Of a DNA stretch of 32,000 nt, positions 1-32,000 are shown one piece after another. The stretch lies in contig CP126532.1 of NCBI GenBank assembly GCA_030167145.1, positions 4,830,001-4,862,000 on the forward strand. The letters are read 5' to 3'. A program made the translations under genes and the position numbers. Within the stretch, counting starts at the first letter, position 1, and each line of letters begins with the position of its first letter. A model generated the notes under the pieces. The model worked only from the letters and a program-made list of their open reading frames with translations. It was not told where the DNA came from and did no database searches. The stretch comes from Ktedonobacterales bacterium. GTDB taxonomy: Bacteria > Chloroflexota > Ktedonobacteria > Ktedonobacterales > JADMIN01.

Positions 1-753
1 GAGGCGCCGGCCCATATCGAGCGCCAATACCATATCTTTTTGCATCATGTTGACATCGAACCAGACATCGTTCGGTTCTTCGAGAATGAACGGCGCGCGG
101 TATTGAAGGGAAGGTGAGGCGATGACGCTATCGAGCAATACTTTCAGCGCGGTCTGACGTGGAATACCCCCTTTTTGGGCGAGCAACAAACCCTCGCAGA
201 GCGCCGTAAACTGCACCTGTAGATTGAGATTGACCGCGATCTTCATCAATACTGCCTGGCCATTTTCGCCGACGTAATTTACTGTGGGGGCGATGTCGAG
301 CAGCACCAGCTTCGCGCGCTCGAACACCGATGGTTCGCCGCCAACCATCATCGAGAGTTTGCCCTGTTCGAGCGTTATCACGCTGCCCGATATCGGCGCG
401 TCGAGCATGCGTGCGCCTATCAGAGCGACCTGCGCCGCAATTTCGCGCGACATGCTGGGACTCACTGTGCTCATGTCCACGTAGATCTTGTCTGTCCGCA
501 ACCCCGCTAAGATGCCATCGGGGCCGCCAATCACGGCTTTAAGGGCTTCGGTATCCGTGACCATGGAAAAGGTGATGTCGGCGGCTTCGCTCACAGCGCG
601 TGGCGACTCGCCCCACCGCATGCCTGCGTCGAGCAGCCATTGAGCCTTTGCGCGGGTGCGGTTGTATCCAATCACCGTATGGCCAGCGTCGAGCAATCGC
701 TTGGTTACTCGGCCACCCATGGCCCCTAGACCAACGAAGCCAATTGTCGTCAT
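1..753 (-). CDS. NAD(P)-dependent beta-hydroxyacid dehydrogenase (3-hydroxyisobutyrate / 6-phosphogluconate dehydrogenase family); 3' end outside window
   Basis: Own translation of the minus strand from ATG at 753-751: MTTIGFVGLGAMGGRVTKRLLDAGHTVIGYNRT (GxGxxG Rossmann motif) ... RMLDAPISGSVITLEQGKLSMMVGG. The frame is open to position 1. It is missing from the ORF track because it has no stop in the window. Confidence 0.8.
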   Translation of the reverse strand, partial: MTTIGFVGLGAMGGRVTKRLLDAGHTVIGYNRTRAKAQWLLDAGMRWGESPRAVSEAADITFSMVTDTEALKAVIGGPDGILAGLRTDKIYVDMSTVSPSMSREIAAQVALIGARMLDAPISGSVITLEQGKLSMMVGGEPSVFERAKLVLLDIAPTVNYVGENGQAVLMKIAVNLNLQVQFTALCEGLLLAQKGGIPRQTALKVLLDSVIASPSLQYRAPFILEEPNDVWFDVNMMQKDMVLALDMGRRL

Positions 754-906
754 GTGGCGCCTCCGAAATATAGACGGGATGAACGAACGAGTCCGCCGGG
801 TATGATTCACCTTTGAGCACCTCCCCCGCATCGCACAGGTATGATATATGGCCCATCCATCTCTCATATCGCCTGTTTCTCTTTGGACAAGGTATAGCGA
901 GCAGAT

Positions 907-1929
907 TCACTCTCGCGGCGCGGGCGCAGGCCCCGTGCTGTCGCGCACATAGAGCGTGACTGGCAAGATGGCTGGCTCGACAAAGCCCCTCTCGCCCAGC
1001 AATTGAGCCAGTAAGCGTTCAGCAGCTTTGACTCCCATAGCATGCACCGGCAAATGCAATGTCGTCAGGCGCGGCGTGGTCTGCGCCACCGTGGAGAGAT
1101 CATTGAAGCCAATCACAGAGAGATCGTGTGGTATCACCATCCCCGCTTCGTTCGCGGCGCGCATCGCGCCTGCCGCCGCCAGGTCGTTGACGGCGAAGAC
1201 GGCGGTGGGCGGGATGGATAACGTGAGCAGTTGCTGCATCGCCTCATAGCCGCCCTGGTCGCGAAAGCTGCCCCCTACCAGCAGATCGGGGTCAAAGGGT
1301 ATCCGATGGCGCTCAAGCGCGTCGCGATAACCCTGTCGGCGGGTGTGTCCGGTGGACATCTCGTCTGATCCAGCGATATGCGCGATGCGCTGATGACCTA
1401 AGCCGATAAGATACTCCACGGCGGTCATAGATCCTGTGTAGTCGGCGGGAACGACCGCGTTGGGAGGGATGGGATCCGTGTGGCGATTGAGCAGCACAAC
1501 GGGAAAATGTTCAGCAATGAGCTGTTGTACCGCCCGATCATGGCGTCGGGCTGTAGCGAGAATCAGCCCGTCTACCTGCCGCTCGCGCAGCATCGTGATG
1601 CCACGTTCGCCGCGCGCGCTATCATCATCGGTGTTGGCGAGGATGACGCTATAATCACGTTCTGCCAGGGCATCTTCGATTCCCCGAAACATCAAGGCAA
1701 AGAACGGATTGGAGATATCGGGAATCAGAGCGCCAATGACATTGCTGCGCTTGGTACGTAGGGAGCGCGCCAACCGATTCGGCTGATAGCCATGCTCATC
1801 AGCGAGCGCCAGAATGCGCTGGCGAAGCTCCTCACTCACACGCTGGTGAGGGTCATCATTGATCACCCGTGCGACGGTGGACGGGTGTACCCCTGCAAGT
1901 CGCCCCAACTCTTTTAACGTCACAGCCAT
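907..1929 (-). CDS. LacI/GalR-family transcriptional repressor
   Basis: 340-aa ORF. N-terminal HTH MAVTLKELGRLAGVHPSTVARVIN, followed by a periplasmic-binding-protein-like core (NVIGALIPDISNPFF...). Confidence 0.95.
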   Translation of the reverse strand: MAVTLKELGRLAGVHPSTVARVINDDPHQRVSEELRQRILALADEHGYQPNRLARSLRTKRSNVIGALIPDISNPFFALMFRGIEDALAERDYSVILANTDDDSARGERGITMLRERQVDGLILATARRHDRAVQQLIAEHFPVVLLNRHTDPIPPNAVVPADYTGSMTAVEYLIGLGHQRIAHIAGSDEMSTGHTRRQGYRDALERHRIPFDPDLLVGGSFRDQGGYEAMQQLLTLSIPPTAVFAVNDLAAAGAMRAANEAGMVIPHDLSVIGFNDLSTVAQTTPRLTTLHLPVHAMGVKAAERLLAQLLGERGFVEPAILPVTLYVRDSTGPAPAPRE

Positions 1930-1961
1930 GGATTCTGCCTTTATGCCGTGAAATCGAATCT

Positions 1962-2004
1962 TGAGCGCAATCGTTCGTGCTAAGTGAACAAACGATTGTG
2001 CTCA
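1962..2004. promoter_or_regulatory. Two LacI-type operator pseudo-palindromes upstream of the lacI-family gene (probable autoregulation)
   Basis: tgagcgcAATCGTTcgtgcta (1962-1982) and gtgaacaAACGATTgtgctca (1984-2004). Both are centred on CG and share the AATCGTT core with the two sites at 2198-2234. Confidence 0.6.
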
Positions 2005-2165
2005 AATGTAGCACCGATCAACACGTCTGTCAATCGGCGACGTAAGGTCGAGGTAAGTCCCACACCTGATGCGGTAGCATGGTGAGATTATGCGCAATTT
2101 ACGCGTAATAACTTCACTAAGAGTGAGCAGTGGCATGGCGTAGCGCCTCTCTGATATCTAGCATA

Positions 2166-2194
2166 TTGACATACGCTGAAACAGATGCTACAGT
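2166..2194 (+). promoter_or_regulatory. Sigma-70-like promoter of the hydrolase/ABC operon
   Basis: TTGACA (2166-2171), 17-nt spacer, TACAGT (2189-2194). Operator sites start 4 nt downstream. Confidence 0.55.
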
Positions 2195-2197
2195 CTC

Positions 2198-2234
2198 AGA
2201 CAATCGTTTGTCCAGTTGAGCAAACGATTGTTCA
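2198..2234. promoter_or_regulatory. Two LacI-type operators overlapping the transcription start region of the hydrolase/ABC operon
   Basis: agACAATCGTTTGTcc (2198-2213) and ttgagCAAACGATTGttca (2216-2234). Same core as the sites at 1962-2004. Confidence 0.65.
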
Positions 2235-2347
2235 TCTGGCTCGGCACAGTCCACGTGCTCGCGAGATCTATGGCCGGGCGCCTGGCTTGGCCGCTGTGGA
2301 GACTTGTAGGGTGCTCTGGGCAATCGTCGCACAGGAAGGGGCATTCG

Positions 2348-3424
2348 GTGGGGAGGGACGAGCGGGTACAGATCGCAATCGAGAACTGGGCGCCACGATT
2401 TGTGAACAATGGCGTAGATTTCAGCGATTTTCAGCGGGTGACGGGAGGGATCGAGCGCTGGGACGATTGGTGCCGTGAATGGTCTCTCTGCGGGGCCATG
2501 CACGAGGCGCTTGGCGCTGAGGCCGAGGCACAGGCCTGCTACGCCTCTGTGGCCCAACACTATTTCCATGCGGCGATGTCATATCACATCGGCAAGTTCA
2601 TGTTCATCCACCGCCTGGCTGAATTACGCGTTGCCCATGAGCATGTCGTGCGCGACTACCAGCATGCGCTGCCCTACTTCGACTTCCCTGGTGAGCGCGT
2701 CGCCATACCATATGAACACGGCGTCACGATGTATGGCATTCTCAGGAAACCCGTACATACCGCGAATGCCCCGAAGCCGCCAGTCGTGATCCTCATCCCT
2801 GGGTTGGACTCTGTAAAAGAAGAGTTGCATGAGTATGGGAACGACTTTCTGCGGCGGGGTATGGCTGTGCTCGCGCTAGACGGTCCAGGGCAGGGTGAAA
2901 TGGAGTTCGACCATCCCATGCGATTCGACTACGAGGCGCCAATCCGCTATGCTATTGACTACCTTGAAGGGCGTCAGGATCTTGCCGCTGATCAGGTCGG
3001 CCTGCTCGGTGTAAGCCTCGGCGGCTACTATGCTCCCCGTGCGGCAGCGTTTGAGCCACGCATTCGGGCCGTGATTGCTCTGGCTGGGTGGTACGACATC
3101 GCCAGCCAGTATGACCGCGCTCCATTGCTTACGCGCGAAGCTTTCGTTGCCCGGCTCAAAGTCGCCGATGCAGCGGCGGCGCGCGAAGCCTTGAAGCAGT
3201 TCACTCTGCACGGTGTGATGGAGAAAGTGAGGTGTCCGCTACTCGTCGTGATGGGACGTCTTGATCGTGTTGTTCCGCCAGAAGAGGCAGAACGGGTAGC
3301 CGCCGAGGCTGGCGGCGAGACGACGTTGTGGATGTTCGAGGATGGCAATCATGTCTGCAACAACATTCCCTATAAGCATCGGCCGCAGCAGGCCGATTGG
3401 ATGCGTCGGCAGTTGTGTGGATGA
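2348..3424 (+). CDS. Alpha/beta-fold hydrolase (dienelactone hydrolase / FrsA / 2,6-dihydroxypseudooxynicotine-hydrolase-like)
   Basis: The track ORF 2216..3424 starts at a TTG inside the operator. I prefer the GTG at 2348, preceded by AGGAAGGGG (2333-2341). Nucleophile elbow GVSLGG. Typical alpha/beta-hydrolase C-terminal half (PLLVVMGRLDRVVP...GNHVC). Confidence 0.75.
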   Translation: MGRDERVQIAIENWAPRFVNNGVDFSDFQRVTGGIERWDDWCREWSLCGAMHEALGAEAEAQACYASVAQHYFHAAMSYHIGKFMFIHRLAELRVAHEHVVRDYQHALPYFDFPGERVAIPYEHGVTMYGILRKPVHTANAPKPPVVILIPGLDSVKEELHEYGNDFLRRGMAVLALDGPGQGEMEFDHPMRFDYEAPIRYAIDYLEGRQDLAADQVGLLGVSLGGYYAPRAAAFEPRIRAVIALAGWYDIASQYDRAPLLTREAFVARLKVADAAAAREALKQFTLHGVMEKVRCPLLVVMGRLDRVVPPEEAERVAAEAGGETTLWMFEDGNHVCNNIPYKHRPQQADWMRRQLCG

Positions 3425-3451
3425 TCTTTCCGGTATCGAAAGGGAAGAGGC

Positions 3452-4693
3452 ATGAGCAGACCAAAAGGTTCGCAACTCTGGGGAGCGCTCTGCGCTCTCG
3501 GCACATGCACTGTCATACTCGCTACACTTGCGGCATGCGGTACGTCTGGCGGTAGCACGACATCCTCCGGTCCTATCAAAATCGGCTTTACCGTATCTCT
3601 CACAGGCGACTTTTCAGATGACGGCAAGGCCGTTGAGCAGGGCTACCAACTGTGGGCCGACACGATAAATGCACACGGTGGATTACTGGGTCGCCAGGTA
3701 TCGCTCGATATCCTCGACGACGCCAGTAACCCAGATCAAGTCACCACTGATTATCAGAAGCTCATCACTGTGGATAAGGTGGACCTGCTCTTTGGGCCAT
3801 TCTCCACGCTCTTGACCAAACCCGCCTCGGTTGTGGCCCATCGCTATGGATATGCTTTGCCAGAAGGCTCAGGGGGCGGACCTTCAGTGTTTACCGCAGG
3901 CCTCAATAATGTCTTTGACGTTTCGTTGCCTGTGGCAAGCAATCTCGTCAGCTTTGCGCAATACATCCTCGCGCTGCCCGCCGCGCAACGCCCACAGACG
4001 GCGGCTTATGCGACCGAAGATGACCCATTCACGCAGCCGCAGGTGGACCTTGCCAAGCAAATGCTCGAACAAGGCGGGGTGAAGACGGCTTACTACAATG
4101 TCTATCCAGCCGAGACGACGGACTTTGCCCCCATCGCGCAGGCGGTAATCCATTCGGGTGCGCAGGTCACCATCTTTGGCACGCTTCTCCCCGACATTAC
4201 CGCGTTCATTCAGGCATTCAAGCAGCAACATTACAATCCACAGGGGCTTATTGCCACGGCGGGTCCAGATCAGGGAACGCAGTTCCTCAATAACATTGGT
4301 GGCGCACAATCGGCCGAGGGCATATTCGTCCCCAATGGATGGTATGCTGAGTTGAATGCCCCAGGTAATGCCGACATGGTCGCGGCCTACGTCGCCAAGT
4401 ACGGTGGCACGCCAGATGACATTAGCTCTGATGTCGCCGAGGCGTATTCCGTTGGGCAGGTCGTACAACAAGCGGTGACGCAGAACAAGAGCCTCGACAA
4501 TGCCAAACTGATTCAGACCTTGCACTCTGGTACCTTTACGAGCGTCCAGGGGGATGTCAAGTTTGACTCCACCGGGCAGAACACTGCAGCGACCGCGTAT
4601 CTCTTCCAGTGGCAGAGCGGCAAGCTGATTCCGGTCTTCCCTGCATCAGCCGCCACTGCGCAACCAGAATACCCCAAGCCAAACTGGCCGTAA
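3452..4693 (+). CDS. ABC transporter substrate-binding lipoprotein, Leu/Ile/Val-binding (type 1 periplasmic-binding fold) family
   Basis: 413 aa. Signal peptide with lipobox LAAC-G. The start of the mature part, IKIGFTVSLTGDFSDDGKAVEQGYQLW, is typical of LivK-like binding proteins. SD GGGAAGAGG lies before the ATG. Confidence 0.85.
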   Translation: MSRPKGSQLWGALCALGTCTVILATLAACGTSGGSTTSSGPIKIGFTVSLTGDFSDDGKAVEQGYQLWADTINAHGGLLGRQVSLDILDDASNPDQVTTDYQKLITVDKVDLLFGPFSTLLTKPASVVAHRYGYALPEGSGGGPSVFTAGLNNVFDVSLPVASNLVSFAQYILALPAAQRPQTAAYATEDDPFTQPQVDLAKQMLEQGGVKTAYYNVYPAETTDFAPIAQAVIHSGAQVTIFGTLLPDITAFIQAFKQQHYNPQGLIATAGPDQGTQFLNNIGGAQSAEGIFVPNGWYAELNAPGNADMVAAYVAKYGGTPDDISSDVAEAYSVGQVVQQAVTQNKSLDNAKLIQTLHSGTFTSVQGDVKFDSTGQNTAATAYLFQWQSGKLIPVFPASAATAQPEYPKPNWP

Positions 4694-4792
4694 GCTTCAC
4701 GTGTCATGTTCCGTGGAGAAGGTATATCCTTCTTCACGGAGATTGCGGACCTATCTCTGGCTAGCCGTTGAATCTCCTCGGAGGGTTTTCAG

Positions 4793-5668
4793 GTGGATCT
4801 GATCCTTCAAGCCGCGATCATTGGGATACTTACCGGCGGAGTCTACGCGCTGATGGCGTCGGGGCTCACCTTGACCTTTGGAGTGATGGAGATCATCAAT
4901 ATCGGGCAGGGCGCACTCGTGATTCTAGGGGCATACCTGATCTATGTGCTGGAGCAGAAGTTGCATTTGGACCTCTTCGTAGGTCTCTTGATTACTATGC
5001 CTCTCATGTTCGGCTTTGGTCTCCTCATTGAGTGGGCATTCGTCCGACCACTCAAACGGGACCGCATCATGCTCTCTATTCTGGTGACATTTGGTGTAGC
5101 GCTCGTCATCGAGGGTTTGCTCGGATTGATCTTCACCACAGACCTCGTCAGACTACAGGCTTGGTATACAACTGCATCATTTCAGGTCGCCGGATTCTAC
5201 CTTTCCTATATCTACGTGTTCGGATTCCTGCTCAGTGTCGTGTTGCTCGCCGCGCTCTATTTCTTGATCTATCGCACCAAGTTCGGTGCCAGCCTGCGCG
5301 CTCTGATGGAGAACCGGACGGCGGCACAACTCATTGGCATCCCAGTTGAGCGGGTCTCGGCAATTACCTTTGGGATTGGTGTAGCACTGACCGCAGCCGG
5401 AGGTATGGCCTTCGGCGCAACGAACAGCTTCAACCCTGGCAGCTCCTACGATCTCATCTCACGCCTGCTCGTGATTATCGTACTGGGTGGTATGGGCAGC
5501 CTTGGCGGCGCATTGATCGCTTCCGTTCTAATGCTGGTGATCGAAGATGTGACCGCAGTCATATGGTCGCCCATCTGGTCAACCACTGTCTTCTTCATCG
5601 TGCTGGTGATCGTGCTGTTGGTGCGACCCCAGGGCTTGTTTGGTCAGGTGGCGGGGAGGAAACAATAA
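4793..5668 (+). CDS. Branched-chain-amino-acid-type ABC permease (LivH-like)
   Basis: 291-aa polytopic membrane protein. MDLILQAAIIGILTGGVYALMASGLTLTFGV is the typical LivH N-terminus. Confidence 0.9.
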   Translation: MDLILQAAIIGILTGGVYALMASGLTLTFGVMEIINIGQGALVILGAYLIYVLEQKLHLDLFVGLLITMPLMFGFGLLIEWAFVRPLKRDRIMLSILVTFGVALVIEGLLGLIFTTDLVRLQAWYTTASFQVAGFYLSYIYVFGFLLSVVLLAALYFLIYRTKFGASLRALMENRTAAQLIGIPVERVSAITFGIGVALTAAGGMAFGATNSFNPGSSYDLISRLLVIIVLGGMGSLGGALIASVLMLVIEDVTAVIWSPIWSTTVFFIVLVIVLLVRPQGLFGQVAGRKQ

Positions 5669-6727
5669 GTGAAGAGCAAACCGATCTGGCTCCTCGCCCT
5701 GCTTGCGGCGGCAGTGGCCCTGCCGCTGGTGTTTCCAAACCCAACCATCACCACCATTGCGGTACTGACAGTGATCTTCGCGGCGGCGGCAACCGCCTGG
5801 AATATCTTCGCTGGCTATACCGGCTATATTGCCCTGGGTCATGCGGCCTTCTTTGGGACGGGCGCATACTCTCTGGCCATCATTTGCCAACATTGGCATG
5901 TGCCGGCTGACTTCACGCCCTTTGCACTCTTGCCACTGTGCGGCGTGATCGCGGCAGTGGTATCACTTCCGCTCGGTCTGGTCGCATTGCGCACACGCGG
6001 TCACACCTTCATAGTTATCACCATTGCCATGTTCTTTGTCGCGCAGTTGCTGGCCTACGATCTGCGCGGTGTGACTCACGGCTCAGCGGGTCTGAGTCTG
6101 CCTATCCCGCTCTGGAGCGGCGACTTCTACAATATGCCCTTCTACTATGCCGGTTTGCTTATTCTGCTGCTCGCGCTAGCCGTCTCCTGGTGGATTCGCA
6201 ACTCGAAATACGGCCTGGGTTTGCTCGCCATCCGCGACGACGAGGATCGGGCGCTGGGGCTAGGCGTGAAGACTGGTCCTTCGAAGTTGTTGGCCTTTGT
6301 CATCTCCGCCTTTTTTGTCGGCATGCTCGGTGCATTATGGGCCTACTATATTGAGTCCATCTTTCCGCCGTTTGCCTTCGATGCACTCTTCGATGTCGCT
6401 ATTGCGCTCATGACCTTCATGGGCGGGATTGGTACACTCGTCGGGCCGATTTTGGGCGCGCTGCTTCTGGAGCCAGCCCAGCAGTTGTTCGCGGTCTACT
6501 TCGGCCAATCCGGCTGGTATCTCGTGCTGTATGGGGCGCTGCTCCTTGTAGTCATCTTATTGTTGCCGGAGGGCATCGTGCCGACGATACGCAAGCGCTG
6601 GGCGCAGTGGACCGCCGCCCGCGCACGATCCAGCCCCAATTCGCCCGCACCTGCGCCTCCACTTCCGCCTTCTCCTACATCACAGCATCCGGCGATAGCT
6701 GCCAGAGGAGAGGGTGGAGAACGATGA
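5669..6727 (+). CDS. Branched-chain-amino-acid-type ABC permease (LivM-like) with Pro-rich C-terminal tail
   Basis: 352 aa. GTG start abuts the livH-like stop. Contains NIFAGYTGYIALGHAAFFGTGAY and LAIRDDEDRALGLGV motifs. Confidence 0.9.
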   Translation: MKSKPIWLLALLAAAVALPLVFPNPTITTIAVLTVIFAAAATAWNIFAGYTGYIALGHAAFFGTGAYSLAIICQHWHVPADFTPFALLPLCGVIAAVVSLPLGLVALRTRGHTFIVITIAMFFVAQLLAYDLRGVTHGSAGLSLPIPLWSGDFYNMPFYYAGLLILLLALAVSWWIRNSKYGLGLLAIRDDEDRALGLGVKTGPSKLLAFVISAFFVGMLGALWAYYIESIFPPFAFDALFDVAIALMTFMGGIGTLVGPILGALLLEPAQQLFAVYFGQSGWYLVLYGALLLVVILLLPEGIVPTIRKRWAQWTAARARSSPNSPAPAPPLPPSPTSQHPAIAARGEGGER

Positions 6728-7455
6728 GTATGCTCGAAATACGCAACATCTCCAAGGCGTATGGGGGTATCCAGGCGCTCAGTGCCTGCACCATCAATGT
6801 TGAGCAGGGCAAGATCACGGGACTGATCGGGCCGAATGGCTCCGGCAAGACGACGCTATTCAACGTCATCACTGGATACGAACGTCCAGATGCGGGCGCG
6901 GTAAACTTCAATGGTACGCCAATTACCAACGCTGCCCCAGACCGTGTGTTTGCGCACGGCATCGGGCGCACGTTTCAGCTTACTCGGATCTTCCCGAGGC
7001 TGACGGTCCTTGAGAATATGCATGTCGCCGCGCCGCGCAATGGTTCTATGGGGATCTTTCGGCGCTGGAGTTCGGCGCACGAGCGCTCCCGCGCTATCGA
7101 ACTGCTTGAGTTCGTCGGCATCGCCCACCTTCAGGGGATGCCTGCTGAAAACCTCTCGTATGGTCAGAAGAAGCTGCTTGAGTTCGCCTGTATCCTTATC
7201 GCTGATCCGCAGGTGATACTGCTGGACGAACCTGCTGGCGGCGTGAATCCCACGATGACCAACCAACTGGCTGACCGCATCCGCCTGCTGAATCAGCGCG
7301 GAGTTACCTTCCTGGTGGTAGAGCACAACATGGAGTTCGTCATGGGATTATGCGACACGGTGAACGTCATGCACCACGGAGCCAAGATTGCCGAAGGCAC
7401 GCCCATCGAAGTGCGCAATGATCCTGCAGTGCTGGAAGCCTACCTGGGAGACTAA
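6724..7455 (+). CDS. ABC transporter ATP-binding protein (LivG-like)
   Basis: The ATG at 6724 overlaps the upstream stop (ATGA), so the track start at 6607 is rejected. Walker A GPNGSGKTT, signature LSYGQKK, Walker B ILLDEP. Confidence 0.9.
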   Translation: MSMLEIRNISKAYGGIQALSACTINVEQGKITGLIGPNGSGKTTLFNVITGYERPDAGAVNFNGTPITNAAPDRVFAHGIGRTFQLTRIFPRLTVLENMHVAAPRNGSMGIFRRWSSAHERSRAIELLEFVGIAHLQGMPAENLSYGQKKLLEFACILIADPQVILLDEPAGGVNPTMTNQLADRIRLLNQRGVTFLVVEHNMEFVMGLCDTVNVMHHGAKIAEGTPIEVRNDPAVLEAYLGD

Positions 7456-7460
7456 GAGCC

Positions 7461-8201
7461 ATGCTGCTGAACTTGACCAATGTTGTCGCTGGATACGGCG
7501 GGAGTGACGTCCTCCAAGGAGTTAATCTCGCCGTCGAAGATGGATCTATCACCTGCATCGTGGGGCCAAACGGCGCGGGTAAATCTACCGTGTTGCGTGT
7601 GGTAAGTGGCTTGCTGCGGCCCCGCACAGGCGAGATCACCTATAATGGACGATCCATTGCTGGGATGAATCCACGCCAAATCCTGTCTCTGGGCATCGTT
7701 CAGGTTGCGCAGAATCACAGTGTATTTCCGAAAATGACGGTGCGCGAGAACGTGCGCTTGGGGGCTTTCATGCTCTCAGATCGTGCGCTGGTCAATCGTC
7801 GTTTGGAGGAAGTCGAGGAGATGTTTCCCGTGGTGAAGGAACGCGCGAACGACAAAGCAGGCAGCCTGTCTGGTGGCCAGCAGCGTCTGGTAGAGTTCGC
7901 GCGCTGTCTCATGCTGGATCCCCAGTTGATTCTGTTAGATGAGCCATCCATGGGGCTTGATCCTAAGACCCTCAGGCAGGTCTTCGAGCGGGTCAAAGCG
8001 ATGCAGCAGGGCGGGCGAACGATTCTACTCGTTGAGCAGAATGCGCGTGCGGGCCTGGGCATTTCTAATCACGGAGTGGTGATGGAGAGCGGCCGTGTTC
8101 GGCTGGAAGGGTCGCATGAGGATGTTCTCAGCAACCCGGAGATCAGCCAACTGTATCTAGGTGGCACCATATCGGCAGCGCCCAAAACCAGCATTTCTTA
8201 G
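7461..8201 (+). CDS. ABC transporter ATP-binding protein (LivF-like)
   Basis: 246 aa. Walker A GPNGAGKST, signature LSGGQQ, Walker B LILLDEPS. Confidence 0.9.
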   Translation: MLLNLTNVVAGYGGSDVLQGVNLAVEDGSITCIVGPNGAGKSTVLRVVSGLLRPRTGEITYNGRSIAGMNPRQILSLGIVQVAQNHSVFPKMTVRENVRLGAFMLSDRALVNRRLEEVEEMFPVVKERANDKAGSLSGGQQRLVEFARCLMLDPQLILLDEPSMGLDPKTLRQVFERVKAMQQGGRTILLVEQNARAGLGISNHGVVMESGRVRLEGSHEDVLSNPEISQLYLGGTISAAPKTSIS

Positions 8202-8313
8202 TGCCGAGAAGCGAAGCGAGATATGGCAGCGCGCACGCTTGCGATGCCCTAATCCAGATGTCTCGCGGTGTATCAACCCGACGGCAACTGATGAGAATGG
8301 GATGGGCTGCGAT

Positions 8314-8700
8314 ATGATCAATGTGCTTGTCGCCGACGACGACCGCGACATTCGCGATACCGTCCGCATCATCCTGGAGGATGCGGGCTATGCGGTGCAG
8401 GAGGCTGAAAACGGGCTACAAGCGCTTGACTGCCTGCGGTCCACACCCGATCCGCTGGTAGTGTTGTTAGATGTGAACATGCCAGGCATGACCGGCTTGG
8501 AGGTTCTTGAGTTCGTAGCGCGGTGTCCACCGCTGTGTTCGCGGCATACATATATTGTCATCACGGCCTCCTCCGCAAAGTCACTTGTCCAGATACAGAG
8601 TTCCCTGTCGAGCGCCCTTGCGCTGGCAGCGCTGGGCAAGCCATTCGATGTAGATGCGTTACTTGATACGGTAGCACATGCAGCCAGCCGCCTCGCATGA
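8314..8700 (+). CDS. Stand-alone response-regulator receiver (CheY-like, no output domain)
   Basis: MINVLVADDDRDIRD...VVLLDVNMPGMTG...GKPF: acidic pocket, phospho-acceptor Asp and conserved Lys are all present. The track ORF starts at 8161, but the receiver fold begins at the ATG at 8314 (ATG 8302 is also possible). Confidence 0.8.
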   Translation: MINVLVADDDRDIRDTVRIILEDAGYAVQEAENGLQALDCLRSTPDPLVVLLDVNMPGMTGLEVLEFVARCPPLCSRHTYIVITASSAKSLVQIQSSLSSALALAALGKPFDVDALLDTVAHAASRLA

Positions 8701-8788
8701 CTGGCACAGCGCAGGCACGTCTGCAGTACGGCCTGTGGGCAACCGCGGTTGCCGTGCAGTGCGCGTTTCCCACGCGTTCAAAGGCTTT

Positions 8789-9457
8789 TTAGCTCCCACT
8801 TGGGCTGAGCGCCGCCATCATCGCCTGGACGAATGCGATCTCATCTTGATTGACGGTATGTGCCATATTCGGGTAGATACGTTCCGTCACCTTGCCACCC
8901 ATCCGCTGTAGCACCTCTGCGGTCAGGTTCACGCGCCCCTGTGGTATATGAGGATCAACATTACTGCACCCTAGAAAGACGGGTGTGCCCGCCAGCGACC
9001 CCGCATAGTCTCGCGGGGTGTCATCTGGCCCAATAAGTCCGCCGCTCCAGCCCACGACGCCACCGTAGTGTTGAGCATGGCGCGCTACATATTCGAGCGC
9101 TAAGCAAGCTCCCTGCGAGAATCCAAGAATGATGGTGTGCTCTGATGGAATGCCCGCGCTGGTGATCTCCGCGAGCACGGCATCAATGAGGGCCAATCCA
9201 GAGGAGAGGCCCGGTTCGTTGCTGGGAATAGAGGCAAGGAAACTATTCGGATACCACGTATTGCCCGCCGCCTGAGGTGCGAGATAGGCGAATCCCGGTA
9301 GGGCCAGCTCACCAGCAAAGAACAATATGTCCTCCGCTGTAGCGCCCCGCCCGTGTACTAAGACCATCGCCGCAGATGCGTGGCTGAGCGGCTCGCCAGC
9401 GGCGAGCACTGGCTGACCCTGGTGCGGACCATCGAACGCAGAAGAGTGTTTGGTCAT
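8789..9457 (-). CDS. Phospholipase/carboxylesterase-family alpha/beta hydrolase (MhqD-like)
   Basis: 222 aa. VLVHGRGATAEDI, nucleophile elbow GFSQGA, C-terminal His region (NMAHTV). Confidence 0.8.
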   Translation of the reverse strand: MTKHSSAFDGPHQGQPVLAAGEPLSHASAAMVLVHGRGATAEDILFFAGELALPGFAYLAPQAAGNTWYPNSFLASIPSNEPGLSSGLALIDAVLAEITSAGIPSEHTIILGFSQGACLALEYVARHAQHYGGVVGWSGGLIGPDDTPRDYAGSLAGTPVFLGCSNVDPHIPQGRVNLTAEVLQRMGGKVTERIYPNMAHTVNQDEIAFVQAMMAALSPSGS

Positions 9458-9528
9458 AGGTGAGACTCCATTACGCCCTTAAAGAACAGCCTCGCCGACT
9501 CGCTCGCATACGGCACGTCGAACGTCAT

Positions 9529-10167
9529 CTAGTGCTCACGTGCGGACGCGCCCAACGCCCGACGGGCAATGCCAATGAGTGTGGGTGAGGCGGCGCGCTC
9601 ATCGCGTATCCAAAGGTGTACCACATGAAAGAGCCTGACATAGGTCAGCGTGATGACTGGTTGGAATCCAGCGGTGGCGAAACCCCGGATTGATGGTTGA
9701 TTCTGAAGCGATGCGCCAATCCACAGGCGATGGGTACCTTCATCGCGCACGGTGGCGGCGATGTGGCACAGCAGTGCGCTGTACAGACCCCGGCGACGGA
9801 ATGGCGGCAAGGTCGCGCAATCCCAGATATAGGCTTCGTCGCGTGAGAGACGAATTGGCCGTTCTAACTCGCCGATGCACTCCACGCCCCACGATACCCA
9901 TCCATAAGTGGCAATTGTGCCATCGAGCCATCCCGCGAAGCAGCGGCGACTGCCATCGAAACGCTTCAGTACCAGCGCGGGATCGGCGTATCCTATAGCT
10001 GCCGCGAGTCTTTCCACATCATCGCGATGTACTTCGGCAAAGTTGGCCGTGGCCTGTGGCGAGACCGCCGCAACAGATGCGCCCTCAGCACCTGAGCGGT
10101 CGCGGTCAGTAAAATCCATAGCCCACAAAGCGCCACGCTCAAATGCCCATGGGTGCTTAAGATGCAT
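9529..10167 (-). CDS. GNAT-family N-acetyltransferase
   Basis: 212 aa. Acetyl-CoA motif A PPFRRRGLYSALL. Confidence 0.75.
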   Translation of the reverse strand: MHLKHPWAFERGALWAMDFTDRDRSGAEGASVAAVSPQATANFAEVHRDDVERLAAAIGYADPALVLKRFDGSRRCFAGWLDGTIATYGWVSWGVECIGELERPIRLSRDEAYIWDCATLPPFRRRGLYSALLCHIAATVRDEGTHRLWIGASLQNQPSIRGFATAGFQPVITLTYVRLFHVVHLWIRDERAASPTLIGIARRALGASAREH

Positions 10168-10274
10168 GGCTCACGATCCTTGGTGCATTGAAAGCGTCGT
10201 TGGTGCGTCGTTGGTTGGCTGGCCGCTGTGCAGGGTGGCACGCACAAAGTGTCGCCCTGCACAGCGCATGCGTG

Positions 10275-10853
10275 TCAGCGTGCTGGTTCTTTTATACGGG
10301 TTGGTTCGATAGACGCCCTGCGCCTGCTCAGCTCGGTAAGCGCCTCCGCTAGATGCTCGTCCGAGACGTTGTAAGCGCCCGCGGCTACACGTATCCGGTG
10401 CGCGGTGCTGAGCACATCTGCGACCGTACAACCTTCCGGTGGGACGAACTTGTAGCACGCCATTTCGAGCAACTGTCCGTTGGGGTCGCGGAAGTAGATG
10501 GAGTCCATGAACCCGCGATCAATGGGGCCGGTGTTCTCGATGCCTCGCTCCGCCAGCCGTGCCGCGACCTGCGTATAGACGGCGTGTGAGACGGTGAAAG
10601 CGACGTGATGCAAGTTGCCAATTCCCTGCGGATTCGGTGCCGGCTCGTTGACGCGCGTCGGGCGGACGAAAAACGTAATCAGGCGCCCATCGCCCGCATC
10701 GAAGTACAGATGCTCCTCGTCGGGCACATCCAGATTGGGCTGATCGAGCACCAGAGGCATACCGAGCACATCCTGGTAGAATGCAATCGTCGCCTCCCGA
10801 TTGGAGCCAACGAACGTGAGATGATGGACGCCCTGTGTCTGAATTGTGGTCAT
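10275..10853 (-). CDS. VOC (glyoxalase/bleomycin-resistance/extradiol dioxygenase) family protein, ring-cleaving-dioxygenase-like
   Basis: 192 aa. The N-terminus GVHHLTFVGSNREATIAFYQDVLGMPLV...HLYF resembles hydroquinone-type ring-cleaving dioxygenases. Confidence 0.8.
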   Translation of the reverse strand: MTTIQTQGVHHLTFVGSNREATIAFYQDVLGMPLVLDQPNLDVPDEEHLYFDAGDGRLITFFVRPTRVNEPAPNPQGIGNLHHVAFTVSHAVYTQVAARLAERGIENTGPIDRGFMDSIYFRDPNGQLLEMACYKFVPPEGCTVADVLSTAHRIRVAAGAYNVSDEHLAEALTELSRRRASIEPTRIKEPAR

Positions 10854-10909
10854 GCTCGTATCTCCTGGCGTCAGTGTGAACGAGGCCGTCGCGCGAGTAG
10901 CACGGCAGC

Positions 10910-11731
10910 TTATATCCTGAAGAACAAATGTTGCACCTTCTCGATCACCTGCGGGTCGCCGCTGGCCTCACCGCCCTCGATGCGCCCAAAGGTGGTGAGC
11001 ACAAACTCAGATGCGTCGCGGTAGTGGATCACGGTTTGGAGATTCGCGACATCATCTACTGATATGTATGTGAACTGGCCGTCTTTCACCTGCACACGCC
11101 ACTTGCCGCCCCACTCACCATCCACGACGATGCCGTACTCCACATCAACGCCCTTGGCAGAGTCTTGGTCCACGGTTGATTGCATCAGGATGAACATGTA
11201 GGGGACGAGCACGCCCGCCGTTCGCTCGTCCAGAATCGCAGTCTTCTCACCCAGACCCCAGCGCATGTCCCAGGAGTGGACGCCGTAATCCATGACCTGG
11301 AAGGCGGGGTAGAAGAACAGCGGCAGCGGACCCATGAAGACGTGAGTGACATTGAAACTGCCCCATTGTTCGGGCGTCAACTGGTCAAAGAGGGTGAGAA
11401 GCCGGTCAGACGAAGCCTTGAGCCTGCTTATGACCTCTTCGCGTGGAAGATTACGAAACGTGAGAGCGACGCGATCCAACTCTGAGGCCATGACGAGCAG
11501 TCCCAGCGTGGGGGCTGGTTCGCCCCGGCGGGCCATGTCCCAGCGGGTCAGATAGCCTTCAGTCACGTCAATCATGTGGCCGGCCAAATCGCGTTCCTGC
11601 CAGTGGCCACTGCGGGTTGGCGCCTCCCAGTTGTCGGGGTTGTCAATCAGCGAATAGAACCTGCCACGCTCATTGCGCACGACATCGAGCACGAGATCTT
11701 TCGCACTGTAGTCCATCGAATTGATTGCCAC
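10910..11731 (-). CDS. DinB-like / mycothiol-maleylpyruvate-isomerase N-terminal-domain family protein
   Basis: WQERDLAGHMIDVTEGYL is a DinB/MDMPI_N-type metal-binding helix. I prefer the GTG start at 11731, 6 nt after GGGAGG, over the track start at 11863. ATG 11716 is an alternative. Confidence 0.6.
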   Translation of the reverse strand: MAINSMDYSAKDLVLDVVRNERGRFYSLIDNPDNWEAPTRSGHWQERDLAGHMIDVTEGYLTRWDMARRGEPAPTLGLLVMASELDRVALTFRNLPREEVISRLKASSDRLLTLFDQLTPEQWGSFNVTHVFMGPLPLFFYPAFQVMDYGVHSWDMRWGLGEKTAILDERTAGVLVPYMFILMQSTVDQDSAKGVDVEYGIVVDGEWGGKWRVQVKDGQFTYISVDDVANLQTVIHYRDASEFVLTTFGRIEGGEASGDPQVIEKVQHLFFRI

Positions 11732-11917
11732 GAGCTGCCTCCCTTGTTGAAATGGAGCCTCATCTTGCGTTGGCGTCTTGCCTGTAAGCGCCTCGGCCTT
11801 GCCTTTTGCCACCGGGATGCCATAGCGCGAAGGGATTGTAGACACACGGTTGCCGATACGCACTACTGGTTCGCGCTACGGACAAGCGCTACAGACAATC
11901 ACCCGATGATCTGGGAG

Positions 11918-13072
11918 CTACCAGGCTTGTCGCAACAACTTTTCCATCTGCGCCACATCGCCGATGGCTTTTGGATTATTCTGTACCGTACGGCTGGCAA
12001 AGGCTAGCTGCGCCAGCGCTGGCAGATCTGCCTCGCGCACGCCAACGTCGCGCAATCGCTGTGGAAGGCGCATGTCACGTATCCAGTCGGCGATCTGCTG
12101 CGTAGCCGCAGTGGCGGCTGCTTCGGCGCTCTGCCCCGCAAGCGGAATGCCCATCGCCTCAGCGGCTTGCGCCAGTTGCGGCGCGGTTGCATCCAGATTG
12201 AATCGCATCACATGGGGCAACATCACACCATTCGCGTCGCCGTGCGCGACACCCGCCGTGCCACCCAGGACATGACAGATACCATGATGCAGACCCATCG
12301 CCACGTTGGCGAGCGCAGTTCCGGCCAAAAATGCGCCCGTAAGCATCTCCGTGCGTGCCTCCAGGTCATCGCCGGCGACGTAGCAGCACGGCAGCGCTTG
12401 TGCCATGGCACGCAGCCCACCGAGCGCGGCAGCCGACGAGAGCGGATTGCGTGTGATGGAATACAAGGCTTCGATACAGTGCGCCACCGCGTTGATCCCC
12501 GTGCTGGCGGTCATAAGCGGTGGCAGGTCCAGAGTGAGCAGCGGATCGTAGATGGTGAGCCGGGGTGTGACTCTGGCATCCGTCACAGTGACTTTGTGCG
12601 CTACGCCATCTACGTGCCGTGTGACGCCAAATACCGGCGTCATCTCCGACCCAGCATACGTGGTCGGAATGGCGACAATAGGTATCAGTGGCCAGCCGGA
12701 CGCGGTTGCAGCGCGTGCGGTGGGTTCGCTCTGTTGCTCTGCCAACTCGAAGCTGACGGCTTTCGCCATGCCAATGGTGCTGCCGCCGCCAAGGCCGATC
12801 AGGGCGTCTACTTGATATTCGGCGGCCAGCGTGAGCGCTTCGGCAACCTGTGTATCTTGCACATGCGGGCGGACGCTTTCATAGCTCGCCACAAGTCGCT
12901 CGCCCAGTGCATCCTCGACTGCTGTAACATGTCCTCGCGAGCGGGCGTGCGCCGTGGTGCAGAGCATGATCCGATGCCCCCCAAAACGCTCGCTAGCCTC
13001 GCGGAGTTTGGTGATAGACCCAGGACCGAAGATCACCTCTTGGGCATAGAAGGTGTAGCGAAATGCGCTCAT
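11918..13072 (-). CDS. Maleylacetate reductase / iron-containing alcohol dehydrogenase family
   Basis: 384 aa. Contains YQVDALIGLGGGSTIGMAKAV and His-rich metal-site motifs (HCIEALYS, GLHHGICHVLGG). Confidence 0.85.
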   Translation of the reverse strand: MSAFRYTFYAQEVIFGPGSITKLREASERFGGHRIMLCTTAHARSRGHVTAVEDALGERLVASYESVRPHVQDTQVAEALTLAAEYQVDALIGLGGGSTIGMAKAVSFELAEQQSEPTARAATASGWPLIPIVAIPTTYAGSEMTPVFGVTRHVDGVAHKVTVTDARVTPRLTIYDPLLTLDLPPLMTASTGINAVAHCIEALYSITRNPLSSAAALGGLRAMAQALPCCYVAGDDLEARTEMLTGAFLAGTALANVAMGLHHGICHVLGGTAGVAHGDANGVMLPHVMRFNLDATAPQLAQAAEAMGIPLAGQSAEAAATAATQQIADWIRDMRLPQRLRDVGVREADLPALAQLAFASRTVQNNPKAIGDVAQMEKLLRQAW

Positions 13073-13232
13073 CTGCGTGCCTCATCGCAAGACCAAGATA
13101 AGCTGGCGACCAGCGTGTATAGCGCACAGCCAATACGCACCTTCATATTTATGCATAAACTTAGAGTCACGTCCAATCTGCTATGGAGCATTCAGCGTTG
13201 TGCGCGAGCATGTTGCGTTGTGCAGAGTCAGC

Positions 13233-14039
13233 TTATTGTGTCTCTCGCAAGTCACTGTGCCTGGTTGACTCCCACTGGCGTGGACGCTGAGTGAATGCCT
13301 TTGCCCCCTGCGTTCCTTCGCTGGCGAAGGCGCCGATTCCCCGACGAAACTCCTGTTCCAACGCCGCATCGAACGGCAGATCGGCCTCGAGATAGGCCGA
13401 CTGGCGGTCCGCACGCAAACACTCCTGAGGCCATACCGCTAGCTCTGCCGCGAGTTGTTCGGCTACGGCGCTTGCATGTCCAGACGGTGCGACACGGTTC
13501 GCCAGACCAATCGCGAGCGCTTCCTCAGCGCCTACCGGACGACCAGTGAGAATCAAGTCGAGCGCACGACTCAACCCAATCAGCCGAGGCAGACGCACCG
13601 TGCCTCCGTCAATTAGCGGCACACCCCAGCGCCGACAGAACACGCCGAGGGTAGCGTCAACCTCCATCACGCGCAGATCGCACCAGAGCGCCAGTTCGAG
13701 ACCACCAGCCACAGCATAGCCAGAAATTGCGGCGATGACGGGCTTGCTGAGCTGAAGACGGGTCGGCCCCATCGGGCCATCACCATCCGGCTCAGTCCGG
13801 TTCGGCTCGCCGTGGGCGATAGCATGTAAGTCAGCCCCTGCGCAGAAATGGCCGCCCTCACCCCAGAGGACGGCGGCTGAAGCGGTTGCATCAGCATCGA
13901 AGGCACGGAAAGCGTCCGCCAGATCTGTGGCGGTCTGGCGGTCCACAGCGTTACGCACCTGGGGACGGCTGAGGATAATCGTCGTGACCGGCCCAACCCG
14001 CGCGATCCGCACGGATTGGCTCGACAATGAATCGGACAT
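13233..14039 (-). CDS. Enoyl-CoA hydratase/isomerase (crotonase) family
   Basis: The ATG at 14039 (MSDSLSSQSVRIARVGPVTTIILSRPQVRNAVD) is preceded by AGAGGAG. Oxyanion-hole motif FCAGADL. The 137 codons upstream in the track ORF look non-coding. Confidence 0.85.
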   Translation of the reverse strand: MSDSLSSQSVRIARVGPVTTIILSRPQVRNAVDRQTATDLADAFRAFDADATASAAVLWGEGGHFCAGADLHAIAHGEPNRTEPDGDGPMGPTRLQLSKPVIAAISGYAVAGGLELALWCDLRVMEVDATLGVFCRRWGVPLIDGGTVRLPRLIGLSRALDLILTGRPVGAEEALAIGLANRVAPSGHASAVAEQLAAELAVWPQECLRADRQSAYLEADLPFDAALEQEFRRGIGAFASEGTQGAKAFTQRPRQWESTRHSDLRETQ

Positions 14040-14384
14040 TGATGTCAGGCTCCTCTCTTCCCCCTGCTTTCGCCACCTTCGGACCACACATAATCGGACG
14101 GTGGTCGGCGCGGTGCCCGTGTCACACTGTAGCACACAAGGTTTGCGTGGCGCGTATCGCATAGCATGCGCCCACGCATGTGGTCTCACGGGCAGCGCAG
14201 AATTGGCAATGGGGTGGCGATGTGACTGTGAACGCGATACCCAGGCGCCGGAATCCACGTGCTGCTGGCACAGCCTTTGCGCGACGTCTTCTGGCAATAC
14301 GACATACCGCGAATGATGGAGGATATGCCGCGCGGTCATGTTGTGCGCTGGCTGGTACACCCCATTGTGCCAAGGAGCGCTACG

Positions 14385-14747
14385 ATGCGTCCCACAATTG
14401 ATCAGACAACCTTTGGTTCGATTACAATTGCCGGTCAGCTCTTCGCGCATGATGTGCTGATCCGCCCCGATGGACAGGTGACGAAACGCAAAAAGAAGCT
14501 TTCTAAAGCCGTGTACGGCACATCACATATCCTTTCGTTGGCCGAAGCTAAGCAAGTCTATGCTACAGGTTCGGAGCGGCTCATCATTGGCAGTGGGCAA
14601 GAAGGCAATGTGCGGCTGTCAGAAGAGGCGGAGGCATACTTCAAGCATAAACATTGCCGGGTACGGGTGCAGCCGACACCCAAGGCGATTCAGACATGGA
14701 ACACAGCAGAGGGCGCGGTGATTGGCCTATTTCATGTCACCTGTTGA
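14385..14747 (+). CDS. Mth938-domain (DUF498-like) protein
   Basis: The ATG at 14385 lies 7 nt after AAGGAG. FGSITIAGQLFAHDVLIRPDGQV...LIIGSGQEGNVRLSEEA...AVIGLFHVTC matches the Mth938 pattern as I remember it. Confidence 0.6.
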   Translation: MRPTIDQTTFGSITIAGQLFAHDVLIRPDGQVTKRKKKLSKAVYGTSHILSLAEAKQVYATGSERLIIGSGQEGNVRLSEEAEAYFKHKHCRVRVQPTPKAIQTWNTAEGAVIGLFHVTC

Positions 14748-15007
14748 GTGCGTACTACCGCCGGATCATCGCTGATCACGTGCCGTTGCTCAAATGGTCA
14801 TCTGTGCGCTTCCTCACTGCGTTTTTGGAGGGCAACCAAGCAGGCGTTGCGTGAGCTAGAGTGACCGACGCACTGAGCTGGTTCATGCGGTTATGGTCCG
14901 ATTATGCGGATGCTCCGGTTGGCGTCGCCTGACAAAGAAGCCTATGGTAGGGTGAGATTATCGAAGCTTCATGCAATATCTCTGAGTAGAGAAGGGAGCA
15001 GTGCAGG

Positions 15008-15640
15008 ATGTGTGGCCGATATGAACTCATTGATGGACAACGAGTATTTCTGCGCTTCAACATCACCACCACGGCGCCACTGTTACGCGATGGTGTGCCG
15101 GATAATCTAGATGTGCGGCCAAGTCAACAAGTGGCCGCCGTGGTCGGCGATCAGGTGCTGCGGCTGATGCAGTGGGGGCTGGTGCCATTCTGGGCCAAGG
15201 ATGCGACGATTGGACACAAGCTCATTAACGCACGCGCGGAAGGCATCGCCGAGAAGCCATCATTCAAACGCCCGTTGCGGTCGCAGCGCTGCATCCTGCC
15301 AGCGTCGGCATTCTTCGAGTGGCGGGCGGCGCCAGGGGCAAAGACAAAGACCAAGTATCGCATTGGCCGCCGAGACGGAGAGTTGTTCGGGTTGGCGGGC
15401 CTCTATGACACCTGGACAAGCGCGAAGAACGGGGCGGATGCGGCTACCACGCTGACGACGTGTACGATCATCACCACAACGCCGAACGCGGTGGTAGCGC
15501 CGATCCATGACCGCATGCCAGTGATCCTGCGGCCAGAGGACGAGGCCGATTGGCTGAACCCTGACCTGAGCGAGCCAGAAGAGATTGTCACCTTTCTGCG
15601 CCCGTATCCTGAGGAATGGTTGGAAGCGCGGGTGGCCTGA
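15008..15640 (+). CDS. SOS-response-associated peptidase (SRAP/YedK family; abasic-site DNA-protein crosslinking)
   Basis: 210 aa. Begins MCGRY (catalytic Cys2). Contains WGLVPFWAKD and the INARAE...FEWR motifs. Confidence 0.9.
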   Translation: MCGRYELIDGQRVFLRFNITTTAPLLRDGVPDNLDVRPSQQVAAVVGDQVLRLMQWGLVPFWAKDATIGHKLINARAEGIAEKPSFKRPLRSQRCILPASAFFEWRAAPGAKTKTKYRIGRRDGELFGLAGLYDTWTSAKNGADAATTLTTCTIITTTPNAVVAPIHDRMPVILRPEDEADWLNPDLSEPEEIVTFLRPYPEEWLEARVA

Positions 15641-15649
15641 AGCGAGACG

Positions 15650-15682
15650 ACCGCCGTGAGCGAGTGCGCTGCTCACGGCGGT
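15650..15682. terminator. Perfect 12-bp stem hairpin between convergent genes
   Basis: ACCGCCGTGAGC / 9-nt loop / GCTCACGGCGGT, 10 nt after the SRAP stop. No U-tract follows. Confidence 0.4.
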
Positions 15683-15710
15683 GAACCTTGCATTGTCCGC
15701 CTCGTCAGGC

Positions 15711-15749
15711 AGGTCTCCTATCGGCAAACACGCGCCAGATAGGAGACCT
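15711..15749. terminator. Perfect 12-bp stem hairpin downstream of the minus-strand ABC-2 permease
   Basis: AGGTCTCCTATC / 15-nt loop / GATAGGAGACCT. No clear U-tract on either strand. Confidence 0.35.
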
Positions 15750-15771
15750 ACACAGCGATGAGACGACCTAT

Positions 15772-17421
15772 CTATCGCCCGATGTCTTTGCGTACAAACC
15801 GTGCCGAGGCCAGCGCCAGCGCCACTACTGTGATCGCCAGCACAAGCAGCATATCCCCTAGCGGCAAGCCATGCAGCAGCGGCGTACCGTAATAGTAGAA
15901 GGCGGACAGCCGTTGTACCCCCGCTGGCCAGTTTAGCTCTGGTCCAACAAACGTGATGAAGAACCAGATCACCAGCAAGAAACTCAAGAGGCCCGTATCC
16001 ACCGCGGCGCGCAGCCAGCCGGAGAATAGATAACCCAGCGCCGCCATCAGCAGCCCCAGCGGAATGATTGAGAGCGAAGCCGCAGCCAAGTTGCCCCCAT
16101 TGAGCGCCAGCCCGCTAGCCGCCGATGCCAACGTCGTCAACGCCAGTGTTACCATCGCAATGATCACCGTCGCCGTCGCCACTGCGGCGTATCGCGCCAG
16201 CACCACCGAGAGACGCGACTGCGGCGTCGCCAGCACCAGCTCTTGCAGGCCGTCTTCTTCATCGGCGGCCCAGCGCCCCGCCTGGGTGACGGCAAAGGCC
16301 ATCAACAGCACCGGCAAGAAGACGAAGAAGAAACTCAGCAGCGTGGCGTTGGTGTTCACATCTCCCCCGCCCACCTTGGTCAGCAGGTCTTTCAGCAGCG
16401 GCGAGCCTTCGTAGAGGGTTCTCAGTTTTTGCTCTGTTTGCTGAACGATGAAGATCATCCATGCCGAAAAGCCCGCGATAACTACCGTCCACCAGAACGT
16501 GGGAACCGCAATCGTCGCCAGACTGCGCGTATACACCGAGCGCAGCGACCAGGCATTCACCGGCAACGCCTGTTCTGGTCGCATCGCGCGTTTCGGCGGC
16601 TGTAGCCACTGTGGCAGCGCCACCGGCGCGCCCACATCGCGCCGCAGGAACAACCAGATCGCCGCCCCGCTCAATACTACGCTCAACGCTACCATCACCA
16701 GCATCGCGACAGGATTGCTGCCATAGCTCGGTATCAGCGGCTTGCTCAGGTTGTAGTAGTAAACCGGCGAAAGGCGTGAGATCCAATCGGTATCGGGAAT
16801 TACCCGATGGATCATATCCACCACGATGAAGAGCGCTAGCAATCCACCCGTAATGCCCGACGCCGTGCGCCGCTCCTGGGTGAATTGCGCGATGAGCAGC
16901 GCGATGCTCCCAAACACCCCGCAGATGAGCGCCAGATTCAGGCCAAACAGCAGAGACTCGCTCAAGGTAAACTCAGCATTTACCCGCGCGCCACCGGCAT
17001 ACGTCAGCAGCCCGATGAGCAGCGCCATCGCCAGCAGAGCCGTCCACATCGCCGCCAGTTTCTCCAGCACTACCAGCCCGCGTCCGCGCGGCTGCGAAAG
17101 CAGCATATCCAGCGAGCCACGCTCTTCCTCGCCACGCAGCATACGGCTGCCCACCAGTATCGGCCAGAGCGCCATCACCAAAATCGTAAAGCCATACTTC
17201 CAGGTGGCGTACCCGCCAGCGGTGTCAACCTTGATCGGCTCGGCGATCCACGCGAAGGAACCAGCCAGACTGACCAGTGACGCGCGCGCCTCCGGCGTCG
17301 CTATCACCGACGAGATGGCTGTCACCACTGCGTACATCAGCAAGCCCAGGCCGATGCCCCAGCCAAAAATGGCGATGCGAAAATCGCGCAGTGTTTTGAG
17401 ATAGACACTACCGAACCACAT
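15772..17421 (-). CDS. ABC-2-type exporter permease (large, ~12 TM)
   Basis: Highly hydrophobic ORF. I prefer the ATG at 17421 (MWFGSVYLKTLRDF), which overlaps the ATPase stop by 14 nt. The track start at 17463 is also possible. Confidence 0.75.
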   Translation of the reverse strand: MWFGSVYLKTLRDFRIAIFGWGIGLGLLMYAVVTAISSVIATPEARASLVSLAGSFAWIAEPIKVDTAGGYATWKYGFTILVMALWPILVGSRMLRGEEERGSLDMLLSQPRGRGLVVLEKLAAMWTALLAMALLIGLLTYAGGARVNAEFTLSESLLFGLNLALICGVFGSIALLIAQFTQERRTASGITGGLLALFIVVDMIHRVIPDTDWISRLSPVYYYNLSKPLIPSYGSNPVAMLVMVALSVVLSGAAIWLFLRRDVGAPVALPQWLQPPKRAMRPEQALPVNAWSLRSVYTRSLATIAVPTFWWTVVIAGFSAWMIFIVQQTEQKLRTLYEGSPLLKDLLTKVGGGDVNTNATLLSFFFVFLPVLLMAFAVTQAGRWAADEEDGLQELVLATPQSRLSVVLARYAAVATATVIIAMVTLALTTLASAASGLALNGGNLAAASLSIIPLGLLMAALGYLFSGWLRAAVDTGLLSFLLVIWFFITFVGPELNWPAGVQRLSAFYYYGTPLLHGLPLGDMLLVLAITVVALALASARFVRKDIGR

Positions 17422-18352
17422 GGCTCGCCTCCCTGGTAGTTTGCCCACCAGCCGCCGGGCCATCGCCCTCGTAGTAGCGCAGGAAGATTTCTTCCAGGCT
17501 GGGTTCCTGGCTGGTCAGCGTCACAATCGCATACCGCGCCGCCATCTTGATAACCATATCCACTCCGCCCGACACCGCCAGGCGCAGCGTATGCCCATCC
17601 GGCATGACTTCGACCTGCTCTACCCCTTGCAGATCCTTGAACGCCTCCACCGGCGCCGCCTCAGCAAAGGTAATCGTGACGTCATGGCGCTTGATGTCTT
17701 TTAGTTCCGTCACGCCGCCGACACGCACCAGACGCCCCTCGCGGATGATCGCCACGCGCGTGCAGGTCTGCTCCACCTCCGTCAGAATGTGCGACGAGAG
17801 GAAGACCGTGCGCCCCTCCTCACGCACTTCGGTAATCATGCGGTCAAACTCCTGCTGATTCAGTGGATCCAGGCCATTGGTTGGTTCGTCGAGAATCAGC
17901 AAACGTGGGCGGTGCATGAACGCTTGCACAATGCCGAGTTTGCGCTTATTGCCGCTGGAATACTGGCGAAACTTGCGAGTGGGATCGAAACCCAGCCGGT
18001 CAATCAACTGCTTCAGGTATGTCTGGTCAACCCCGCCGCGCAGATGTCCGAAGTATTCGAGTATCTGCCCGCCGGTCAGGTTCGGGTCCAGCGCCAGCTC
18101 GCCAGGCAGATAACCCACTATCCGCTTGATCTCTATCGACTGCTGCCATACATCCATTCCCGCGATACGCGCCATCCCCGCATCGGCCTTTAGCAGCGCC
18201 ATCAGCGTGCGGATCGTCGTCGTTTTGCCCGCGCCATTGGGGCCGAGGAAGCCAAAAACCTCACCTTCCTCTACCGCGAACGTCACGTCAATGATGCCGC
18301 GGCTGCTGCCGTAGCTTTTGGTCAGCCCCTGGGTCTCCAAAATCGCTGCCAT
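17408..18352 (-). CDS. ABC transporter ATP-binding protein (ABC-2/DrrA-like)
   Basis: 314 aa. Walker A GPNGAGKTT, signature YSSGNKRK, Walker B LLILDEPT. Confidence 0.9.
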   Translation of the reverse strand: MAAILETQGLTKSYGSSRGIIDVTFAVEEGEVFGFLGPNGAGKTTTIRTLMALLKADAGMARIAGMDVWQQSIEIKRIVGYLPGELALDPNLTGGQILEYFGHLRGGVDQTYLKQLIDRLGFDPTRKFRQYSSGNKRKLGIVQAFMHRPRLLILDEPTNGLDPLNQQEFDRMITEVREEGRTVFLSSHILTEVEQTCTRVAIIREGRLVRVGGVTELKDIKRHDVTITFAEAAPVEAFKDLQGVEQVEVMPDGHTLRLAVSGGVDMVIKMAARYAIVTLTSQEPSLEEIFLRYYEGDGPAAGGQTTREASHVVR

Positions 18353-18368
18353 GTTTTCAATGCCTCCC

Positions 18369-19127
18369 CTACTGAATGTGATCCTCGACTTCCCGGACTT
18401 TCTCCAGCCACTCCATCAAGTGCCGTTTGCCCACCGCACTATCGCTGGAGGACTGCTCTGGCTCTAGCCAGCGGCGAATCAGATCGCTGATCGGCTCGGT
18501 AAGCTCCTCCATAGAGGGTGTCTGCTCCATACCGAGAAGTTCAGGCGTGTTGATGATGCCAAGTTTCAGTGCGCTCGTCAGAAACACGATGACCGATGCC
18601 GGAAGATCTGCGCGGATCAGCTCCGCCTGCTGAAGCTGGACAATGTACGCCTCGTAATCACTGGTAAACCGGAGCAGCGTCGCTGGATCGAAAACGTCCC
18701 GTAGCCCCTGGTAAATATCCGTCTTGCCCTTCATGATCGCCGCCAGTAGCGGATTGGCAGCAGCAACAAGCATGGCATGTGTCCACAGACGATGCGGCAA
18801 TCCACCCTGTGGGTCTGCGGCAATGCGCTGCTGCACATCCGCGTTCGCCTGTTGCTGCGCACGAATGAGCGCGGCGCGAAAGAGCGCATTCTTATCCTTC
18901 CAATGCAAGTAGATCGTGCCCTTGGCCACACCCGCCTCACGCGCCACATCGTCAATCGTCGTTTTACGATAGCCCCAGCGCACCATGAGCGTAGCAACAG
19001 CATCCAGAATGCGCTCCTCGCGAAGCGTCCGCTCATCAGGTTGCTGTGGTGGCCCATCGCCTCTTGGCCTTTGATCGCTGGTGATGTCACTCATGCTGCT
19101 ACTTGTGGTCTTGCTACTGGTTGCCAT
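18369..19127 (-). CDS. TetR/AcrR-family transcriptional regulator
   Basis: HTH YRKTTIDDVAREAGVAKGTIYLHWKDKNALF. ATG at 19127 (MATSSK) after GAAGGGA; ATG 19094 is an alternative. The track ORF extended to 19415 would overlap the kinase gene. Confidence 0.85.
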   Translation of the reverse strand: MATSSKTTSSSMSDITSDQRPRGDGPPQQPDERTLREERILDAVATLMVRWGYRKTTIDDVAREAGVAKGTIYLHWKDKNALFRAALIRAQQQANADVQQRIAADPQGGLPHRLWTHAMLVAAANPLLAAIMKGKTDIYQGLRDVFDPATLLRFTSDYEAYIVQLQQAELIRADLPASVIVFLTSALKLGIINTPELLGMEQTPSMEELTEPISDLIRRWLEPEQSSSDSAVGKRHLMEWLEKVREVEDHIQ

Positions 19128-19329
19128 AGATCCCTTCGTTCCTTGTCGCGCACATGTGACTCGATGAACGATATGAACTGAATCAACGTTTCTGGTCATA
19201 CAGTAATCCGAAAGAAACCGAAAATCAAGAGTAAGATTTCCAGTGAGTCCGGCGGGTCGTTCCGGCTCGAAAGGGCCAGGCAAGTGACGCAGTATCGGCG
19301 CCCCTTGCGCGCCCTGACCGGTTACATCG

Positions 19330-20652
19330 TTACTGGTCCAGAGTTGCTGTGGCGACGGTGGGAAGTGAGAACCAGAAGATAGCGCCTGCGCCTGGTGCGC
19401 TGTCAACGCCGACATGGCCGCCGTGACGCTCGATCAATTGACGCGTGATAAAGAGGCCCAAGCCCAGACCCACCCTGGAGCCGCTCTGCACTTCGATGCC
19501 TGGCACGCGATAAAATCGGCCCCAAATGCGCTCCTGGTCCTCTGGCAGCAAGCCTGGTCCTTCATCGCGTACACGAACTATGACAGATTGGGCGACATCA
19601 CCTTCTATCGCAATGTCCACTGTGATTGGCCGGCTCTCTGGCGAATATTTTAGGGCGTTGGTCAGGTAGTTGGTCAGCGCCTGGCGCAACTGATCTGGGT
19701 CTCCATTGCACATGGCGCGCTGCTCCGCTCGCGTCACGATAATCGTCCGCTCTGGGTAGATCACCTGCTGCTCGTTGATACAATCGCGTACCAGCGCGAC
19801 CAGATCCAACTCTTCGAGATGCAATTCAAGTTTGCCGCCCTGAATCCGAGACACCTCCAGCAGATCGGCTACCAGCCGCTCCTGTCGTGTGATTGCGGAG
19901 GAAGCCCGCGTGACGAGTGTGCGCGTCACTATGTCGTCGGCGCTAAGATTGTGCTGCTTGTCTCGCGTCGCACGGCGCTCAAGCAATTGCAGAATGAGTT
20001 TGAGTGTGGTCAGCGGAGTGCGCAACTCGTGGCTTGCGATGCCGATAAACTCGTCCATCCGCCGGTTGGCCTGGGTCAGTGAAGTCACCAGCTCCTCGGC
20101 GCGTGAGCGCGCGGCCTCTGCCGCGCTGCGGGCGCTGGCCAGCTGGCCAGCGAGCATACTGACGGCGGAACCGATGGCAACAAACACGAGTAGCCCCCAT
20201 ACATCGGCATCTTCGTCAATGGCAAACGAGAAGGGCGGCGGGAGGTCGAGAAAATCGAGCATGAGCGCGCCAAACCAGGTAGCGAGCAGACTAGCCCCAG
20301 CCCCGAAGGCGAGCGCGGCCAGCACCACGCCCAGCAGGCTAAATGCATCTACGAAGCCAAAGTCCGGCAATACGCGGATCACCAGCAGCATCAACAGTGC
20401 GGCCAATACCTGGCCCAGCAGCGCCAGTACGTAACCAGTTCGGGGGCGCCGCCAGCCAGCCGGGAGCCAGGTAGGCGTGAGTGAATTGGCGCGGAACCAC
20501 TGCTCGCCACTTCGCGCGACCGCTACACACTGGCGCCACACGAAGGCTATAGACCAATTCTCCTCGACGCCAGCTTCGGCAGGCGGCGCATTCGACTCAG
20601 GGTGCTCCTCCTCGTGCTGGGAGTTCGTGGGGTCCAAGAACCATACCTCCAA
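19330..20652 (-). CDS. Membrane sensor histidine kinase (orphan)
   Basis: H-box SHELRTPLT, N/G boxes (NALKYSP, DEGPGL, GLGLGL), N-terminal TM bundle. The track start is a TTG, so the true start is uncertain. Confidence 0.85.
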   Translation of the reverse strand: MEVWFLDPTNSQHEEEHPESNAPPAEAGVEENWSIAFVWRQCVAVARSGEQWFRANSLTPTWLPAGWRRPRTGYVLALLGQVLAALLMLLVIRVLPDFGFVDAFSLLGVVLAALAFGAGASLLATWFGALMLDFLDLPPPFSFAIDEDADVWGLLVFVAIGSAVSMLAGQLASARSAAEAARSRAEELVTSLTQANRRMDEFIGIASHELRTPLTTLKLILQLLERRATRDKQHNLSADDIVTRTLVTRASSAITRQERLVADLLEVSRIQGGKLELHLEELDLVALVRDCINEQQVIYPERTIIVTRAEQRAMCNGDPDQLRQALTNYLTNALKYSPESRPITVDIAIEGDVAQSVIVRVRDEGPGLLPEDQERIWGRFYRVPGIEVQSGSRVGLGLGLFITRQLIERHGGHVGVDSAPGAGAIFWFSLPTVATATLDQ

Positions 20653-21112
20653 CTCGGATGCAGTGACCTGTTTGGGTCATCAGGTACGTGCTCACGGCAG
20701 CACAGACGATTTCACCCATTTCGGCAGGAACTATGCCGACGCGACGGCTCCTCTGGCTTCATTACAACTCTATAATCTGCTCTCCCCGAATGTCGTCTCG
20801 CCAGAGGGATTTGGCAAGGGGATTGAGGATGTTTCGCACCTCCTGCTGCTCGTGGCCCCATGTCGTCGCTCGCATTGCGGCTCGGCAGCTAGCACGCAGC
20901 GGATGTGGAAGACGTCGGTAGGTAGGGGCAAGTGCGGAGAAGTTTCAGCGACCATGGAGATACAGGCATATAATAGCAGCAGCGGCTTTCGCGGCCAGGC
21001 GCAGGTTGGGTGTGCACGTGACGTGACACCTCCTGTGCGCCGTGTCACGGTCGCTGGCGGGTGCCGCCACTGCCGCTCCGTAACCGATGCTGCCGCGATG
21101 AGGGAGGTGAGC

Positions 21113-24100
21113 ATGCCGATTACGCTGCACATACGGCTGCTTGGCGGATTTAGTGTACGCGCTGACGACACCTCCGTGAGCGGCCTCAACACGGCGCGAC
21201 TGCAATCACTCTTCGCCTACCTGGTGCTACATCGTGACACCCCTGAACTGCGTCAGCACGTCGCGTTTCTTTTTTGGCCCGATTCAAGCGAGGCGCAGGC
21301 GCGCAATAATCTGCGCCAGATCGTGCATTTGTTGCGCCTCGCTCTGCCCGACGCCGACCGTTTTCTGATTGCGGATAACCACACGCTCGGATGGCGACTT
21401 GATGCTCCATTTCGTCTCGACGTCGAAGAGTTTGAGCGTGCGTTGGCTCAAGCGGATTCAGCTGCGCGCCAGGGTGAGCCAGCGGCGGAGTATACCGCAT
21501 TGGAGCAGGCGGATAGCCTCTACCAGGGAGATTTGTTGCCCAGTTGTTATGACTCCTGGATCACACCCGAACGTGAGCGACTTCGTCAGCGGCATCTGCA
21601 CGCGCTCACGCGCCTAGTGGCTCTGCTGGAGGCACGGCAACAGTATGATCGCGCCATTCATCACGCGCGTCGCATTATTCGCGATGATGCGCTCAACGAG
21701 GAGGCCTATCAGAACTTGATGCACTTGCTCGTCCTGCAAGGCGACCGCACGGGCGCGGCACGTGTATACCATGCTTGCGCGTCCGTTTTGCAGCGTGAAT
21801 TGGGCATACATCCCAGCCGAGCGACGCGCGAAGCATACGAGCAATTAGTGCGGGGGAACGCAGGCGATACCTCAGCCGTCGTGGGACATCCCGCCAGCTT
21901 CATCACGCCGACTTTAATCGGGCGACAGCTTGGATGGGAACAATTGCAGACGGCCTGGCGTCGTGCCAATGATGGACAACCGGGCTTTGCTCTGGTGACT
22001 GGTGAAGCAGGTATCGGCAAATCTCGTCTGGCCGAAGAACTGTTGCTCTGGGCGAACCAACAGGGCGTGTTGACAGCGAAAACGCGCTCATATGCCGCCG
22101 AGGGGCAGCTCTCGCTCGCGCCGGTGATCGAGTGGCTACGCAGCGAGCGGCTGCGACCGCATCTAGCGCGTCTGGACTCGGTGTGGCTCGTAGAAGTAGC
22201 GCGCATCCTTCCAGAGCTATCGAACGAATATCGGGACCTGCCGCTGTATCAGCCAATAAGCGAATTGGGGCAGCGCCAGCGCTTCTTCCAGGCGCTTGCC
22301 CAGGCGGTGCTTGCCGCGCCACCGCCGCTCCTGCTGGTAATTGACGACTTGCAGTGGTGTGACCAGGAAACCCTGGAATGGTTGCACTTTCTCCTACGCT
22401 TCGATCCTTCTGCACGCCTGCTTGTTGTTGGTTGCGCGCGCTCCGAAGAACTGCCGCCGGACCACCCACTGCGGACATTGCTGCGGCATCTGGGCAACAC
22501 GATTGGAGTCACCGAGATCGCTTTGCAACCGCTGGATGCAGCCGAAACCGCTCAATTGGCACACCGGCTTGCCAGCCGAGAGCTGGATCTGGACACCACG
22601 ATGCGCCTTTTTCGCGAAACCGAGGGAAATCCTCTGTTCGTCGTGGAGGCGATGCGAGCTGGACTTGACCAATTGCCAGGGGGGCCAGAGCGGGACGCGC
22701 ACTCTGCAAGCAGTGTTCATGAGTGGCTGGCTTCCAGCCCCATCGGACTCTCGCCGCGTGTCCAGGCGGTGATCGCCGGGCGGCTGGCGCATCTCTCGAC
22801 GCCTGCGCGCGAATTTGTTGGGCTGGCCGCAGCCATTGGTCGGGAATTCCAACTGGATGTGCTGGCGCATGCCAGCACCACGGACGAAGAAAGCGCTCTG
22901 CGTGCGCTGGACGAGCTGTGGCAGCGGCGTATCGTGCGTGAGCAGGGCACGCGCAGTTATGACTTCACTCACGACAAATTGCGCGAGGTAGCCTATGCCG
23001 AGATCAGCGCGCCCCAGCGCCAACTAGTACATCGTCGTATCGCGCGGGCGCTTGCAACCATCCACGCCGACGACCTTGACCCGGTCAGCGGCCAGATCGC
23101 GACGCAATATGAGCGCGCGGGCATGAGCGAACAGGCTATTCCGTTTTACCAGCGTGCGGCGGCAGTAGCCCGCGGCGTGTACGCAAACGAAGACGCCATC
23201 GCCTTCCTCGGGCGGGCGCTCGCGCTTCTCCAAGACCTGCCTGCCACGACGAAGCGCGACGAGCAAGAATTGGCCCTGCAATTGGCGCTAGCCCCCATTT
23301 ATCGTATTACGCGTGGCTGGACTGCCCCTCAGTTGGAGCAGGTGGTCAACCGCACATTGCTATTGTGCGATTTGGTCGGCGCCGATGGGCAGCGCGCCGA
23401 TGCGCTGTATGGCTTGCAAGCGTTGCTAGTGGTGCAAGGGAAACTTGAAAAGGTGCAGGTGGTTGCGGACGAATTAGAGTCACTCTACCAGCGCATGCAA
23501 GTCGCCGCGCCGCCGCTTTCACGGATGATGCTGGCAGGTGCTCGCATGCATCTTGGCCGATATGCTGATGCTCGCGCTGCATTCGAGCACGTGCTGACCC
23601 ATCGCGACCCGCTGCAACAGCGAGACCTGCAAGAGTCGCAGGGGTGGAACTACGCGGTTCACACACGTGCCTGGCAAGCTCATACCTTATGGCTCTTGGG
23701 GTACCCAGCGCAGGCGCTCGCCTCCGGAGAGGAAGCGATCCACCTGGCGGGGGAGTTGATACAGCCCTTCAACCAAGCATTGGCGTCTACGTATCTGGCG
23801 ACGCTGCATCAGTTGTGTAGCGACCATGCAACGGCTCGGGCGAGCGCCGAAAATGCGCTGGCTCTGACGAGCGAGTACAAAGCGCCCTACTACCACGCAT
23901 GGTCTGCTATTTTGGTCGCCTACGCCGAGGCGTGGGAACAGCCCGATGCAGAAGCCATCCTGCGGCTGCGCAACGCGATTGAGGATTTCAAGGCGAGTGA
24001 CGCCCGGCTCCGATTGCCGTACTATCTCTGGCTTGTAGCCCGCGTCCAGACCCAAGGTGGGCAGACTGAGGAGGCGTTGGCGACGCTAGACGAGGCGCTC

Positions 24101-24415
24101 GCCGTCTCACGTGCGCATAACGAGCGCTGGTGGGATGCCGAACTCCACCGCCTGCGCGGCGAACTGATGCTGGCACGGGGCCAGGATGACTACGACGTAG
24201 AAGCTGCATTGTTGCGCTCACTGCAGGTTGCCCGCGCACAAGAGGCCAGATCGCTGGAATTGCGTGCTGCCATGAGTCTGGCGAAGTTGTGGAACGCGCA
24301 GAATCGCGCCGAAGACGCGCGGCGTCTGCTTGCCGAAGCGCACGGATGGTTCACTGAAGGCTTCGACACACCAGACCTGCTTGCAGCCAGTTTGTTGCTT
24401 GTGCGCTTGGCATAA
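21113..24415 (+). CDS. SARP/AfsR-like regulator: OmpR-type winged helix + BTAD + P-loop NTPase + TPR (STAND architecture)
   Basis: The ATG at 21113 follows GGGAGGTGA (21102-21110). IRLLGGFSV...RLQSLFAYLVLH; the BTAD region (YQGDLL...EEAYQNLMHLLVLQGDRTGAARVYHACASVLQRELGIHPS); Walker A GEAGIGKSRL; Walker B LLLVIDDLQWCD; TPR-like C-terminus. The 212 upstream codons in the track ORF are rejected. Confidence 0.85.
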   Translation: MPITLHIRLLGGFSVRADDTSVSGLNTARLQSLFAYLVLHRDTPELRQHVAFLFWPDSSEAQARNNLRQIVHLLRLALPDADRFLIADNHTLGWRLDAPFRLDVEEFERALAQADSAARQGEPAAEYTALEQADSLYQGDLLPSCYDSWITPERERLRQRHLHALTRLVALLEARQQYDRAIHHARRIIRDDALNEEAYQNLMHLLVLQGDRTGAARVYHACASVLQRELGIHPSRATREAYEQLVRGNAGDTSAVVGHPASFITPTLIGRQLGWEQLQTAWRRANDGQPGFALVTGEAGIGKSRLAEELLLWANQQGVLTAKTRSYAAEGQLSLAPVIEWLRSERLRPHLARLDSVWLVEVARILPELSNEYRDLPLYQPISELGQRQRFFQALAQAVLAAPPPLLLVIDDLQWCDQETLEWLHFLLRFDPSARLLVVGCARSEELPPDHPLRTLLRHLGNTIGVTEIALQPLDAAETAQLAHRLASRELDLDTTMRLFRETEGNPLFVVEAMRAGLDQLPGGPERDAHSASSVHEWLASSPIGLSPRVQAVIAGRLAHLSTPAREFVGLAAAIGREFQLDVLAHASTTDEESALRALDELWQRRIVREQGTRSYDFTHDKLREVAYAEISAPQRQLVHRRIARALATIHADDLDPVSGQIATQYERAGMSEQAIPFYQRAAAVARGVYANEDAIAFLGRALALLQDLPATTKRDEQELALQLALAPIYRITRGWTAPQLEQVVNRTLLLCDLVGADGQRADALYGLQALLVVQGKLEKVQVVADELESLYQRMQVAAPPLSRMMLAGARMHLGRYADARAAFEHVLTHRDPLQQRDLQESQGWNYAVHTRAWQAHTLWLLGYPAQALASGEEAIHLAGELIQPFNQALASTYLATLHQLCSDHATARASAENALALTSEYKAPYYHAWSAILVAYAEAWEQPDAEAILRLRNAIEDFKASDARLRLPYYLWLVARVQTQGGQTEEALATLDEALAVSRAHNERWWDAELHRLRGELMLARGQDDYDVEAALLRSLQVARAQEARSLELRAAMSLAKLWNAQNRAEDARRLLAEAHGWFTEGFDTPDLLAASLLLVRLA

Positions 24416-24487
24416 CGCTCTGCTAACGCTTTGGGTTTATACGTAACGCGCATGCCCGCACAAGGGTATTGCACGTCTGGCCCTGCG

Positions 24488-24519
24488 TAACTCCTTCATA
24501 ACGCTACCCCTGGTATGGT
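24488..24519 (+). promoter_or_regulatory. SARP-style promoter: two heptamer direct repeats at 11-bp spacing, 8 nt upstream of a -10 box
   Basis: TAACTCC (24488-94), ttca, TAACGCT (24499-505), 8 nt, TATGGT (24514-19). More TAACGC(T/G) copies at 24413, 24424 and 24444. Confidence 0.45.
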
Positions 24520-24588
24520 GTTGTCAACCCCACATAAACGCTGGGGCGCTACGCCACAACGGGGCGAACACAACACAAGGAGTAACGT

Positions 24589-25995
24589 ATGACTTTGGCG
24601 CAAGCACCGCAGACTGCCCCCAATGAGGAGGCAGTCAACGAGCTGAAAGCGCGCCTGCGCGGAGCGCTGATTCTTCCGAGTGACACAGAGTACGAAGCGG
24701 CACGCAAAGTGTACAACGGCATGATTGATCGCCACCCAGCGCTGATCGTGCGGGCCGCGGATGAGGCAGACGTGATGAGCGCTGTCAACTTCGCCCGCGA
24801 GCAGCATCTCACGCTGGCTGTGCGCGGTGGTGGGCACAATGGCCCGGGATCGGGTACCTGCGACGATGGTTTGGTGATTGATCTCTCGCGGATGAAAGGT
24901 GTGCGCGTGGATCCAGCCAACCGGACCGTGCGTGTCGAGGGTGGCGCCACTTGGGGCGATGTTGACCACGCGACGCATCCCTTTGGGCTGGCCACGCCCA
25001 GCGGCTTCGTTTCCACGACCGGCGTGGGCGGGCTGACGCTGGGTGGCGGCATTGGCTATCTCTCGCGGACGTATGGGTTGACCTTGGACAATCTGCTTGG
25101 CGTTGACATGGTGCTGGCGGACGGCAGCTTTGTCACTGCGAGTGCTGATGAGCGCCCAGACCTGTTTTGGGCAATACGCGGAGGTGGCGGCAACTTCGGT
25201 GTGGTGACGTCCTTCTTGTTTCGCCTGCACCCGGTCAGCATGGTCTATGGCGGGCCGATGCTCTGGCCATTGGAGCAGGCGTCGGAGTTACTCAAGTTCT
25301 GGCGCGACTTCATCTTGAACGCGCCCGAAGATATTAACGGCTGGTTTGGCTTTTTAACTGTGCCGCCCGTGGATCACTTCCCGAAGCAATATCAGCTTCA
25401 GAAGATGTGCGCGATCACCTGGTGCTACAGCGGACCAATGGAGCAGGCCGAGCAACGCTTCGCGGCGATCCGTGCCTTCGGGCCGCCCGCAGTGGATTTC
25501 GCCGGGCCTATCCCCTGGCCAGCGTTACAAAGCATGTTCGACGCGCTGTTCCCGGCTGGGCTTCAGTGGTACTGGAAGGCGGATTTCTTCACCGACCTGA
25601 GCGACAAAGCGATTGATCTGCATGTGAAGTACGGAGCGCAGCTACCGACGCCGTTCTCTACGATGCATCTGTATCCCATCAACGGCGCAGTACATCGCGT
25701 GGATAAGGACAGTACCGCCTTCAACTTCCGCCAGGCCAACTTCGCCGAGGTGATGGTGGGCGTTGACCCCGATCCTGCCAATAACGACCGTATGATCCAG
25801 TGGGCCAGAGATTACTGGTTGGCGCTGCACCCGTATTCTGATGGCGGTGGATACATCAACATGATTATGGACGAGGGCGAAGATCTGGTGAAGGCGGCAT
25901 ACGGCGAAAACTATGCGCGGCTCGCGCAAGTCAAGGCCAAGTACGATCCGACGAACCTGTTCAGCGTGAATCAGAACATCAAGCCGAGCGCTTAA
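24589..25995 (+). CDS. FAD-linked oxidase with berberine-bridge-enzyme-like C-terminus (FAD_binding_4 + BBE)
   Basis: 468 aa. AAGGAG lies 6 nt upstream. LAVRGGGHNGPG; C-terminal GGYINM...NYARLAQVKAKYDPTNLFSVNQNIKP. Confidence 0.9.
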   Translation: MTLAQAPQTAPNEEAVNELKARLRGALILPSDTEYEAARKVYNGMIDRHPALIVRAADEADVMSAVNFAREQHLTLAVRGGGHNGPGSGTCDDGLVIDLSRMKGVRVDPANRTVRVEGGATWGDVDHATHPFGLATPSGFVSTTGVGGLTLGGGIGYLSRTYGLTLDNLLGVDMVLADGSFVTASADERPDLFWAIRGGGGNFGVVTSFLFRLHPVSMVYGGPMLWPLEQASELLKFWRDFILNAPEDINGWFGFLTVPPVDHFPKQYQLQKMCAITWCYSGPMEQAEQRFAAIRAFGPPAVDFAGPIPWPALQSMFDALFPAGLQWYWKADFFTDLSDKAIDLHVKYGAQLPTPFSTMHLYPINGAVHRVDKDSTAFNFRQANFAEVMVGVDPDPANNDRMIQWARDYWLALHPYSDGGGYINMIMDEGEDLVKAAYGENYARLAQVKAKYDPTNLFSVNQNIKPSA

Positions 25996-26137
25996 CCCGC
26001 TCTGGCCTCCCCGTGCGCACACTTCGCCCGCTGCGGCTCACTTCGGCCCGGCGGGCGAGTCGCTACCTTTTTCTGATGTGTCTGGATAGTACTCAGATCG
26101 CCGCCAGAAAGCCGCTGCGGCACGGCTGCTGAGGGCA

Positions 26138-26746
26138 TCAAGCATGCCCAGACGATGTCACGAGCCGAATGCGCACCAACACCACGAAGTGCGCTGCCTG
26201 CTGGACGGCGTTGAGGTCGGGCTGACCATCGACATCCAGCGGGACGTGATATGCCCGCGCCATGCTGGGATGTTCGCGCAGATGCGCACGTAATGCGGCG
26301 GCAATAGCTGGCCAGTCGTGGGTGATTGCTTCAGCCGTGCCTGCGAAGCGCTGACGCTTGACTTCCACGACAACCGGCGCGCCTCTTTCCACATTCTTCC
26401 ACCAGGTATGGTGCGTAAACACGGTGACCACGTCGCCCACTCGCGAATAGGCGACCGGAATCGTATAGCGTCTGCCGCTCGTGCGGCCCGTGTAGGTGAG
26501 CAATAGCAGGGTGTCGCTCAGCACACCGTGGAACGGCGAACGTAAGAGCAGTCGTACCAGCGGGTTCACTGCGGTCATCTTCGGCGGGGCTTTCGGCGGC
26601 TGGATCACTGTGCCTTCGGGTTCAGCCTCGGGTTGGGGATGTAGGTACTCAATGGCCAGCGTGCGCTGCTGCTCGAATGGGTTCGGCAACGAGTCTGGCC
26701 CGGCAGGTGCTGGCGCGTGCGGCACTGGGTGTGGTGGCATGTACAT
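26138..26746 (-). CDS. DUF385 / deazaflavin-dependent nitroreductase-like (split-barrel) protein with Pro-rich N-terminal extension
   Basis: The ATG at 26746 lies 6 nt after AAGGAG. The core LLLLTYTGRTSGRRYTIPVAY...VVVEVKRQRFAGTAEAI resembles the F420H2-dependent reductase family. Confidence 0.55.
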   Translation of the reverse strand: MYMPPHPVPHAPAPAGPDSLPNPFEQQRTLAIEYLHPQPEAEPEGTVIQPPKAPPKMTAVNPLVRLLLRSPFHGVLSDTLLLLTYTGRTSGRRYTIPVAYSRVGDVVTVFTHHTWWKNVERGAPVVVEVKRQRFAGTAEAITHDWPAIAAALRAHLREHPSMARAYHVPLDVDGQPDLNAVQQAAHFVVLVRIRLVTSSGHA

Positions 26747-26910
26747 ATGGCACTCCTTTGGCGGTCGGCAATCAGCCCCTTCATGCCTATGATAGTCCCG
26801 CCACTTCACATAGGCGTCACGCGTGAGGCTGCACCATCACACGCATCTCTCAAGACGAGGTGCCTGACCAGGTATATGGCGCATTCGCAAAAGTGGTTCA
26901 AATGATGTGT

Positions 26911-26950
26911 TGTCAGGTATGGTCAGATGCCGTCAGATGGGGTCAGATAC
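26911..26950 (+). repeat. Four helically phased 10-bp direct repeats GTCAG(A/G)Tnnn
   Basis: gtcaggtatg / gtcagatgcc / gtcagatggg / gtcagatacg, starting at exactly 26911, 26921, 26931 and 26941. Confidence 0.9.
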
Positions 26951-27015
26951 GGCCAAGAGGCGCCATGGATCCGCGGGGATAGGGGTGAGGGTGCGGCCAG
27001 GACGTCGCTTCACTG

Positions 27016-27045
27016 TTGACAGGATGGTGTGCGCTTCTGCATAAC
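27016..27045 (+). promoter_or_regulatory. Putative promoter of the imuB-dnaE2 cassette
   Basis: TTGACA (27016-27021), 18-nt spacer, -10-like CATAAC (27040-27045). Confidence 0.5.
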
Positions 27046-27048
27046 GAT

Positions 27049-27062
27049 AGAACATGCGTTCT
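27049..27062. promoter_or_regulatory. LexA (SOS) box, GAAC-N4-GTTC type
   Basis: AGAAC ATGC GTTCT has perfect palindromic arms. It lies directly after the -10 and 27 nt before the imuB ATG. It is the only such site I found in the window. Confidence 0.75.
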
Positions 27063-27088
27063 TGTTTAGCGAAAGGGAGGCGGTCGGT

Positions 27089-28543
27089 ATGCGTGAGCTA
27101 CAGGCGGACGATGTGGTGTGCGCGGCGCTGCCGGAGGTGGGGGCAGCAGACGTGGTGGGGACGGCTGAGTATGTGGCGTGGGTGCAAATCCAAGATGTTC
27201 ACCGTGCGCTAGGTGCGGATACGGCGCAATGGGACCAGACATGGCAGCGGCTGTGCTGGCAGGTGACGGCACGGATGGAGATCGTGGAGGGTAGAGAGGA
27301 TGGGAAGGCGGAACTTAAGGGGAGCGATACGCATGGAGCGCATAGAGCGGGCGCACTGGCGGGCAGCCCTCTTCGGAACGACTCAGAGGGACTGCGCTTC
27401 ACTGGTGCGCTGCTGGCGCTGGGGTGGTGCGCGGCGACGGAGGCGGCGGGTGTGGCGCACGGGCTGGTGGGACGGCTGGCGGCGGCAGGCTACCGGGCGC
27501 GGATGGGCATCGGGCCAAATGCGACGCTGGCGCAATTGGCGCTCCAGTGCGGGAGAGCGGCGAGCAAGCTGAAGGGGCAAACGGTGGTGGTGGTGACGCC
27601 GGGGGAGGCGGTGGAGCGGTTGCTGGCGCGGACGCCGGTGGGGGCGCTGGCGGGGCTGCATCCGCGCGGGGTGGTGACGGCGGAGACGGTGGAACGATTG
27701 CGGCGGTATGGGCTGCGGACGTTGGGGCAGGTGGCGCGGCTGGTGGAACGCTCCGGGGAGGTGGCGCTGCGGCGGCAGTTTGGCCCAGTGGTGGGGGGCG
27801 CGCTGGTGGCGCTGGCACGGGGCGAGGAGCTACGTCCGTTGCAGCCGACGATGCAGCCGGAGACGTTGCGCTGTCGAGTGCGCTGGGTGATGGGTGGCTC
27901 GGCGACACAGGTGGGGGTAGGGCTGGGGAGGCTGGCAGAGCGAATCGCGGGGACGCTGGCGGAACGGGAGCAGGCGGCGGGACGGCTGCGGCTGCGGGTG
28001 GTATGGGCGCATGGTGGGGTGACGGAAGCGGAAACGCGGCTGCGCGAGCGCATCTCTGAGGCGCGACGGGTGGCGGAGGGTCTGCGGGCGCTGTGGGAGC
28101 AGTTCGTGGACCAGGACACCGACCACGGCGCAGAACATAGGGAAAATGGGCAAGGCAGGCAAGGCTGGGAGCGGCGCGCTGAGGTAGCAGACGTGGCAGT
28201 GGAGATAGAGGATTTGGTGGTGGTGCGACCAGCGCAGGGGGCCTTCTGGAAAGGGAGCGTGCAGCAGAATGCGACACTTTCGGTGCTCCGTGCGCGCGTG
28301 CGCGAGCGATTTGGTACGGGGTCGCAGGGGTTGGGACAGATCACATGTGTCGCGCCGGAGGCGGTGTTTGCGGAAGAGCGGTATGTGGTGGATGAGGGGA
28401 GCGATGAACAGATGGGCGGGCACCCGACACGGCCCACGCGGCTGGCAGGGGAGCGAGCGGCAGTGAGGACGGCAGACGGCAGCGCGGAGCGCGTCTGTGG
28501 CAATCCCTGGGCGGACGTGCCGCTGCGCTTGCATTGGTGGTGA
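27089..28543 (+). CDS. imuB: ImuB-like Y-family DNA polymerase homologue (probably catalytically inactive)
   Basis: The ATG at 27089 lies 8 nt after AAGGGAGG. MGIGPNATLAQLAL corresponds to the Y-family GIAPNKxLAK motif. An HhH/thumb region follows (LPVGALAGLHP...VERLRRYGLRTLGQVARL), then little-finger-like strands (RLRLRVVW...VAVEIEDLVVV), then QGAFW (28235-28249), a candidate beta-clamp motif. I could not recognise an N-terminal acidic catalytic triad. Confidence 0.8.
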   Translation: MRELQADDVVCAALPEVGAADVVGTAEYVAWVQIQDVHRALGADTAQWDQTWQRLCWQVTARMEIVEGREDGKAELKGSDTHGAHRAGALAGSPLRNDSEGLRFTGALLALGWCAATEAAGVAHGLVGRLAAAGYRARMGIGPNATLAQLALQCGRAASKLKGQTVVVVTPGEAVERLLARTPVGALAGLHPRGVVTAETVERLRRYGLRTLGQVARLVERSGEVALRRQFGPVVGGALVALARGEELRPLQPTMQPETLRCRVRWVMGGSATQVGVGLGRLAERIAGTLAEREQAAGRLRLRVVWAHGGVTEAETRLRERISEARRVAEGLRALWEQFVDQDTDHGAEHRENGQGRQGWERRAEVADVAVEIEDLVVVRPAQGAFWKGSVQQNATLSVLRARVRERFGTGSQGLGQITCVAPEAVFAEERYVVDEGSDEQMGGHPTRPTRLAGERAAVRTADGSAERVCGNPWADVPLRLHWW

Positions 28544-28550
28544 GCAAGCC

Positions 28551-28889
28551 ATGGGCCATGTGTATTCGCAGGTGATTGCGGTGATAACTGCTGCTGCGGG
28601 GGAACGACCGGAGCGGCTGGTATGGCGTGGGCGAGAGTATACGGTGGCGGAGGTGCTGAGCACGTGGCGGCTGCGGGATCGCTGGTGGGAGGAGCTGCCA
28701 CCACTTTCGGATGCACTCGAACCAGGAGAGCAACCACAACCTGGACAACCAGGGCACGGCCAGGGGCGACGGTTGGGAGGTGCGAGCGAGCGGACGTACT
28801 GGCGGGTGCGGTGCGTAGAGGGGATGATCTGCGACGTGTATGAAGATGCGGCGCGGGGGGTGTGGATGCTGGATAAGGTCTATGACTGA
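28551..28889 (+). CDS. Small W/R-rich protein (112 aa) wedged between imuB and dnaE2; possible detached ImuB C-terminal module
   Basis: The ATG at 28551 lies 7 nt after the imuB stop, with GGTGGTGAG as an SD-like element. NNG codon periodicity resumes exactly at this ATG. The stop overlaps the dnaE2 ATG by 8 nt. Sequence motifs: ...WRLRDRWWEE...YWRVRC...GVWMLDKVYD. Confidence 0.7.
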   Translation: MGHVYSQVIAVITAAAGERPERLVWRGREYTVAEVLSTWRLRDRWWEELPPLSDALEPGEQPQPGQPGHGQGRRLGGASERTYWRVRCVEGMICDVYEDAARGVWMLDKVYD

Positions 28890-31800
28890 GATGCTGACAG
28901 AGAGCGAGCGAGCAGCAGGCAAGGATACAGGCGGCGGTGGGAGAGCAGACGGCAGACGTTGGGAGACGCCACTCAACGGCGATGCGGGAACAGGTACAGG
29001 GCCTACAGAGTACGGGGACTACGTGGAGTTGCACTCCGCGAGCGCGTACAGTTTCCGGCGGGCGGGGAGTAGCGTGGAGGCGTTGGTGGCGCGGGCGGTG
29101 GCGCGGGCGGCGGCGCTGGGGACGGAGCGGGGCATACGGGCGCTGGCGCTGACGGACGAGATGACGCTGGCGGGGGTGGTGCGCTTCCAGGCGGCGTGCG
29201 CGGAACACGGGGTGAAGGGGATCGTGGGCTGCGCGCTGGCGGTGAGCGAGCCGCACTTTGGGACGGGGGCGGCGGGGCGACAACCGGCGGAAGTGGTGGC
29301 GCTGGCGGAGAATCAGACGGGGTATGCGCGGCTGTGTGCGTTGCTGACGGCGGCGAATCTGCGTGCGCCCGATGCGCCGGTGATTGCTTTCGCAGAACTG
29401 GCGGCGGAGCCAGAAGGGCTGATCTTGCTGACGGGTGGGCCAGAGGCGGGGACGCTGGCGCGGTTGGTGCGGGCGGGACGGCGGCAGGAGGCGGTGGCGG
29501 TGGCGCGGCGGTACCATGCGGTGTTTGGCGCAGAGCGAGTGTTCGTGGAGGTGCAGCAGCAGCGGTTGCCGGAGAGCGTGGGGCTGATGCAGGGGTTGGT
29601 GGAGGTGGCGGCAGAGGCGGGGCTGCGGGTGGTGGCGACCAATGGGGTGCGCTATGCGACACGGGCGGAGTACGCGGTGTATGACCTGCTGACCTGTGTG
29701 CGGCTGGGCATCTCGGTGGATGTGGCGCACCGGGAGCGGCCACGCAATGACGAGGCGTATCTGAAGTCGGATGCGGAGATGCGGGCGCTGTTCGCGGGGC
29801 TGCCGTGGGGGGAAGCGGCGCTGGCGGCGACGGGGGAGATTGCGGGGCGGTGCGCGGTGGCGCTGCTGCGGGGGACGTGTACGGCTCCGGCGGTGGCGCT
29901 GGCGGATGGGGAGACGCCGGACGAGCGGCTGGCGGCGCTGTGTGAGGAGGGGTTGTGGACGCGGTATGGAGCGCCTGTGGGACGGGATGCAGGCGACGGG
30001 CAAGGGCAGGTTGGGCAGGTTGGGCAGGTTGGGCAGGTTGGGCAGGTTGGGCAGGTTGGGCAGGTTGGGCAGGTTGGGCAGGTTGGGCAGGTTGGGTGGA
30101 CGAGAATACAGGCAGAGGGCGAGGCAGGCCTCGCCCCTACACCGTCCCCACCAGCAGCAGAGCAGTTGCCAGAAGAGGCGATGCCAGAAGCATTGCGGGC
30201 GGGGAGTGCGCCGCGGCGGCAACTGGCGCATGAGTTGGACGTGATTGGGCGGTTAGAGTTGGCGGAGTTTTTTTTGTGTGTGCGGGAGATGGTGAGCGCG
30301 GCGCGGGGGATGGGGGTGCGCATCAGCGGGCGGGGGTCAGCGGCGAACAGCCTGGTGGCGTATCTGCTGGGCATTACCGGGGTGGACCCCATCGCGCATG
30401 GGCTGCTGTTCGAGCGGTTCTTGAATCCAGAGCGGCGGGGGATGCCAGATATTGACCTGGATATTCAGAGCGACCGGCGGGAGGAGGTGATTCGCTGGGT
30501 GGAACGGCGGTACGGCCACGAACATGCGGCGATGGTGGCGAATGTGATGACGTATCGGGCGCGGCTGGCGCTGCGGGATGTGGCGAAGGCGCTGGGGTAT
30601 CCACTCGACGTGGTCAACCAGATGACCAAGGTGCTGCCGCACTACTGCGGGCGAGGGGAGATCGCGGGGTATGCGGAGGAGCTGGCGGGGGTGATTGCGC
30701 GAGCGGCGCAGGGACAGGGCGAGGTAGGCCTCGCCCCTACATCCACCAGACGAAGAGGGTGGACTACAGAGATAGGGCTGCGGCGGCTGCCGCTGGCGCT
30801 GGGGTTGGCGGCGCGGGTGTGTGGGTTGCCCCGGCACCTGAGCTTGCATAATGGGGGGATGGTGCTCTCGCGGGCGCGGCTGGCGGCGGTGTTGCCGGTG
30901 CGGGTCTCGGCGAATGGGGTGCGGGCGCTGGAGGTGGATAAAGACGATGTGGAGCGACTGGGACTGATCAAGTTCGACCTGTTGGGGTTGCGGACGCTGG
31001 GGGCGGTGGCGGAGGCGTTGACGTTGATCGAGGAGACGACGGGGACACGGCCGGATGTGGACCAGTTGCCGACCGAGCCGCCGGATGAACAGACGATGCG
31101 CCTGATCCGGGCGGGGCAGACGCTGGCGGTGTTTCAGATTGAGTCGCCGGGGCAGTGGCATTTGCTGGCGCAGACGCAGCCGGAGACGTTCAATGATCTG
31201 ATCGTACAGACGGCGTTGTTTCGTCCGGGGCCGATTCAGGGCGGGTTTGTGCGGCCGTATGTGGAGCAGCGCAGGGAAAAGCATGGGCAATGGCAGTGGG
31301 AGAGTCTCCAACGGGAGCAACAACAGGCAGAGCAACAACAGGCAGAGCAGCAATGGGCAGAGCAGCGGGATGCGGTGCAGACGCCGTGGCAGAGCGGTCA
31401 GGCGGATACCTTCTGGACGGGGCATGCGGTGCTGGGGCCGATCCTGCGGGAGAGCGAGGGGATTCTACTGTTTCAGGAGCAGATTCTGGAGATTGCGCAT
31501 CAGTTCGCGGGGCTGAGCTATGCCGAGGCGGATGGGTTCCGGCGGGCGATGTCGCATCAACGGGAGCCGGAGCAGATGGCGGCGATGCGGGAGCGGTTCG
31601 TGGCGGGGGCCATCGAGCGGGGGGAGACGGCGGCGGATGCGGAGCGGGTGTTCGGCGCGGTGTCGGCGTTTGTGGGGTATGGGTTCTGCAAGAGCCATGC
31701 GGCGGAGTTCGCGCGGACGATCTATCAGACGGCGTGGCTGAAGGCGCACTATCCGGCGCACTATCTGGCGGCGTTCCTCTCGGCGCAACCTGCGGGGTTC

Positions 31801-32000
31801 TTTCCGCCGCATGTGGTGCTGGAGGAGGCGAAGCTGCTGGGGGTGCCGGTGCTGCCGCCGGAGGTGAACCGGAGCGAGGGGCGGTTCACGGTGGAGTGGG
31901 TGGGGCAGCATGGTACAGCGGGGAGCCGGTATGCGCGGTGGGGGATCCGGATTGGGTTGGCGCAGGTGCGAGGGGTGGGGGAGGAGTTGGCGCGGGCGAT
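28882..32000 (+). CDS. dnaE2: Error-prone DNA polymerase III alpha-subunit paralogue DnaE2 (ImuC); 3' end outside window
   Basis: Own translation of frame 1; the frame is open to the window edge, so it is absent from the ORF track. YVELHSASAYSF (PHP), GRGSAANSLVAYLLGITGVDPI, FERFLNPERRGMPDIDLDI, LPRHLSLHNGGMVLS, GLIKFDLLGLRTLG, VFQIESPGQ, ALFRPGPIQGG, LLFQEQILE, GYGFCKSHAAEFA. An ATG at 28891 is an alternative start. Confidence 0.9.
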   Translation, partial: MTEMLTESERAAGKDTGGGGRADGRRWETPLNGDAGTGTGPTEYGDYVELHSASAYSFRRAGSSVEALVARAVARAAALGTERGIRALALTDEMTLAGVVRFQAACAEHGVKGIVGCALAVSEPHFGTGAAGRQPAEVVALAENQTGYARLCALLTAANLRAPDAPVIAFAELAAEPEGLILLTGGPEAGTLARLVRAGRRQEAVAVARRYHAVFGAERVFVEVQQQRLPESVGLMQGLVEVAAEAGLRVVATNGVRYATRAEYAVYDLLTCVRLGISVDVAHRERPRNDEAYLKSDAEMRALFAGLPWGEAALAATGEIAGRCAVALLRGTCTAPAVALADGETPDERLAALCEEGLWTRYGAPVGRDAGDGQGQVGQVGQVGQVGQVGQVGQVGQVGQVGQVGWTRIQAEGEAGLAPTPSPPAAEQLPEEAMPEALRAGSAPRRQLAHELDVIGRLELAEFFLCVREMVSAARGMGVRISGRGSAANSLVAYLLGITGVDPIAHGLLFERFLNPERRGMPDIDLDIQSDRREEVIRWVERRYGHEHAAMVANVMTYRARLALRDVAKALGYPLDVVNQMTKVLPHYCGRGEIAGYAEELAGVIARAAQGQGEVGLAPTSTRRRGWTTEIGLRRLPLALGLAARVCGLPRHLSLHNGGMVLSRARLAAVLPVRVSANGVRALEVDKDDVERLGLIKFDLLGLRTLGAVAEALTLIEETTGTRPDVDQLPTEPPDEQTMRLIRAGQTLAVFQIESPGQWHLLAQTQPETFNDLIVQTALFRPGPIQGGFVRPYVEQRREKHGQWQWESLQREQQQAEQQQAEQQWAEQRDAVQTPWQSGQADTFWTGHAVLGPILRESEGILLFQEQILEIAHQFAGLSYAEADGFRRAMSHQREPEQMAAMRERFVAGAIERGETAADAERVFGAVSAFVGYGFCKSHAAEFARTIYQTAWLKAHYPAHYLAAFLSAQPAGFFPPHVVLEEAKLLGVPVLPPEVNRSEGRFTVEWVGQHGTAGSRYARWGIRIGLAQVRGVGEELARA
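30004..30096 (+). repeat. Perfect 9-bp tandem repeat (CAGGTTGGG x10) inside dnaE2, encoding (GQV)10
   Basis: Ten identical units span 30007-30096, preceded by ggg. The array is codon-aligned with the dnaE2 frame. Confidence 0.98.
30116..30141 (+). repeat. 26-nt GC-rich palindromic element, copy 1 (in dnaE2 frame)
   Basis: aGGGCGAGGcaggCCTCGCCCctaca: an 8-bp stem GGGCGAGG/CCTCGCCC with a 4-nt loop. 25/26 identical to copy 2. Confidence 0.9.
30716..30741 (+). repeat. 26-nt GC-rich palindromic element, copy 2 (in dnaE2 frame)
   Basis: aGGGCGAGGtaggCCTCGCCCctaca, exactly 600 bp after copy 1 and therefore in the same codon phase. Confidence 0.9.
31315..31374 (+). repeat. Decaying 15-bp tandem repeat inside dnaE2 (EQQQA EQQQA EQQWA EQRDA)
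   Basis: gagcaacaacaggca x2 (perfect), then gagcagcaatgggca, then gagcagcgggatgcg. The array is codon-aligned. Confidence 0.85.

Follow-up and report, generated by a model that had tools for sequence, protein, structure and literature searches.

A three-gene operon in a 32-kb stretch of DNA (the window) from a Ktedonobacterales (Chloroflexota) genome is interpreted here, with a probability of roughly 0.8, as an SOS (LexA)-repressed "split-ImuB" DnaE2 mutasome. Its genes, all on the forward strand, encode iPolY (ORF1, 484 aa, 27089..28543), a Y-family polymerase predicted to be catalytically inactive and corresponding to the N-terminal part of ImuB; a stand-alone ImuB-C domain protein (ORF2, 112 aa, 28551..28889); and the error-prone C-family polymerase DnaE2, whose placement in group X is putative. 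A gap of 7 nt separates ORF1 from ORF2, and ORF2 overlaps dnaE2 by 8 nt. The sequence-only reading had described a LexA-box-fronted imuB-like/small ORF/dnaE2 operon without an adjacent imuA, and this description is upheld: its two promoter hexamers, palindrome, Shine-Dalgarno sequence and three tightly coupled genes are all read directly from the sequence, at the coordinates given below.

The putative operator is a LexA (Cheo-type) box, AGAAC-ATGC-GTTCT, located at 27049..27062 (palindrome AGAACATGCGTTCT) over the expected transcription start. A -35 hexamer TTGACA lies upstream (27016..27021, +), and TTGAC is found 25-28 nt 5' of the box in 13 of 20 aligned related promoters (window included). 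After an 18-nt spacer comes a -10-like CATAAC (27040..27045, +), 3 nt before the box; CATAAC or CATAGT also occurs in the promoters of two paralogous solo imuB-C genes of the same genome. Because CATAAC does not end in T, a generic sigma-70 consensus scanner missed the promoter, and the weak -10 assignment is therefore drawn from spacing and conservation only. A Shine-Dalgarno sequence, AAGGGAGG (27073..27080, +), is read 8 nt 5' of the ORF1 ATG at 27089.

It could be hypothesized that the palindrome is the operator of another regulator or a chance inverted repeat, leaving the operon outside the SOS response. There is no lexA gene in the sequences inspected, and one-mismatch boxes are common by chance (14 found per window, 9 expected). 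However, the box is the only perfect GAAC-N4-GTTC in the 32 kb, and since shuffled sequences give 0.34 per window, a match within a promoter of about 70 nt would not be expected by chance. The same motif is reportedly the LexA site of Dehalococcoides (Chloroflexi), as Fernandez de Henestrosa et al. are said to have described in J Bacteriol in 2002. A box with zero or one mismatch is present in all 14 orthologous cassettes having upstream sequence, 12 of which carry a TTGAC hexamer 5' of it, mostly 25-28 nt off. Together with the window and five solo copies, these cassettes give the consensus TAGAAC-ATAT-GTTCTT, in which the extended arms are kept (T at -2 in 19/20 promoters of the gene family); across 20 promoters, the box is conserved in its sequence and in its distance from the -35. 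Moreover, LexA of Gram-positive bacteria recognizes this very motif, as experiments in Firmicutes and Actinobacteria have established, and the imuAB-dnaE2 cassette was under LexA control in every case examined (PMC3323433). Regulation by something other than LexA is, on these grounds, scarcely credible.

ORF1 is, by its sequence relationships, a Y-family protein that has lost catalytic activity. A profile built from ORF1 and five relatives matches REV1, Pol eta and Pol IV at E values of 6e-10 to 1e-8, and the top PDB matches by Foldseek are all Y-family polymerases. In hhalign comparisons, ORF1 matches Sphaerobacter thermophilus iPolY-wE2X with 98.6% probability (E 6.6e-16) and Escherichia coli DinB with 95.8% probability, the DinB acidic pair D103/E104 lying opposite L/R. 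Residues 135-438 are homologous to the published iPolY-wE2X over the thumb, little finger, clamp, RecA-NT and PEER motifs. Pfam IMS_C is present in ORF1 relatives; Pfam IMS has no match in ORF1, whose palm and fingers at the N-terminus have degenerated further than in the published system. The AF2 model is poor (mean pLDDT 50, and below 50 for the N-terminal 175 residues), so that loss of the active site is read from alignments only.

Two putative interaction motifs follow one another in ORF1. QGAFW (residues 383-387; 28235..28249, +) is a candidate beta-clamp-binding motif, conserved across 20 iPolY sequences in the form Q-x-x-[FL]-W or Q-x-x-L-F. It shares form and position with 352-QLPLW-356 of Mycobacterium smegmatis ImuB, in which RecA-NT spans 360-387 and ImuB-C 422-525 (PMC11791113). 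The putative RecA-NT-like motif (VQQNATLSVLRARVRERFGTGSQGLGQITC, approximately residues 391-420; 28259..28348, +) begins 3 residues past QGAFW, the same spacing as in the M. smegmatis protein (PMC11791113), and its assignment comes from alignment to other iPolY sequences, in particular the RecA-NT region of Sphaerobacter iPolY. In the AF2 model, residues 389-408 form a helix and 417-420 a strand, with low pLDDT, and hhalign sets RERFGTG on IEKQFGKG of E. coli RecA at a non-significant E of 0.33. After a variable linker, the protein ends in the tail VPLRLHWW-COOH (28517..28540, +). HWW followed by a stop ends 13 of 15 iPolY genes of the clade (window included); it is absent from the iPolY of Sphaerobacter and Dehalogenimonas, compared with which the protein described here is longer by a tail of about 46 residues. 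This ending is a modestly new feature of the clade.

ORF2, which holds 6 W and 13 R in its 112 residues, is, by homology, the split-off tail of ImuB itself. It matches Pfam DUF6504 (E 9.5e-15), a domain also found at the C-terminus of canonical ImuB, and 121 stand-alone ImuB-C relatives were found. By hhalign it matches the Sphaerobacter stand-alone ImuB-C with 96% probability (E 4e-9) and residues 418-501 of Paracoccus ImuB with E 7e-5. Its AF2 model (mean pLDDT 80) contains six beta-strands, with residues 45-80 forming a disordered loop, and a search for this fold in the PDB gave no match. Given the homology to the ImuB C-terminal domain, ORF1 and ORF2 together make up one split ImuB. The split is genuine and no product of a frameshift, because iPolY and imuB-C are separate genes in 14 further loci of different MAGs, with gaps of 6 to about 400 nt, and because of the shared HWW-stop.

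The sequence-only reading had proposed the small ORF as a novel third subunit standing in functionally for ImuA. Its place within the cassette, translationally coupled on both sides, and the absence of imuA are compatible with this, and mycobacterial ImuB-C forms part of the ImuA'-binding surface (PMC11791113). Yet ORF2 is homologous to a domain that canonical ImuB has besides ImuA, and it is a small beta-barrel with neither a RecA fold nor a P-loop; it therefore takes the ImuB-C slot and not that of ImuA. Thus, the small ORF is retained as a component of an ImuA-less mutasome, the better of the two alternatives that had been offered, whereas a new factor replacing ImuA is highly unlikely in view of the DUF6504 and ImuB-C homology.

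The third gene, dnaE2, runs from its ATG at 28882 to the window edge at 32000 (+) and ends at window-equivalent position 32871, read in the source contig, giving 1329 aa. Its start is either 28882 or 28891; with the JGI start, 29074, part of the conserved sequence would be lost. Pfam detects PHP, DNA_pol3_alpha, finger and HHH_6 domains, and the best annotated tblastn matches are named "error-prone DNA polymerase". Among NCBIfam models, NF004225 "error-prone DNA polymerase" scores highest, with 779 bits compared with 707 for DnaE1, both below the cut-offs. A perfect in-frame tandem repeat (9 nt x 10.3; 30004..30096, +) encodes (GQV)10 within the variable PHP-palm linker, and homologue alignments break at DnaE2 residues ~362-435 in 13/15 Chloroflexota loci.

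No RecA-like gene is found in the 27 kb preceding the operon by Pfam on ORFs of at least 200 aa, JGI gene calls or tblastn with RecA, RecA-like ImuA and proteobacterial ImuA as queries, confirming what the sequence-only reading had noted. The sequence 3' of the window and the dnaE2 neighbourhoods of related genomes, both of which it had suggested as checks, agree: RecA, ImuA and LexA genes are absent from the window, from the 6 kb 3' of dnaE2 and from 19 related loci, and no RecA/ImuA-like gene lies within 6 kb of 14 orthologous Chloroflexota MAG cassettes. A canonical ImuA-dependent mutasome, with imuA or imuA' elsewhere in the genome, is nevertheless conceivable, as about 42 kb were inspected out of a contig of 5.07 Mb, and in Thermomicrobium roseum, of the same phylum, a recA-like gene sits directly upstream of imuB-like and dnaE2 genes, the whole behind a GAAC-N4-GTTC box. 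Against this stand the 14 cassettes (0/14) and published genomes with such a module but without any imuA (Timinskas and Venclovas 2019, PMC6511836; NAR 2026, PMC12926913), as well as the 2026 survey, in which ImuA is found together with fused ImuB and group DnaE2A and in no other combination (PMC12926913). A distant imuA is considered unlikely. Published work assigns the part of ImuA to RecA by way of the RecA-NT motif, which ORF1 has kept (PMC6511836, PMC12926913), and by analogy RecA is presumed to stand in for ImuA here.

The gene order does lie outside the textbook cassette, as the sequence-only reading had pointed out, but it is not unprecedented, and the claim of novelty was overstated since the module is already published. 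Aravind et al. drew attention to the layout in 2013 (PMC3765255); it was then named the "Kyrpidia tusciae type" (PMC6511836) and more recently the "DnaE2X-iPolY-ImuBC-RecA" system, with modelled examples including the Chloroflexi Sphaerobacter and Dehalogenimonas (PMC12926913). Its three genes and their order are those of the operon described here; in both, no imuA is adjacent, and the inactive Y-family polymerase carries clamp and RecA-NT motifs. This variant, iPolY with stand-alone ImuB-C and DnaE2 (plus RecA), is a computational prediction only. The canonical ImuA(ImuA')-ImuB-DnaE2 mutasome of Mycobacterium, Caulobacter, Pseudomonas and Myxococcus is likewise LexA-box-controlled, with an inactive Y-family scaffold, DnaE2 as catalytic polymerase (as proposed here), and the order clamp motif, 3 residues, RecA-NT, linker and ImuB-C. 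In the operon described here, by contrast, imuA is lacking, and ImuB comes as two polypeptides, divided immediately ahead of the ImuB-C domain. E. coli Pol V (UmuD'2C-RecA-ATP) is the functional analogue, being SOS-induced and made up of RecA, a Y-family protein carrying clamp and RecA-NT motifs, and a small accessory subunit rich in beta structure; however, its Y-family subunit is an active polymerase, it has no C-family polymerase, and the SH3-like fold of UmuD' bears no relation to ImuB-C (PMC12926913).

Drawing on this literature and on AlphaFold models of relatives, LexA would bind the TAGAAC-N4-GTTCTT palindrome over the transcription start and block transcription. DNA damage would then lead to RecA-stimulated self-cleavage of LexA and de-repression of the operon, whose three cistrons are probably translationally coupled. 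The ORF1 product may act as a scaffold, with QGAFW binding the beta clamp and the RecA-NT-like motif just downstream binding RecA in substitution for ImuA, and error-prone lesion bypass would be carried out by DnaE2.

The same genome contains two further intact solo imuB-C genes with the same promoter and LexA box and no polymerase neighbours, an addition to the DnaE2X system as described. They show dN/dS of 0.13-0.16 at dS of 0.33-0.50, indicating purifying selection, and another Chloroflexia MAG has three solo LexA-boxed copies beside unrelated genes; such paralogues in two genomes are modestly new. Since these copies are under selection, ImuB-C must also have a function for which no iPolY or DnaE2 need be adjacent. 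A recruiting role was proposed by Aravind et al., who saw solo ImuB-C adjoining DinB, Ku/LigD, SplB and SRAP (PMC3765255). ImuB-C might serve several repair enzymes mainly as an SOS-induced adaptor or damage sensor in its own right, the operon being one of its jobs, and extra solo copies would be kept for the others. This idea, which overlaps partly with the split-ImuB explanation, is possible though well short of probable: the solo copies could also be spare subunits for the iPolY-DnaE2 complex, and AlphaFold models of fused ImuB put ImuB-C on the DnaE2 PHP domain (PMC12926913).

A stand-alone ImuB-C under SOS control is also known from the Geobacter sulfurreducens lexA/imuB-C/polY operon (PMC3765255, PMC6511836). 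Unlike the split-ImuB operon, this and other solo contexts have an active Y-family partner and no DnaE2, whereas two of the three imuB-C copies here have no polymerase neighbour at all. These contexts provide a precedent for ImuB-C as a separate subunit with non-DnaE2 partners. The sole Ktedonobacteria genome in the 2026 survey was without DnaE2 (PMC12926913); the operon described here represents a new lineage for the published split-ImuB module.

The cassette lies on a 5.07-Mb contig (locus tags OJF49_*, JGI record 3300045419 Ga0494333_323), on which window position 28551 corresponds to contig position 4858551. The features listed in the sequence-only reading were all found in place when the DNA was read again. 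On the + strand, a -35 hexamer TTGACA (27016-27021) is followed, after an 18-nt spacer, by a -10-like CATAAC (27040-27045), and a perfect LexA-type palindrome AGAAC-ATGC-GTTCT (27049-27062) overlaps this promoter. A Shine-Dalgarno sequence AAGGGAGG (27073-27080, + strand) precedes the ATG at 27089, from which three coupled genes run on the same strand: ORF1 (27089-28543, 484 aa), ORF2 (28551-28889, 112 aa, with 6 W and 13 R) after a 7-nt gap, and a C-family polymerase gene, dnaE2, which overlaps ORF2 by 8 nt (ATG at 28882) and leaves the window to end at window-equivalent position 32871 (1329 aa). The -10 hexamer CATAAC is weak, and a generic promoter scanner did not call the cassette promoter. 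The end codons of ORF1, TGG TGG TGA, double as an SD-like GGTGGTGA located 7 nt before the imuB-C ATG. GAAC-N4-GTTC occurs once in the 32 kb, at the cassette promoter, with 0.34 occurrences expected per window. This motif was reportedly shown for Dehalococcoides, a member of the Chloroflexi, by Fernandez de Henestrosa and colleagues in 2002. Placed over the promoter and kept in orthologous promoters, the palindrome fits the definition of a Gram-positive-type LexA operator (PMC3323433). A lexA gene was not found in the window or in 19 related loci.

ORF1 alone has no Pfam match and only weak Pol IV matches in NCBIfam, and its assignment to the Y family required a profile built from ORF1 and five database relatives, three of them with an IMS_C little-finger domain. 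Searched against structures, this profile matched REV1, Pol eta and Pol IV at E 6e-10 to 1e-8; against E. coli DinB, residues 87-235 were aligned with 95.8% probability, and ORF1 residues 135-438 aligned to the Sphaerobacter protein 'iPolY-wE2X' with 98.6% probability (E 6.6e-16). An AlphaFold2 model from a six-sequence alignment was poor overall (mean pLDDT 50), with a usable thumb and little finger (residues ~185-345, pLDDT ~80), and every top Foldseek match to it was a Y-family polymerase. The absence of the catalytic acidic residues is read from alignments, the model being unreliable at the N-terminus. ORF1 is predicted to be a catalytically dead Y-family scaffold, or iPolY, because D103 and E104 of DinB fall on L and R, 'GALLDLG' stands at the catalytic motif across 20 relatives with no acidic pair, and the N-terminal D-x-D strand reads 'VVCAAL'. 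The degenerate palm also holds a low-complexity insertion of ~33 residues (EGREDGKAELKGSDTHGAHRAGALAGSPLRNDS; window 27258-27365, ORF1 residues ~60-95) that is missing from nearly all relatives.

In a 20-protein alignment of iPolY sequences, the order of motifs is an HhH thumb (VERLRRYGLRTLGQVARL), the little finger, a clamp-type motif, a helix-Gly-strand motif, a conserved PDA[IV][LF]xE[ED]R, a variable linker and the C-terminus. The putative beta-clamp motif is QGAFW in ORF1 (residues 383-387; Q-x-x-[FL]-W in the alignment), and three residues after it begins the RecA-NT-like helix-Gly-strand motif (residues 391-420, ...LRARVRERFGTGSQGLGQI). The same layout is found in Mycobacterium smegmatis ImuB, with 352-QLPLW-356, RecA-NT at 360-387, a linker and ImuB-C at 422-525 (PMC11791113), whereas the ORF1 polypeptide ends ahead of ImuB-C. 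A direct hhalign comparison with E. coli RecA placed RERFGTG on IEKQFGKG (RecA residues 16-25) at a non-significant E of 0.33; the RecA-NT assignment therefore draws on position and on alignment to published iPolY, and both motifs agree with the M. smegmatis layout.

Rather than one ImuB with a fused ImuB-C domain, the window holds two reading frames separated by a TGA (28541-28543) and a frame change. iPolY and imuB-C are always separate genes, with gaps of 6 to ~400 nt, and the intervening stop is kept in 14 other loci. Following a variable, probably disordered linker, the iPolY C-terminus has the form [VA]P-x-x-x-HWW-COOH, and HWW-stop was found in 13 of 15 proteins (window 28517-28543 and the iPolY genes of related loci L007-L024). 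Because the genes are separate throughout and this ending recurs, the split of ImuB is genuine and is neither a sequencing frameshift nor a recoding site. Programmed frameshifting or read-through joining ORF1 to ORF2 was rejected, since the two lie in different frames and the spacing elsewhere varies so widely.

ORF2 matches Pfam DUF6504 above the gathering score (E 9.5e-15). A full-text literature search for 'DUF6504' returned no paper; the domain is called ImuB-C in the literature. A word-indexed homologue search with ORF2 gave only three paralogues of the same genome, and the family became visible through exhaustive phmmer, which returned 121 cluster representatives, all but one being short stand-alone proteins of 37-164 aa. 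One database relative of 423 aa, P0046, was considered as an 'ImuB-C fusion' and rejected as a frameshifted read-through into dnaE2. In the canonical ImuB (506 aa) of a Paracoccus imuA-imuB-dnaE2 plasmid operon, DUF6504 was detected at residues 431-501 (E 4.4e-4), and a 54-sequence profile of stand-alone proteins aligned to residues 418-501 of this ImuB (hhalign E 7e-5) and to the stand-alone ImuB-C of Sphaerobacter thermophilus from the 2026 survey (96% probability, E 4e-9). An AlphaFold2 model of ORF2 (mean pLDDT 80, >90 in strands) has six beta-strands and a disordered loop at 45-80. Foldseek found no PDB relative of this model (best E 1.6), in agreement with the description of ImuB-C as a beta-barrel of new fold (PMC12926913). 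ORF2 is thus a separate gene for ImuB's own C-terminal domain.

The third gene has PHP, polymerase core, finger and HhH domains in Pfam. Among NCBIfam models, 'error-prone DNA polymerase' matches it best, at 779 bits over the full length versus 707 for DnaE1, with both scores below curated cut-offs, and its best annotated relatives are all named error-prone DNA polymerase or dnaE2. JGI annotation places the start of this DnaE2-like gene at 29074 (1265 aa). When the gene is read from 28882, alignments with homologues begin at residue 26, and position 29074 falls downstream of the conserved PHP start (YVELHSASAYSF). The gene therefore begins at 28882 or 28891, in coupling with the stop codon of imuB-C. 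Two in-gene tandem repeats were found on the + strand: a perfect 9-nt x 10.3 repeat (GGGCAGGTT; 30004-30096), in frame and encoding (GQV)10 in the variable PHP-palm linker, and a 15-nt x 3.3 repeat (31315-31364) encoding (EQQQA)n in the finger region. The perfect identity of the repeat units suggests recent expansion and possible length variation.

The cassette contains no RecA-fold imuA or imuA' gene, and its upstream neighbour is a divergent F420H2-quinone-reductase-like gene. Pfam analysis of all upstream ORFs of at least 200 aa yielded transporters, hydrolases, regulators and one SRAP gene, and no imuA; JGI gene calls for the region 18.5-38.9 kb gave none either, the genes downstream of dnaE2 being an Amidase_6 gene and an NB-ARC/TPR gene. 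Likewise, tblastn with E. coli RecA, the Thermomicrobium RecA-like ImuA and the Paracoccus ImuA found no match in the window or in the 19 related loci. The absence of imuA thus extends over the window, 6 kb downstream of dnaE2 and the flanks of these loci. This agrees with the sequence-only reading, which had seen no imuA beside the cassette and no RecA-like ORF in the preceding 27 kb and had named an imuA directly downstream of dnaE2 as a finding that would speak against it. Of its two alternatives, the second, an ImuA-less mutasome, holds in outline; its idea that the small ORF serves as third component in ImuA's stead does not, given the DUF6504 match and the alignment to the canonical ImuB C-terminus. 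The SRAP gene (YedK/HMCES family; 15008-15640, + strand; PF02586, E 1.7e-59) is located 12 kb upstream of the cassette. SRAP has been described alongside ImuB-C as a component of the SOS response (Aravind 2013, PMC3765255), and the gene was considered as part of the system and rejected, as GAAC-N4-GTTC was absent near its start even with one mismatch allowed.

The 19 related loci come from a scan of one genome per GTDB species for the ImuB-C pattern W[HR]LRDRWW and are a biased sample because only this pattern is found. All are from Ktedonobacterales, 'Chloroflexia' or Chloroflexota MAGs. The window's order iPolY-imuB-C-dnaE2 is present in 13 of them; in one other, iPolY and imuB-C occur but dnaE2 is missing, a contig end truncates another, and the remaining four are solo imuB-C genes. 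Wherever the sequence upstream of a cassette was available, it holds a GAAC-N4-GTTC box (0-1 mismatch) shortly before the iPolY start. The consensus of 20 sites is TAGAAC-ATAT-GTTCTT (T at -2 in 19/20), and 13 of 20 aligned promoters have a TTGAC hexamer 25-28 nt ahead of the box. At locus L018, a perfect LexA-type box (5783-5794) was seen in a 402-nt gap between imuB-C and a truncated-looking iPolY without HWW, and at locus L019, iPolY and imuB-C have no dnaE2 within 6 kb.

A comparable operon of inactive PolY, stand-alone ImuB-C and DnaE2 was described in Kyrpidia tusciae as the closest to the canonical cassette; imuA was found neither in such operons nor in their genomes, and RecA was proposed to bind the RecA-NT motif instead (Timinskas and Venclovas 2019, PMC6511836). 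The 2026 survey named this the DnaE2X-iPolY-ImuBC-RecA system, treated iPolY and ImuB-C as 'a split ImuB' and supported the complex with AlphaFold models, including those of two Chloroflexi, Sphaerobacter thermophilus and Dehalogenimonas lykanthroporepellens; its only Ktedonobacteria genome lacked DnaE2 (PMC12926913). The gene order had been noted earlier as departing from the textbook cassette, which stands as regards the missing imuA partner and fails as regards novelty, the arrangement being published (PMC6511836, PMC12926913). What the window adds to this computationally predicted system is a new lineage, Ktedonobacterales. With a probability of roughly 80%, the cassette is an iPolY / stand-alone ImuB-C / DnaE2 system of the predicted kind, with a putative group X DnaE2; correspondingly lower confidence attaches to the individual contacts.

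Two plasmid-borne cassettes offer comparison. Among annotated relatives, the one nearest to the window's dnaE2 (47% identity) is carried by the Abditibacteriota plasmid AP024153, where lexA, a 78-aa ORF, PolY (417 aa, IMS), ImuB-C (111 aa, DUF6504) and dnaE2 follow one another (locus L005, 2248-8319), also in polY-imuBC-dnaE2 order. The Thermomicrobium roseum megaplasmid NC_011961 (locus L004, 2675-8205), from the same broad lineage as the window, has a perfect GAAC-N4-GTTC box, a recA-like gene (PF00154, 357 aa), an imuB-like gene (416 aa, IMS_C only) and dnaE2, and unlike the window's cassette it includes a RecA paralogue. An hhalign comparison of the ImuB-C profile with this ImuB-like protein found nothing, though its C-terminus is ImuB-C-like by eye.

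[quoted passage not shown] In the AlphaFold model of the canonical mutasome, ImuB-C touches the DnaE2 PHP domain and the ImuB thumb touches the DnaE2 (HhH)2 region (PMC12926913).

Two further intact imuB-C genes, with 80% and 75% protein identity to ORF2, stand among unrelated genes elsewhere in the window's genome, with no polymerase gene nearby: one at contig ~3.35 Mb (locus L002, 10001-10378; box 9888-9899) and one at ~4.98 Mb (locus L003, 10001-10393; box 9878-9889). Their promoters match that of the cassette (TTGACA-N17/18-CATAAC/CATAGT, then TAGAAC-N4-GTTCTT), with related decamer repeats upstream. Each of the three imuB-C promoters has such tandem repeats, of the GTCAGATGCC or GGGGACACAT type, ~70-100 nt ahead of its -35 (window 26922-26948; L002 ~9711-9760; L003 ~9721-9770), in differing copy number; intergenic DNA in this genome often contains short tandem repeats of 7-11 nt. 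Comparing the three genes in pairs gives a dN/dS of 0.13-0.16 at dS 0.33-0.50, and the solo copies are therefore maintained by selection. The 3' half of a fourth copy (GTYWRVRCEEGLICDVYEDVAREVWVLDKVYD*; L002 11632-11733), with an in-frame stop before it, lies 1.3 kb from the intact copy, and recombination among copies is suggested because the upstream flank of this fragment repeats the 3' flank of the intact copy. An origin of the solo copies by internal deletion of iPolY is plausible; alignments of their leaders with the iPolY 5' and 3' ends were short and weak. Another Chloroflexia MAG has three solo imuB-C genes, each with a perfect box and unrelated neighbours. These solo, LexA-boxed copies, of which those in the window's genome are under selection, indicate that ImuB-C acts as an SOS gene independently of the cassette, a pattern closer to the recruiting module envisaged by Aravind than to a pure 'DnaE2 tether'.

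The HWW tail is a feature of this clade alone; in Sphaerobacter and Dehalogenimonas, iPolY ends ~46 residues earlier, and we infer that it is a candidate docking element for the separated ImuB-C. A more speculative reading, which we consider improbable, is that ImuB-C forms a small family of interchangeable SOS-induced subunits that vie for or alternate at one scaffold site, most plausibly the iPolY HWW-COOH tail, thereby tuning or gating DnaE2 mutagenesis or coupling the scaffold to other repair enzymes. Behind it stand the three intact LexA-boxed paralogues and one fragment of the window's genome and the three solo copies of the other; if true, it would constitute a regulatory layer undescribed for any Imu-type mutasome.

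A specialist might be surprised only by the solo ImuB-C paralogues and by the HWW tail, and neither overturns current understanding: the selected, LexA-boxed paralogues argue for a separate function of ImuB-C, and the tail is a concrete, mutable candidate for docking. Altogether, the cassette extends the split-ImuB mutasome to Ktedonobacterales with 15 aligned examples and a sharply conserved predicted LexA operator. These examples provide material for testing an ImuA-independent mutasome that is so far purely a prediction. According to one proposal, the mycobacterial ImuA'-ImuB-DnaE2 machine, which is of clinical relevance, evolved from such a mutasome.

Follow-up and report, generated by a model that had tools for sequence, protein, structure and literature searches.

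How does a gene for an ImuB-like protein come to stop just short of a small open reading frame that itself resembles an ImuB C-terminus? The question is raised by the right-hand end of the 32 kb stretch of Ktedonobacterales DNA analysed here (the window), where the ImuB-like gene, the small ORF and dnaE2 follow one another on the forward strand, on which all window features described below lie. An earlier note read the 112-aa product of the small ORF as a detached ImuB C-terminal module, and the last 31 residues of the upstream protein as a truncated copy of its first half, left behind by a local duplication and a frame break. The letters are as that note gave them. The ORF at 28551–28889 reads exactly as quoted, the upstream gene closes with 31 codons (28448–28540, stop at 28541–28543) that read GERAAVRTADGSAERVCGNPWADVPLRLHWW followed by the stop, and the part of the small ORF compared with them, residues 17–46, maps to 28599–28688.

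The small ORF (OJF49_004669, 28551–28889; identity to P0001) matches the Pfam family PF20114/DUF6504 at 55.2 bits (E 9.5e-15, profile positions 12–100 of 103), where the gathering score is 24.2. The library held 83 relatives of the 112-aa protein, nearly all of them stand-alone proteins of 54–164 aa, and PF20114 was present in all relatives found. As the M.H.Y N-terminus is conserved among these small proteins, the ATG can be fixed at 28551. The family consists of two conserved halves, ..F.WRG..Y.V..WrLRDRWW and ..R.YwRV.C...iCDVY.DA...WvLD.V.D, which in the window occupy 28551–28694 and 28785–28886, with a disordered G/Q/P-rich linker (28695–28784) between them. Across 46 ImuB-C sequences, W105, R81 and R85 never vary. 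An AF2 model of the protein (pLDDT 79) has six beta strands, no long helix and a disordered linker. A search of PDB folds with this model returned no match, which agrees with the novel fold described for ImuB-C (PMC12926913). The features published for the ImuB-C family, a conserved C-terminal tryptophan, conserved basic residues and a predominantly beta structure (Aravind 2013, PMC3765255), are all found in the 112-aa protein, the last as a mostly beta prediction. The small gene is under purifying selection: its dN/dS against its paralogues is 0.13–0.16 and every indel is in frame.

A literature search on 'DUF6504' found nothing, and the link to ImuB-C was made from sequence. Seven canonical ImuB proteins, each encoded next to imuA and/or dnaE2, were compared with PF20114, and five of the seven match it colinearly at the extreme C-terminus, within the last ~75 residues (E 9.5e-6 to 0.056), though most of these matches fall under the gathering score. 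Aligned with hhalign, profiles of the stand-alone proteins and of canonical ImuB-C match with 91% probability (E 1e-6), and the motifs F.WRG, (E/R)WW, RDYY/R.YY and a C-terminal W correspond between them. BLASTP of the small ORF against the published Sphaerobacter ImuB-C, ACZ39476, gave E 4e-5. The Pfam DUF6504 model itself finds only one of three published ImuB-C exemplars. These comparisons show the DUF6504 family to be, at the level of sequence homology, the ImuB-C domain. The RWW motif that the earlier note gave for actinobacterial ImuB is indeed present, in an actinobacterial ImuB2 tail in a published table. We conclude from the homology that the small ORF is a genuine gene, whose product is the ImuB C-terminal domain in stand-alone form; in this the earlier note was right.

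The upstream gene (OJF49_004668, 27089–28543; identity to P0004) encodes a 484-aa protein in which the DUF6504 signal that marks a canonical fused ImuB was not found; it is an 'ImuB without ImuB-C', or inactive Y-family polymerase (iPolY). By hhalign it matches the Sphaerobacter iPolY ACZ39475 (99.2%, E 2.6e-19) and canonical ImuB (98.6%, E 7.7e-16), and its profile also matches the solved structures of REV1, Pol eta and Pol IV (E 2.4e-15 to 1e-13). In the SxDE motif the catalytic D-E is replaced. The stretch equivalent to SIDE is FTGALLALGWCA at 27398–27433, with FTGALLAL at the motif, and the S-C-D-E of REV1 aligns with non-acidic residues. The N-terminal DxD region was not recognisable either by Pfam or in the orthologue alignment. 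The alignments show the catalytic acidic residues to be gone and the active site to be inactive. An AF2 model built from a six-sequence alignment is weak (pLDDT 50.5, with residues 1–175 especially poor) and is informative only for the folded thumb and little finger and for the disordered tail.

Two putative interaction motifs follow the little finger. Just past this domain is QGAFW (28235–28249), a candidate beta-clamp-binding motif whose aligned counterpart is Q..(F/L)W or Q..LF among orthologues and HQETLFG in the Sphaerobacter iPolY, and which sits where the clamp motif of ImuB has been reported. It is followed by a RecA-NT-like motif, VQQNATLSVLRARVRERFGTGSQGLGQIT (28259–28345, iPolY residues 391–419), for which alignment finds equivalents in the RecA-NT segments published for Sphaerobacter iPolY and canonical ImuB; the RecA N-termini used for comparison read ...QIEKQFGKGSIMRL (2019 supplement).

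The tail of iPolY falls into two parts. The first, GERAAVRTADGSAERVCGN (28448–28504), is the stretch that had been aligned with the small ORF; it corresponds to gap-rich, unconserved alignment columns and has an AF2 pLDDT of ~30. The second, PWADVPLRLHWW with its TGA stop (28505–28543), is conserved. In an alignment of 16 iPolY proteins, the window's included, whose orthologues share 28–37% identity with the window's protein, H482, W483 and W484 are invariant (16/16), and the proteins end in either PW..VP.RLHWW or (A/P)PQPHWW, directly before the stop. The GER...G...V landmarks fall in the gap-rich linker, and only PW..VP.RLHWW is conserved in the tail. The HWW motif lies past the end point of the published Sphaerobacter iPolY. 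The stop after WW had seemed abrupt, but judged by the 16 aligned endings it is the natural C-terminus of iPolY.

The tail resembles the small ORF only as much as chance would predict. A local BLOSUM62 alignment scored 27, against 24.6 +/- 4.6 for shuffled sequences (p 0.30), and p was 0.13 for a semi-global protein alignment with shuffles and 0.71 for a DNA alignment with codon shuffles. Among other 31-aa segments of iPolY and DnaE2, 2.8% score equally well or better. Pfam found nothing in the iPolY tail, and neither did the DUF6504 HMM when run with filters off (--max) on the tails of 19 iPolY orthologues.

The third gene, dnaE2, encodes an error-prone C-family polymerase and leaves the window at its right edge, such that only its 5' part (28891–32000) is included. 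Pfam identifies the PHP, DNA_pol3_alpha, finger and HHH_6 domains, and tblastn returned genes annotated as error-prone DNA polymerase on plasmids. The product is 55–72% identical to the DnaE2 of orthologous cassettes, 43% identical to an Abditibacteriota split-system DnaE2 and 35–39% identical to the DnaE2 of ImuA-ImuB cassettes, a difference that hints at possible membership of the DnaE2X clade. The three genes are tightly packed, with 7 nt between iPolY and the ImuB-C gene and 1 nt between the stop of the latter and the dnaE2 ATG. No internal promoter or forward-strand terminator was found. The HWW and stop codons of iPolY form GGTGGTGA, the same arrangement occurs in one orthologue (L011), and translational coupling of iPolY and the small gene is plausible.

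A perfect 14 bp palindrome of the GAAC-N4-GTTC type, AGAACATGCGTTCT (27049–27062), is found 27–40 nt 5' of the iPolY start and is a predicted LexA (SOS) box. It is the sole perfect GAACN4GTTC in the 32 kb window. Predicted LexA boxes with 0–1 mismatch lie upstream of 17/17 iPolY genes examined, and five of the six assessable solo ImuB-C genes are preceded by a perfect one. TTGACA (27016–27021), part of a ~90 bp block conserved 5' of both solo paralogues described below, may be the –35 hexamer of the operon promoter; as a strict sigma-70 scan of 26800–29100 called no promoter, this assignment is putative. We infer from these signals that the three-gene operon is under LexA/SOS control. The ORFs scanned in the 32 kb window, and the region directly 5' of iPolY, yielded no RecA/ImuA-like gene, and recA and lexA are absent from the window.

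Searches for related loci, one of them with a 13-sequence alignment, found the order iPolY, ImuB-C, dnaE2 in at least 13 Ktedonobacterales/Chloroflexia MAG loci. Metagenome contigs show it too, as does an Abditibacteriota plasmid on which lexA is likewise encoded. The position between iPolY and dnaE2 is the dominant ImuB-C context in the Ktedonobacterales lineage. In every related locus iPolY and the small gene are separate. The spacing varies from –4 to 429 nt, each of the three possible relative frames occurs, and most of the small genes come with a GGAGG ribosome-binding site of their own. That the module is a separately encoded polypeptide of an operon with an imuB-like gene and dnaE2 is supported.

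The genome also contains two full-length solo ImuB-C paralogues, each with its own perfect LexA box, and a truncated ImuB-C remnant; another MAG has three solo copies. DNA homology between the solo paralogues and the small gene begins at the ATG. All ImuB-C copies in the genome are under purifying selection. Neither solo paralogue has a polymerase gene beside it, and there are no obvious conserved neighbours of solo ImuB-C genes. As polymerase neighbours are lacking, the small protein is not obliged to work with this cassette alone. An extreme bias towards G-ending codons is common only to the cassette and its solo copies.

The layout seen here has been published before, and in its core the observation is a known one. 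Aravind, Anand and Iyer, who in 2013 proposed ImuB-C as a DNA-damage or DNA-structure sensor or adaptor, described stand-alone ImuB-C with DnaE2 and an inactive DinB (PMC3765255). Timinskas and Venclovas then described the operon iPolY, ImuB-C, DnaE2, Chloroflexi included (2019, PMC6511836), and in their NAR survey of bacterial DNA polymerases termed the DnaE2X-iPolY-ImuBC-RecA system 'split ImuB' (2026, PMC12926913). The survey describes ImuB-C as a beta-barrel with a novel fold, which in AlphaFold models supplies the principal interface to the PHP domain of DnaE2. Examples of the split system include Kyrpidia tusciae (ADG05750/49/48), Sphaerobacter thermophilus (ACZ39475/ACZ39476/ACZ37666) and Dehalogenimonas lykanthroporepellens. 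The window shares with them the three genes and their order, an inactive Y-family polymerase with RecA-NT-like and clamp-type motifs, a stand-alone ImuB-C, no imuA found in the operon and a link to LexA (a lexA gene or a LexA box). However, the Ktedonobacterales iPolY has ~46 extra residues relative to the published exemplars, ending in the invariant HWW-COOH, while the window's ImuB-C has a long disordered linker and the genome has extra solo paralogues with LexA boxes. The invariant HWW peptide on a dead polymerase and the multiple solo ImuB-C genes with SOS boxes are without description in the split-system papers cited here.

Other systems share parts of this arrangement. The canonical ImuA(ImuA')-ImuB-DnaE2 mutasome, known from Mycobacterium tuberculosis, Pseudomonas and Caulobacter and compared here in the plasmid cassettes L004 and L029–L034, also combines a dead Y-family scaffold, an ImuB-C module and DnaE2 and is damage-inducible. 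There, ImuB carries ImuB-C as a fused domain and imuB follows a gene for the RecA-like ImuA, whereas in the window ImuB-C has its own gene and imuA is lacking. [quoted passage not shown] In this connection the 2019 supplement (PMC6511836) suggests that the ImuB-C encoded alongside may be bound by a conserved C-terminal tail of PolY.

We consider it probable, at about 0.8, that the three genes at the end of the window form an SOS-regulated operon encoding a 'split-ImuB' mutasome. The LexA box overlies the promoter region and would make the operon damage-inducible. The catalytically dead iPolY would serve as the scaffold, with the candidate motif QGAFW contacting the clamp and the RecA-NT-like motif binding RecA. 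By homology with canonical ImuB, the free ImuB-C, a small all-beta module, would act as an adaptor holding DnaE2 by its PHP domain, and DnaE2 would be the polymerase for mutagenic lesion bypass. HWW-COOH, lineage-specific and carried on a disordered tail, may be a docking peptide that takes the place of the covalent link in fused ImuB; its partner could be free ImuB-C, DnaE2, RecA or the clamp. The partner contacts proposed here are carried over from AlphaFold models of other species.

Three other explanations concern how the two genes relate. If part of the C-module of a single ancestral imuB, namely its first half, had been locally duplicated and a frame break had followed, the tail would be a truncated copy, and the GER, G, V and LR..WW landmarks common to the tail and residues 17–46 would be accounted for. 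The small ORF is in frame +1 relative to iPolY, with the +1 frame open from 28497, and genuine fissions of ImuB exist elsewhere. One example is Corynebacterium epidermidicanis, where ImuB function is likewise split over two polypeptides (2019 supplement). The fission there is real, however, and affects a canonical ImuA-ImuB-DnaE2 system: RecA-NT went with the ImuB-C part and three genes intervene, whereas in the window the RecA-NT-like motif remains on iPolY. Neither protein nor DNA comparison detects the tail as a copy of the small ORF, and the 19 orthologue tails gave no profile signal; its GER..G..V is unconserved while HWW and the stop are invariant. The two genes are separate in all related loci, with varied spacers and frames, and in the published view the split form is possibly ancestral to fused ImuB. 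We therefore regard the duplication and frame break as largely refuted and very improbable. A programmed +1 frameshift near the end of iPolY, yielding a fused ImuB-like protein besides the two separate products, could exploit the 54 nt by which the small-ORF frame is open 5' of its ATG, overlapping the end of iPolY. Yet it would remove the invariant HWW end, conservation of a slippery site was not seen, and orthologues in frames 0, +1 or +2 with spacers up to 429 nt have no conserved geometry; such a frameshift seems more improbable still. Least credible of all is a sequencing or assembly error that splits one imuB through a spurious TGA or an indel close to 28541. It has the close 7 nt spacing in its favour and nothing more. 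Independent assemblies from different projects all stop after HWW and then have a separate M.H.Y small gene, and two more full-length copies of that gene stand alone in the same genome, homologous from the ATG. An uninterrupted imuB in orthologous loci, which the earlier note named as the sign of an assembly error, was not seen, and on that ground we exclude such an error.

A different possibility concerns what the small protein does. It could be mainly an independent SOS effector, either a sensor of DNA damage or DNA structure or a general adaptor for several repair systems, with the dnaE2 operon as one context among others. Solo genes with a perfect LexA box and without a polymerase neighbour, here and in other MAGs, purifying selection on all copies, and the many stand-alone contexts of ImuB-C listed in the literature (PMC3765255) point this way. 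Against it are the dominance of the iPolY/dnaE2 context in the lineage and the published AlphaFold models that put ImuB-C on the PHP domain of DnaE2 (PMC12926913). As the principal role of the protein we think this unlikely, but an independent effector and a split mutasome are compatible and not mutually exclusive.

Within the preferred reading of a split-ImuB mutasome, assembly or control may have features specific to the Ktedonobacterales. HWW would be a docking motif, solo ImuB-C proteins might tune docking or compete for it, and the codon bias might mark one co-evolving or co-acquired module. This extension is tentative, and we hold it to be doubtful rather than likely.

In M. tuberculosis and other pathogens, the ImuA-ImuB-DnaE2 mutasome is the driver of mutagenesis after DNA damage and of drug resistance, and ImuB-C is its least understood module. 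The locus adds a Ktedonobacterales example of the split mutasome. In such natural systems ImuB-C is free, small and soluble, a convenient handle for biochemistry and structure work, and split systems bear on whether fused ImuB arose from arrangements of this kind. If the tentative Ktedonobacterales-specific control is real, solo ImuB-C paralogues, acting via the HWW docking site, would set the level of SOS mutagenesis.

The small ORF at 28551–28889 (+) encodes a 112-aa protein (MGHVYSQVIAVITAAAGERPERLVWRGREYTVAEVLSTWRLRDRWWEE, LPPLSDALEPGEQPQPGQPGHGQGRRLGGA and SERTYWRVRCVEGMICDVYEDAARGVWMLDKVYD) and begins after a gap of 7 nt downstream of the iPolY gene (27089–28543, +), which ends in GERAAVRTADGSAERVCGNPWADVPLRLHWW with a TGA at 28541–28543. 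The dnaE2 gene opens with the ATG at 28891 (+), 1 nt past the small ORF stop, and runs off the window. The sequence agrees with how the earlier note had read the small ORF and the end of the upstream gene. The source is a Ktedonobacterales MAG with a 5.07-Mb contig, where the two proteins, OJF49_004668 (iPolY) and OJF49_004669 (small ORF), are both annotated as 'hypothetical'. The small ORF matches Pfam DUF6504 (PF20114; E = 9.5e-15), and when its profile was used to query 1.84 billion representative proteins, 83 relatives were returned, nearly all of them stand-alone proteins of 54–164 aa. In a second search PF20114 was the sole domain in all but one of 92 proteins. Members of the family have two conserved halves and, between them, a linker whose length varies greatly; R81, R85 and W105 are invariant. 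As the N-terminus, M.H.Y, is conserved, the start of the small ORF is placed at 28551.

A literature search for DUF6504 found no mention. PF20114 matches five of seven canonical, fused ImuB proteins from plasmid imuA-imuB-dnaE2 cassettes, colinearly and within the last ~75 residues, with E-values from 9.5e-6 (over the gathering score) to 0.056. The motifs F.WRG..H.V, PERI.GEWW, RDYY.VED and W(F/Y)LHG are common to these C-termini and the stand-alone family. Alignment of the two profiles with hhalign gave 91% probability (E = 1e-6), and the small ORF also matches the published stand-alone ImuB-C of Sphaerobacter (ACZ39476; E = 4e-5). From these matches we conclude that DUF6504 and the ImuB-C domain described by Aravind et al. 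in 2013 (PMC3765255) are one and the same. The homology to the ImuB C-terminus proposed in the earlier note was therefore right, but it was already known. An AlphaFold2 model of the small ORF (pLDDT 79) has six predicted beta strands, with residues 48–78 forming a disordered linker, and comparison with solved structures found no similar fold. This fits the description of ImuB-C as a beta-barrel of novel fold in a 2026 survey (PMC12926913).

A profile of 16 iPolY proteins, the one in the window and 15 orthologues, matched canonical ImuB (98.6% probability, E = 7.7e-16), the published Sphaerobacter iPolY (99.2%, E = 2.6e-19) and solved Y-family polymerases (E down to 2.4e-15). As FTGALLAL stands in place of SxDE in the window protein, so that the catalytic Asp-Glu is replaced, the product is an inactive Y-family polymerase. 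A candidate clamp-binding motif, QGAFW (28235–28249, +), aligns with the position of that motif in ImuB-type proteins, and VQQNATLSVLRARVRERFGTGSQGLGQIT (28259–28345, +) aligns with the RecA-NT motif. The N-terminal 175 residues were modelled with very low confidence. Just ahead of the degenerate SIDE motif is an insertion of ~37 aa, REDGKAELKGSDTHGAHRAGALAGSPLRNDSEGLRF (27089–27400, residues ~67–103); among the 15 aligned orthologues only one (L027) has an insert at this position, and it is shorter and dissimilar.

The last 31 aa of iPolY had been taken in the earlier note for a truncated copy of the first half of the small ORF, ended by an abrupt stop, a claim that is not supported. Local alignment of this tail with the small ORF scored 27, compared with 24.6 ± 4.6 for shuffled sequences (p = 0.30), semi-global alignment to residues 17–46 gave p = 0.13, and comparison at the DNA level gave p = 0.71. 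Equal or better scores were obtained for 2.8% of the other 31-aa windows in iPolY and DnaE2. Neither a Pfam scan of the tail nor a DUF6504 HMM run with all filters off on 19 orthologue tails gave a match. Conservation is confined to the extreme C-terminus: H-W-W and then the stop are invariant in 16/16 aligned proteins, which share 28–37% identity with the window protein and end in either PW..VP.RLHWW or (A/P)PQPHWW, while the preceding linker, which contains the GER...G...V landmarks, is gap-rich and unconserved. The stop after WW is thus the natural C-terminus of the dead polymerase. As the published Sphaerobacter iPolY ends at the equivalent of residue 438, the last ~46 residues, disordered in the monomer model, are a lineage-specific extension. 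According to the 2019 supplement (PMC6511836), PolY groups associated with ImuB-C, the GeoPolY-like one excepted, have tails that differ or are unconserved. As leads only, of the two forms of the HWW end (28505–28540 in the window, and the C-termini of the 15 aligned orthologues), PW..VP.RLHWW is similar to EPWSRIPER, the motif after RecA-NT in the iPolY of Sphaerobacter and Dehalogenimonas, and Q(P/RL)HWW resembles C-terminal clamp-binding peptides.

A GTDB genome scan returned 19 loci from Ktedonobacterales and Chloroflexia MAGs. The order iPolY, ImuB-C, dnaE2 on a single strand was found in 13 of the 19, two further loci (L022 and metagenome contig L006) have iPolY and ImuB-C without dnaE2, and four have the small gene alone. 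The full triad is also present on metagenome contigs L007–L009, and lexA, a 417-aa PolY, a 111-aa DUF6504 gene and dnaE2 occur together on the Abditibacteriota plasmid AP024153. From locus to locus the spacer that separates iPolY from the small gene varies between -4 and 429 nt, all three relative frames occur, and most of the small genes come with a GGAGG ribosome-binding site of their own; only in the window and L011 is the spacing 6–7 nt, with GGTGGTGA supplied by the HWW and stop codons. The duplication and frame break of an ancestral imuB proposed in the earlier note is not supported: this variation, with the separate genes in related loci, excludes a recent frame break. An assembly error, which would predict an uninterrupted imuB in the related loci, is excluded as well, since the two genes are separate there, and a conserved programmed frameshift is excluded by the range of spacers and frames.

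The iPolY start is preceded, at a distance of 27–40 nt, by a perfect LexA-type palindrome, GAAC-N4-GTTC (AGAACATGCGTTCT; 27049–27062, +), the only perfect one in the 32 kb. In 17/17 iPolY genes such a box, with no more than one mismatch, lies just upstream. Between iPolY and the small gene there is no such box, save in the locus with the 429-nt spacer, and no internal promoter or + strand terminator was seen in the cassette. The arrangement points to one operon under SOS control, with LexA binding predicted from the box. A SRAP gene (PF02586, SOS response associated peptidase; E = 1.7e-59) at 15008–15640 (+), 12 kb upstream of the cassette, has no GAAC-N4-GTTC box upstream; SRAP is the other SOS-linked family defined beside ImuB-C in 2013 (PMC3765255).

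The dead Y-polymerase, free ImuB-C and DnaE2 encoded behind this conserved box are read as a split mutasome, to which we assign a probability of about 0.8. Going by homology and published models, DNA damage would lead to LexA cleavage and production of the three proteins, iPolY would bind the clamp through QGAFW and RecA through the RecA-NT motif, and DnaE2 would perform mutagenic bypass. In the models of the 2026 survey, it is chiefly ImuB-C that contacts the PHP domain of DnaE2 (PMC12926913). The HWW peptide might, speculatively, act as a tether in place of the covalent link of fused ImuB, or else be a second clamp motif. An operon with iPolY, ImuB-C and DnaE2 in this order was described in Kyrpidia tusciae by Timinskas and Venclovas in 2019 (PMC6511836), whose supplement adds Chloroflexi (Dehalogenimonas, with LexA) and Deinococcus, and in the 2026 survey DnaE2X-iPolY-ImuBC-RecA is termed 'a split ImuB' from which ImuA-ImuB-DnaE2 may have descended (PMC12926913).

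Besides the window copy, the same genome contains two full-length paralogues of the small gene (80% and 75% identity), each alone among unrelated genes. Their DNA homology to the window copy is confined to ATG-to-TGA, and a ~90-bp block with TTGACA and the LexA box, found ahead of iPolY in the window, also precedes both (GCGGCCAGGAC...TTGACAGG...TAGAACA...GTTCTTG; L001 9887–9900 and L002 9877–9890, window 26990–27075). The promoter and the small gene seem to have been brought together without iPolY. As dN/dS among the three copies is 0.13–0.16, indicating purifying selection, and every indel is in frame, all three are kept as proteins. A fourth copy (L001 11602–11733), found 1.2 kb downstream from a solo gene, is truncated and retains only the C-terminal half (~residues 78–112; 72% identity) and the same TGA.

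The GC content of the cassette is 65–72% and its GC skew +0.32 to +0.37, compared with 56–63% and ~0 (magnitude ≤0.14) in the rest of the window, and its third codon positions are 54–67% G and 12–14% C, compared with 27–49% and 24–37% in neighbouring genes. The skew is +0.39 and +0.42 in the solo copies, and -0.20 to +0.06 in 15 orthologous cassettes from other genomes. The G-rich coding strand spans 27001–32000 in the window, L001 10001–10378 and L002 10001–10393; it could stem from a foreign origin, or from a bias in mutation or selection that is specific to the locus. It gives rise to long spurious ORFs on the opposite strand, such as one of 913 aa at 27490–30231 (-), and likewise in the L001 and L002 gene calls, so that gene callers could mis-annotate the region. 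Within dnaE2, a 9-nt tandem repeat, GGGCAGGTT (10.3 copies, 100% matches; 30004–30096), encodes (GQV)n in frame, inside a ~70-aa insertion in the PHP-palm interval that is absent from all orthologues; a second in-frame repeat (31315–31364; 15 nt × 3.3) encodes QQQAE.

Solo genes with perfect boxes were also found in other MAGs. One Chloroflexia MAG (MFD02579.bin.2.68) has three, on three contigs (L013, L015 and L016), each with a perfect GAAC-N4-GTTC box 154–203 nt upstream and without a nearby polymerase gene. Multi-copy, SOS-box solo ImuB-C genes therefore seem recurrent in the Ktedonobacterales/Chloroflexia lineage. The cassette adds another member to the split-ImuB kind of system in the 2019 and 2026 papers; the invariant HWW-COOH extension, the G-rich composition anomaly and the LexA-box-driven solo paralogues, which might, speculatively, modulate the system, are undescribed there.

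Follow-up and report, generated by a model that had tools for sequence, protein, structure and literature searches.

A predicted DNA-damage-inducible error-prone-polymerase operon of about 6 kb in a Ktedonobacterales genome, with one strand 76% G at 4-fold codon sites

Introduction

Why should one polymerase operon of a Ktedonobacterales chromosome carry so much more G than C on its coding strand? The question was raised by a 32-kb stretch of DNA (the window, 32,000 nucleotides), for which the original prediction was that almost every codon ends in G from the start of a gene named imuB to the window edge. The hand counts given in its support were all exact, with 17/20 NNG codons at both 29101-29160 and 29461-29520 against 6/20 at 21113-21172, and 33 G, 16 C, 7 A and 4 T at 29101-29160 against 18 G, 20 C, 11 A and 11 T at 21601-21660. 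Over the whole cassette the NNG bias is indeed strong, but the share of such codons is 66%, against 35% in the background, rather than nearly all. Here we describe the operon, the extent of the asymmetry and its occurrence in approximately 77 kb of the 5.07-Mb genome, and weigh the explanations.

Results

The operon and its control region

The operon consists of three genes (Table 1) in the order PolY-like gene, small protein and dnaE2, which is kept across Ktedonobacterales. The 484-aa product of the first gene, found in exact form on JGI contig Ga0494333_323, has no Pfam match and matches NCBIfam Pol IV only weakly (E 4e-7; 29 bits, where the cut-off is 381), with the palm to little finger covered. 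It is 31-37% identical to the products of same-position genes in relatives, one of which has a weak IMS_C match. A Y-family affiliation of the presumed imuB is thus retained only in this weak form, and no imuA accompanies it: neither of the first two of the three genes has a RecA-like family match (ImuA or ImuA'), and in this the operon departs from a canonical ImuA-ImuB-DnaE2 cassette. The DUF6504 gene has two paralogues, P0122 and P0123 (80% and 75% identity), on the same 5.07-Mb contig. The start of dnaE2 is probably ATG 28882, which overlaps the DUF6504 stop (ATGACTGA), or ATG 28891; the JGI start at 29074 removes the conserved YVELH N-terminus. Based on its Pfam domains (PHP PF02811, DNA_pol3_alpha PF07733, finger PF17657 and HHH_6 PF14579), its top NCBIfam model NF004225 (error-prone DNA polymerase; E 1e-233, 779 bits, below the model cut-off of 939) and 60-73% identity with proteins named error-prone DNA polymerase, the product is a predicted DnaE2, i.e. 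an error-prone C-family polymerase. The GGGCAGGTT repeat encodes (GQV)n in a lineage-specific insertion of this protein and supplies 3 of the 6 canonical G4 motifs of the operon.

The putative TTGACA-18-CATAAC promoter is kept at all three paralogous loci, L001 (the operon itself), L164 and L165; a consensus promoter scanner made no call at its position, the second hexamer being without the final T. Directly 3' of it lies the sole exact GAAC-N4-GTTC, the Gram-positive/Chloroflexi type of LexA operator, of the 32-kb window, and the equivalent box is likewise the sole exact one in L164 and in L165. LexA boxes also precede about half of the relatives' cassettes, and by virtue of this operator the operon is a predicted member of the SOS (LexA) regulon. 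The GTCAGATGCC-type repeat recurs at L165 in at least 5 copies.

Among described systems, ImuA-ImuB-DnaE2 cassettes and the split iPolY + ImuB-C + DnaE2 modules, in which a standalone ImuB-C beta-barrel is encoded beside an inactive PolY and DnaE2 (PMC12926913), likewise place a Y-family-like gene and dnaE2 in one operon behind a LexA box. The gene order fits the split module, and DUF6504 is of approximately the right size for ImuB-C; the difference from ImuA-ImuB-DnaE2 cassettes is that no ImuA-like gene is present and that the middle gene is DUF6504. In the literature searched, DUF6504 is not mentioned, and compositional asymmetry is reported for none of the described mutasome cassettes.

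Table 1 Features of the operon and the G-rich block in window coordinates
Feature	Position	Strand	Basis
G-rich (purine-rich) strand block	26871..32000	+	change points, skew +0.358, GC 0.681
Direct repeats, GTCAGATGCC-type, 2.7 copies, 5' of promoter	26922..26948	+	TRF; three-locus alignment
Putative sigma-70-type promoter, TTGACA, 18-nt spacer, CATAAC	27016..27045	+	read from sequence; L001/L164/L165 alignment
Predicted LexA (Cheo-type) box GAACATGCGTTC	27050..27061	+	exact GAAC-N4-GTTC
Y-family-polymerase-like gene, 484 aa	27089..28543	+	weak NCBIfam Pol IV matches
DUF6504 gene, 112 aa	28551..28889	+	Pfam PF20114, E 1.5e-14
dnaE2 (predicted error-prone Pol III alpha), runs off window	28882..32000	+	Pfam, NCBIfam, start codons, alignment
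Perfect in-frame tandem repeat (GGGCAGGTT) x 10.3	30004..30096	+	TRF, 100% matches
Purine-rich 15-nt repeat unit (GAGCAACAACAGGCA), in frame, x 3.3, translated as EQQQA repeats	31315..31364	+	TRF, translation

Extent and size of the asymmetry

The compositional switch is abrupt and covers the whole cassette, as had been proposed, but its limits are others than the gene start and the window edge. The 5' change point lies at L001 9783 (support 9755-9889; window 26871, support 26843-26977), approximately 220 bp 5' of the first-gene start at 27089 and 100-300 nt 5' of the -35 element. At the other end the block leaves the window and stops 871 bp further on, with dnaE2 itself (stop at L001 15783, window-equivalent 32871); it is followed by a weakly skewed tail of approximately 200 bp, with the 3' change point at L001 15997 (support 15785-16023). 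Its GC skew is +0.358 at a GC content of 0.681, against -0.005 and 0.591 in window positions 1-26870, with no 5'-to-3' gradient along the operon. G3/C3 values are 0.62-0.63/0.15 in the first gene, 0.50-0.53/0.15 in the DUF6504 gene and 0.67/0.13 in dnaE2, as compared to approximately 0.25-0.49/0.24-0.40 in the 22 other genes of the window.

At 4-fold sites the cassette has G.758, C.086, A.102 and T.053 (background:.369,.334,.149 and.148, respectively), in agreement with the earlier view that this is not ordinary GC3 pressure. The preference for T at 2-fold pyrimidine codons, from which avoidance of C had been deduced, is present but weak (C fraction.479 in the cassette,.549 in the background); the pattern is a gain of G at the cost of C, T and A, beyond avoidance of C alone. 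The reasoning on the giant antisense ORFs was correct: they arise because G-rich third positions preclude antisense stops, whose density is 0.3-1.2 per 100 triplets in the cassette against 2.6-2.7, and a G3 falls within not one of the 30 antisense stop triplets. These frames are open for up to 913 codons, and their low-complexity products have no Pfam matches.

The bias acts on nucleotides and follows the DNA strand

The G:C odds at 4-fold sites are shifted approximately 10-fold irrespective of the base that comes before (odds ratios.09,.10 and.11), with no dipyrimidine or TC context dependence, and the shift is present in 8/8 4-fold codon families; the base weights obtained from 2-fold sites are mutually consistent. 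Codon positions 1 and 2 are affected as well, with G1.461 against.374±.022 in orthologues, C1.290 against.352±.012 and G2.266 against.215±.012. Lineage-specific insertions have G at.60,.35 and.57 of codon positions 1, 2 and 3, respectively, and 51 unique replacements at conserved columns, mostly C>G changes (L>V, P>A, P>R, A>G, R>G), bring a net +0.42 G each. In non-coding leaders and spacers, G/(G+C) is.61-.82. In the host, Ala, Val, Leu, Thr and Pro are already encoded most often by the codon ending in G. The bias works on nucleotides, not on codons or tRNAs.

Enrichment of G-runs and G4 motifs was measured as z-scores against synonymous shuffles. Runs of G3+ are not enriched (z -1.6 to +0.7), whereas G4+ runs (z -3.1) and G4 motifs (z -2.7) of dnaE2 are depleted, and GGGGGG occurs 7 times against 22 expected. 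Clustering of G-tracts being no greater than composition provides, a G-quadruplex or R-loop regulatory element is not supported.

Genes on the opposite strand have mirrored composition. In L164, a - strand DUF4062/AAA/TPR gene (17 Pfam families), when read on the + strand, has G.67, C.14, A.12 and T.07 at 4-fold sites, matching the + strand G-rich genes; adjoining the operon at L001, Amidase_6 (+) and NB-ARC (-) share a common mirrored composition. The mRNAs of the TPR and Amidase_6 genes are thus C-rich at 4-fold sites (.67 and.57, respectively). In these two opposite-strand cases, composition referred to the strand is equal in both gene orientations, as in asymmetries of the replication type, and the mirror composition makes it a property of the DNA strand and not of the dnaE2 transcript. 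In the approximately 77 kb covered, there is no replicon-wide polarity of the kind that switches only at origin and terminus: most neighbours are unskewed and the blocks are of 2-11 kb.

Orthologues, and other loci of the same genome

The controls were 946 genes, each 300 aa or longer, drawn from 160 dnaE2 loci. Their skew3 has a mean of -0.05 (sd 0.135, maximum +0.47), from which the operon genes, with +0.61 and +0.68, lie more than 5 sd away; none of approximately 245 comparison loci approaches the cassette, whose +0.36 at 68% GC is above all. The bias was found in none of approximately 160 orthologous cassettes (46-73% protein identity); skew3 is -0.06 in the nearest relative whose DNA is on record (73% identity). 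By an amino-acid proxy, DnaE2 is 5 sd beyond 120 homologues. The deviation of dnaE2 genes, as a class, from their flanks is no larger than that of other genes (Levene p = 0.70), and the flanks of the cassettes show no synteny among relatives. Two findings had been named in advance as contrary to a peculiarity of this locus, namely NNG bias in most genes of the genome and unbiased orthologues at high nucleotide identity; most neighbouring genes are without the bias, and no such orthologue was found in other genomes.

Within this genome, skew3 exceeds 0.5 in 11 of the 60 genes sampled (GC.64-.70;.604 in the remaining genes). Among these 11 are a DnaC-like loader and a P22-type antirepressor, both phage-like, as well as two orphan copies of DUF6504 and a dnaE2 3' remnant of 186 nt. 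Homologues of the biased phage-like genes in other genomes lack the bias; the antirepressor is the top outlier of 108 homologues, one of which, 57% identical, has a skew3 of -0.01. L164 and L165 hold two decayed copies of the cassette, likewise under predicted LexA control, with the same bias as the operon. The G-rich blocks (2-11 kb) are mosaic, most neighbouring genes in either orientation being unskewed, and composition shifts sharply at gene and module edges: the DnaC-like gene (skew3 +.51) overlaps a PAPS-reductase gene (+.02) by 4 nt, and a globin gene within the L164 unit is of normal composition.

L164 and L165 contain HNH, replication-initiator, DnaC-like loader, antirepressor and DDE_3 transposase genes and shared fragments; by atypical composition, sharp edges, mobility and phage genes and multi-copy fragments, they have the marks of horizontally acquired islands or prophage modules. 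At the window locus, the evidence for an island consists of composition, absence of synteny and two - strand tRNA-Met genes at the end of the skewed region, 5 kb downstream of the operon; no recognisable mobility genes, integrase included, flank the intact operon. Searches of IMG/VR, INPHARED phages and PLSDB plasmids gave no close relative, and neither a donor nor a related element of comparable skew.

Discussion

The explanation we prefer, at a probability of roughly 45%, is a substitution asymmetry at the level of the DNA strand, carried by mosaic, prophage-like mobile DNA with the cassette as cargo. One strand would be enriched in G and, more mildly, in A, the NNG bias being the local face of an asymmetry that would mark a class of such mobile DNA in this one genome. 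It may have been built up by mutation that differed between the strands while the element lineage replicated or was transcribed, as phage genomes show in weaker form, after which insertion, duplication and recombination may have brought it into the chromosome. NNG codons, open antisense frames, the near absence of C>G windows in the transcript and Gly/Val/Glu-rich proteins would all be passive consequences. Two of the causes first suggested, horizontal acquisition and a strand-specific mutational process, are thus favoured by the evidence, probably in combination.

A precedent for the magnitude is provided by DnaE-bearing IMG/VR phage contigs, the coding-strand skew of which has a median maximum of 0.15 and reaches +0.29, against 0.06 in cellular loci. 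As in phages and replicons with GC and purine skew, one strand is enriched in G, here also with A>T, whatever the strand of the gene, and most genes lie on the G-rich strand; in the phage contigs, too, the coding-strand skew (+0.15 to +0.29) extends over the whole locus. The asymmetry of the block is nevertheless larger (+0.36 overall and approximately 0.8 at 4-fold sites, at 68% GC) and, in place of a switch at origin and terminus, is found in kb-scale mosaic blocks of an otherwise unskewed chromosome. Genomic islands and prophage modules share with it sharp edges, raised GC, multi-copy fragments, phage and transposase neighbours, nearby tRNA genes and lack of synteny. They differ in that the anomaly here lies in the symmetry of G versus C between strands and not in GC content or generic codon usage, that no donor is identifiable and that the intact operon has no adjacent integrase.

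Besides the lack of a donor with comparable skew and of mobility genes beside the intact operon, three observations weigh against mobile DNA as the source or complicate it. The block and the transcription unit have the same ends, as would also be expected of a process linked to transcription in place. Along the branches of the orphan DUF6504 copies (n = 21), 12 changes are to G and 9 from it, a balance, whereas decay to the host equilibrium would predict approximately 7 and 14, respectively (p ~0.02), which hints that the pressure may still act in the chromosome. Furthermore, G/(G+C) of spacers (~.67) is below that of 4-fold sites (~.90), a gap that a purely neutral mutational equilibrium does not predict, unless spacers are constrained or younger.

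Transcription-coupled, strand-asymmetric mutagenesis in place during SOS, by which units transcribed from LexA-controlled or prophage-induction promoters would exchange non-template pyrimidines for G, is unlikely in our estimate, yet accommodates the first two of these observations directly. Template lesions might be cleared by transcription-coupled repair and non-template ones bypassed by the DnaE2 mutasome, which would imprint its error spectrum on SOS-induced units, its own operon included. At all three loci the limits of the block are those of a unit transcribed from the conserved, putative LexA promoter, the G-rich class has genes expected under SOS or prophage induction (cassette, antirepressor, replication loader), and orphan branches give no sign of decay. 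Antisense read-through could explain the mirrored genes, as the TPR gene lies downstream of the L164 SOS promoter, and Amidase_6 and NB-ARC downstream of the two tRNA-Met genes. In Mycobacterium smegmatis, DnaE2-dependent UV and H2O2 mutations include C>T, T>G and C>G, the classes that would be needed (PMC9346131). Against this stand the approximately 160 other LexA-type dnaE2 cassettes without bias, dnaE2 genes as a class being undistinguished from others, as well as the unskewed PAPS-reductase gene, which is probably on one transcript with the DnaC-like gene, and the normal globin gene in the L164 unit. The independence of dipyrimidine and TC context, the lack of a 5'-to-3' gradient and the onset of skew upstream of the -35 element also disagree with it. 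To our knowledge, known bacterial transcription-associated skews are an order of magnitude smaller.

Selection on the composition of the transcript or non-template strand, whereby a purine-loaded, C-poor mRNA would evade Rho or promote R-loops and in that way govern how strongly the mutasome is expressed, a broad form of the throttle first suggested, appears improbable. It is attractive in that C exceeds G in only 1.3% of 78-nt windows of the operon transcript, against a mean of 39% in neighbouring genes, a median of 51% in orthologous dnaE2 and 98% on the antisense strand of the operon. Rho binds C>G-rich RNA, and the order of base preference in the operon, G > A > T > C, runs opposite to the composition of rut sites (PMC13650167, PMC6144790). 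The C/G ratio returns to approximately 1 past the stop codon, with a C>G bubble approximately 215 nt downstream, and synonymous sites in constrained codons exceed unconstrained sequence, as compensation towards a regional target would give. However, the same bias marks unrelated phage-like genes and non-functional cassette remnants, is found in no other cassette, and coexists in a G-rich block with the C-rich mRNA of a bona fide gene (TPR), as it does with that of Amidase_6. G-runs and G4 motifs do not exceed synonymous shuffles, G6 runs are avoided, and the folding energy of the mRNA differs by only 0.9 sd from that of orthologues matched for GC. A shift of approximately 10-fold in per-site odds would, moreover, demand unusually strong selection for a normally repressed operon. 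The same shuffles, the bias in phage-like genes and in the 186-nt dnaE2 remnant, and the mirrored opposite-strand gene leave the suggestion that a G4 or R-loop throttle restrains the polymerase unsupported.

We give as little credence to the idea that the mutasome of the cassette (PolY-like/DUF6504/DnaE2) itself produces the asymmetry, by copying or gap-filling one strand of its carrier DNA and of co-induced prophage modules during SOS. This might occur through unidirectional replication of the element with its own initiator and helicase loader, or through synthesis coupled to transcription or R-loops. If it were so, a pyrimidine-to-G error spectrum would have been written onto the strand, and the mutational signature of a polymerase would be fossilised in its own gene.

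Translational control at the level of codons, with NNG selected for dependence on C34 or modified-U34 tRNAs and thereby stress-gated or slowed translation, is very improbable. Third positions are most affected, with the NNG excess given above and the share of GGG and CGG among Gly and Arg codons rising from approximately 20% to approximately 65%. Codon positions 1 and 2, insertions and non-coding DNA are nonetheless enriched in G, the shift is uniform over all families with consistent 2-fold base weights, the host already prefers the G-ending codon for five amino acids, and a mirror-composed gene lies within a block; as a sole cause it is largely refuted, the bias not being confined to synonymous choice in particular families. 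An assembly or sequencing artefact, conceivable for a contig from a metagenome assembly, or real genes in the long antisense frames can be practically dismissed, since three intact ORFs over 5.9 kb encode conserved proteins (with 60-73% identity to relatives across all domains of DnaE2), sequencing errors would not spare the encoded amino acids, the same bias is seen at three distinct loci, and all three antisense frames are stop-poor from composition alone, with products of low complexity and without Pfam matches.

Two eukaryotic cases invite comparison with the preferred reading. In vertebrate mitochondria, a comparably extreme G/C imbalance at 4-fold sites is brought about by mutation and not by codon selection; their G-rich strand is also T-rich, the deamination signature of exposed single-stranded DNA, whereas that of the block has A>T with both pyrimidines depleted, and the mitochondrial mechanism therefore does not fit. 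Immunoglobulin switch regions and CpG-island promoters are GC-skewed, R-loop-forming DNA, and the block resembles them in its G-rich non-template strand, with a skew of approximately 0.3-0.4 over kilobases and a composition that would favour RNA:DNA hybrids; unlike them, it has G clustering at the level given by composition, is protein-coding and covers an oppositely transcribed gene.

Extent of the compositional asymmetry

The G-rich block at the right end of the window is 6.0 kb long, with a GC skew of +0.358 and a GC content of 0.681, compared with −0.005 and 0.591 elsewhere in the window. Its start was placed by change-point analysis at position 26871 (support 26843-26977), approx. 220 bp before the first ATG, and its end between the dnaE2 stop codon and a point about 215 bp past it. 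At four-fold degenerate sites of the cassette the fractions of G, C, A and T were.758,.086,.102 and.053, against.369,.334,.149 and.148 in 22 neighbouring genes. The asymmetry of G and C at third codon positions (skew3) reached +0.61 and +0.68 in operon genes, while 946 control genes of at least 300 aa, drawn from 160 dnaE2-bearing loci, had a mean of −0.05 (sd 0.135, maximum +0.47). The bias was uniform along the operon, with no 5'-to-3' gradient, and C exceeded G in 1.3% of the operon transcript windows, compared with 39% on average for the neighbouring genes.

All hand counts of bases and codons in the original prediction proved exact on recount. Its statement that almost every codon ends in G holds as a strong NNG excess, but the actual share is two thirds (66%, against 35% in the 22 neighbouring genes); the described shift to T at two-fold pyrimidine codons is present, but weak (C fraction.479 vs.549). 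The argument that this codon usage keeps the antisense frames open was right, as none of the 30 antisense stop triplets spans a third-position G. The antisense ‘proteins’ of the cassette matched no family.

Operon organisation

The window derives from a 5.07-Mb contig of Ktedonobacterales (Chloroflexota), JGI 3300045419 Ga0494333_323, also available as an NCBI MAG. The extended locus, L001, comprises the window plus 4.5 kb, and addition of 17088 converts its coordinates to those of the window. The three-gene operon has no ImuA-like gene, and resembles in its layout the split ‘iPolY + ImuB-C + DnaE2’ modules described elsewhere (PMC12926913), in which case DUF6504 may correspond to ImuB-C. No opposite-strand gene lies within the intact operon and no mobility gene adjoins it.

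Coordinates of the operon, its control elements and the paralogous DUF6504 loci L164 and L165
Feature	Position	Remarks
Promoter module	window 26871-27088; L164 9700-10000; L165 9640-10000	
Putative promoter, TTGACA-18-CATAAC		precedes operon
Predicted LexA box, GAAC-N4-GTTC	window 27050-27061	sole exact instance in window; precedes operon
Y-family-polymerase-like (PolY-like) gene	window 27089-28543	without Pfam match; Pol IV matches weak
DUF6504 gene	window 28551-28889	
dnaE2	start window 28882 or 28891; end at window-equivalent 32871	
Orphan DUF6504 genes	L164 10001-10378; L165 10001-10393	80% and 75% identical to operon copy

The public (JGI) dnaE2 start, at 29074, cuts the conserved YVELH N-terminus and is a miscall; the true start is likely the first of the two tabulated, an ATG overlapping the DUF6504 stop codon (ATGACTGA). 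This overlap suggests translational coupling, and with this start what passes for a ‘spacer’ separating the two genes is coding sequence. A 69-aa insertion unique to this DnaE2 contains a perfect in-frame repeat, (GGGCAGGTT) x 10.3 (window 30004-30096), encoding (GQV)n and contributing half of the canonical G4 motifs of the operon. Its perfect copies suggest a recent expansion by slippage, and length variation is possible.

The bias acts on nucleotides

The bias operates at the level of nucleotides, not of codons. The G:C odds at four-fold sites were shifted approximately 10-fold after C, T or G alike (odds ratios.09,.10 and.11), and all eight four-fold families shifted in the same direction, which argues against the sequence contexts of UV (dipyrimidine) damage or TC-specific deaminases and against tRNA-specific selection. 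A depletion of CC and TC, considered as a signature of either process, vanished once each codon box was compared with the host. Codon positions 1 and 2 were enriched in G as well: G1 was.461 (.374±.022 in 25 orthologues), C1.290 (.352±.012) and G2.266 (.215±.012), and the lineage-specific insertions of DnaE2 had G fractions of.60,.35 and.57 at positions 1, 2 and 3. The 51 replacements unique to this DnaE2 at conserved alignment columns, mostly C>G (L>V, P>A, P>R, A>G and R>G), brought +0.42 G each, the highest value among 17 sequences; Gly content was 12.2%, compared with 7.1±0.6% in orthologues, and an amino-acid proxy for G pressure placed the protein 5 sd beyond 120 homologues. Non-coding leaders and spacers were also G-skewed (G/(G+C) of.58-.82), the skew of the spacers being weaker than that at four-fold sites.

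Selection for G-quadruplexes that would throttle the polymerase, one of the causes considered in the original prediction, found no support: G-runs and canonical G4 motifs were not above synonymous-codon shuffles and were depleted in dnaE2 (z approx. −3), and GGGGGG was observed 7 times against 22 expected. Reduced mRNA structure was likewise rejected as a cause, the folding energy lying just 0.9 sd from GC-matched orthologues. No Chi-like or KOPS-like oligomer or avoided endonuclease motif was prominent among thousands of k-mers (maximum |z| of about 5). The k-mers missing from the operon were short palindromes only; within window positions 27089-32000, GGCGCC, GCCGGC and CAGCTG were absent, against 3-5 occurrences expected from synonymous shuffles, which could be due to restriction-site avoidance.

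Paralogous loci in the same genome

The DUF6504 protein as query retrieved three proteins only, all encoded on Ga0494333_323; the paralogous loci L164 and L165 are separated from the operon by 1.5 Mb and 0.12 Mb. Common to all three loci is a promoter module consisting of GGTCAGATGC-type repeats, TTGACA, an 18-nt spacer, CATAAC or CATAGT, and an exact LexA box. The direct repeats, of which there are three copies in the operon, at least five in L165 and a diverged GGGGACACAT variant in L164, look from their sequence like iterons or protein-binding sites. At the orphan genes, which have long, G-rich leaders and predicted LexA control, the module runs straight into DUF6504, and neither a PolY-like gene nor dnaE2 was found beside them in L164 or L165; they either have an SOS role of their own or are decaying copies of the cassette. 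L164 also carries 186 nt left over from the 3' end of dnaE2, as well as a further, partial DUF6504. The cassette pieces of both loci are as G-biased as the operon (skew3 +0.60 to +0.86).

L164 is prophage-like, with genes for an HNH endonuclease, a replication initiator, a DnaC-like loader, a PAPS reductase and a P22-type antirepressor. The G bias of this locus extends to the genes for the loader (+0.51) and the antirepressor (+0.75), to an unknown ORF (+0.65) and to two small ORFs; the PAPS reductase gene overlaps that of the loader by 4 nt, yet its composition is normal, as is that of a globin gene. A fragment of the antirepressor region occurs in L164 and L165 in the same order, which points to two decayed copies of one element with antirepressor and cassette. 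By the amino-acid proxy, the antirepressor was the top outlier of 108 homologues, and a homologue (57% identical) from another Ktedonobacterales genome was unbiased. The bias is a property of a class of genes within this genome and is not specific to the operon: skew3 was bimodal over 60 sampled genes (about 77 kb of 5.07 Mb), with 11 of them above +0.5 and at a GC content of.64-.70, compared with.604 in the rest.

In L165, copies of a 51-nt unit, 100% identical over approx. 400 nt, form a tandem array (4611-5007) that overlaps the 3' end of an unannotated minus-strand ORF (4278-4955) adjoining a DDE_3 transposase gene.

The asymmetry follows the DNA strand

Two blocks with genes in both orientations point to an asymmetry of the DNA strand. 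Within the G-rich block of L164 there is a bona fide minus-strand gene (DUF4062/AAA/TPR, 17 Pfam families), the sense four-fold sites of which have C at.67 and G at.14; read on the plus strand, they have G.67, C.14, A.12 and T.07, the same pattern as in the strongly G-biased (G-class) plus-strand genes (G.69-.80). Directly downstream of the operon and beyond the window, L001 16223-21135 is a mirror image in skew, its G-rich strand being the bottom one. An Amidase_6 gene (plus strand) and an HTH/NB-ARC/TPR STAND gene (minus strand) both have plus-strand C of.52-.57 there, and the block ends at two tandem tRNA-Met genes. The operon and this mirror block may form one island of approx. 11 kb. In every case the G-rich strand has more A than T. 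A purpose at the level of mRNA or codons cannot account for the genes with C-rich transcripts or for the non-coding remnants. The two downstream STAND/TPR genes showed no homology to each other (E = 0.06).

Comparison with relatives

Comparable skew was found in none of the orthologous cassettes at 160 loci from reference genomes and metagenomes. Nor is the bias general among dnaE2 cassettes: at the 84 loci with enough flanking genes, the deviation of dnaE2 from its flanks had an sd of.143, against.135 for other genes (Levene p =.70). Skew3 was −0.06 in the nearest relative compared at the DNA level (73% identity); two of the four best DnaE2 matches, and likewise one antirepressor homologue, were available as protein only. 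No relative above 68% identity was present among the matches listed in the metagenome scan. Faster protein evolution was marginal only (mean DnaE2 identity of.653 vs.659-.689). In the closest relative compared at the DNA level, dnaE2 is truncated (837 aa; L162 3262-4875), and the next gene has a faint match to phage integrases.

The flanks of the cassette had no synteny with relatives. In most Ktedonobacterales relatives (L002-L023, L028, L082-L091) the cassette has a GC content 3-8 points above that of its never-syntenic flanks, which suggests that it is generally mobile in this order.

Origin of the asymmetry

Our preferred explanation, to which we assign a probability of roughly 45%, is that the cassette belongs to a mosaic, prophage-like family of mobile DNA carrying a strong strand-asymmetric substitution bias. 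NNG usage, open antisense frames, the near-lack of transcript windows with C>G and the altered amino-acid content would then be passive consequences. A partial precedent for the magnitude comes from phage contigs, whose coding-strand skews reach +0.29 (the median for cellular loci being 0.06); viral, phage and plasmid collections yielded no phage or plasmid donor. Single-strand deamination of the mitochondrial type does not fit, because on the G-rich strand of the operon T is depleted together with C.

The main rival, which we consider unlikely, is a transcription-coupled process that operates in situ during SOS, perhaps with the mutasome as its driver. C>T, T>G and C>G are among the changes seen in DnaE2-dependent mutagenesis (PMC9346131), and the G-class resembles a set of SOS and prophage-induction genes, but the bias is absent from about 160 other LexA-type cassettes and has neither context dependence nor a gradient. 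While mirrored genes could be read-through antisense, the sharp break in composition between overlapping L164 genes, probably on a shared transcript, and the size of the effect speak against such a process. More in keeping with it, the orphan DUF6504 branches are balanced, without decay (12 changes to G vs 9 from G), in a three-way polarity analysis with few sites (59 changes) and an operon branch that is not polarisable. Selection on RNA composition, e.g. for Rho escape or R-loop promotion, is a good deal less probable, given the nucleotide-level action of the bias and the genes of G-rich blocks that have C-rich transcripts. Translational control through codons is very improbable, as the bias acts on nucleotides and is seen in strand-referenced mirror genes and non-coding remnants. 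Nothing relevant emerged from literature searches covering DUF6504, the GC skew or codon bias of imuB and dnaE2, and composition-based Rho-resistant transcripts.

As far as the searched literature and approximately 245 comparison loci show, kb-scale blocks with a mitochondrion-like G/C imbalance (about 9:1 at four-fold sites) in an otherwise symmetric bacterial chromosome are unreported. Strand-asymmetric mutation can thus dominate the composition of bacterial genes, and even amino-acid content, at the scale of a single module, and can mislead both gene calling, with all antisense frames open and the public dnaE2 start wrong, and codon-usage-based detection of horizontal transfer. In Ktedonobacteria, prophage-like mobile DNA appears to be tied to an SOS-controlled cassette for an error-prone polymerase. 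Should the asymmetry prove to arise in situ upon SOS induction, a DnaE2 mutasome would have left in it a natural record of its error spectrum and strand specificity.

Milder biases at other loci

One clade of relatives (L007, L008/L089, L009, L019 and L083), in which the PolY-like proteins share 72-78% identity, shows an excess of C3 confined to the cassette (skew3 −0.25 to −0.35, compared with about 0 in the flanks); it is mild, opposite in sign to that of the window and inside the background range. Two distant dnaE2 genes (37-38% identity; L154 3-3182 and L150 2-2266) have G3 of.59 and C3 of.23-.24, and are a weaker, perhaps independent case; the genes neighbouring that of L154 are unskewed. 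In the window itself, an ABC-transporter/TetR cluster (15008-19415) has a moderate sense-strand G3 excess in both orientations (skew3 +0.17 to +0.29), which is a gene-level feature and, unlike that of the G-class blocks, not a strand-level one.

Follow-up and report, generated by a model that had tools for sequence, protein, structure and literature searches.

A (GQV)10 array in a Ktedonobacterales dnaE2 gene: a probable young minisatellite in a predicted disordered loop beside a GTAG-type REP

We asked why the gene of an error-prone DNA polymerase should carry ten perfect copies of a 9-bp unit within its reading frame. The gene lies in a stretch of 32,000 nucleotides from a Ktedonobacterales bacterium (contig CP126532.1, positions 4,830,001 to 4,862,000), called the window here. 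The array was located as follows.

30007-30096, plus strand: ten identical CAGGTTGGG units by exact regular expression, the same run as (GGGCAGGTT)x10 at 30004-30093

TRF reported the array at 30004-30096 with a period of 9, 10.3 copies, 100% matches and a score of 186, by far the best tandem repeat of the 32-kb window. There was one other occurrence of the unit in 32 kb, at 21002. Translated in frame with the DnaE-like ORF, the array gives GQ(GQV)10G, flanked by GLWTRYG and RRQLAHELDVIG. Both the ten identical, codon-aligned units and their position between these flanks agree with a sequence-only reading made earlier on this DNA. The copies run head to tail and in frame and have a length divisible by 3, as in a coding minisatellite. 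A perfect period of 93 nt cannot have arisen by chance. The array uses the valine codon GTT 10 times; elsewhere in the cassette, GTT accounts for 1 of 151 Val codons. Therefore the array looks young, in line with the recent expansion that had been proposed for it. The fold of the array DNA had an MFE of 0 and contained no hairpin, and slippage driven by hairpins was therefore rejected. We also rejected an RNA gene, as no Rfam matches were obtained across positions 26000-32000.

The array is carried by a dnaE2 gene. The features of its operon are given below.

27050..27061: LexA-type SOS box GAACATGCGTTC, 28 nt upstream of the imuB-like start
27089..28543, plus strand: imuB-like gene, 484 aa, resembling an inactive Y-family polymerase (weak DinB-family matches, E = 4e-7; gene call from the JGI contig)
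28551..28889, plus strand: DUF6504 gene (Pfam PF20114, E = 1.5e-14)
28882..32000, plus strand, running off the window: dnaE2, error-prone Pol III alpha (Pfam, NCBIfam)

The GAACATGCGTTC box is a perfect GAAC-N4-GTTC and the single such match in 32 kb. Its surroundings contain a GGGAGG Shine-Dalgarno motif and the ATG at 27089. As the imuB-like / DUF6504 / dnaE2 operon sits behind this perfect LexA-type box, its regulation by the SOS response is predicted. In orthologous loci an imuB-like gene was seen in the same position and order. The imuB-like / DUF6504 gene order upstream was present in 4 of the 6 orthologous loci examined; the exceptions were L167, with a hydrolase gene upstream of the cassette, and L175, where the gene calls upstream of dnaE2 included neither an imuB-like nor a DUF6504 gene. 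A DUF6504 gene sits between imuB-like and dnaE2 also in L167-L170 and L176.

On a JGI contig described below, the dnaE2 ORF is intact to the window equivalent of position 32871, which gives 1329 aa if translation begins with the ATG at 28882; a GTG at 29023 may be the true start instead. The protein contains the Pfam domains PHP (PF02811), DNA_pol3_alpha (PF07733), finger (PF17657) and HHH_6 (PF14579), and it passed the superfamily cut-off of TIGR00594 (630.7 vs 434 bits). The best NCBIfam model was NF004225, error-prone DNA polymerase (778.8 bits for the full 1329 aa, below the curated cut-off of 939), and the nearest proteins are annotated by JGI as error-prone polymerase. The assignment of the host as DnaE2-type, already made from the sequence, was upheld by the best NCBIfam model, by the imuB-like and DUF6504 neighbours and by the LexA-type box 28 nt upstream of imuB. 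This DnaE2 has kept all columns found to be invariant in 61 homologues, including PDIDLD and the KFD aspartate. Residues D523 and D525 (PDIDLD) and D699 are invariant columns common to the window protein and 60 homologues, and we take them to correspond to E. coli D401, D403 and D555. A pseudogene was rejected, since the ORF is intact and the invariant columns are kept. A 913-aa ORF on the minus strand (27490-30231) was dismissed as a by-product of the G-skewed composition; homology lies on the plus strand.

Further, we aligned DnaE2 with its homologues and bounded the insertion in which the array lies.

29971..30177, plus strand: lineage-specific insertion of 69 aa, APVGRDAGDGQ(GQV)10GWTRIQAEGEAGLAPTPSPPAAEQLPEE (alignment of 105 homologues)
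30178..30213, plus strand: ancestral 12-residue linker AMPEALRAGSAP (orthologue pattern xxPxALxxxSPQ)

The span between the two flanking motifs was at most 31 residues, with a linker of at most 12, in 85 of the 105 aligned homologues, and 100 residues in the window. This confirmed the short linker that had been expected in orthologues. By the alignment, the ancestral linker is kept as AMPEALRAGSAP (compare GVPEALAAGSPQ in P0012) and is preceded by the 69 extra residues. The insertion had been put at about 75 aa; we corrected this to 69 aa, as the last 12 residues, AMPEALRAGSAP, correspond to the ancestral linker. In the AlphaFold model the pLDDT of AMPEALRAGSAP was 70-86.

The model of the whole DnaE2 had a pLDDT of 82.8 and a pTM of 0.84. 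Values of pLDDT below 50 were confined to the N-terminal extension, to residues 368-419, which comprise the array and the REP peptide, and to an EQQQA repeat. Residues 368-419 lie between the helices 346-362 and 443-457, and the insertion is predicted to form a disordered surface loop at the PHP/palm junction. With about 60 residues here in Taq Pol III alpha, the junction is naturally variable in length. None of the 120 homologues retrieved contained GQV. In other Ktedonobacterales the same loop of dnaE2 has received independent insertions: six copies of an 18-nt motif in P0014 (locus L167), and two GTAG REPs in the same orientation and the same APT reading frame in P0036 (locus L168). Codons that can end in G did so in 80% of cases in the host gene vs a fraction of at most 0.10 in the inserted segments, and because of this departure from host codon use we consider the insertion to be young.

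The rest of the insertion contains a REP. REPs are small repeats associated with RAYT transposases. The elements found in dnaE2 are listed here.

30094..30116, plus strand: spacer GGGTGGACGAGAATACAGGCAGA, which holds the second W-T-R and departs from the codon usage of the host gene
30117..30140, minus strand: REP copy 1, GTAG + GGGCGAGGC-CT-GCCTCGCCC, with a 9-bp stem and a 2-nt loop
30706..30777, plus strand: second in-frame insertion (AQGQGEVGLAPTSTRRRGWTTEIG), which carries REP copy 2
30717-30740, minus strand: REP copy 2, with 1 mismatch vs copy 1 and an 8-bp stem, 600 nt downstream

On the minus strand copy 1 reads GTAGGGGCGAGGCCTGCCTCGCCC, a 5' GTAG tetranucleotide followed by a palindrome, as is expected of a GTAG-type REP, in which the palindrome spans 20-40 nt; in the frame of dnaE2 it is read as GEAGLAPT. 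Both copies lie in frame inside the gene and are not extragenic. A 33-nt direct repeat makes part of the second insertion 91% identical to positions 30109-30141. This insertion is absent from most orthologues, and G-ending codon use drops to 0.08 in it. Of the 38.5 kb read of the 5.07-Mb JGI contig, only dnaE2 contained the core of the GGGCGAGGNAGGCCTCGCCCCTAC element, in two copies. An identical REP 23-mer was detected in at least 119 genome stretches from many phyla, frequently in the form of inverted doublets; other genomes, such as a Tepidisphaeraceae MAG, carry it in multiple copies. The 23-mer was also present in ORFs of other genomes matching NF047646, the REP-associated tyrosine transposase (E = 9e-18 and 8e-17, both below the 80-bit cut-off), and one RAYT-like ORF reads the identical peptide GEAGLAPT from the REP. 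The sequence-only reading had overlooked the palindrome in the non-array part of the insertion, as well as its second copy.

The part GGGTGGACG of the spacer is complementary to CGTCCCCACC at 30144-30153, and in the DNA fold these arms pair around the REP hairpin. The occurrence of W-T-R at both edges of the insertion had been regarded as a weak hint of a duplication junction. The repeat is real, as GGTTG-TGGACG (29952) matches GGTTGGGTGGACG (30090), and it is small. Because the second W-T-R copy pairs with CGTCCCCACC downstream of the REP, it looks like part of the outer stem of the element. The 5' part of the insertion is 72% complementary over 18 nt to the region beside the REP, and these 33 nt may represent a degenerate inverted REP partner. 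We observed short tandem repeats within 100 nt of REPs in 14 of 129 cases, compared with a background of 4.6% (p = 0.003). Among GGGCAGGTT arrays elsewhere a GTAG hairpin was nearby in 1 of 47, and the array as a general companion of REPs was rejected on this count. The link between REP and array is weak. Derivation of the unit GGGCAGGTT from the REP arm GGGCGAGGC (7/9 match with a gap) would be speculation.

Two further tandem repeats were detected in the gene.

29085..29116, plus strand: 12-bp x2.7 in-frame tandem repeat, coinciding with the 8-aa insert RAAALGTE, unique to the window sequence
31315..31364, plus strand: 15-bp x3.3 in-frame tandem repeat (EQQQA) in a variable loop, with pLDDT below 50 at residues 819-838

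At a TRF score of at least 40, 5 of the 10 matches, including the top three, were in dnaE2, which makes up 10% of the window (binomial p = 0.0015). dnaE2 is a repeat-prone gene.

We propose, with a probability of roughly 70%, that the array is a young slippage minisatellite within a composite and near-neutral insertion, which occupies a permissive disordered loop of DnaE2 and is otherwise built on a GTAG-type REP. Since it is located in a floppy surface loop beside a REP, the array looks like tolerated repeat clutter of a familiar sort and not like a new mechanism. The 9-bp unit would have arisen by duplication between flanking GGG triplets and would then have expanded through replication slippage; the length of the array probably still shifts in steps of 9 bp with the frame kept, and the Gly/Gln/Val stretch would only lengthen a flexible tether, with little effect on polymerase function. 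A precedent for such slippage is the identical unit in a metagenomic ORF (3-5 copies, see below). Near-neutrality is what we infer from the predicted disorder and from the conservation elsewhere in the protein. From the earlier interpretation we retain the DnaE2 host, the short-linker site and the youth of the array, while the size of the insertion is changed and the REP, which it had missed, is brought in.

A functional role of the array as a length-variable linker seems unlikely. According to this explanation slippage tunes the PHP-palm geometry or the contacts within the mutasome, which leads to heritable variation in SOS mutagenesis. It is favoured by a 9-bp unit that keeps the frame, by the LexA box on the operon and by variation in length of the identical unit in another gene. 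We scanned metagenomes for three units and obtained 47 loci, none with the flanks of the window. A metagenomic ORF, MLSPSVYQATALIQV(GQV)nNVTRQ..., contained 3, 4 or 5 copies in frame, depending on the contig, and was 302, 305 or 308 aa long. The highest copy number of GGGCAGGTT arrays elsewhere was 11, so that the ten copies of the window are near the top of the range. Di Nocera et al. (PMC3733652) also speculate that the activity of repair genes may be modified by REP inserts. Against a functional linker we note that the insert is predicted to be disordered, that the loop is of freely varying length, both from one homologue to another and from DnaE1 to DnaE2, that GQV was seen in 0 of 120 homologues and that the other inserts at the same loop are unrelated sequences.

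We also considered it very unlikely that the array is an artefact of assembly or consensus, either real in kind with a wrong or heterogeneous copy number or a product of mis-assembly. The 5.07-Mb JGI contig (3300045419, Ga0494333_323) was identical to the window over the 14.9 kb compared, array included. The sole other assembly of the strain, from Logan (SRR22113990), had 0 mismatches over 12.8 kb and ends at window position 27396, with the array outside its span. The suspicion arises from coverage of the array by one assembly only and from the break of the independent assembly inside the operon. However, ordinary reads are longer than the 93-bp array, the flanks form an uninterrupted ORF collinear with orthologues, the contig is 5.07 Mb long and agrees with the other assembly at every base over 12.8 kb, and artefacts rarely produce perfect arrays of whole codons. 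No second strain at 90% identity or more was found among approximately 15 billion proteins, and the 90% clusters of the window ImuB and DUF6504 were singletons. Exact-protein look-ups of ImuB, DUF6504 and the FAD oxidase returned the JGI contig and one Logan contig, which ends before the array; an exact look-up of the window DnaE2 protein from ATG starts gave no match, and a protein search with the insertion peptide gave no candidates.

The array is also a G-rich element within a G-rich operon, for which the following block was recorded.

26839..32000, plus strand: block of G-ending codons with a GC skew of +0.25 to +0.50 (about +0.35), which ends at the dnaE2 stop (32871, JGI contig)

In the operon G was used at third positions with a frequency of 0.67 and C with 0.13 (GCC 1%, GTC 3%), and C was kept only where G is not synonymous. 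This regime covers the whole operon and only the operon, it is absent from six orthologous loci, and the insertions escape it. A literature search on G-ending codon bias at the level of an operon returned nothing relevant. The array itself is a G3N6 run on the coding strand and, with at least four G3 tracts and loops of 1-7 nt, contains a canonical G4 motif (regular expression, 29998-30096). One could suppose that its eleven G3 tracts on the non-template strand act in cis, with G4 structures or R-loops modulating transcription or replication of the operon. The array contains three of the window's four canonical plus-strand G4 motifs and has a G4Hunter score of 1.39, the GC skew of about +0.35 extends over the whole operon, and the short-read contig from Logan breaks off at the start of the G-rich block. 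Nevertheless, loops of 6 nt make weak G4s, and ViennaRNA with its G-quadruplex option chose a G-U/G-C hairpin over a G4 for the array RNA. Windows with a G4Hunter score of at least 1.5 are frequent throughout the operon, which holds 30 of the 33 such windows in the 32 kb, so the array does not stand out in this way, and no orthologue has such an array. We give this explanation very little credence.

Even less probable, in our opinion, is that the SOS mutasome operon mutates itself by transcription-coupled, strand-asymmetric error-prone synthesis on its own non-template strand. Its footprints would be the operon-bounded synonymous recoding of C to G, the excess of tandem duplications and the REP inserts, and a possible route would be C-inserting bypass of abasic sites, as in somatic hypermutation. 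If this were true, the (GQV)10 array would be both a hotspot prone to G4 and R-loop formation and a length-variable tether. Finally, decay of dnaE2 under relaxed selection, filling with repeats on its way to a pseudogene, is hardly credible: the unusual density of tandem repeats, the two REPs and several low-complexity inserts point to it, but the ORF is intact at 1329 aa, all columns invariant across 61 homologues are present with the catalytic aspartates, all inserts are in frame in low-pLDDT loops, and the LexA box and operon partners are in place.

In summary, the young slippage minisatellite is the reading that we prefer, and the array itself is most likely of little functional consequence. 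It provides a clean marker that can be sized by PCR and could reveal whether in-frame minisatellites turn over inside the gene of a mutator polymerase. It also adds a case from Chloroflexota to an unexplained published pattern, the preference of REPs for DnaE2 and repair genes as insertion sites. This pattern becomes testable, because the same loop has been hit independently by REPs in two lineages, and it raises the question whether the loop is a preferred target or the sole place that tolerates insertions. The operon-confined G-ending codon regime is the more surprising feature; it lies outside the array finding and merits its own follow-up.

Intragenic GTAG REPs have been reported in genes of replication and repair, DnaE2 among them, and such inserts were argued to sit in loops (Di Nocera, De Gregorio & Rocco 2013, BMC Genomics 14:522, PMC3733652). 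The elements described here are of the same kind, GTAG followed by a short G+C-rich palindrome in frame in DnaE2, with two copies at separate sites in one gene and in a loop location as that paper proposes. They differ in their host, a member of Ktedonobacterales (Chloroflexota), and in the perfect 9-bp x10 array beside the REP, which is not described in the paper. Rickettsia palindromic elements (RPE; discussed in PMC3733652) are likewise small palindromes in frame in housekeeping genes, which they do not destroy; however, they are longer, of CGTC type or unrelated, and not tied to tandem arrays. Simple-sequence contingency loci, known from phase variation, share with this array a hypermutable tandem repeat inside a gene, but their units are not divisible by 3 in length and switch genes on and off by frameshift, which a 9-bp unit cannot do. 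The metagenomic coding VNTR has the identical unit GGGCAGGTT, the same GQV frame, perfect copies and length changes that keep the frame; its host protein is unrelated, and in that ORF the polymorphism, of 3-5 copies, was demonstrated.

We wanted to establish the extent and context of the repeat within dnaE2. There are ten identical copies of the unit CAGGTTGGG at 30007-30096 of the window, and TRF reported the array at 30004-30096 with period 9, 10.3 copies, 100% matches and a score of 186, far above every other repeat in the 32 kb. The array is translated as GQ(GQV)10G in the frame of a long ORF extending past the window end, and in the protein it is flanked by GLWTRYG and RRQLAHELDVIG. Coordinates, flanks and TRF thus confirmed the claim of the sequence-only reading that ten identical in-frame units lie inside a DnaE-type ORF. 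Slipped-strand mispairing between GGG triplets would be the simplest origin of the array; no DNA hairpin was predicted in it (MFE 0). More in-frame tandem repeats were observed in dnaE2, at 29085-29116 (12 bp x2.7, at a unique 8-aa insert), 31315-31364 (15 bp x3.3, EQQQA) and 28990-29022. The three best TRF scores of the window all lie in dnaE2, while orthologous dnaE2 genes have 0-1 such matches.

The host ORF contains PHP, Pol III alpha, finger and HhH domains. Its top NCBIfam model was NF004225, 'error-prone DNA polymerase', and the full-length protein scored 778.8 against a curated cut-off of 939 bits, i.e. below it; it passed the DnaE superfamily model TIGR00594. The closest proteins (approximately 70% identical) come from Ktedonobacterales (Chloroflexota) MAGs, and the JGI name is error-prone DNA polymerase. 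The following features lie upstream of dnaE2:

27050-27061, LexA-type box, a perfect palindrome (GAACATGCGTTC / AGAACATGCGTTCT), 28 nt before the imuB-like ATG
27089-28543, imuB-like gene, weakly DinB-like
28551-28889, DUF6504 gene (Pfam E=1.5e-14)

The box was the single perfect match to GAAC-N4-GTTC in the 32-kb window. The imuB-like/DUF6504 order was found directly upstream of dnaE2 in 4 of the 6 orthologous loci examined; the exceptions are L167, with a hydrolase gene upstream of the cassette, and L175, where no call of either gene precedes dnaE2. Given the upstream genes and the LexA-type box, it is reasonable to call the cassette a putative SOS mutasome operon.

The window was identical to Ga0494333_323 (JGI metagenome 3300045419, 5.07 Mb; 14.9 kb compared, array included), on which dnaE2 is intact to window-equivalent 32871 and encodes 1329 aa. 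The protein keeps all columns invariant across 61 sequences, PDIDLD and the KFD aspartate among them, and looks functional. Both the intact ORF and the conserved residues contradict the idea of a pseudogene. At the N terminus, at most 10% of the first 38-48 codons of the ORF (28882-29025) end in G, and the pLDDT there is below 50; translation may instead begin at GTG 29023, with GGGGA 6 nt upstream. The JGI call begins at GTG 29074 and loses the conserved YxELHxxSxxSF motif.

Further, we compared the protein with 105 homologues of at least 1000 aa. The span between the flanking motifs was at most 31 residues in 85 of them (linker part at most 12), and 100 residues in the window. The orthologue linker follows the pattern xxPxALxxxSPQ, and the 12 residues preceding RRQL in the window, AMPEALRAGSAP, fit this ancestral linker (compare GVPEALAAGSPQ in the homologue P0012). 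Therefore the insertion comprises 69 aa:

29971-30177, insertion, APVGRDAGDGQ-(GQV)10-GWTRIQAEGEAGLAPTPSPPAAEQLPEE

An extra segment where homologues have a short linker had been expected and was borne out by the alignment; its proposed size of roughly 75 aa had to be reduced. GQV was absent from all 120 homologues retrieved. About a dozen homologues carry unrelated extra sequence at the same loop, up to 114 residues, and the alignment points to a recurrent insertion site. In a third dnaE2 at L167 (P0014; 7000-7235) this loop holds six copies of the 18-nt CGGCAAAAACGGCAATAC, read as RQKRQY, with a period of 42-44 nt and unrelated spacers of approximately 24 nt. Peptides resembling RQDRQ/RQKRQ were seen in inserts at another loop in P0024, P0028, P0035 and P0039.

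With 60 homologues as input, AlphaFold2 gave a model with a mean pLDDT of 82.8 and pTM of 0.84. The pLDDT was below 50 at three places only:

residues 1-43, N-terminal extension
residues 368-419, 5' part of the insertion, array and REP peptide
residues 819-838, EQQQA repeat

Helices 346-362 and 443-457 flank the insertion. In Taq Pol III alpha the aligned anchors 323 and 383 are separated by approximately 60 residues, so the length of the PHP/palm junction is naturally variable. The insert resembles a flexible tether in the model. That the array is a functional length-variable linker, as had been proposed, we consider improbable.

A 33-nt stretch just after the array (30109-30141) is repeated 600 nt downstream with 91% identity (30709-30741), within a second in-frame insertion missing from most orthologues:

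30117-30140, minus strand, REP copy 1
30717-30740, minus strand, REP copy 2
30706-30777, second insertion, in another dnaE2 loop; REP copy 2, then a small hairpin TCCACC...GGTGGA; codon usage foreign to dnaE2

The minus-strand core, GTAG followed by GGGCGAGGC-CT-GCCTCGCCC, is of GTAG-type REP architecture; the sequence-only reading had omitted this element. When one genome per GTDB species was searched with GGCGAGGNAGGCCTCGCCCCTAC, at least 119 stretches were obtained, and the matches listed came from Planctomycetota, Gemmatimonadota, Acidobacteriota, Actinomycetota, Latescibacterota, Chloroflexota and other phyla. Genomes of many phyla share the exact 23-mer GGCGAGGCAGGCCTCGCCCCTAC (L001-L119; at least 119 stretches). 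Among the matches listed the flanks were unrelated, with a frequent inverted doublet with GTAGGGGCGACGCCTGCGTCGCCC. In two genomes (e.g. L030 496-1029, L019 5897-6352) the REP lies inside an ORF resembling a REP-associated tyrosine transposase (RAYT), between the HUH and Y motifs; against the NCBIfam model of that name E was 9e-18 and 8e-17, both under the curated cut-off. In L030 the REP codes GEAGLAPT, the same peptide as in the window DnaE2. The PHP/palm loop of the L168 dnaE2 (P0036) holds two GTAG REPs (6931-6957 and 7053-7079) of a related class, GGGCGTCC-GCA-GGACGCCCCTAC, with the orientation and the ...GCC CCT ACA (APT) frame seen in the window. This loop was therefore invaded independently in a second lineage.

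Outside the insertions, 80% of dnaE2 codons end in G wherever G is possible, and in the cassette Val is GTG in 93% (GTT 1/151) and Ala GCG in 86% (GCC 1%). Sliding-window G-ending use was at most 0.10 in exactly three segments: 28897-29013 (N-terminal extension), 30100-30174 and 30706-30777. The Val codon of the array is GTT all ten times. Since their codon composition is unlike that of dnaE2, the insertions are foreign or younger than the host sequence, in agreement with the zero divergence of the units, from which a recent expansion had been proposed. The suggested W-T-R junction held modestly, with GGTTG-TGGACG (29952) and GGTTGGGTGGACG (30090) as the two matching copies. The latter additionally pairs with CGTCCCCACC, which lies downstream of the REP, and 29979-29996 is 72% complementary to 30131-30148. 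Therefore the insertion may represent a REP doublet (REPIN-like) that has degenerated, with decay and expansion of its left half.

The G-ending regime is confined to the operon. GC skew is approximately +0.35 over a G-rich block that starts near 26839 and terminates at the dnaE2 stop (32871 on the JGI source contig). The imuB-like, DUF6504 and dnaE2 genes have G3 of 0.63-0.69 and C3 of 0.12-0.14; codon-family shares are GCC 1%, GTC 3% and CTC 3%, yet AGC:AGT is 27:2. Neither the flanking genes nor six orthologous Ktedonobacterales dnaE2 loci show the regime; in both, C3 equals or exceeds G3 or the two are roughly balanced (extreme in L169, G3 0.46 vs C3 0.31). It is a stranger feature than the array. 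A G4 element, although the array contains a canonical motif (G3N6 x11, G4Hunter 1.39) and 3 of the 4 plus-strand G4 motifs of the window, is very improbable: its loops are long, a hairpin was favoured in the RNA fold, and high G4Hunter scores occur widely across the operon. With a length of 93 bp and a position inside a collinear ORF, the array is unlikely to be an artefact.

The single other assembly of the strain, from Logan short reads (SRR22113990), had 0 mismatches over 12.8 kb and ends at window 27396 inside imuB. Its contig stops where the G-rich block begins, before the array; poor coverage or difficult assembly of the block may account for this end. ImuB and DUF6504 had no relatives at 90% identity (singleton clusters among approximately 15 billion proteins). 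A metagenome scan for three units gave 47 loci, none with the flanks of the window. Twelve contigs (L120, L128, L131, L132, L144, L150, L152, L154, L155, L158, L161, L165) carry an orthologous ORF of unknown function, MLSPSVYQATALIQV(GQV)nNVTRQ... (~305 aa), with 3, 4 or 5 perfect GGGCAGGTT units, giving 302, 305 or 308 aa where complete; a second contig group had 3-4 units. Therefore the unit changes copy number in frame in nature, in this metagenomic ORF. In other genomes a short tandem repeat lay within 100 nt of the REP in 14 of 129 instances vs 4.6% of background positions (p = 0.003), and for some of these repeats (L093, L092) an origin in the REP stem is clear. Only 1 of the 47 GGGCAGGTT arrays had a GTAG hairpin within 120 nt. 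The adjacency of REP and array is weakly suggestive only.

In summary, the array is genuine, an in-frame minisatellite located in a predicted disordered loop of a putatively SOS-regulated DnaE2, adjoining an intragenic REP. Intragenic GTAG REPs, DnaE2 genes included, were described by Di Nocera et al. 2013 (PMC3733652), who argued that the inserts sit in loops. The array and the REP are a further case of two known phenomena.

Follow-up and report, generated by a model that had tools for sequence, protein, structure and literature searches.

Two 26-nt GC-rich palindromes interrupt, in frame, the dnaE2 gene of Ktedonobacterales bacterium, and both are single units of a GTAG-tagged REP belonging to a very widespread family of the form GTAG-GGGCGAGGC-NN-GCCTCGCCC. 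They most plausibly landed as separate REP singles, in the same orientation, in two permissive and disordered loops of DnaE2, a reading to which a probability of roughly 0.78 is given. The stretch of DNA analysed, 32 kb long and called the window below, thereby adds a Ktedonobacterales (Chloroflexota) example to the published in-frame REPs in genes for DNA repair and mutagenesis. The features on which the argument rests are as follows, in window coordinates.

27029..32000, plus strand: cassette of imuB-like, DUF6504 and dnaE2 genes, whose coding strand is extremely enriched in G.
28882..32000, plus strand: dnaE2, encoding an error-prone DNA polymerase III alpha-type protein and carrying both elements; it runs past the window edge and ends at window-equivalent 32871.
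29977..30183, plus strand: lineage-specific insertion of 69 aa (site 1), reading VGRDAGDGQ-(GQV)n-GWTRIQAE-GEAGLAPT-PSPPAAEQLPEEAM.
30004..30096, plus strand: (GGGCAGGTT) in 10.3 perfect tandem copies, translated in frame as (GQV)n.
30109..30141, plus strand, with its partner at 30709-30741: full repeat of 33 nt common to both sites, 30/33 identical.
30116..30141, minus strand: REP copy 1, T-GTAG-GGGCGAGGC-CT-GCCTCGCCC-T on the minus strand, with the plus strand translated as GEAGLAPT.
30703..30774, plus strand: hypervariable linker (site 2), AAQGQ-GEVGLAPT-STRRRGWTTEI, inside the DNA_pol3_alpha domain.
30716..30741, minus strand: REP copy 2, T-GTAG-GGGCGAGG-CCTA-CCTCGCCC-T on the minus strand, with the plus strand translated as GEVGLAPT.

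On the plus strand, copy 1 reads AGGGCGAGGCAGGCCTCGCCCCTACA and copy 2 reads AGGGCGAGGTAGGCCTCGCCCCTACA. The two are identical at 25 of 26 positions, share one orientation and are offset by exactly 600 nt, a spacing with no evident meaning except that it is a multiple of 3. Each forms a perfect 8-bp stem, GGGCGAGG/CCTCGCCC, with a 4-nt loop, such that the minus strand of each can be written GTAG-GGGCGAGG(C)-loop-(G)CCTCGCCC. Copy 1 can alternatively be folded with 9 bp and a 2-nt loop. The sole difference in copy 2 is a loop-edge change, C to T on the plus strand, which makes the ninth stem position T.G, or a G.U wobble that keeps the pairing in mRNA. The positions, the 25/26 identity and the 8-bp stem with its 4-nt loop had all been given in the original prediction and agree with the sequence. 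The 33-nt repeat consists of the 26-mer and a 7-nt 5' extension (CAGGnAn). The two copies share 5/7 bases of this extension, which shows no conservation in the rest of the family; outside the 33 nt, the flanks of copies 1 and 2 cannot be aligned.

The two copies are the only GTAG-tagged hairpins with a stem of at least 7 bp in the window, where a scan allowing up to 3 mismatches found no third copy of the 26-mer, as had been stated for the other 31 kb. The adjoining DNA on the two sides of the window, 13 kb in all from a 5.07-Mb contig, adds no copy, so the 45 kb of host DNA examined holds two copies, both intragenic and both in one gene. At window-equivalent 35028-35061, between convergent genes, there is also a perfect GTAG...CTAC palindrome that differs from both copies.

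Both copies are read in phase 1 of the dnaE2 frame, as predicted, with copy 1 as GEAGLAPT at residues 413-420 and copy 2 as GEVGLAPT at residues 613-620, numbered from the ATG at 28882. Neither unit contains a stop codon in this orientation and phase, so translation continues across each as GE(A/V)GLAPT without loss of the polymerase frame. The sequences quoted earlier on either side of the second copy, ELAGVIARAA and LPRHLSLHNGG, are correct. The start of dnaE2 is uncertain: the ATG at 28882 is used here, and the public gene call at 29074 would cut the conserved YVELH motif.

The placement of both copies in variable regions of the protein, originally proposed without an alignment, is confirmed by comparison with DnaE2 homologues. 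The site-1 insertion falls between the PHP domain and the palm domain and is absent from 28 of the 30 aligned homologues, and the alignment to Taq Pol III alpha breaks here, at query residues 364-444. At this position P0010 and P0036, two of the homologues, have insertions of unrelated sequence. The insertion in P0010 was considered as a GTAG hairpin and rejected, as it carries a degenerate RQKRQ-type repeat. Site 2 differs in length and sequence in every aligned homologue; in P0071 it bears a large unrelated insertion whose hairpin, CCCGGCCT/AGGCCGGG, is again not of the GTAG type. In an AlphaFold model of DnaE2 (pLDDT 80.5, pTM 0.81), residues 367-420 and 610-628 are predicted as coil between confident helices, the latter between helices 591-609 and 629-646. 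The pLDDT falls below 50 at residues 367-420 and 621-623, and ten-residue blocks over site 2 average 56-69. Insertions are tolerated in the PHP-palm loop at site 1 and in the second variable linker of DnaE2. The original prediction had named conservation of the peptide in distant DnaE2 orthologues as the mark of an ordinary motif; GE[AV]GLAPT occurs in 0/120 of the retrieved homologues, and the looser pattern G[ED][AV].[LV]APT likewise in 0/120.

The published description of GTAG REPs (PMC3733652) is of palindromic units about 20-40 bp long, in which 6-13 bp of stem enclose a loop that mostly measures 2-4 nt. The window copies, at 26 nt with a perfect stem of 8-9 bp and a loop of 2-4 nt, fall within these limits, and GTAG directly adjoins the stem in both copies on the minus strand. 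Dispersal and association with RAYT genes are both seen at the level of the family, across organisms: many copies have unrelated flanks, and four loci in other organisms link the hairpin to a RAYT-like gene. Other classes of element were compared and rejected. A REPIN consists of two inverted REPs with a short spacer, but the window copies are direct repeats whose 600-bp separation includes essential polymerase sequence. A MITE is 70-300 bp long, with terminal inverted repeats of 15-30 bp and a target-site duplication. Only 33 nt are common to the two sites and their flanks do not align; given the lack of both terminal inverted repeats and target-site duplication, the units are assigned to REPs and not to MITEs. 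Of the suggestion that a REP/MITE-like element has colonised a coding region in frame, the REP part thus stands and the MITE part does not. The suggested analogy with the Rickettsia RPE holds for in-frame behaviour; it does not extend to family membership, as there is no sequence relationship, the tag is GTAG and not CGTC, the unit is 26 nt long and the host belongs to Chloroflexota.

The family is found far beyond the host. A search of species-representative genomes with GGGCGAGGNNNNCCTCGCCCCTA yielded at least 120 loci in many phyla, and in 150 of the 155 genome matches listed the unforced next (fourth) base completes CTAC. The exact 25-mer GGGCGAGGYAGGCCTCGCCCCTACA occurs at 120 or more metagenome loci with unrelated flanks, and the hairpin is present at 36 loci in viral contigs; the genome and viral-contig loci, too, differ in their flanks. 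These loci, all in other organisms, run against the supposition that the element might have no additional copies. The GC content of the host loci ranges from 0.37 to 0.75 among the matches listed. The T-variant loop of copy 2 is found independently at two loci (L207 and L236), and the hairpin occurs elsewhere as inverted doublets, for example at L064, L077 and L201. Two further genes carry the exact 25-mer in frame, one for a Type ISP restriction-modification enzyme (L243) and one for a DnaE1-type polymerase (L240). Among the matches listed, 16% lie deep in a long ORF, a figure that is an upper bound given that 7/10 of the long open frames compared with Pfam have no domain; those seven frames are probably spurious in GC-rich DNA. 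All-against-all clustering of 3668 ORFs near hairpins gave no dominant neighbour gene family. A full-text search of the literature for the element (GTAGGGGCGA/TCGCCCCTAC) and the peptides GEACLAPT, GRGMPRPY, GDACVAPT and GEAGLAPT returned only unrelated primer coincidences.

The link to a transposase comes from four loci (L133, L245, L097 and L082), at which an ORF for a RAYT-like tyrosine transposase is directly flanked, or interrupted in frame, by the hairpin. HUH and YY(E/D)H motifs are recognisable in these ORFs, and at L133 GEAGLAPT follows immediately after the HUH motif. The assignments were firmed up by Pfam, NCBIfam and a profile made from the four sequences. Three of the four match Pfam Y1_Tnp (PF01797); NCBIfam NF047646, the REP-associated tyrosine transposase, is the best match or, in L082, a clear one, with E values of 1e-8 to 1e-16 and with scores for the four proteins of 32-61 bits, below the equivalog cut-off of 80. 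The proteins are 27-40% identical to each other, and phmmer with E. coli RayT gave just two weak matches (E 0.003 and 0.008). A small ORF cluster in the all-against-all clustering corresponds to the set later recognised as RAYT-like. No further RAYT-like ORFs were found among the 285 loci, and no RAYT gene was seen in the 45 kb of host DNA. A palindrome pair at L063 was considered as flanking a transposase and rejected, since the flanked gene is an ordinary short-chain dehydrogenase-like gene.

By analogy with the literature on REP/RAYT and IS200/IS605-type enzymes, the copies would have been put in place by a RAYT that recognises the GTAG and the hairpin as single-stranded DNA, cleaves it and rejoins it. 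They might then have been kept because cells in normal growth can do without dnaE2 and because the loops tolerate extra residues; a host function for the REPs would not have to be assumed. Counted against this reading is that both of the only two copies in 45 kb are inside one gene, whereas typical REPs are mostly intergenic.

A related metagenome-assembled genome (MAG), GCA_035763125.1 (L121), offers an independent parallel. Its dnaE2 carries two sister-type GTAG hairpins within its own site-1 insertion, AGGGCGTCC-GCA-GGACGCCCCTACA and AGGGCGT-GCGGCGG-ACGCCCCTACA, in the same orientation and frame (..APT) as the window copies. In about 165 kb of Ktedonobacterales DNA, all four of the hairpins headed by GTAGGGGCG are inside dnaE2, from a biased sample: the enrichment is inflated, because this genome was chosen for having an insertion.

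Two separate transpositions are not the only route to this arrangement. Because 5/7 of the 5' bases that are not family-wide are shared, one copy may derive from the other: a single REP transposition would have been followed by copying within dnaE2, via gene conversion, template switching or ectopic repair between the loops. The 30/33 identity includes those CAGGnAn bases, for which the other 124 exact-match members listed show no conservation, both copies have orientation and codon phase in common, and the 45 kb of host DNA holds no other copy. However, by our own estimate G-rich DNA would yield a 5/7 match by chance in a few per cent of cases, which makes it a weak signal, and the flanks cannot be aligned outside the 33 nt. 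Other loci have the T-variant loop of copy 2 independently, and two transposed REPs at separate sites in one gene are a described pattern (PMC3733652). Copying within the gene is therefore considered rather doubtful, and it bears on the origin of copy 2 alone and leaves the identity of the element unchanged.

It is improbable that the hairpins are selected cis-elements that tune expression of the mutagenic polymerase by slowing translation, by stabilising or cleaving the transcript or by binding protein. The predicted RNA is stable, at -18 to -24 kcal/mol with z of about -3 to -4, the single difference between the copies keeps the G.U pairing in mRNA, and the C-rich arms have stayed perfect although the rest of the gene is strongly depleted of C. 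In PMC3733652 and PMC3479197, REPs elsewhere are described as affecting mRNA stability and binding proteins. Yet the 120 homologues show no conservation at either position, and a functional mRNA structure is left without support by that lack of conservation. The hairpins of the related MAG differ in sequence and both lie within site 1, not at two distant sites; a search of the window against Rfam gave no match; and intact arms fit a recent insertion equally well. As identical hairpins occur in unrelated contexts at hundreds of loci, their sequence is explained by family membership and not by local selection.

The composition of the surrounding DNA is the more puzzling observation. In the imuB-like/DUF6504/dnaE2 cassette, four-fold sites are 76-80% G, unlike those of the neighbouring genes and of six relatives, and GGG occurs at 67 per kb versus 2.7 per kb for CCC. 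Six plus-strand G-quadruplex motifs are present in 36 kb, and all six are in the cassette. One of them is the (GGGCAGGTT)x10 array beside REP copy 1, which is perfect, fits on the non-template strand the G-quadruplex pattern G3N6 and ends 12 nt upstream of the 33-nt unit and 19 nt upstream of the 26-mer. The two REPs, with their C-rich 3' arms, stand out from this G-rich background. GC skew outside the cassette averages about zero and gives no replication direction, so no claim is made as to leading or lagging strand. A speculative and improbable extension is that the REPs, instead of being passive passengers, are part of an unusual nucleic-acid architecture of the mutasome operon, in which R-loops or G-quadruplexes formed during transcription would act with the hairpins to gate expression or local mutagenesis of the error-prone polymerase, or that the bias is self-inflicted by strand-biased mutation. 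Separately, and with as little likelihood, a 25-mer that is identical across phyla beside RAYT-like proteins of 27-40% identity could point to a REP-RAYT system that is unusually constrained or horizontally mobile.

The idea that DnaE2 proteins simply share this motif, or that the repeat is a chance product of GC-rich coding DNA, which has many weak repeats (60 repeat families are listed in the window), is refuted, since 0/100 dinucleotide shuffles gave even a second match with up to 3 mismatches, the peptide is in none of the 120 homologues and both sites are gapped or variable in the alignment.

The preferred reading, insertion of two REP singles, carries a caution for annotation: short peptides in predicted proteins such as GEAGLAPT, GRGxPRPY, RARxASPL and VGARxASP represent translated REPs and not motifs. 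The case would become more interesting if REP accumulation in dnaE2 reflects more than tolerance, or if the hairpins are tied to the G bias of the cassette.

The E. coli REP/BIME-RayT (TnpA-REP) and Pseudomonas REPIN-RAYT systems share with the window copies a GTAG beside a palindrome, imperfect in the classical cases, and members of the hairpin family flank genes for RAYT-like Y1 transposases, as in a REPtron. Classical REPs, BIMEs and REPINs are extragenic, often paired in inverted orientation and lineage-specific, whereas the dnaE2 copies are two direct singletons inside a gene. Also unlike classical REPs, the identical hairpin is spread across many phyla with RAYT-like partners that are only 27-40% identical. 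RPE resemble the window copies as palindromic repeats that lie in frame in genes for apparently functional proteins and add short peptides at permissive positions; RPE-1 inserts are longer, and there is no relationship in sequence. RPE-4 and RPE-6, which are short, have been placed in the CGTC superfamily and not in the GTAG one (PMC3733652).

The closest precedent comes from Di Nocera et al. 2013 (PMC3733652), who found in-frame GTAG/CGTC REPs to be over-represented among genes for replication and repair. REP-bearing dnaE2 genes are known from Opitutus terrae (Oter_4053) and Sphingomonas wittichii (Swit_1119), some genes carry two inserts, as does uvrA of O. terrae, and in some genomes replication and repair genes are the only REP-bearing ORFs (PMC3733652). 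The window copies differ from these intragenic REPs in their host, a member of the Ktedonobacterales in Chloroflexota, in being single units and not dimers or clusters, and in stem sequence, given that GGGCGAGG and GTAGGGG are absent from the text of PMC3733652 and from the supplements searched. They are alike in being GC-rich GTAG hairpins, in frame, in an error-prone polymerase gene with two distant units, and perhaps also in that dnaE2 may be among the few REP-bearing ORFs of its region. In-frame REPs in repair genes, including dnaE2, are thus already documented (PMC3733652), and the window is a new case from Chloroflexota.

The two hairpin copies lie within dnaE2 with the sequences, coordinates and spacing that the original prediction had reported for them:

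30116-30141, plus strand, copy 1, AGGGCGAGGCAGGCCTCGCCCCTACA
30716-30741, plus strand, copy 2, AGGGCGAGGTAGGCCTCGCCCCTACA, spaced exactly 600 nt from copy 1

Both contain the perfect 8-bp stem (GGGCGAGG/CCTCGCCC) that had been described; a ninth base pair is possible in copy 1, and the same position in copy 2 is a T.G pair, or G.U in the mRNA. As RNA, the hairpins have predicted folding energies from -18 to -24 kcal/mol and z-scores between -3 and -4. On the minus strand, both copies read as GTAG joined directly to the hairpin, and the window has no other GTAG-tagged hairpin with a stem of 7 bp or more. No third copy occurs in the 32 kb with up to 3 mismatches permitted, and none of 100 dinucleotide-preserving shuffles of the window gave a match. 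In the 45 kb of the host genome that was read, there are again only these two copies, both inside dnaE2. Repeat detection lengthens the common segment to 33 nt (30109-30141 and 30709-30741, 30/33 identical), outside which the flanks of the two copies do not align. The copies have five of the seven extra 5' bases in common, which is weak evidence that copy 1 served as the template for copy 2. Intergenic GTAG-tagged palindromes with a different type of sequence exist in the host genome too, as seen from a perfect GTAG...CTAC palindrome with an 11-bp stem, GTAGTCGGTCGCTGC-ACTA-GCAGCGACCGACTAC, that sits between convergent genes at 20440-20473 of L283, the host-genome stretch that extends past the window (window-equivalent 35028-35061).

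The dnaE2 frame opens with an ATG at 28882 and continues past the end of the window. Its product has PHP, DNA_pol3_alpha, finger and HHH domains, and its closest relatives are Ktedonobacterales proteins of about 70% identity whose annotation is error-prone DNA polymerase or DNA polymerase III alpha. The dnaE2 frame is preceded by an imuB-like ORF and a DUF6504 ORF, a gene order that matches that of the relatives. The public gene call places the start of dnaE2 at window-equivalent 29074, which results in loss of the conserved opening motif of the PHP domain, YVELHSASAYSF, encoded from about 29020. Judged by the homologue alignment, an upstream start at ATG 28882, which overlaps the DUF6504 stop, or at ATG 28891 appears more consistent.

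As predicted, both hairpins are read in the same codon phase, phase 1, to give GEAGLAPT (aa 413-420) and GEVGLAPT (aa 613-620), and both fall in variable regions of DnaE2. In a 31-sequence alignment, copy 1 is within a 69-aa segment (aa 366-434, nt 29977-30183) that is missing from 28 of the 30 homologues; the two exceptions, P0010 and P0036, carry unrelated insertions at the same point. Copy 2 is within a linker that varies in length and sequence in every homologue. Aligned by HMMER to Thermus aquaticus Pol III alpha (3E0D), DnaE2 shows a break at query residues 364-444 and gaps over site 2, the region that hosts copy 2. In an AlphaFold model of DnaE2 (mean pLDDT 80.5, pTM 0.81), both peptides are coil with confident helices on either side:

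aa 367-420, site 1 coil, between helices 346-362 and 443-457
aa 610-628, site 2 coil, between helices 591-609 and 629-646

The pLDDT is below 50 at aa 367-420 and 621-623, and ten-residue blocks over site 2 average 56-69. A conserved DnaE2 motif is ruled out, given that GE(A/V)GLAPT or its equivalents in other frames are absent from all 120 DnaE2 homologues retrieved and that the alignment is gapped or variable at both sites. Each of the two sites is an insertion or a variable linker, located in a disordered loop.

Within the site-1 insertion, 10.3 perfect tandem copies of GGGCAGGTT occupy 30004-30096; the array is translated in frame as (GQV)n, is 12 nt 5' of the 33-nt repeat that contains copy 1 and fits the G3N6 G-quadruplex motif. 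The 100% identity of its units suggests that it was recently expanded and is possibly length-polymorphic. A third lineage-variable insertion in DnaE2, the Q-rich REKHGQWQWESLQREQQQAEQQQAEQQWAEQ at 31273-31380 in the finger domain, includes a 15-nt tandem repeat of 3.3 copies (31315-31364) and is low-confidence coil in the AlphaFold model (aa 815-835). The RDAVQTPW block that surrounds it is, as a whole, specific to the closer Ktedonobacterales homologues.

The hairpin is found well beyond this genome. Scanning one genome per species with GGGCGAGGNNNNCCTCGCCCCTA gave at least 120 loci, and the matches listed come from Chloroflexota, Actinomycetota, Cyanobacteria, Proteobacteria, Bacteroidota, Firmicutes, Planctomycetota, Acidobacteriota, Gemmatimonadota and others. 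Among these listed matches, the commonest form is GGGCGAGGC-AT-GCCTCGCCC, the tag is present on both sides in 23 elements, which are perfect palindromes, and the CTA imposed by the query is followed by C in 150 of 155, so that the CTAC (that is, GTAG) tag is truly conserved. The exact 25-mer of the window (loop YAGG, tail CTACA) occurs at no fewer than 120 metagenome-contig loci, and those listed have unrelated flanks and host GC of 0.37 to 0.75; a looser 23-mer pattern finds 36 viral-contig loci. A second GTAG hairpin, GTAGGGGCGACGC-CT-GCGTCGCCC, often lies directly 5' of the window's hairpin as a head-to-tail doublet (L138, L141, L173, L187, L205, L224 and L232), and tandem arrays with fixed spacers occur in L155 (37-nt period), L055 (108-nt period) and L114. 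The exact 25-mer is also in frame in a DnaE1-type DNA polymerase III alpha (L240 863-3673, minus strand), just past the OB fold and in the opposite orientation, with the peptide VGARPASPE, and it lies in the C-terminal specificity domain of a Type ISP restriction-modification enzyme (L243 467-3484, minus strand).

Clustering of ORFs near the hairpins gave no dominant neighbour family, as expected for dispersed repeats. One small cluster has four members that resemble REP-associated tyrosine transposases (RAYT), each a Y1 transposase ORF next to the same hairpin:

L133 349-948
L245 37-657, minus strand
L097 47-1144, minus strand
L082 4816-6093

Within this cluster, phmmer comparison with E. coli RayT gave only weak matches. 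Pfam Y1_Tnp matched three of the four, and NCBIfam NF047646 ('REP-associated tyrosine transposase') ranked first for three and matched the fourth clearly, with E-values of 1e-8 to 1e-16 that fall short of the equivalog cut-off. The HUH (MPNHFH) and YY(E/D)H motifs are recognisable. The L245 gene has an inverted hairpin on each side, GTAG provides the stop codon of the L082 gene, and the hairpin is in frame inside the transposase ORF itself in L133, L097 and L245. The L133 product reads ...HGIIIINHT-GEAGLAPT-QTLGS..., with the same GEAGLAPT that is encoded in the window's dnaE2. Identity among the four proteins is only 27-40%, at host loci of 0.43 to 0.62 GC, yet the hairpin is identical, so that conservation is far stronger in the REP than in its presumed transposase. 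Placement of the copies would be explained by a RAYT that acts on the GTAG-hairpin in single-stranded form, and their persistence by tolerance.

A parallel case is the dnaE2 of a related Ktedonobacterales MAG, GCA_035763125.1 (L121, protein P0036), where a separate insertion at site 1 carries two sister-type GTAG hairpins:

L121 sister hairpin 1, AGGGCGTCC-GCA-GGACGCCCCTACA
L121 sister hairpin 2, AGGGCGT-GCGGCGG-ACGCCCCTACA

Their orientation and codon phase (..APT) are those of the window copies. The sister hairpins match the window element exactly in the outer five stem pairs and in the tail, with complementary differences in the inner three pairs. The insertions of P0010 (site 1) and P0071 (site 2) are repeats of other types, so these DnaE2 loops gather varied inserted DNA. 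All four GTAGGGGCG-headed perfect hairpins in about 165 kb of Ktedonobacterales DNA are inside dnaE2, an enrichment with a nominal p of 5e-4 that is biased, given that L121 was picked for its insertion. At L121 16457-16490, the GCV_T gene ends in a GTAGGGGC-headed imperfect hairpin whose TAG overlaps the annotated stop codon, in agreement with the published remark that GTAG REP termini frequently provide stop codons (PMC3733652).

The imuB-like/DUF6504/dnaE2 cassette that hosts both copies spans 27029 to window-equivalent 32871 (in L283) and is strongly G-biased. Its GC skew is +0.32 to +0.42 and its GC 0.63-0.72, against about 0 and 0.56-0.63 in the remaining region, and the shift coincides with the cassette boundaries at both ends.

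Composition of the cassette and of the sequences compared
G at third codon positions: cassette 0.50-0.67; 20 other window ORFs about 0.33
C at third codon positions: cassette 0.13-0.15; 20 other window ORFs about 0.33
G at four-fold sites: cassette 76% (dnaE2 80%); 21 other ORFs of the extended region 36%
Gly content: DnaE2 12.2%; homologues 7.0%
GGG per kb: cassette 67; remaining window about 14
CCC per kb: cassette 2.7; remaining window about 15

All six plus-strand G-quadruplex motifs in 36 kb are inside the cassette. The coding-strand G bias is missing in all six related Ktedonobacterales cassettes compared, and it is unexplained. Since the C-rich arms of the hairpins are intact within so strongly C-depleted a gene, their sequence suggests either recent arrival or selection for pairing. 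The finding would gain interest only if a mechanistic link emerged for the build-up in dnaE2, for the conservation of the hairpin across phyla or for the G bias. An independent short-read contig that covers the same region of the genome (L284, Logan assembly SRR22113990) ends at window-equivalent about 27396, inside the imuB-like gene, where the G-rich cassette begins; problems of coverage or assembly in G-rich DNA may be the cause.

The original prediction proposed a REP/MITE-like palindromic element in frame, similar to the Rickettsia palindromic elements (RPE). The REP reading is supported. A MITE is rejected, given that terminal inverted repeats and target duplication are both absent, as is a REPIN, given that the copies are direct in orientation and 600 bp apart. 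Membership in the RPE family does not hold either, since the short RPE elements are CGTC-tagged and come from Rickettsia. GTAG- and CGTC-tagged REP superfamilies were defined by Di Nocera et al. 2013 (PMC3733652), with stems of 6-13 bp and loops of mostly 2-3 bp, and some families are common to distant organisms; the stem sequence of the window is not mentioned there or in the supplements searched. The same study reports REPs entirely within ORFs, many in replication or repair genes, including dnaE2 of Opitutus terrae and Sphingomonas wittichii and dnaE of Rickettsia conorii, with two inserts in some genes and, in some species, these as the sole REP-bearing ORFs (PMC3733652). The dnaE2 hairpins of the window match this description of intragenic REPs and are one more instance of in-frame REPs, a known type of event.
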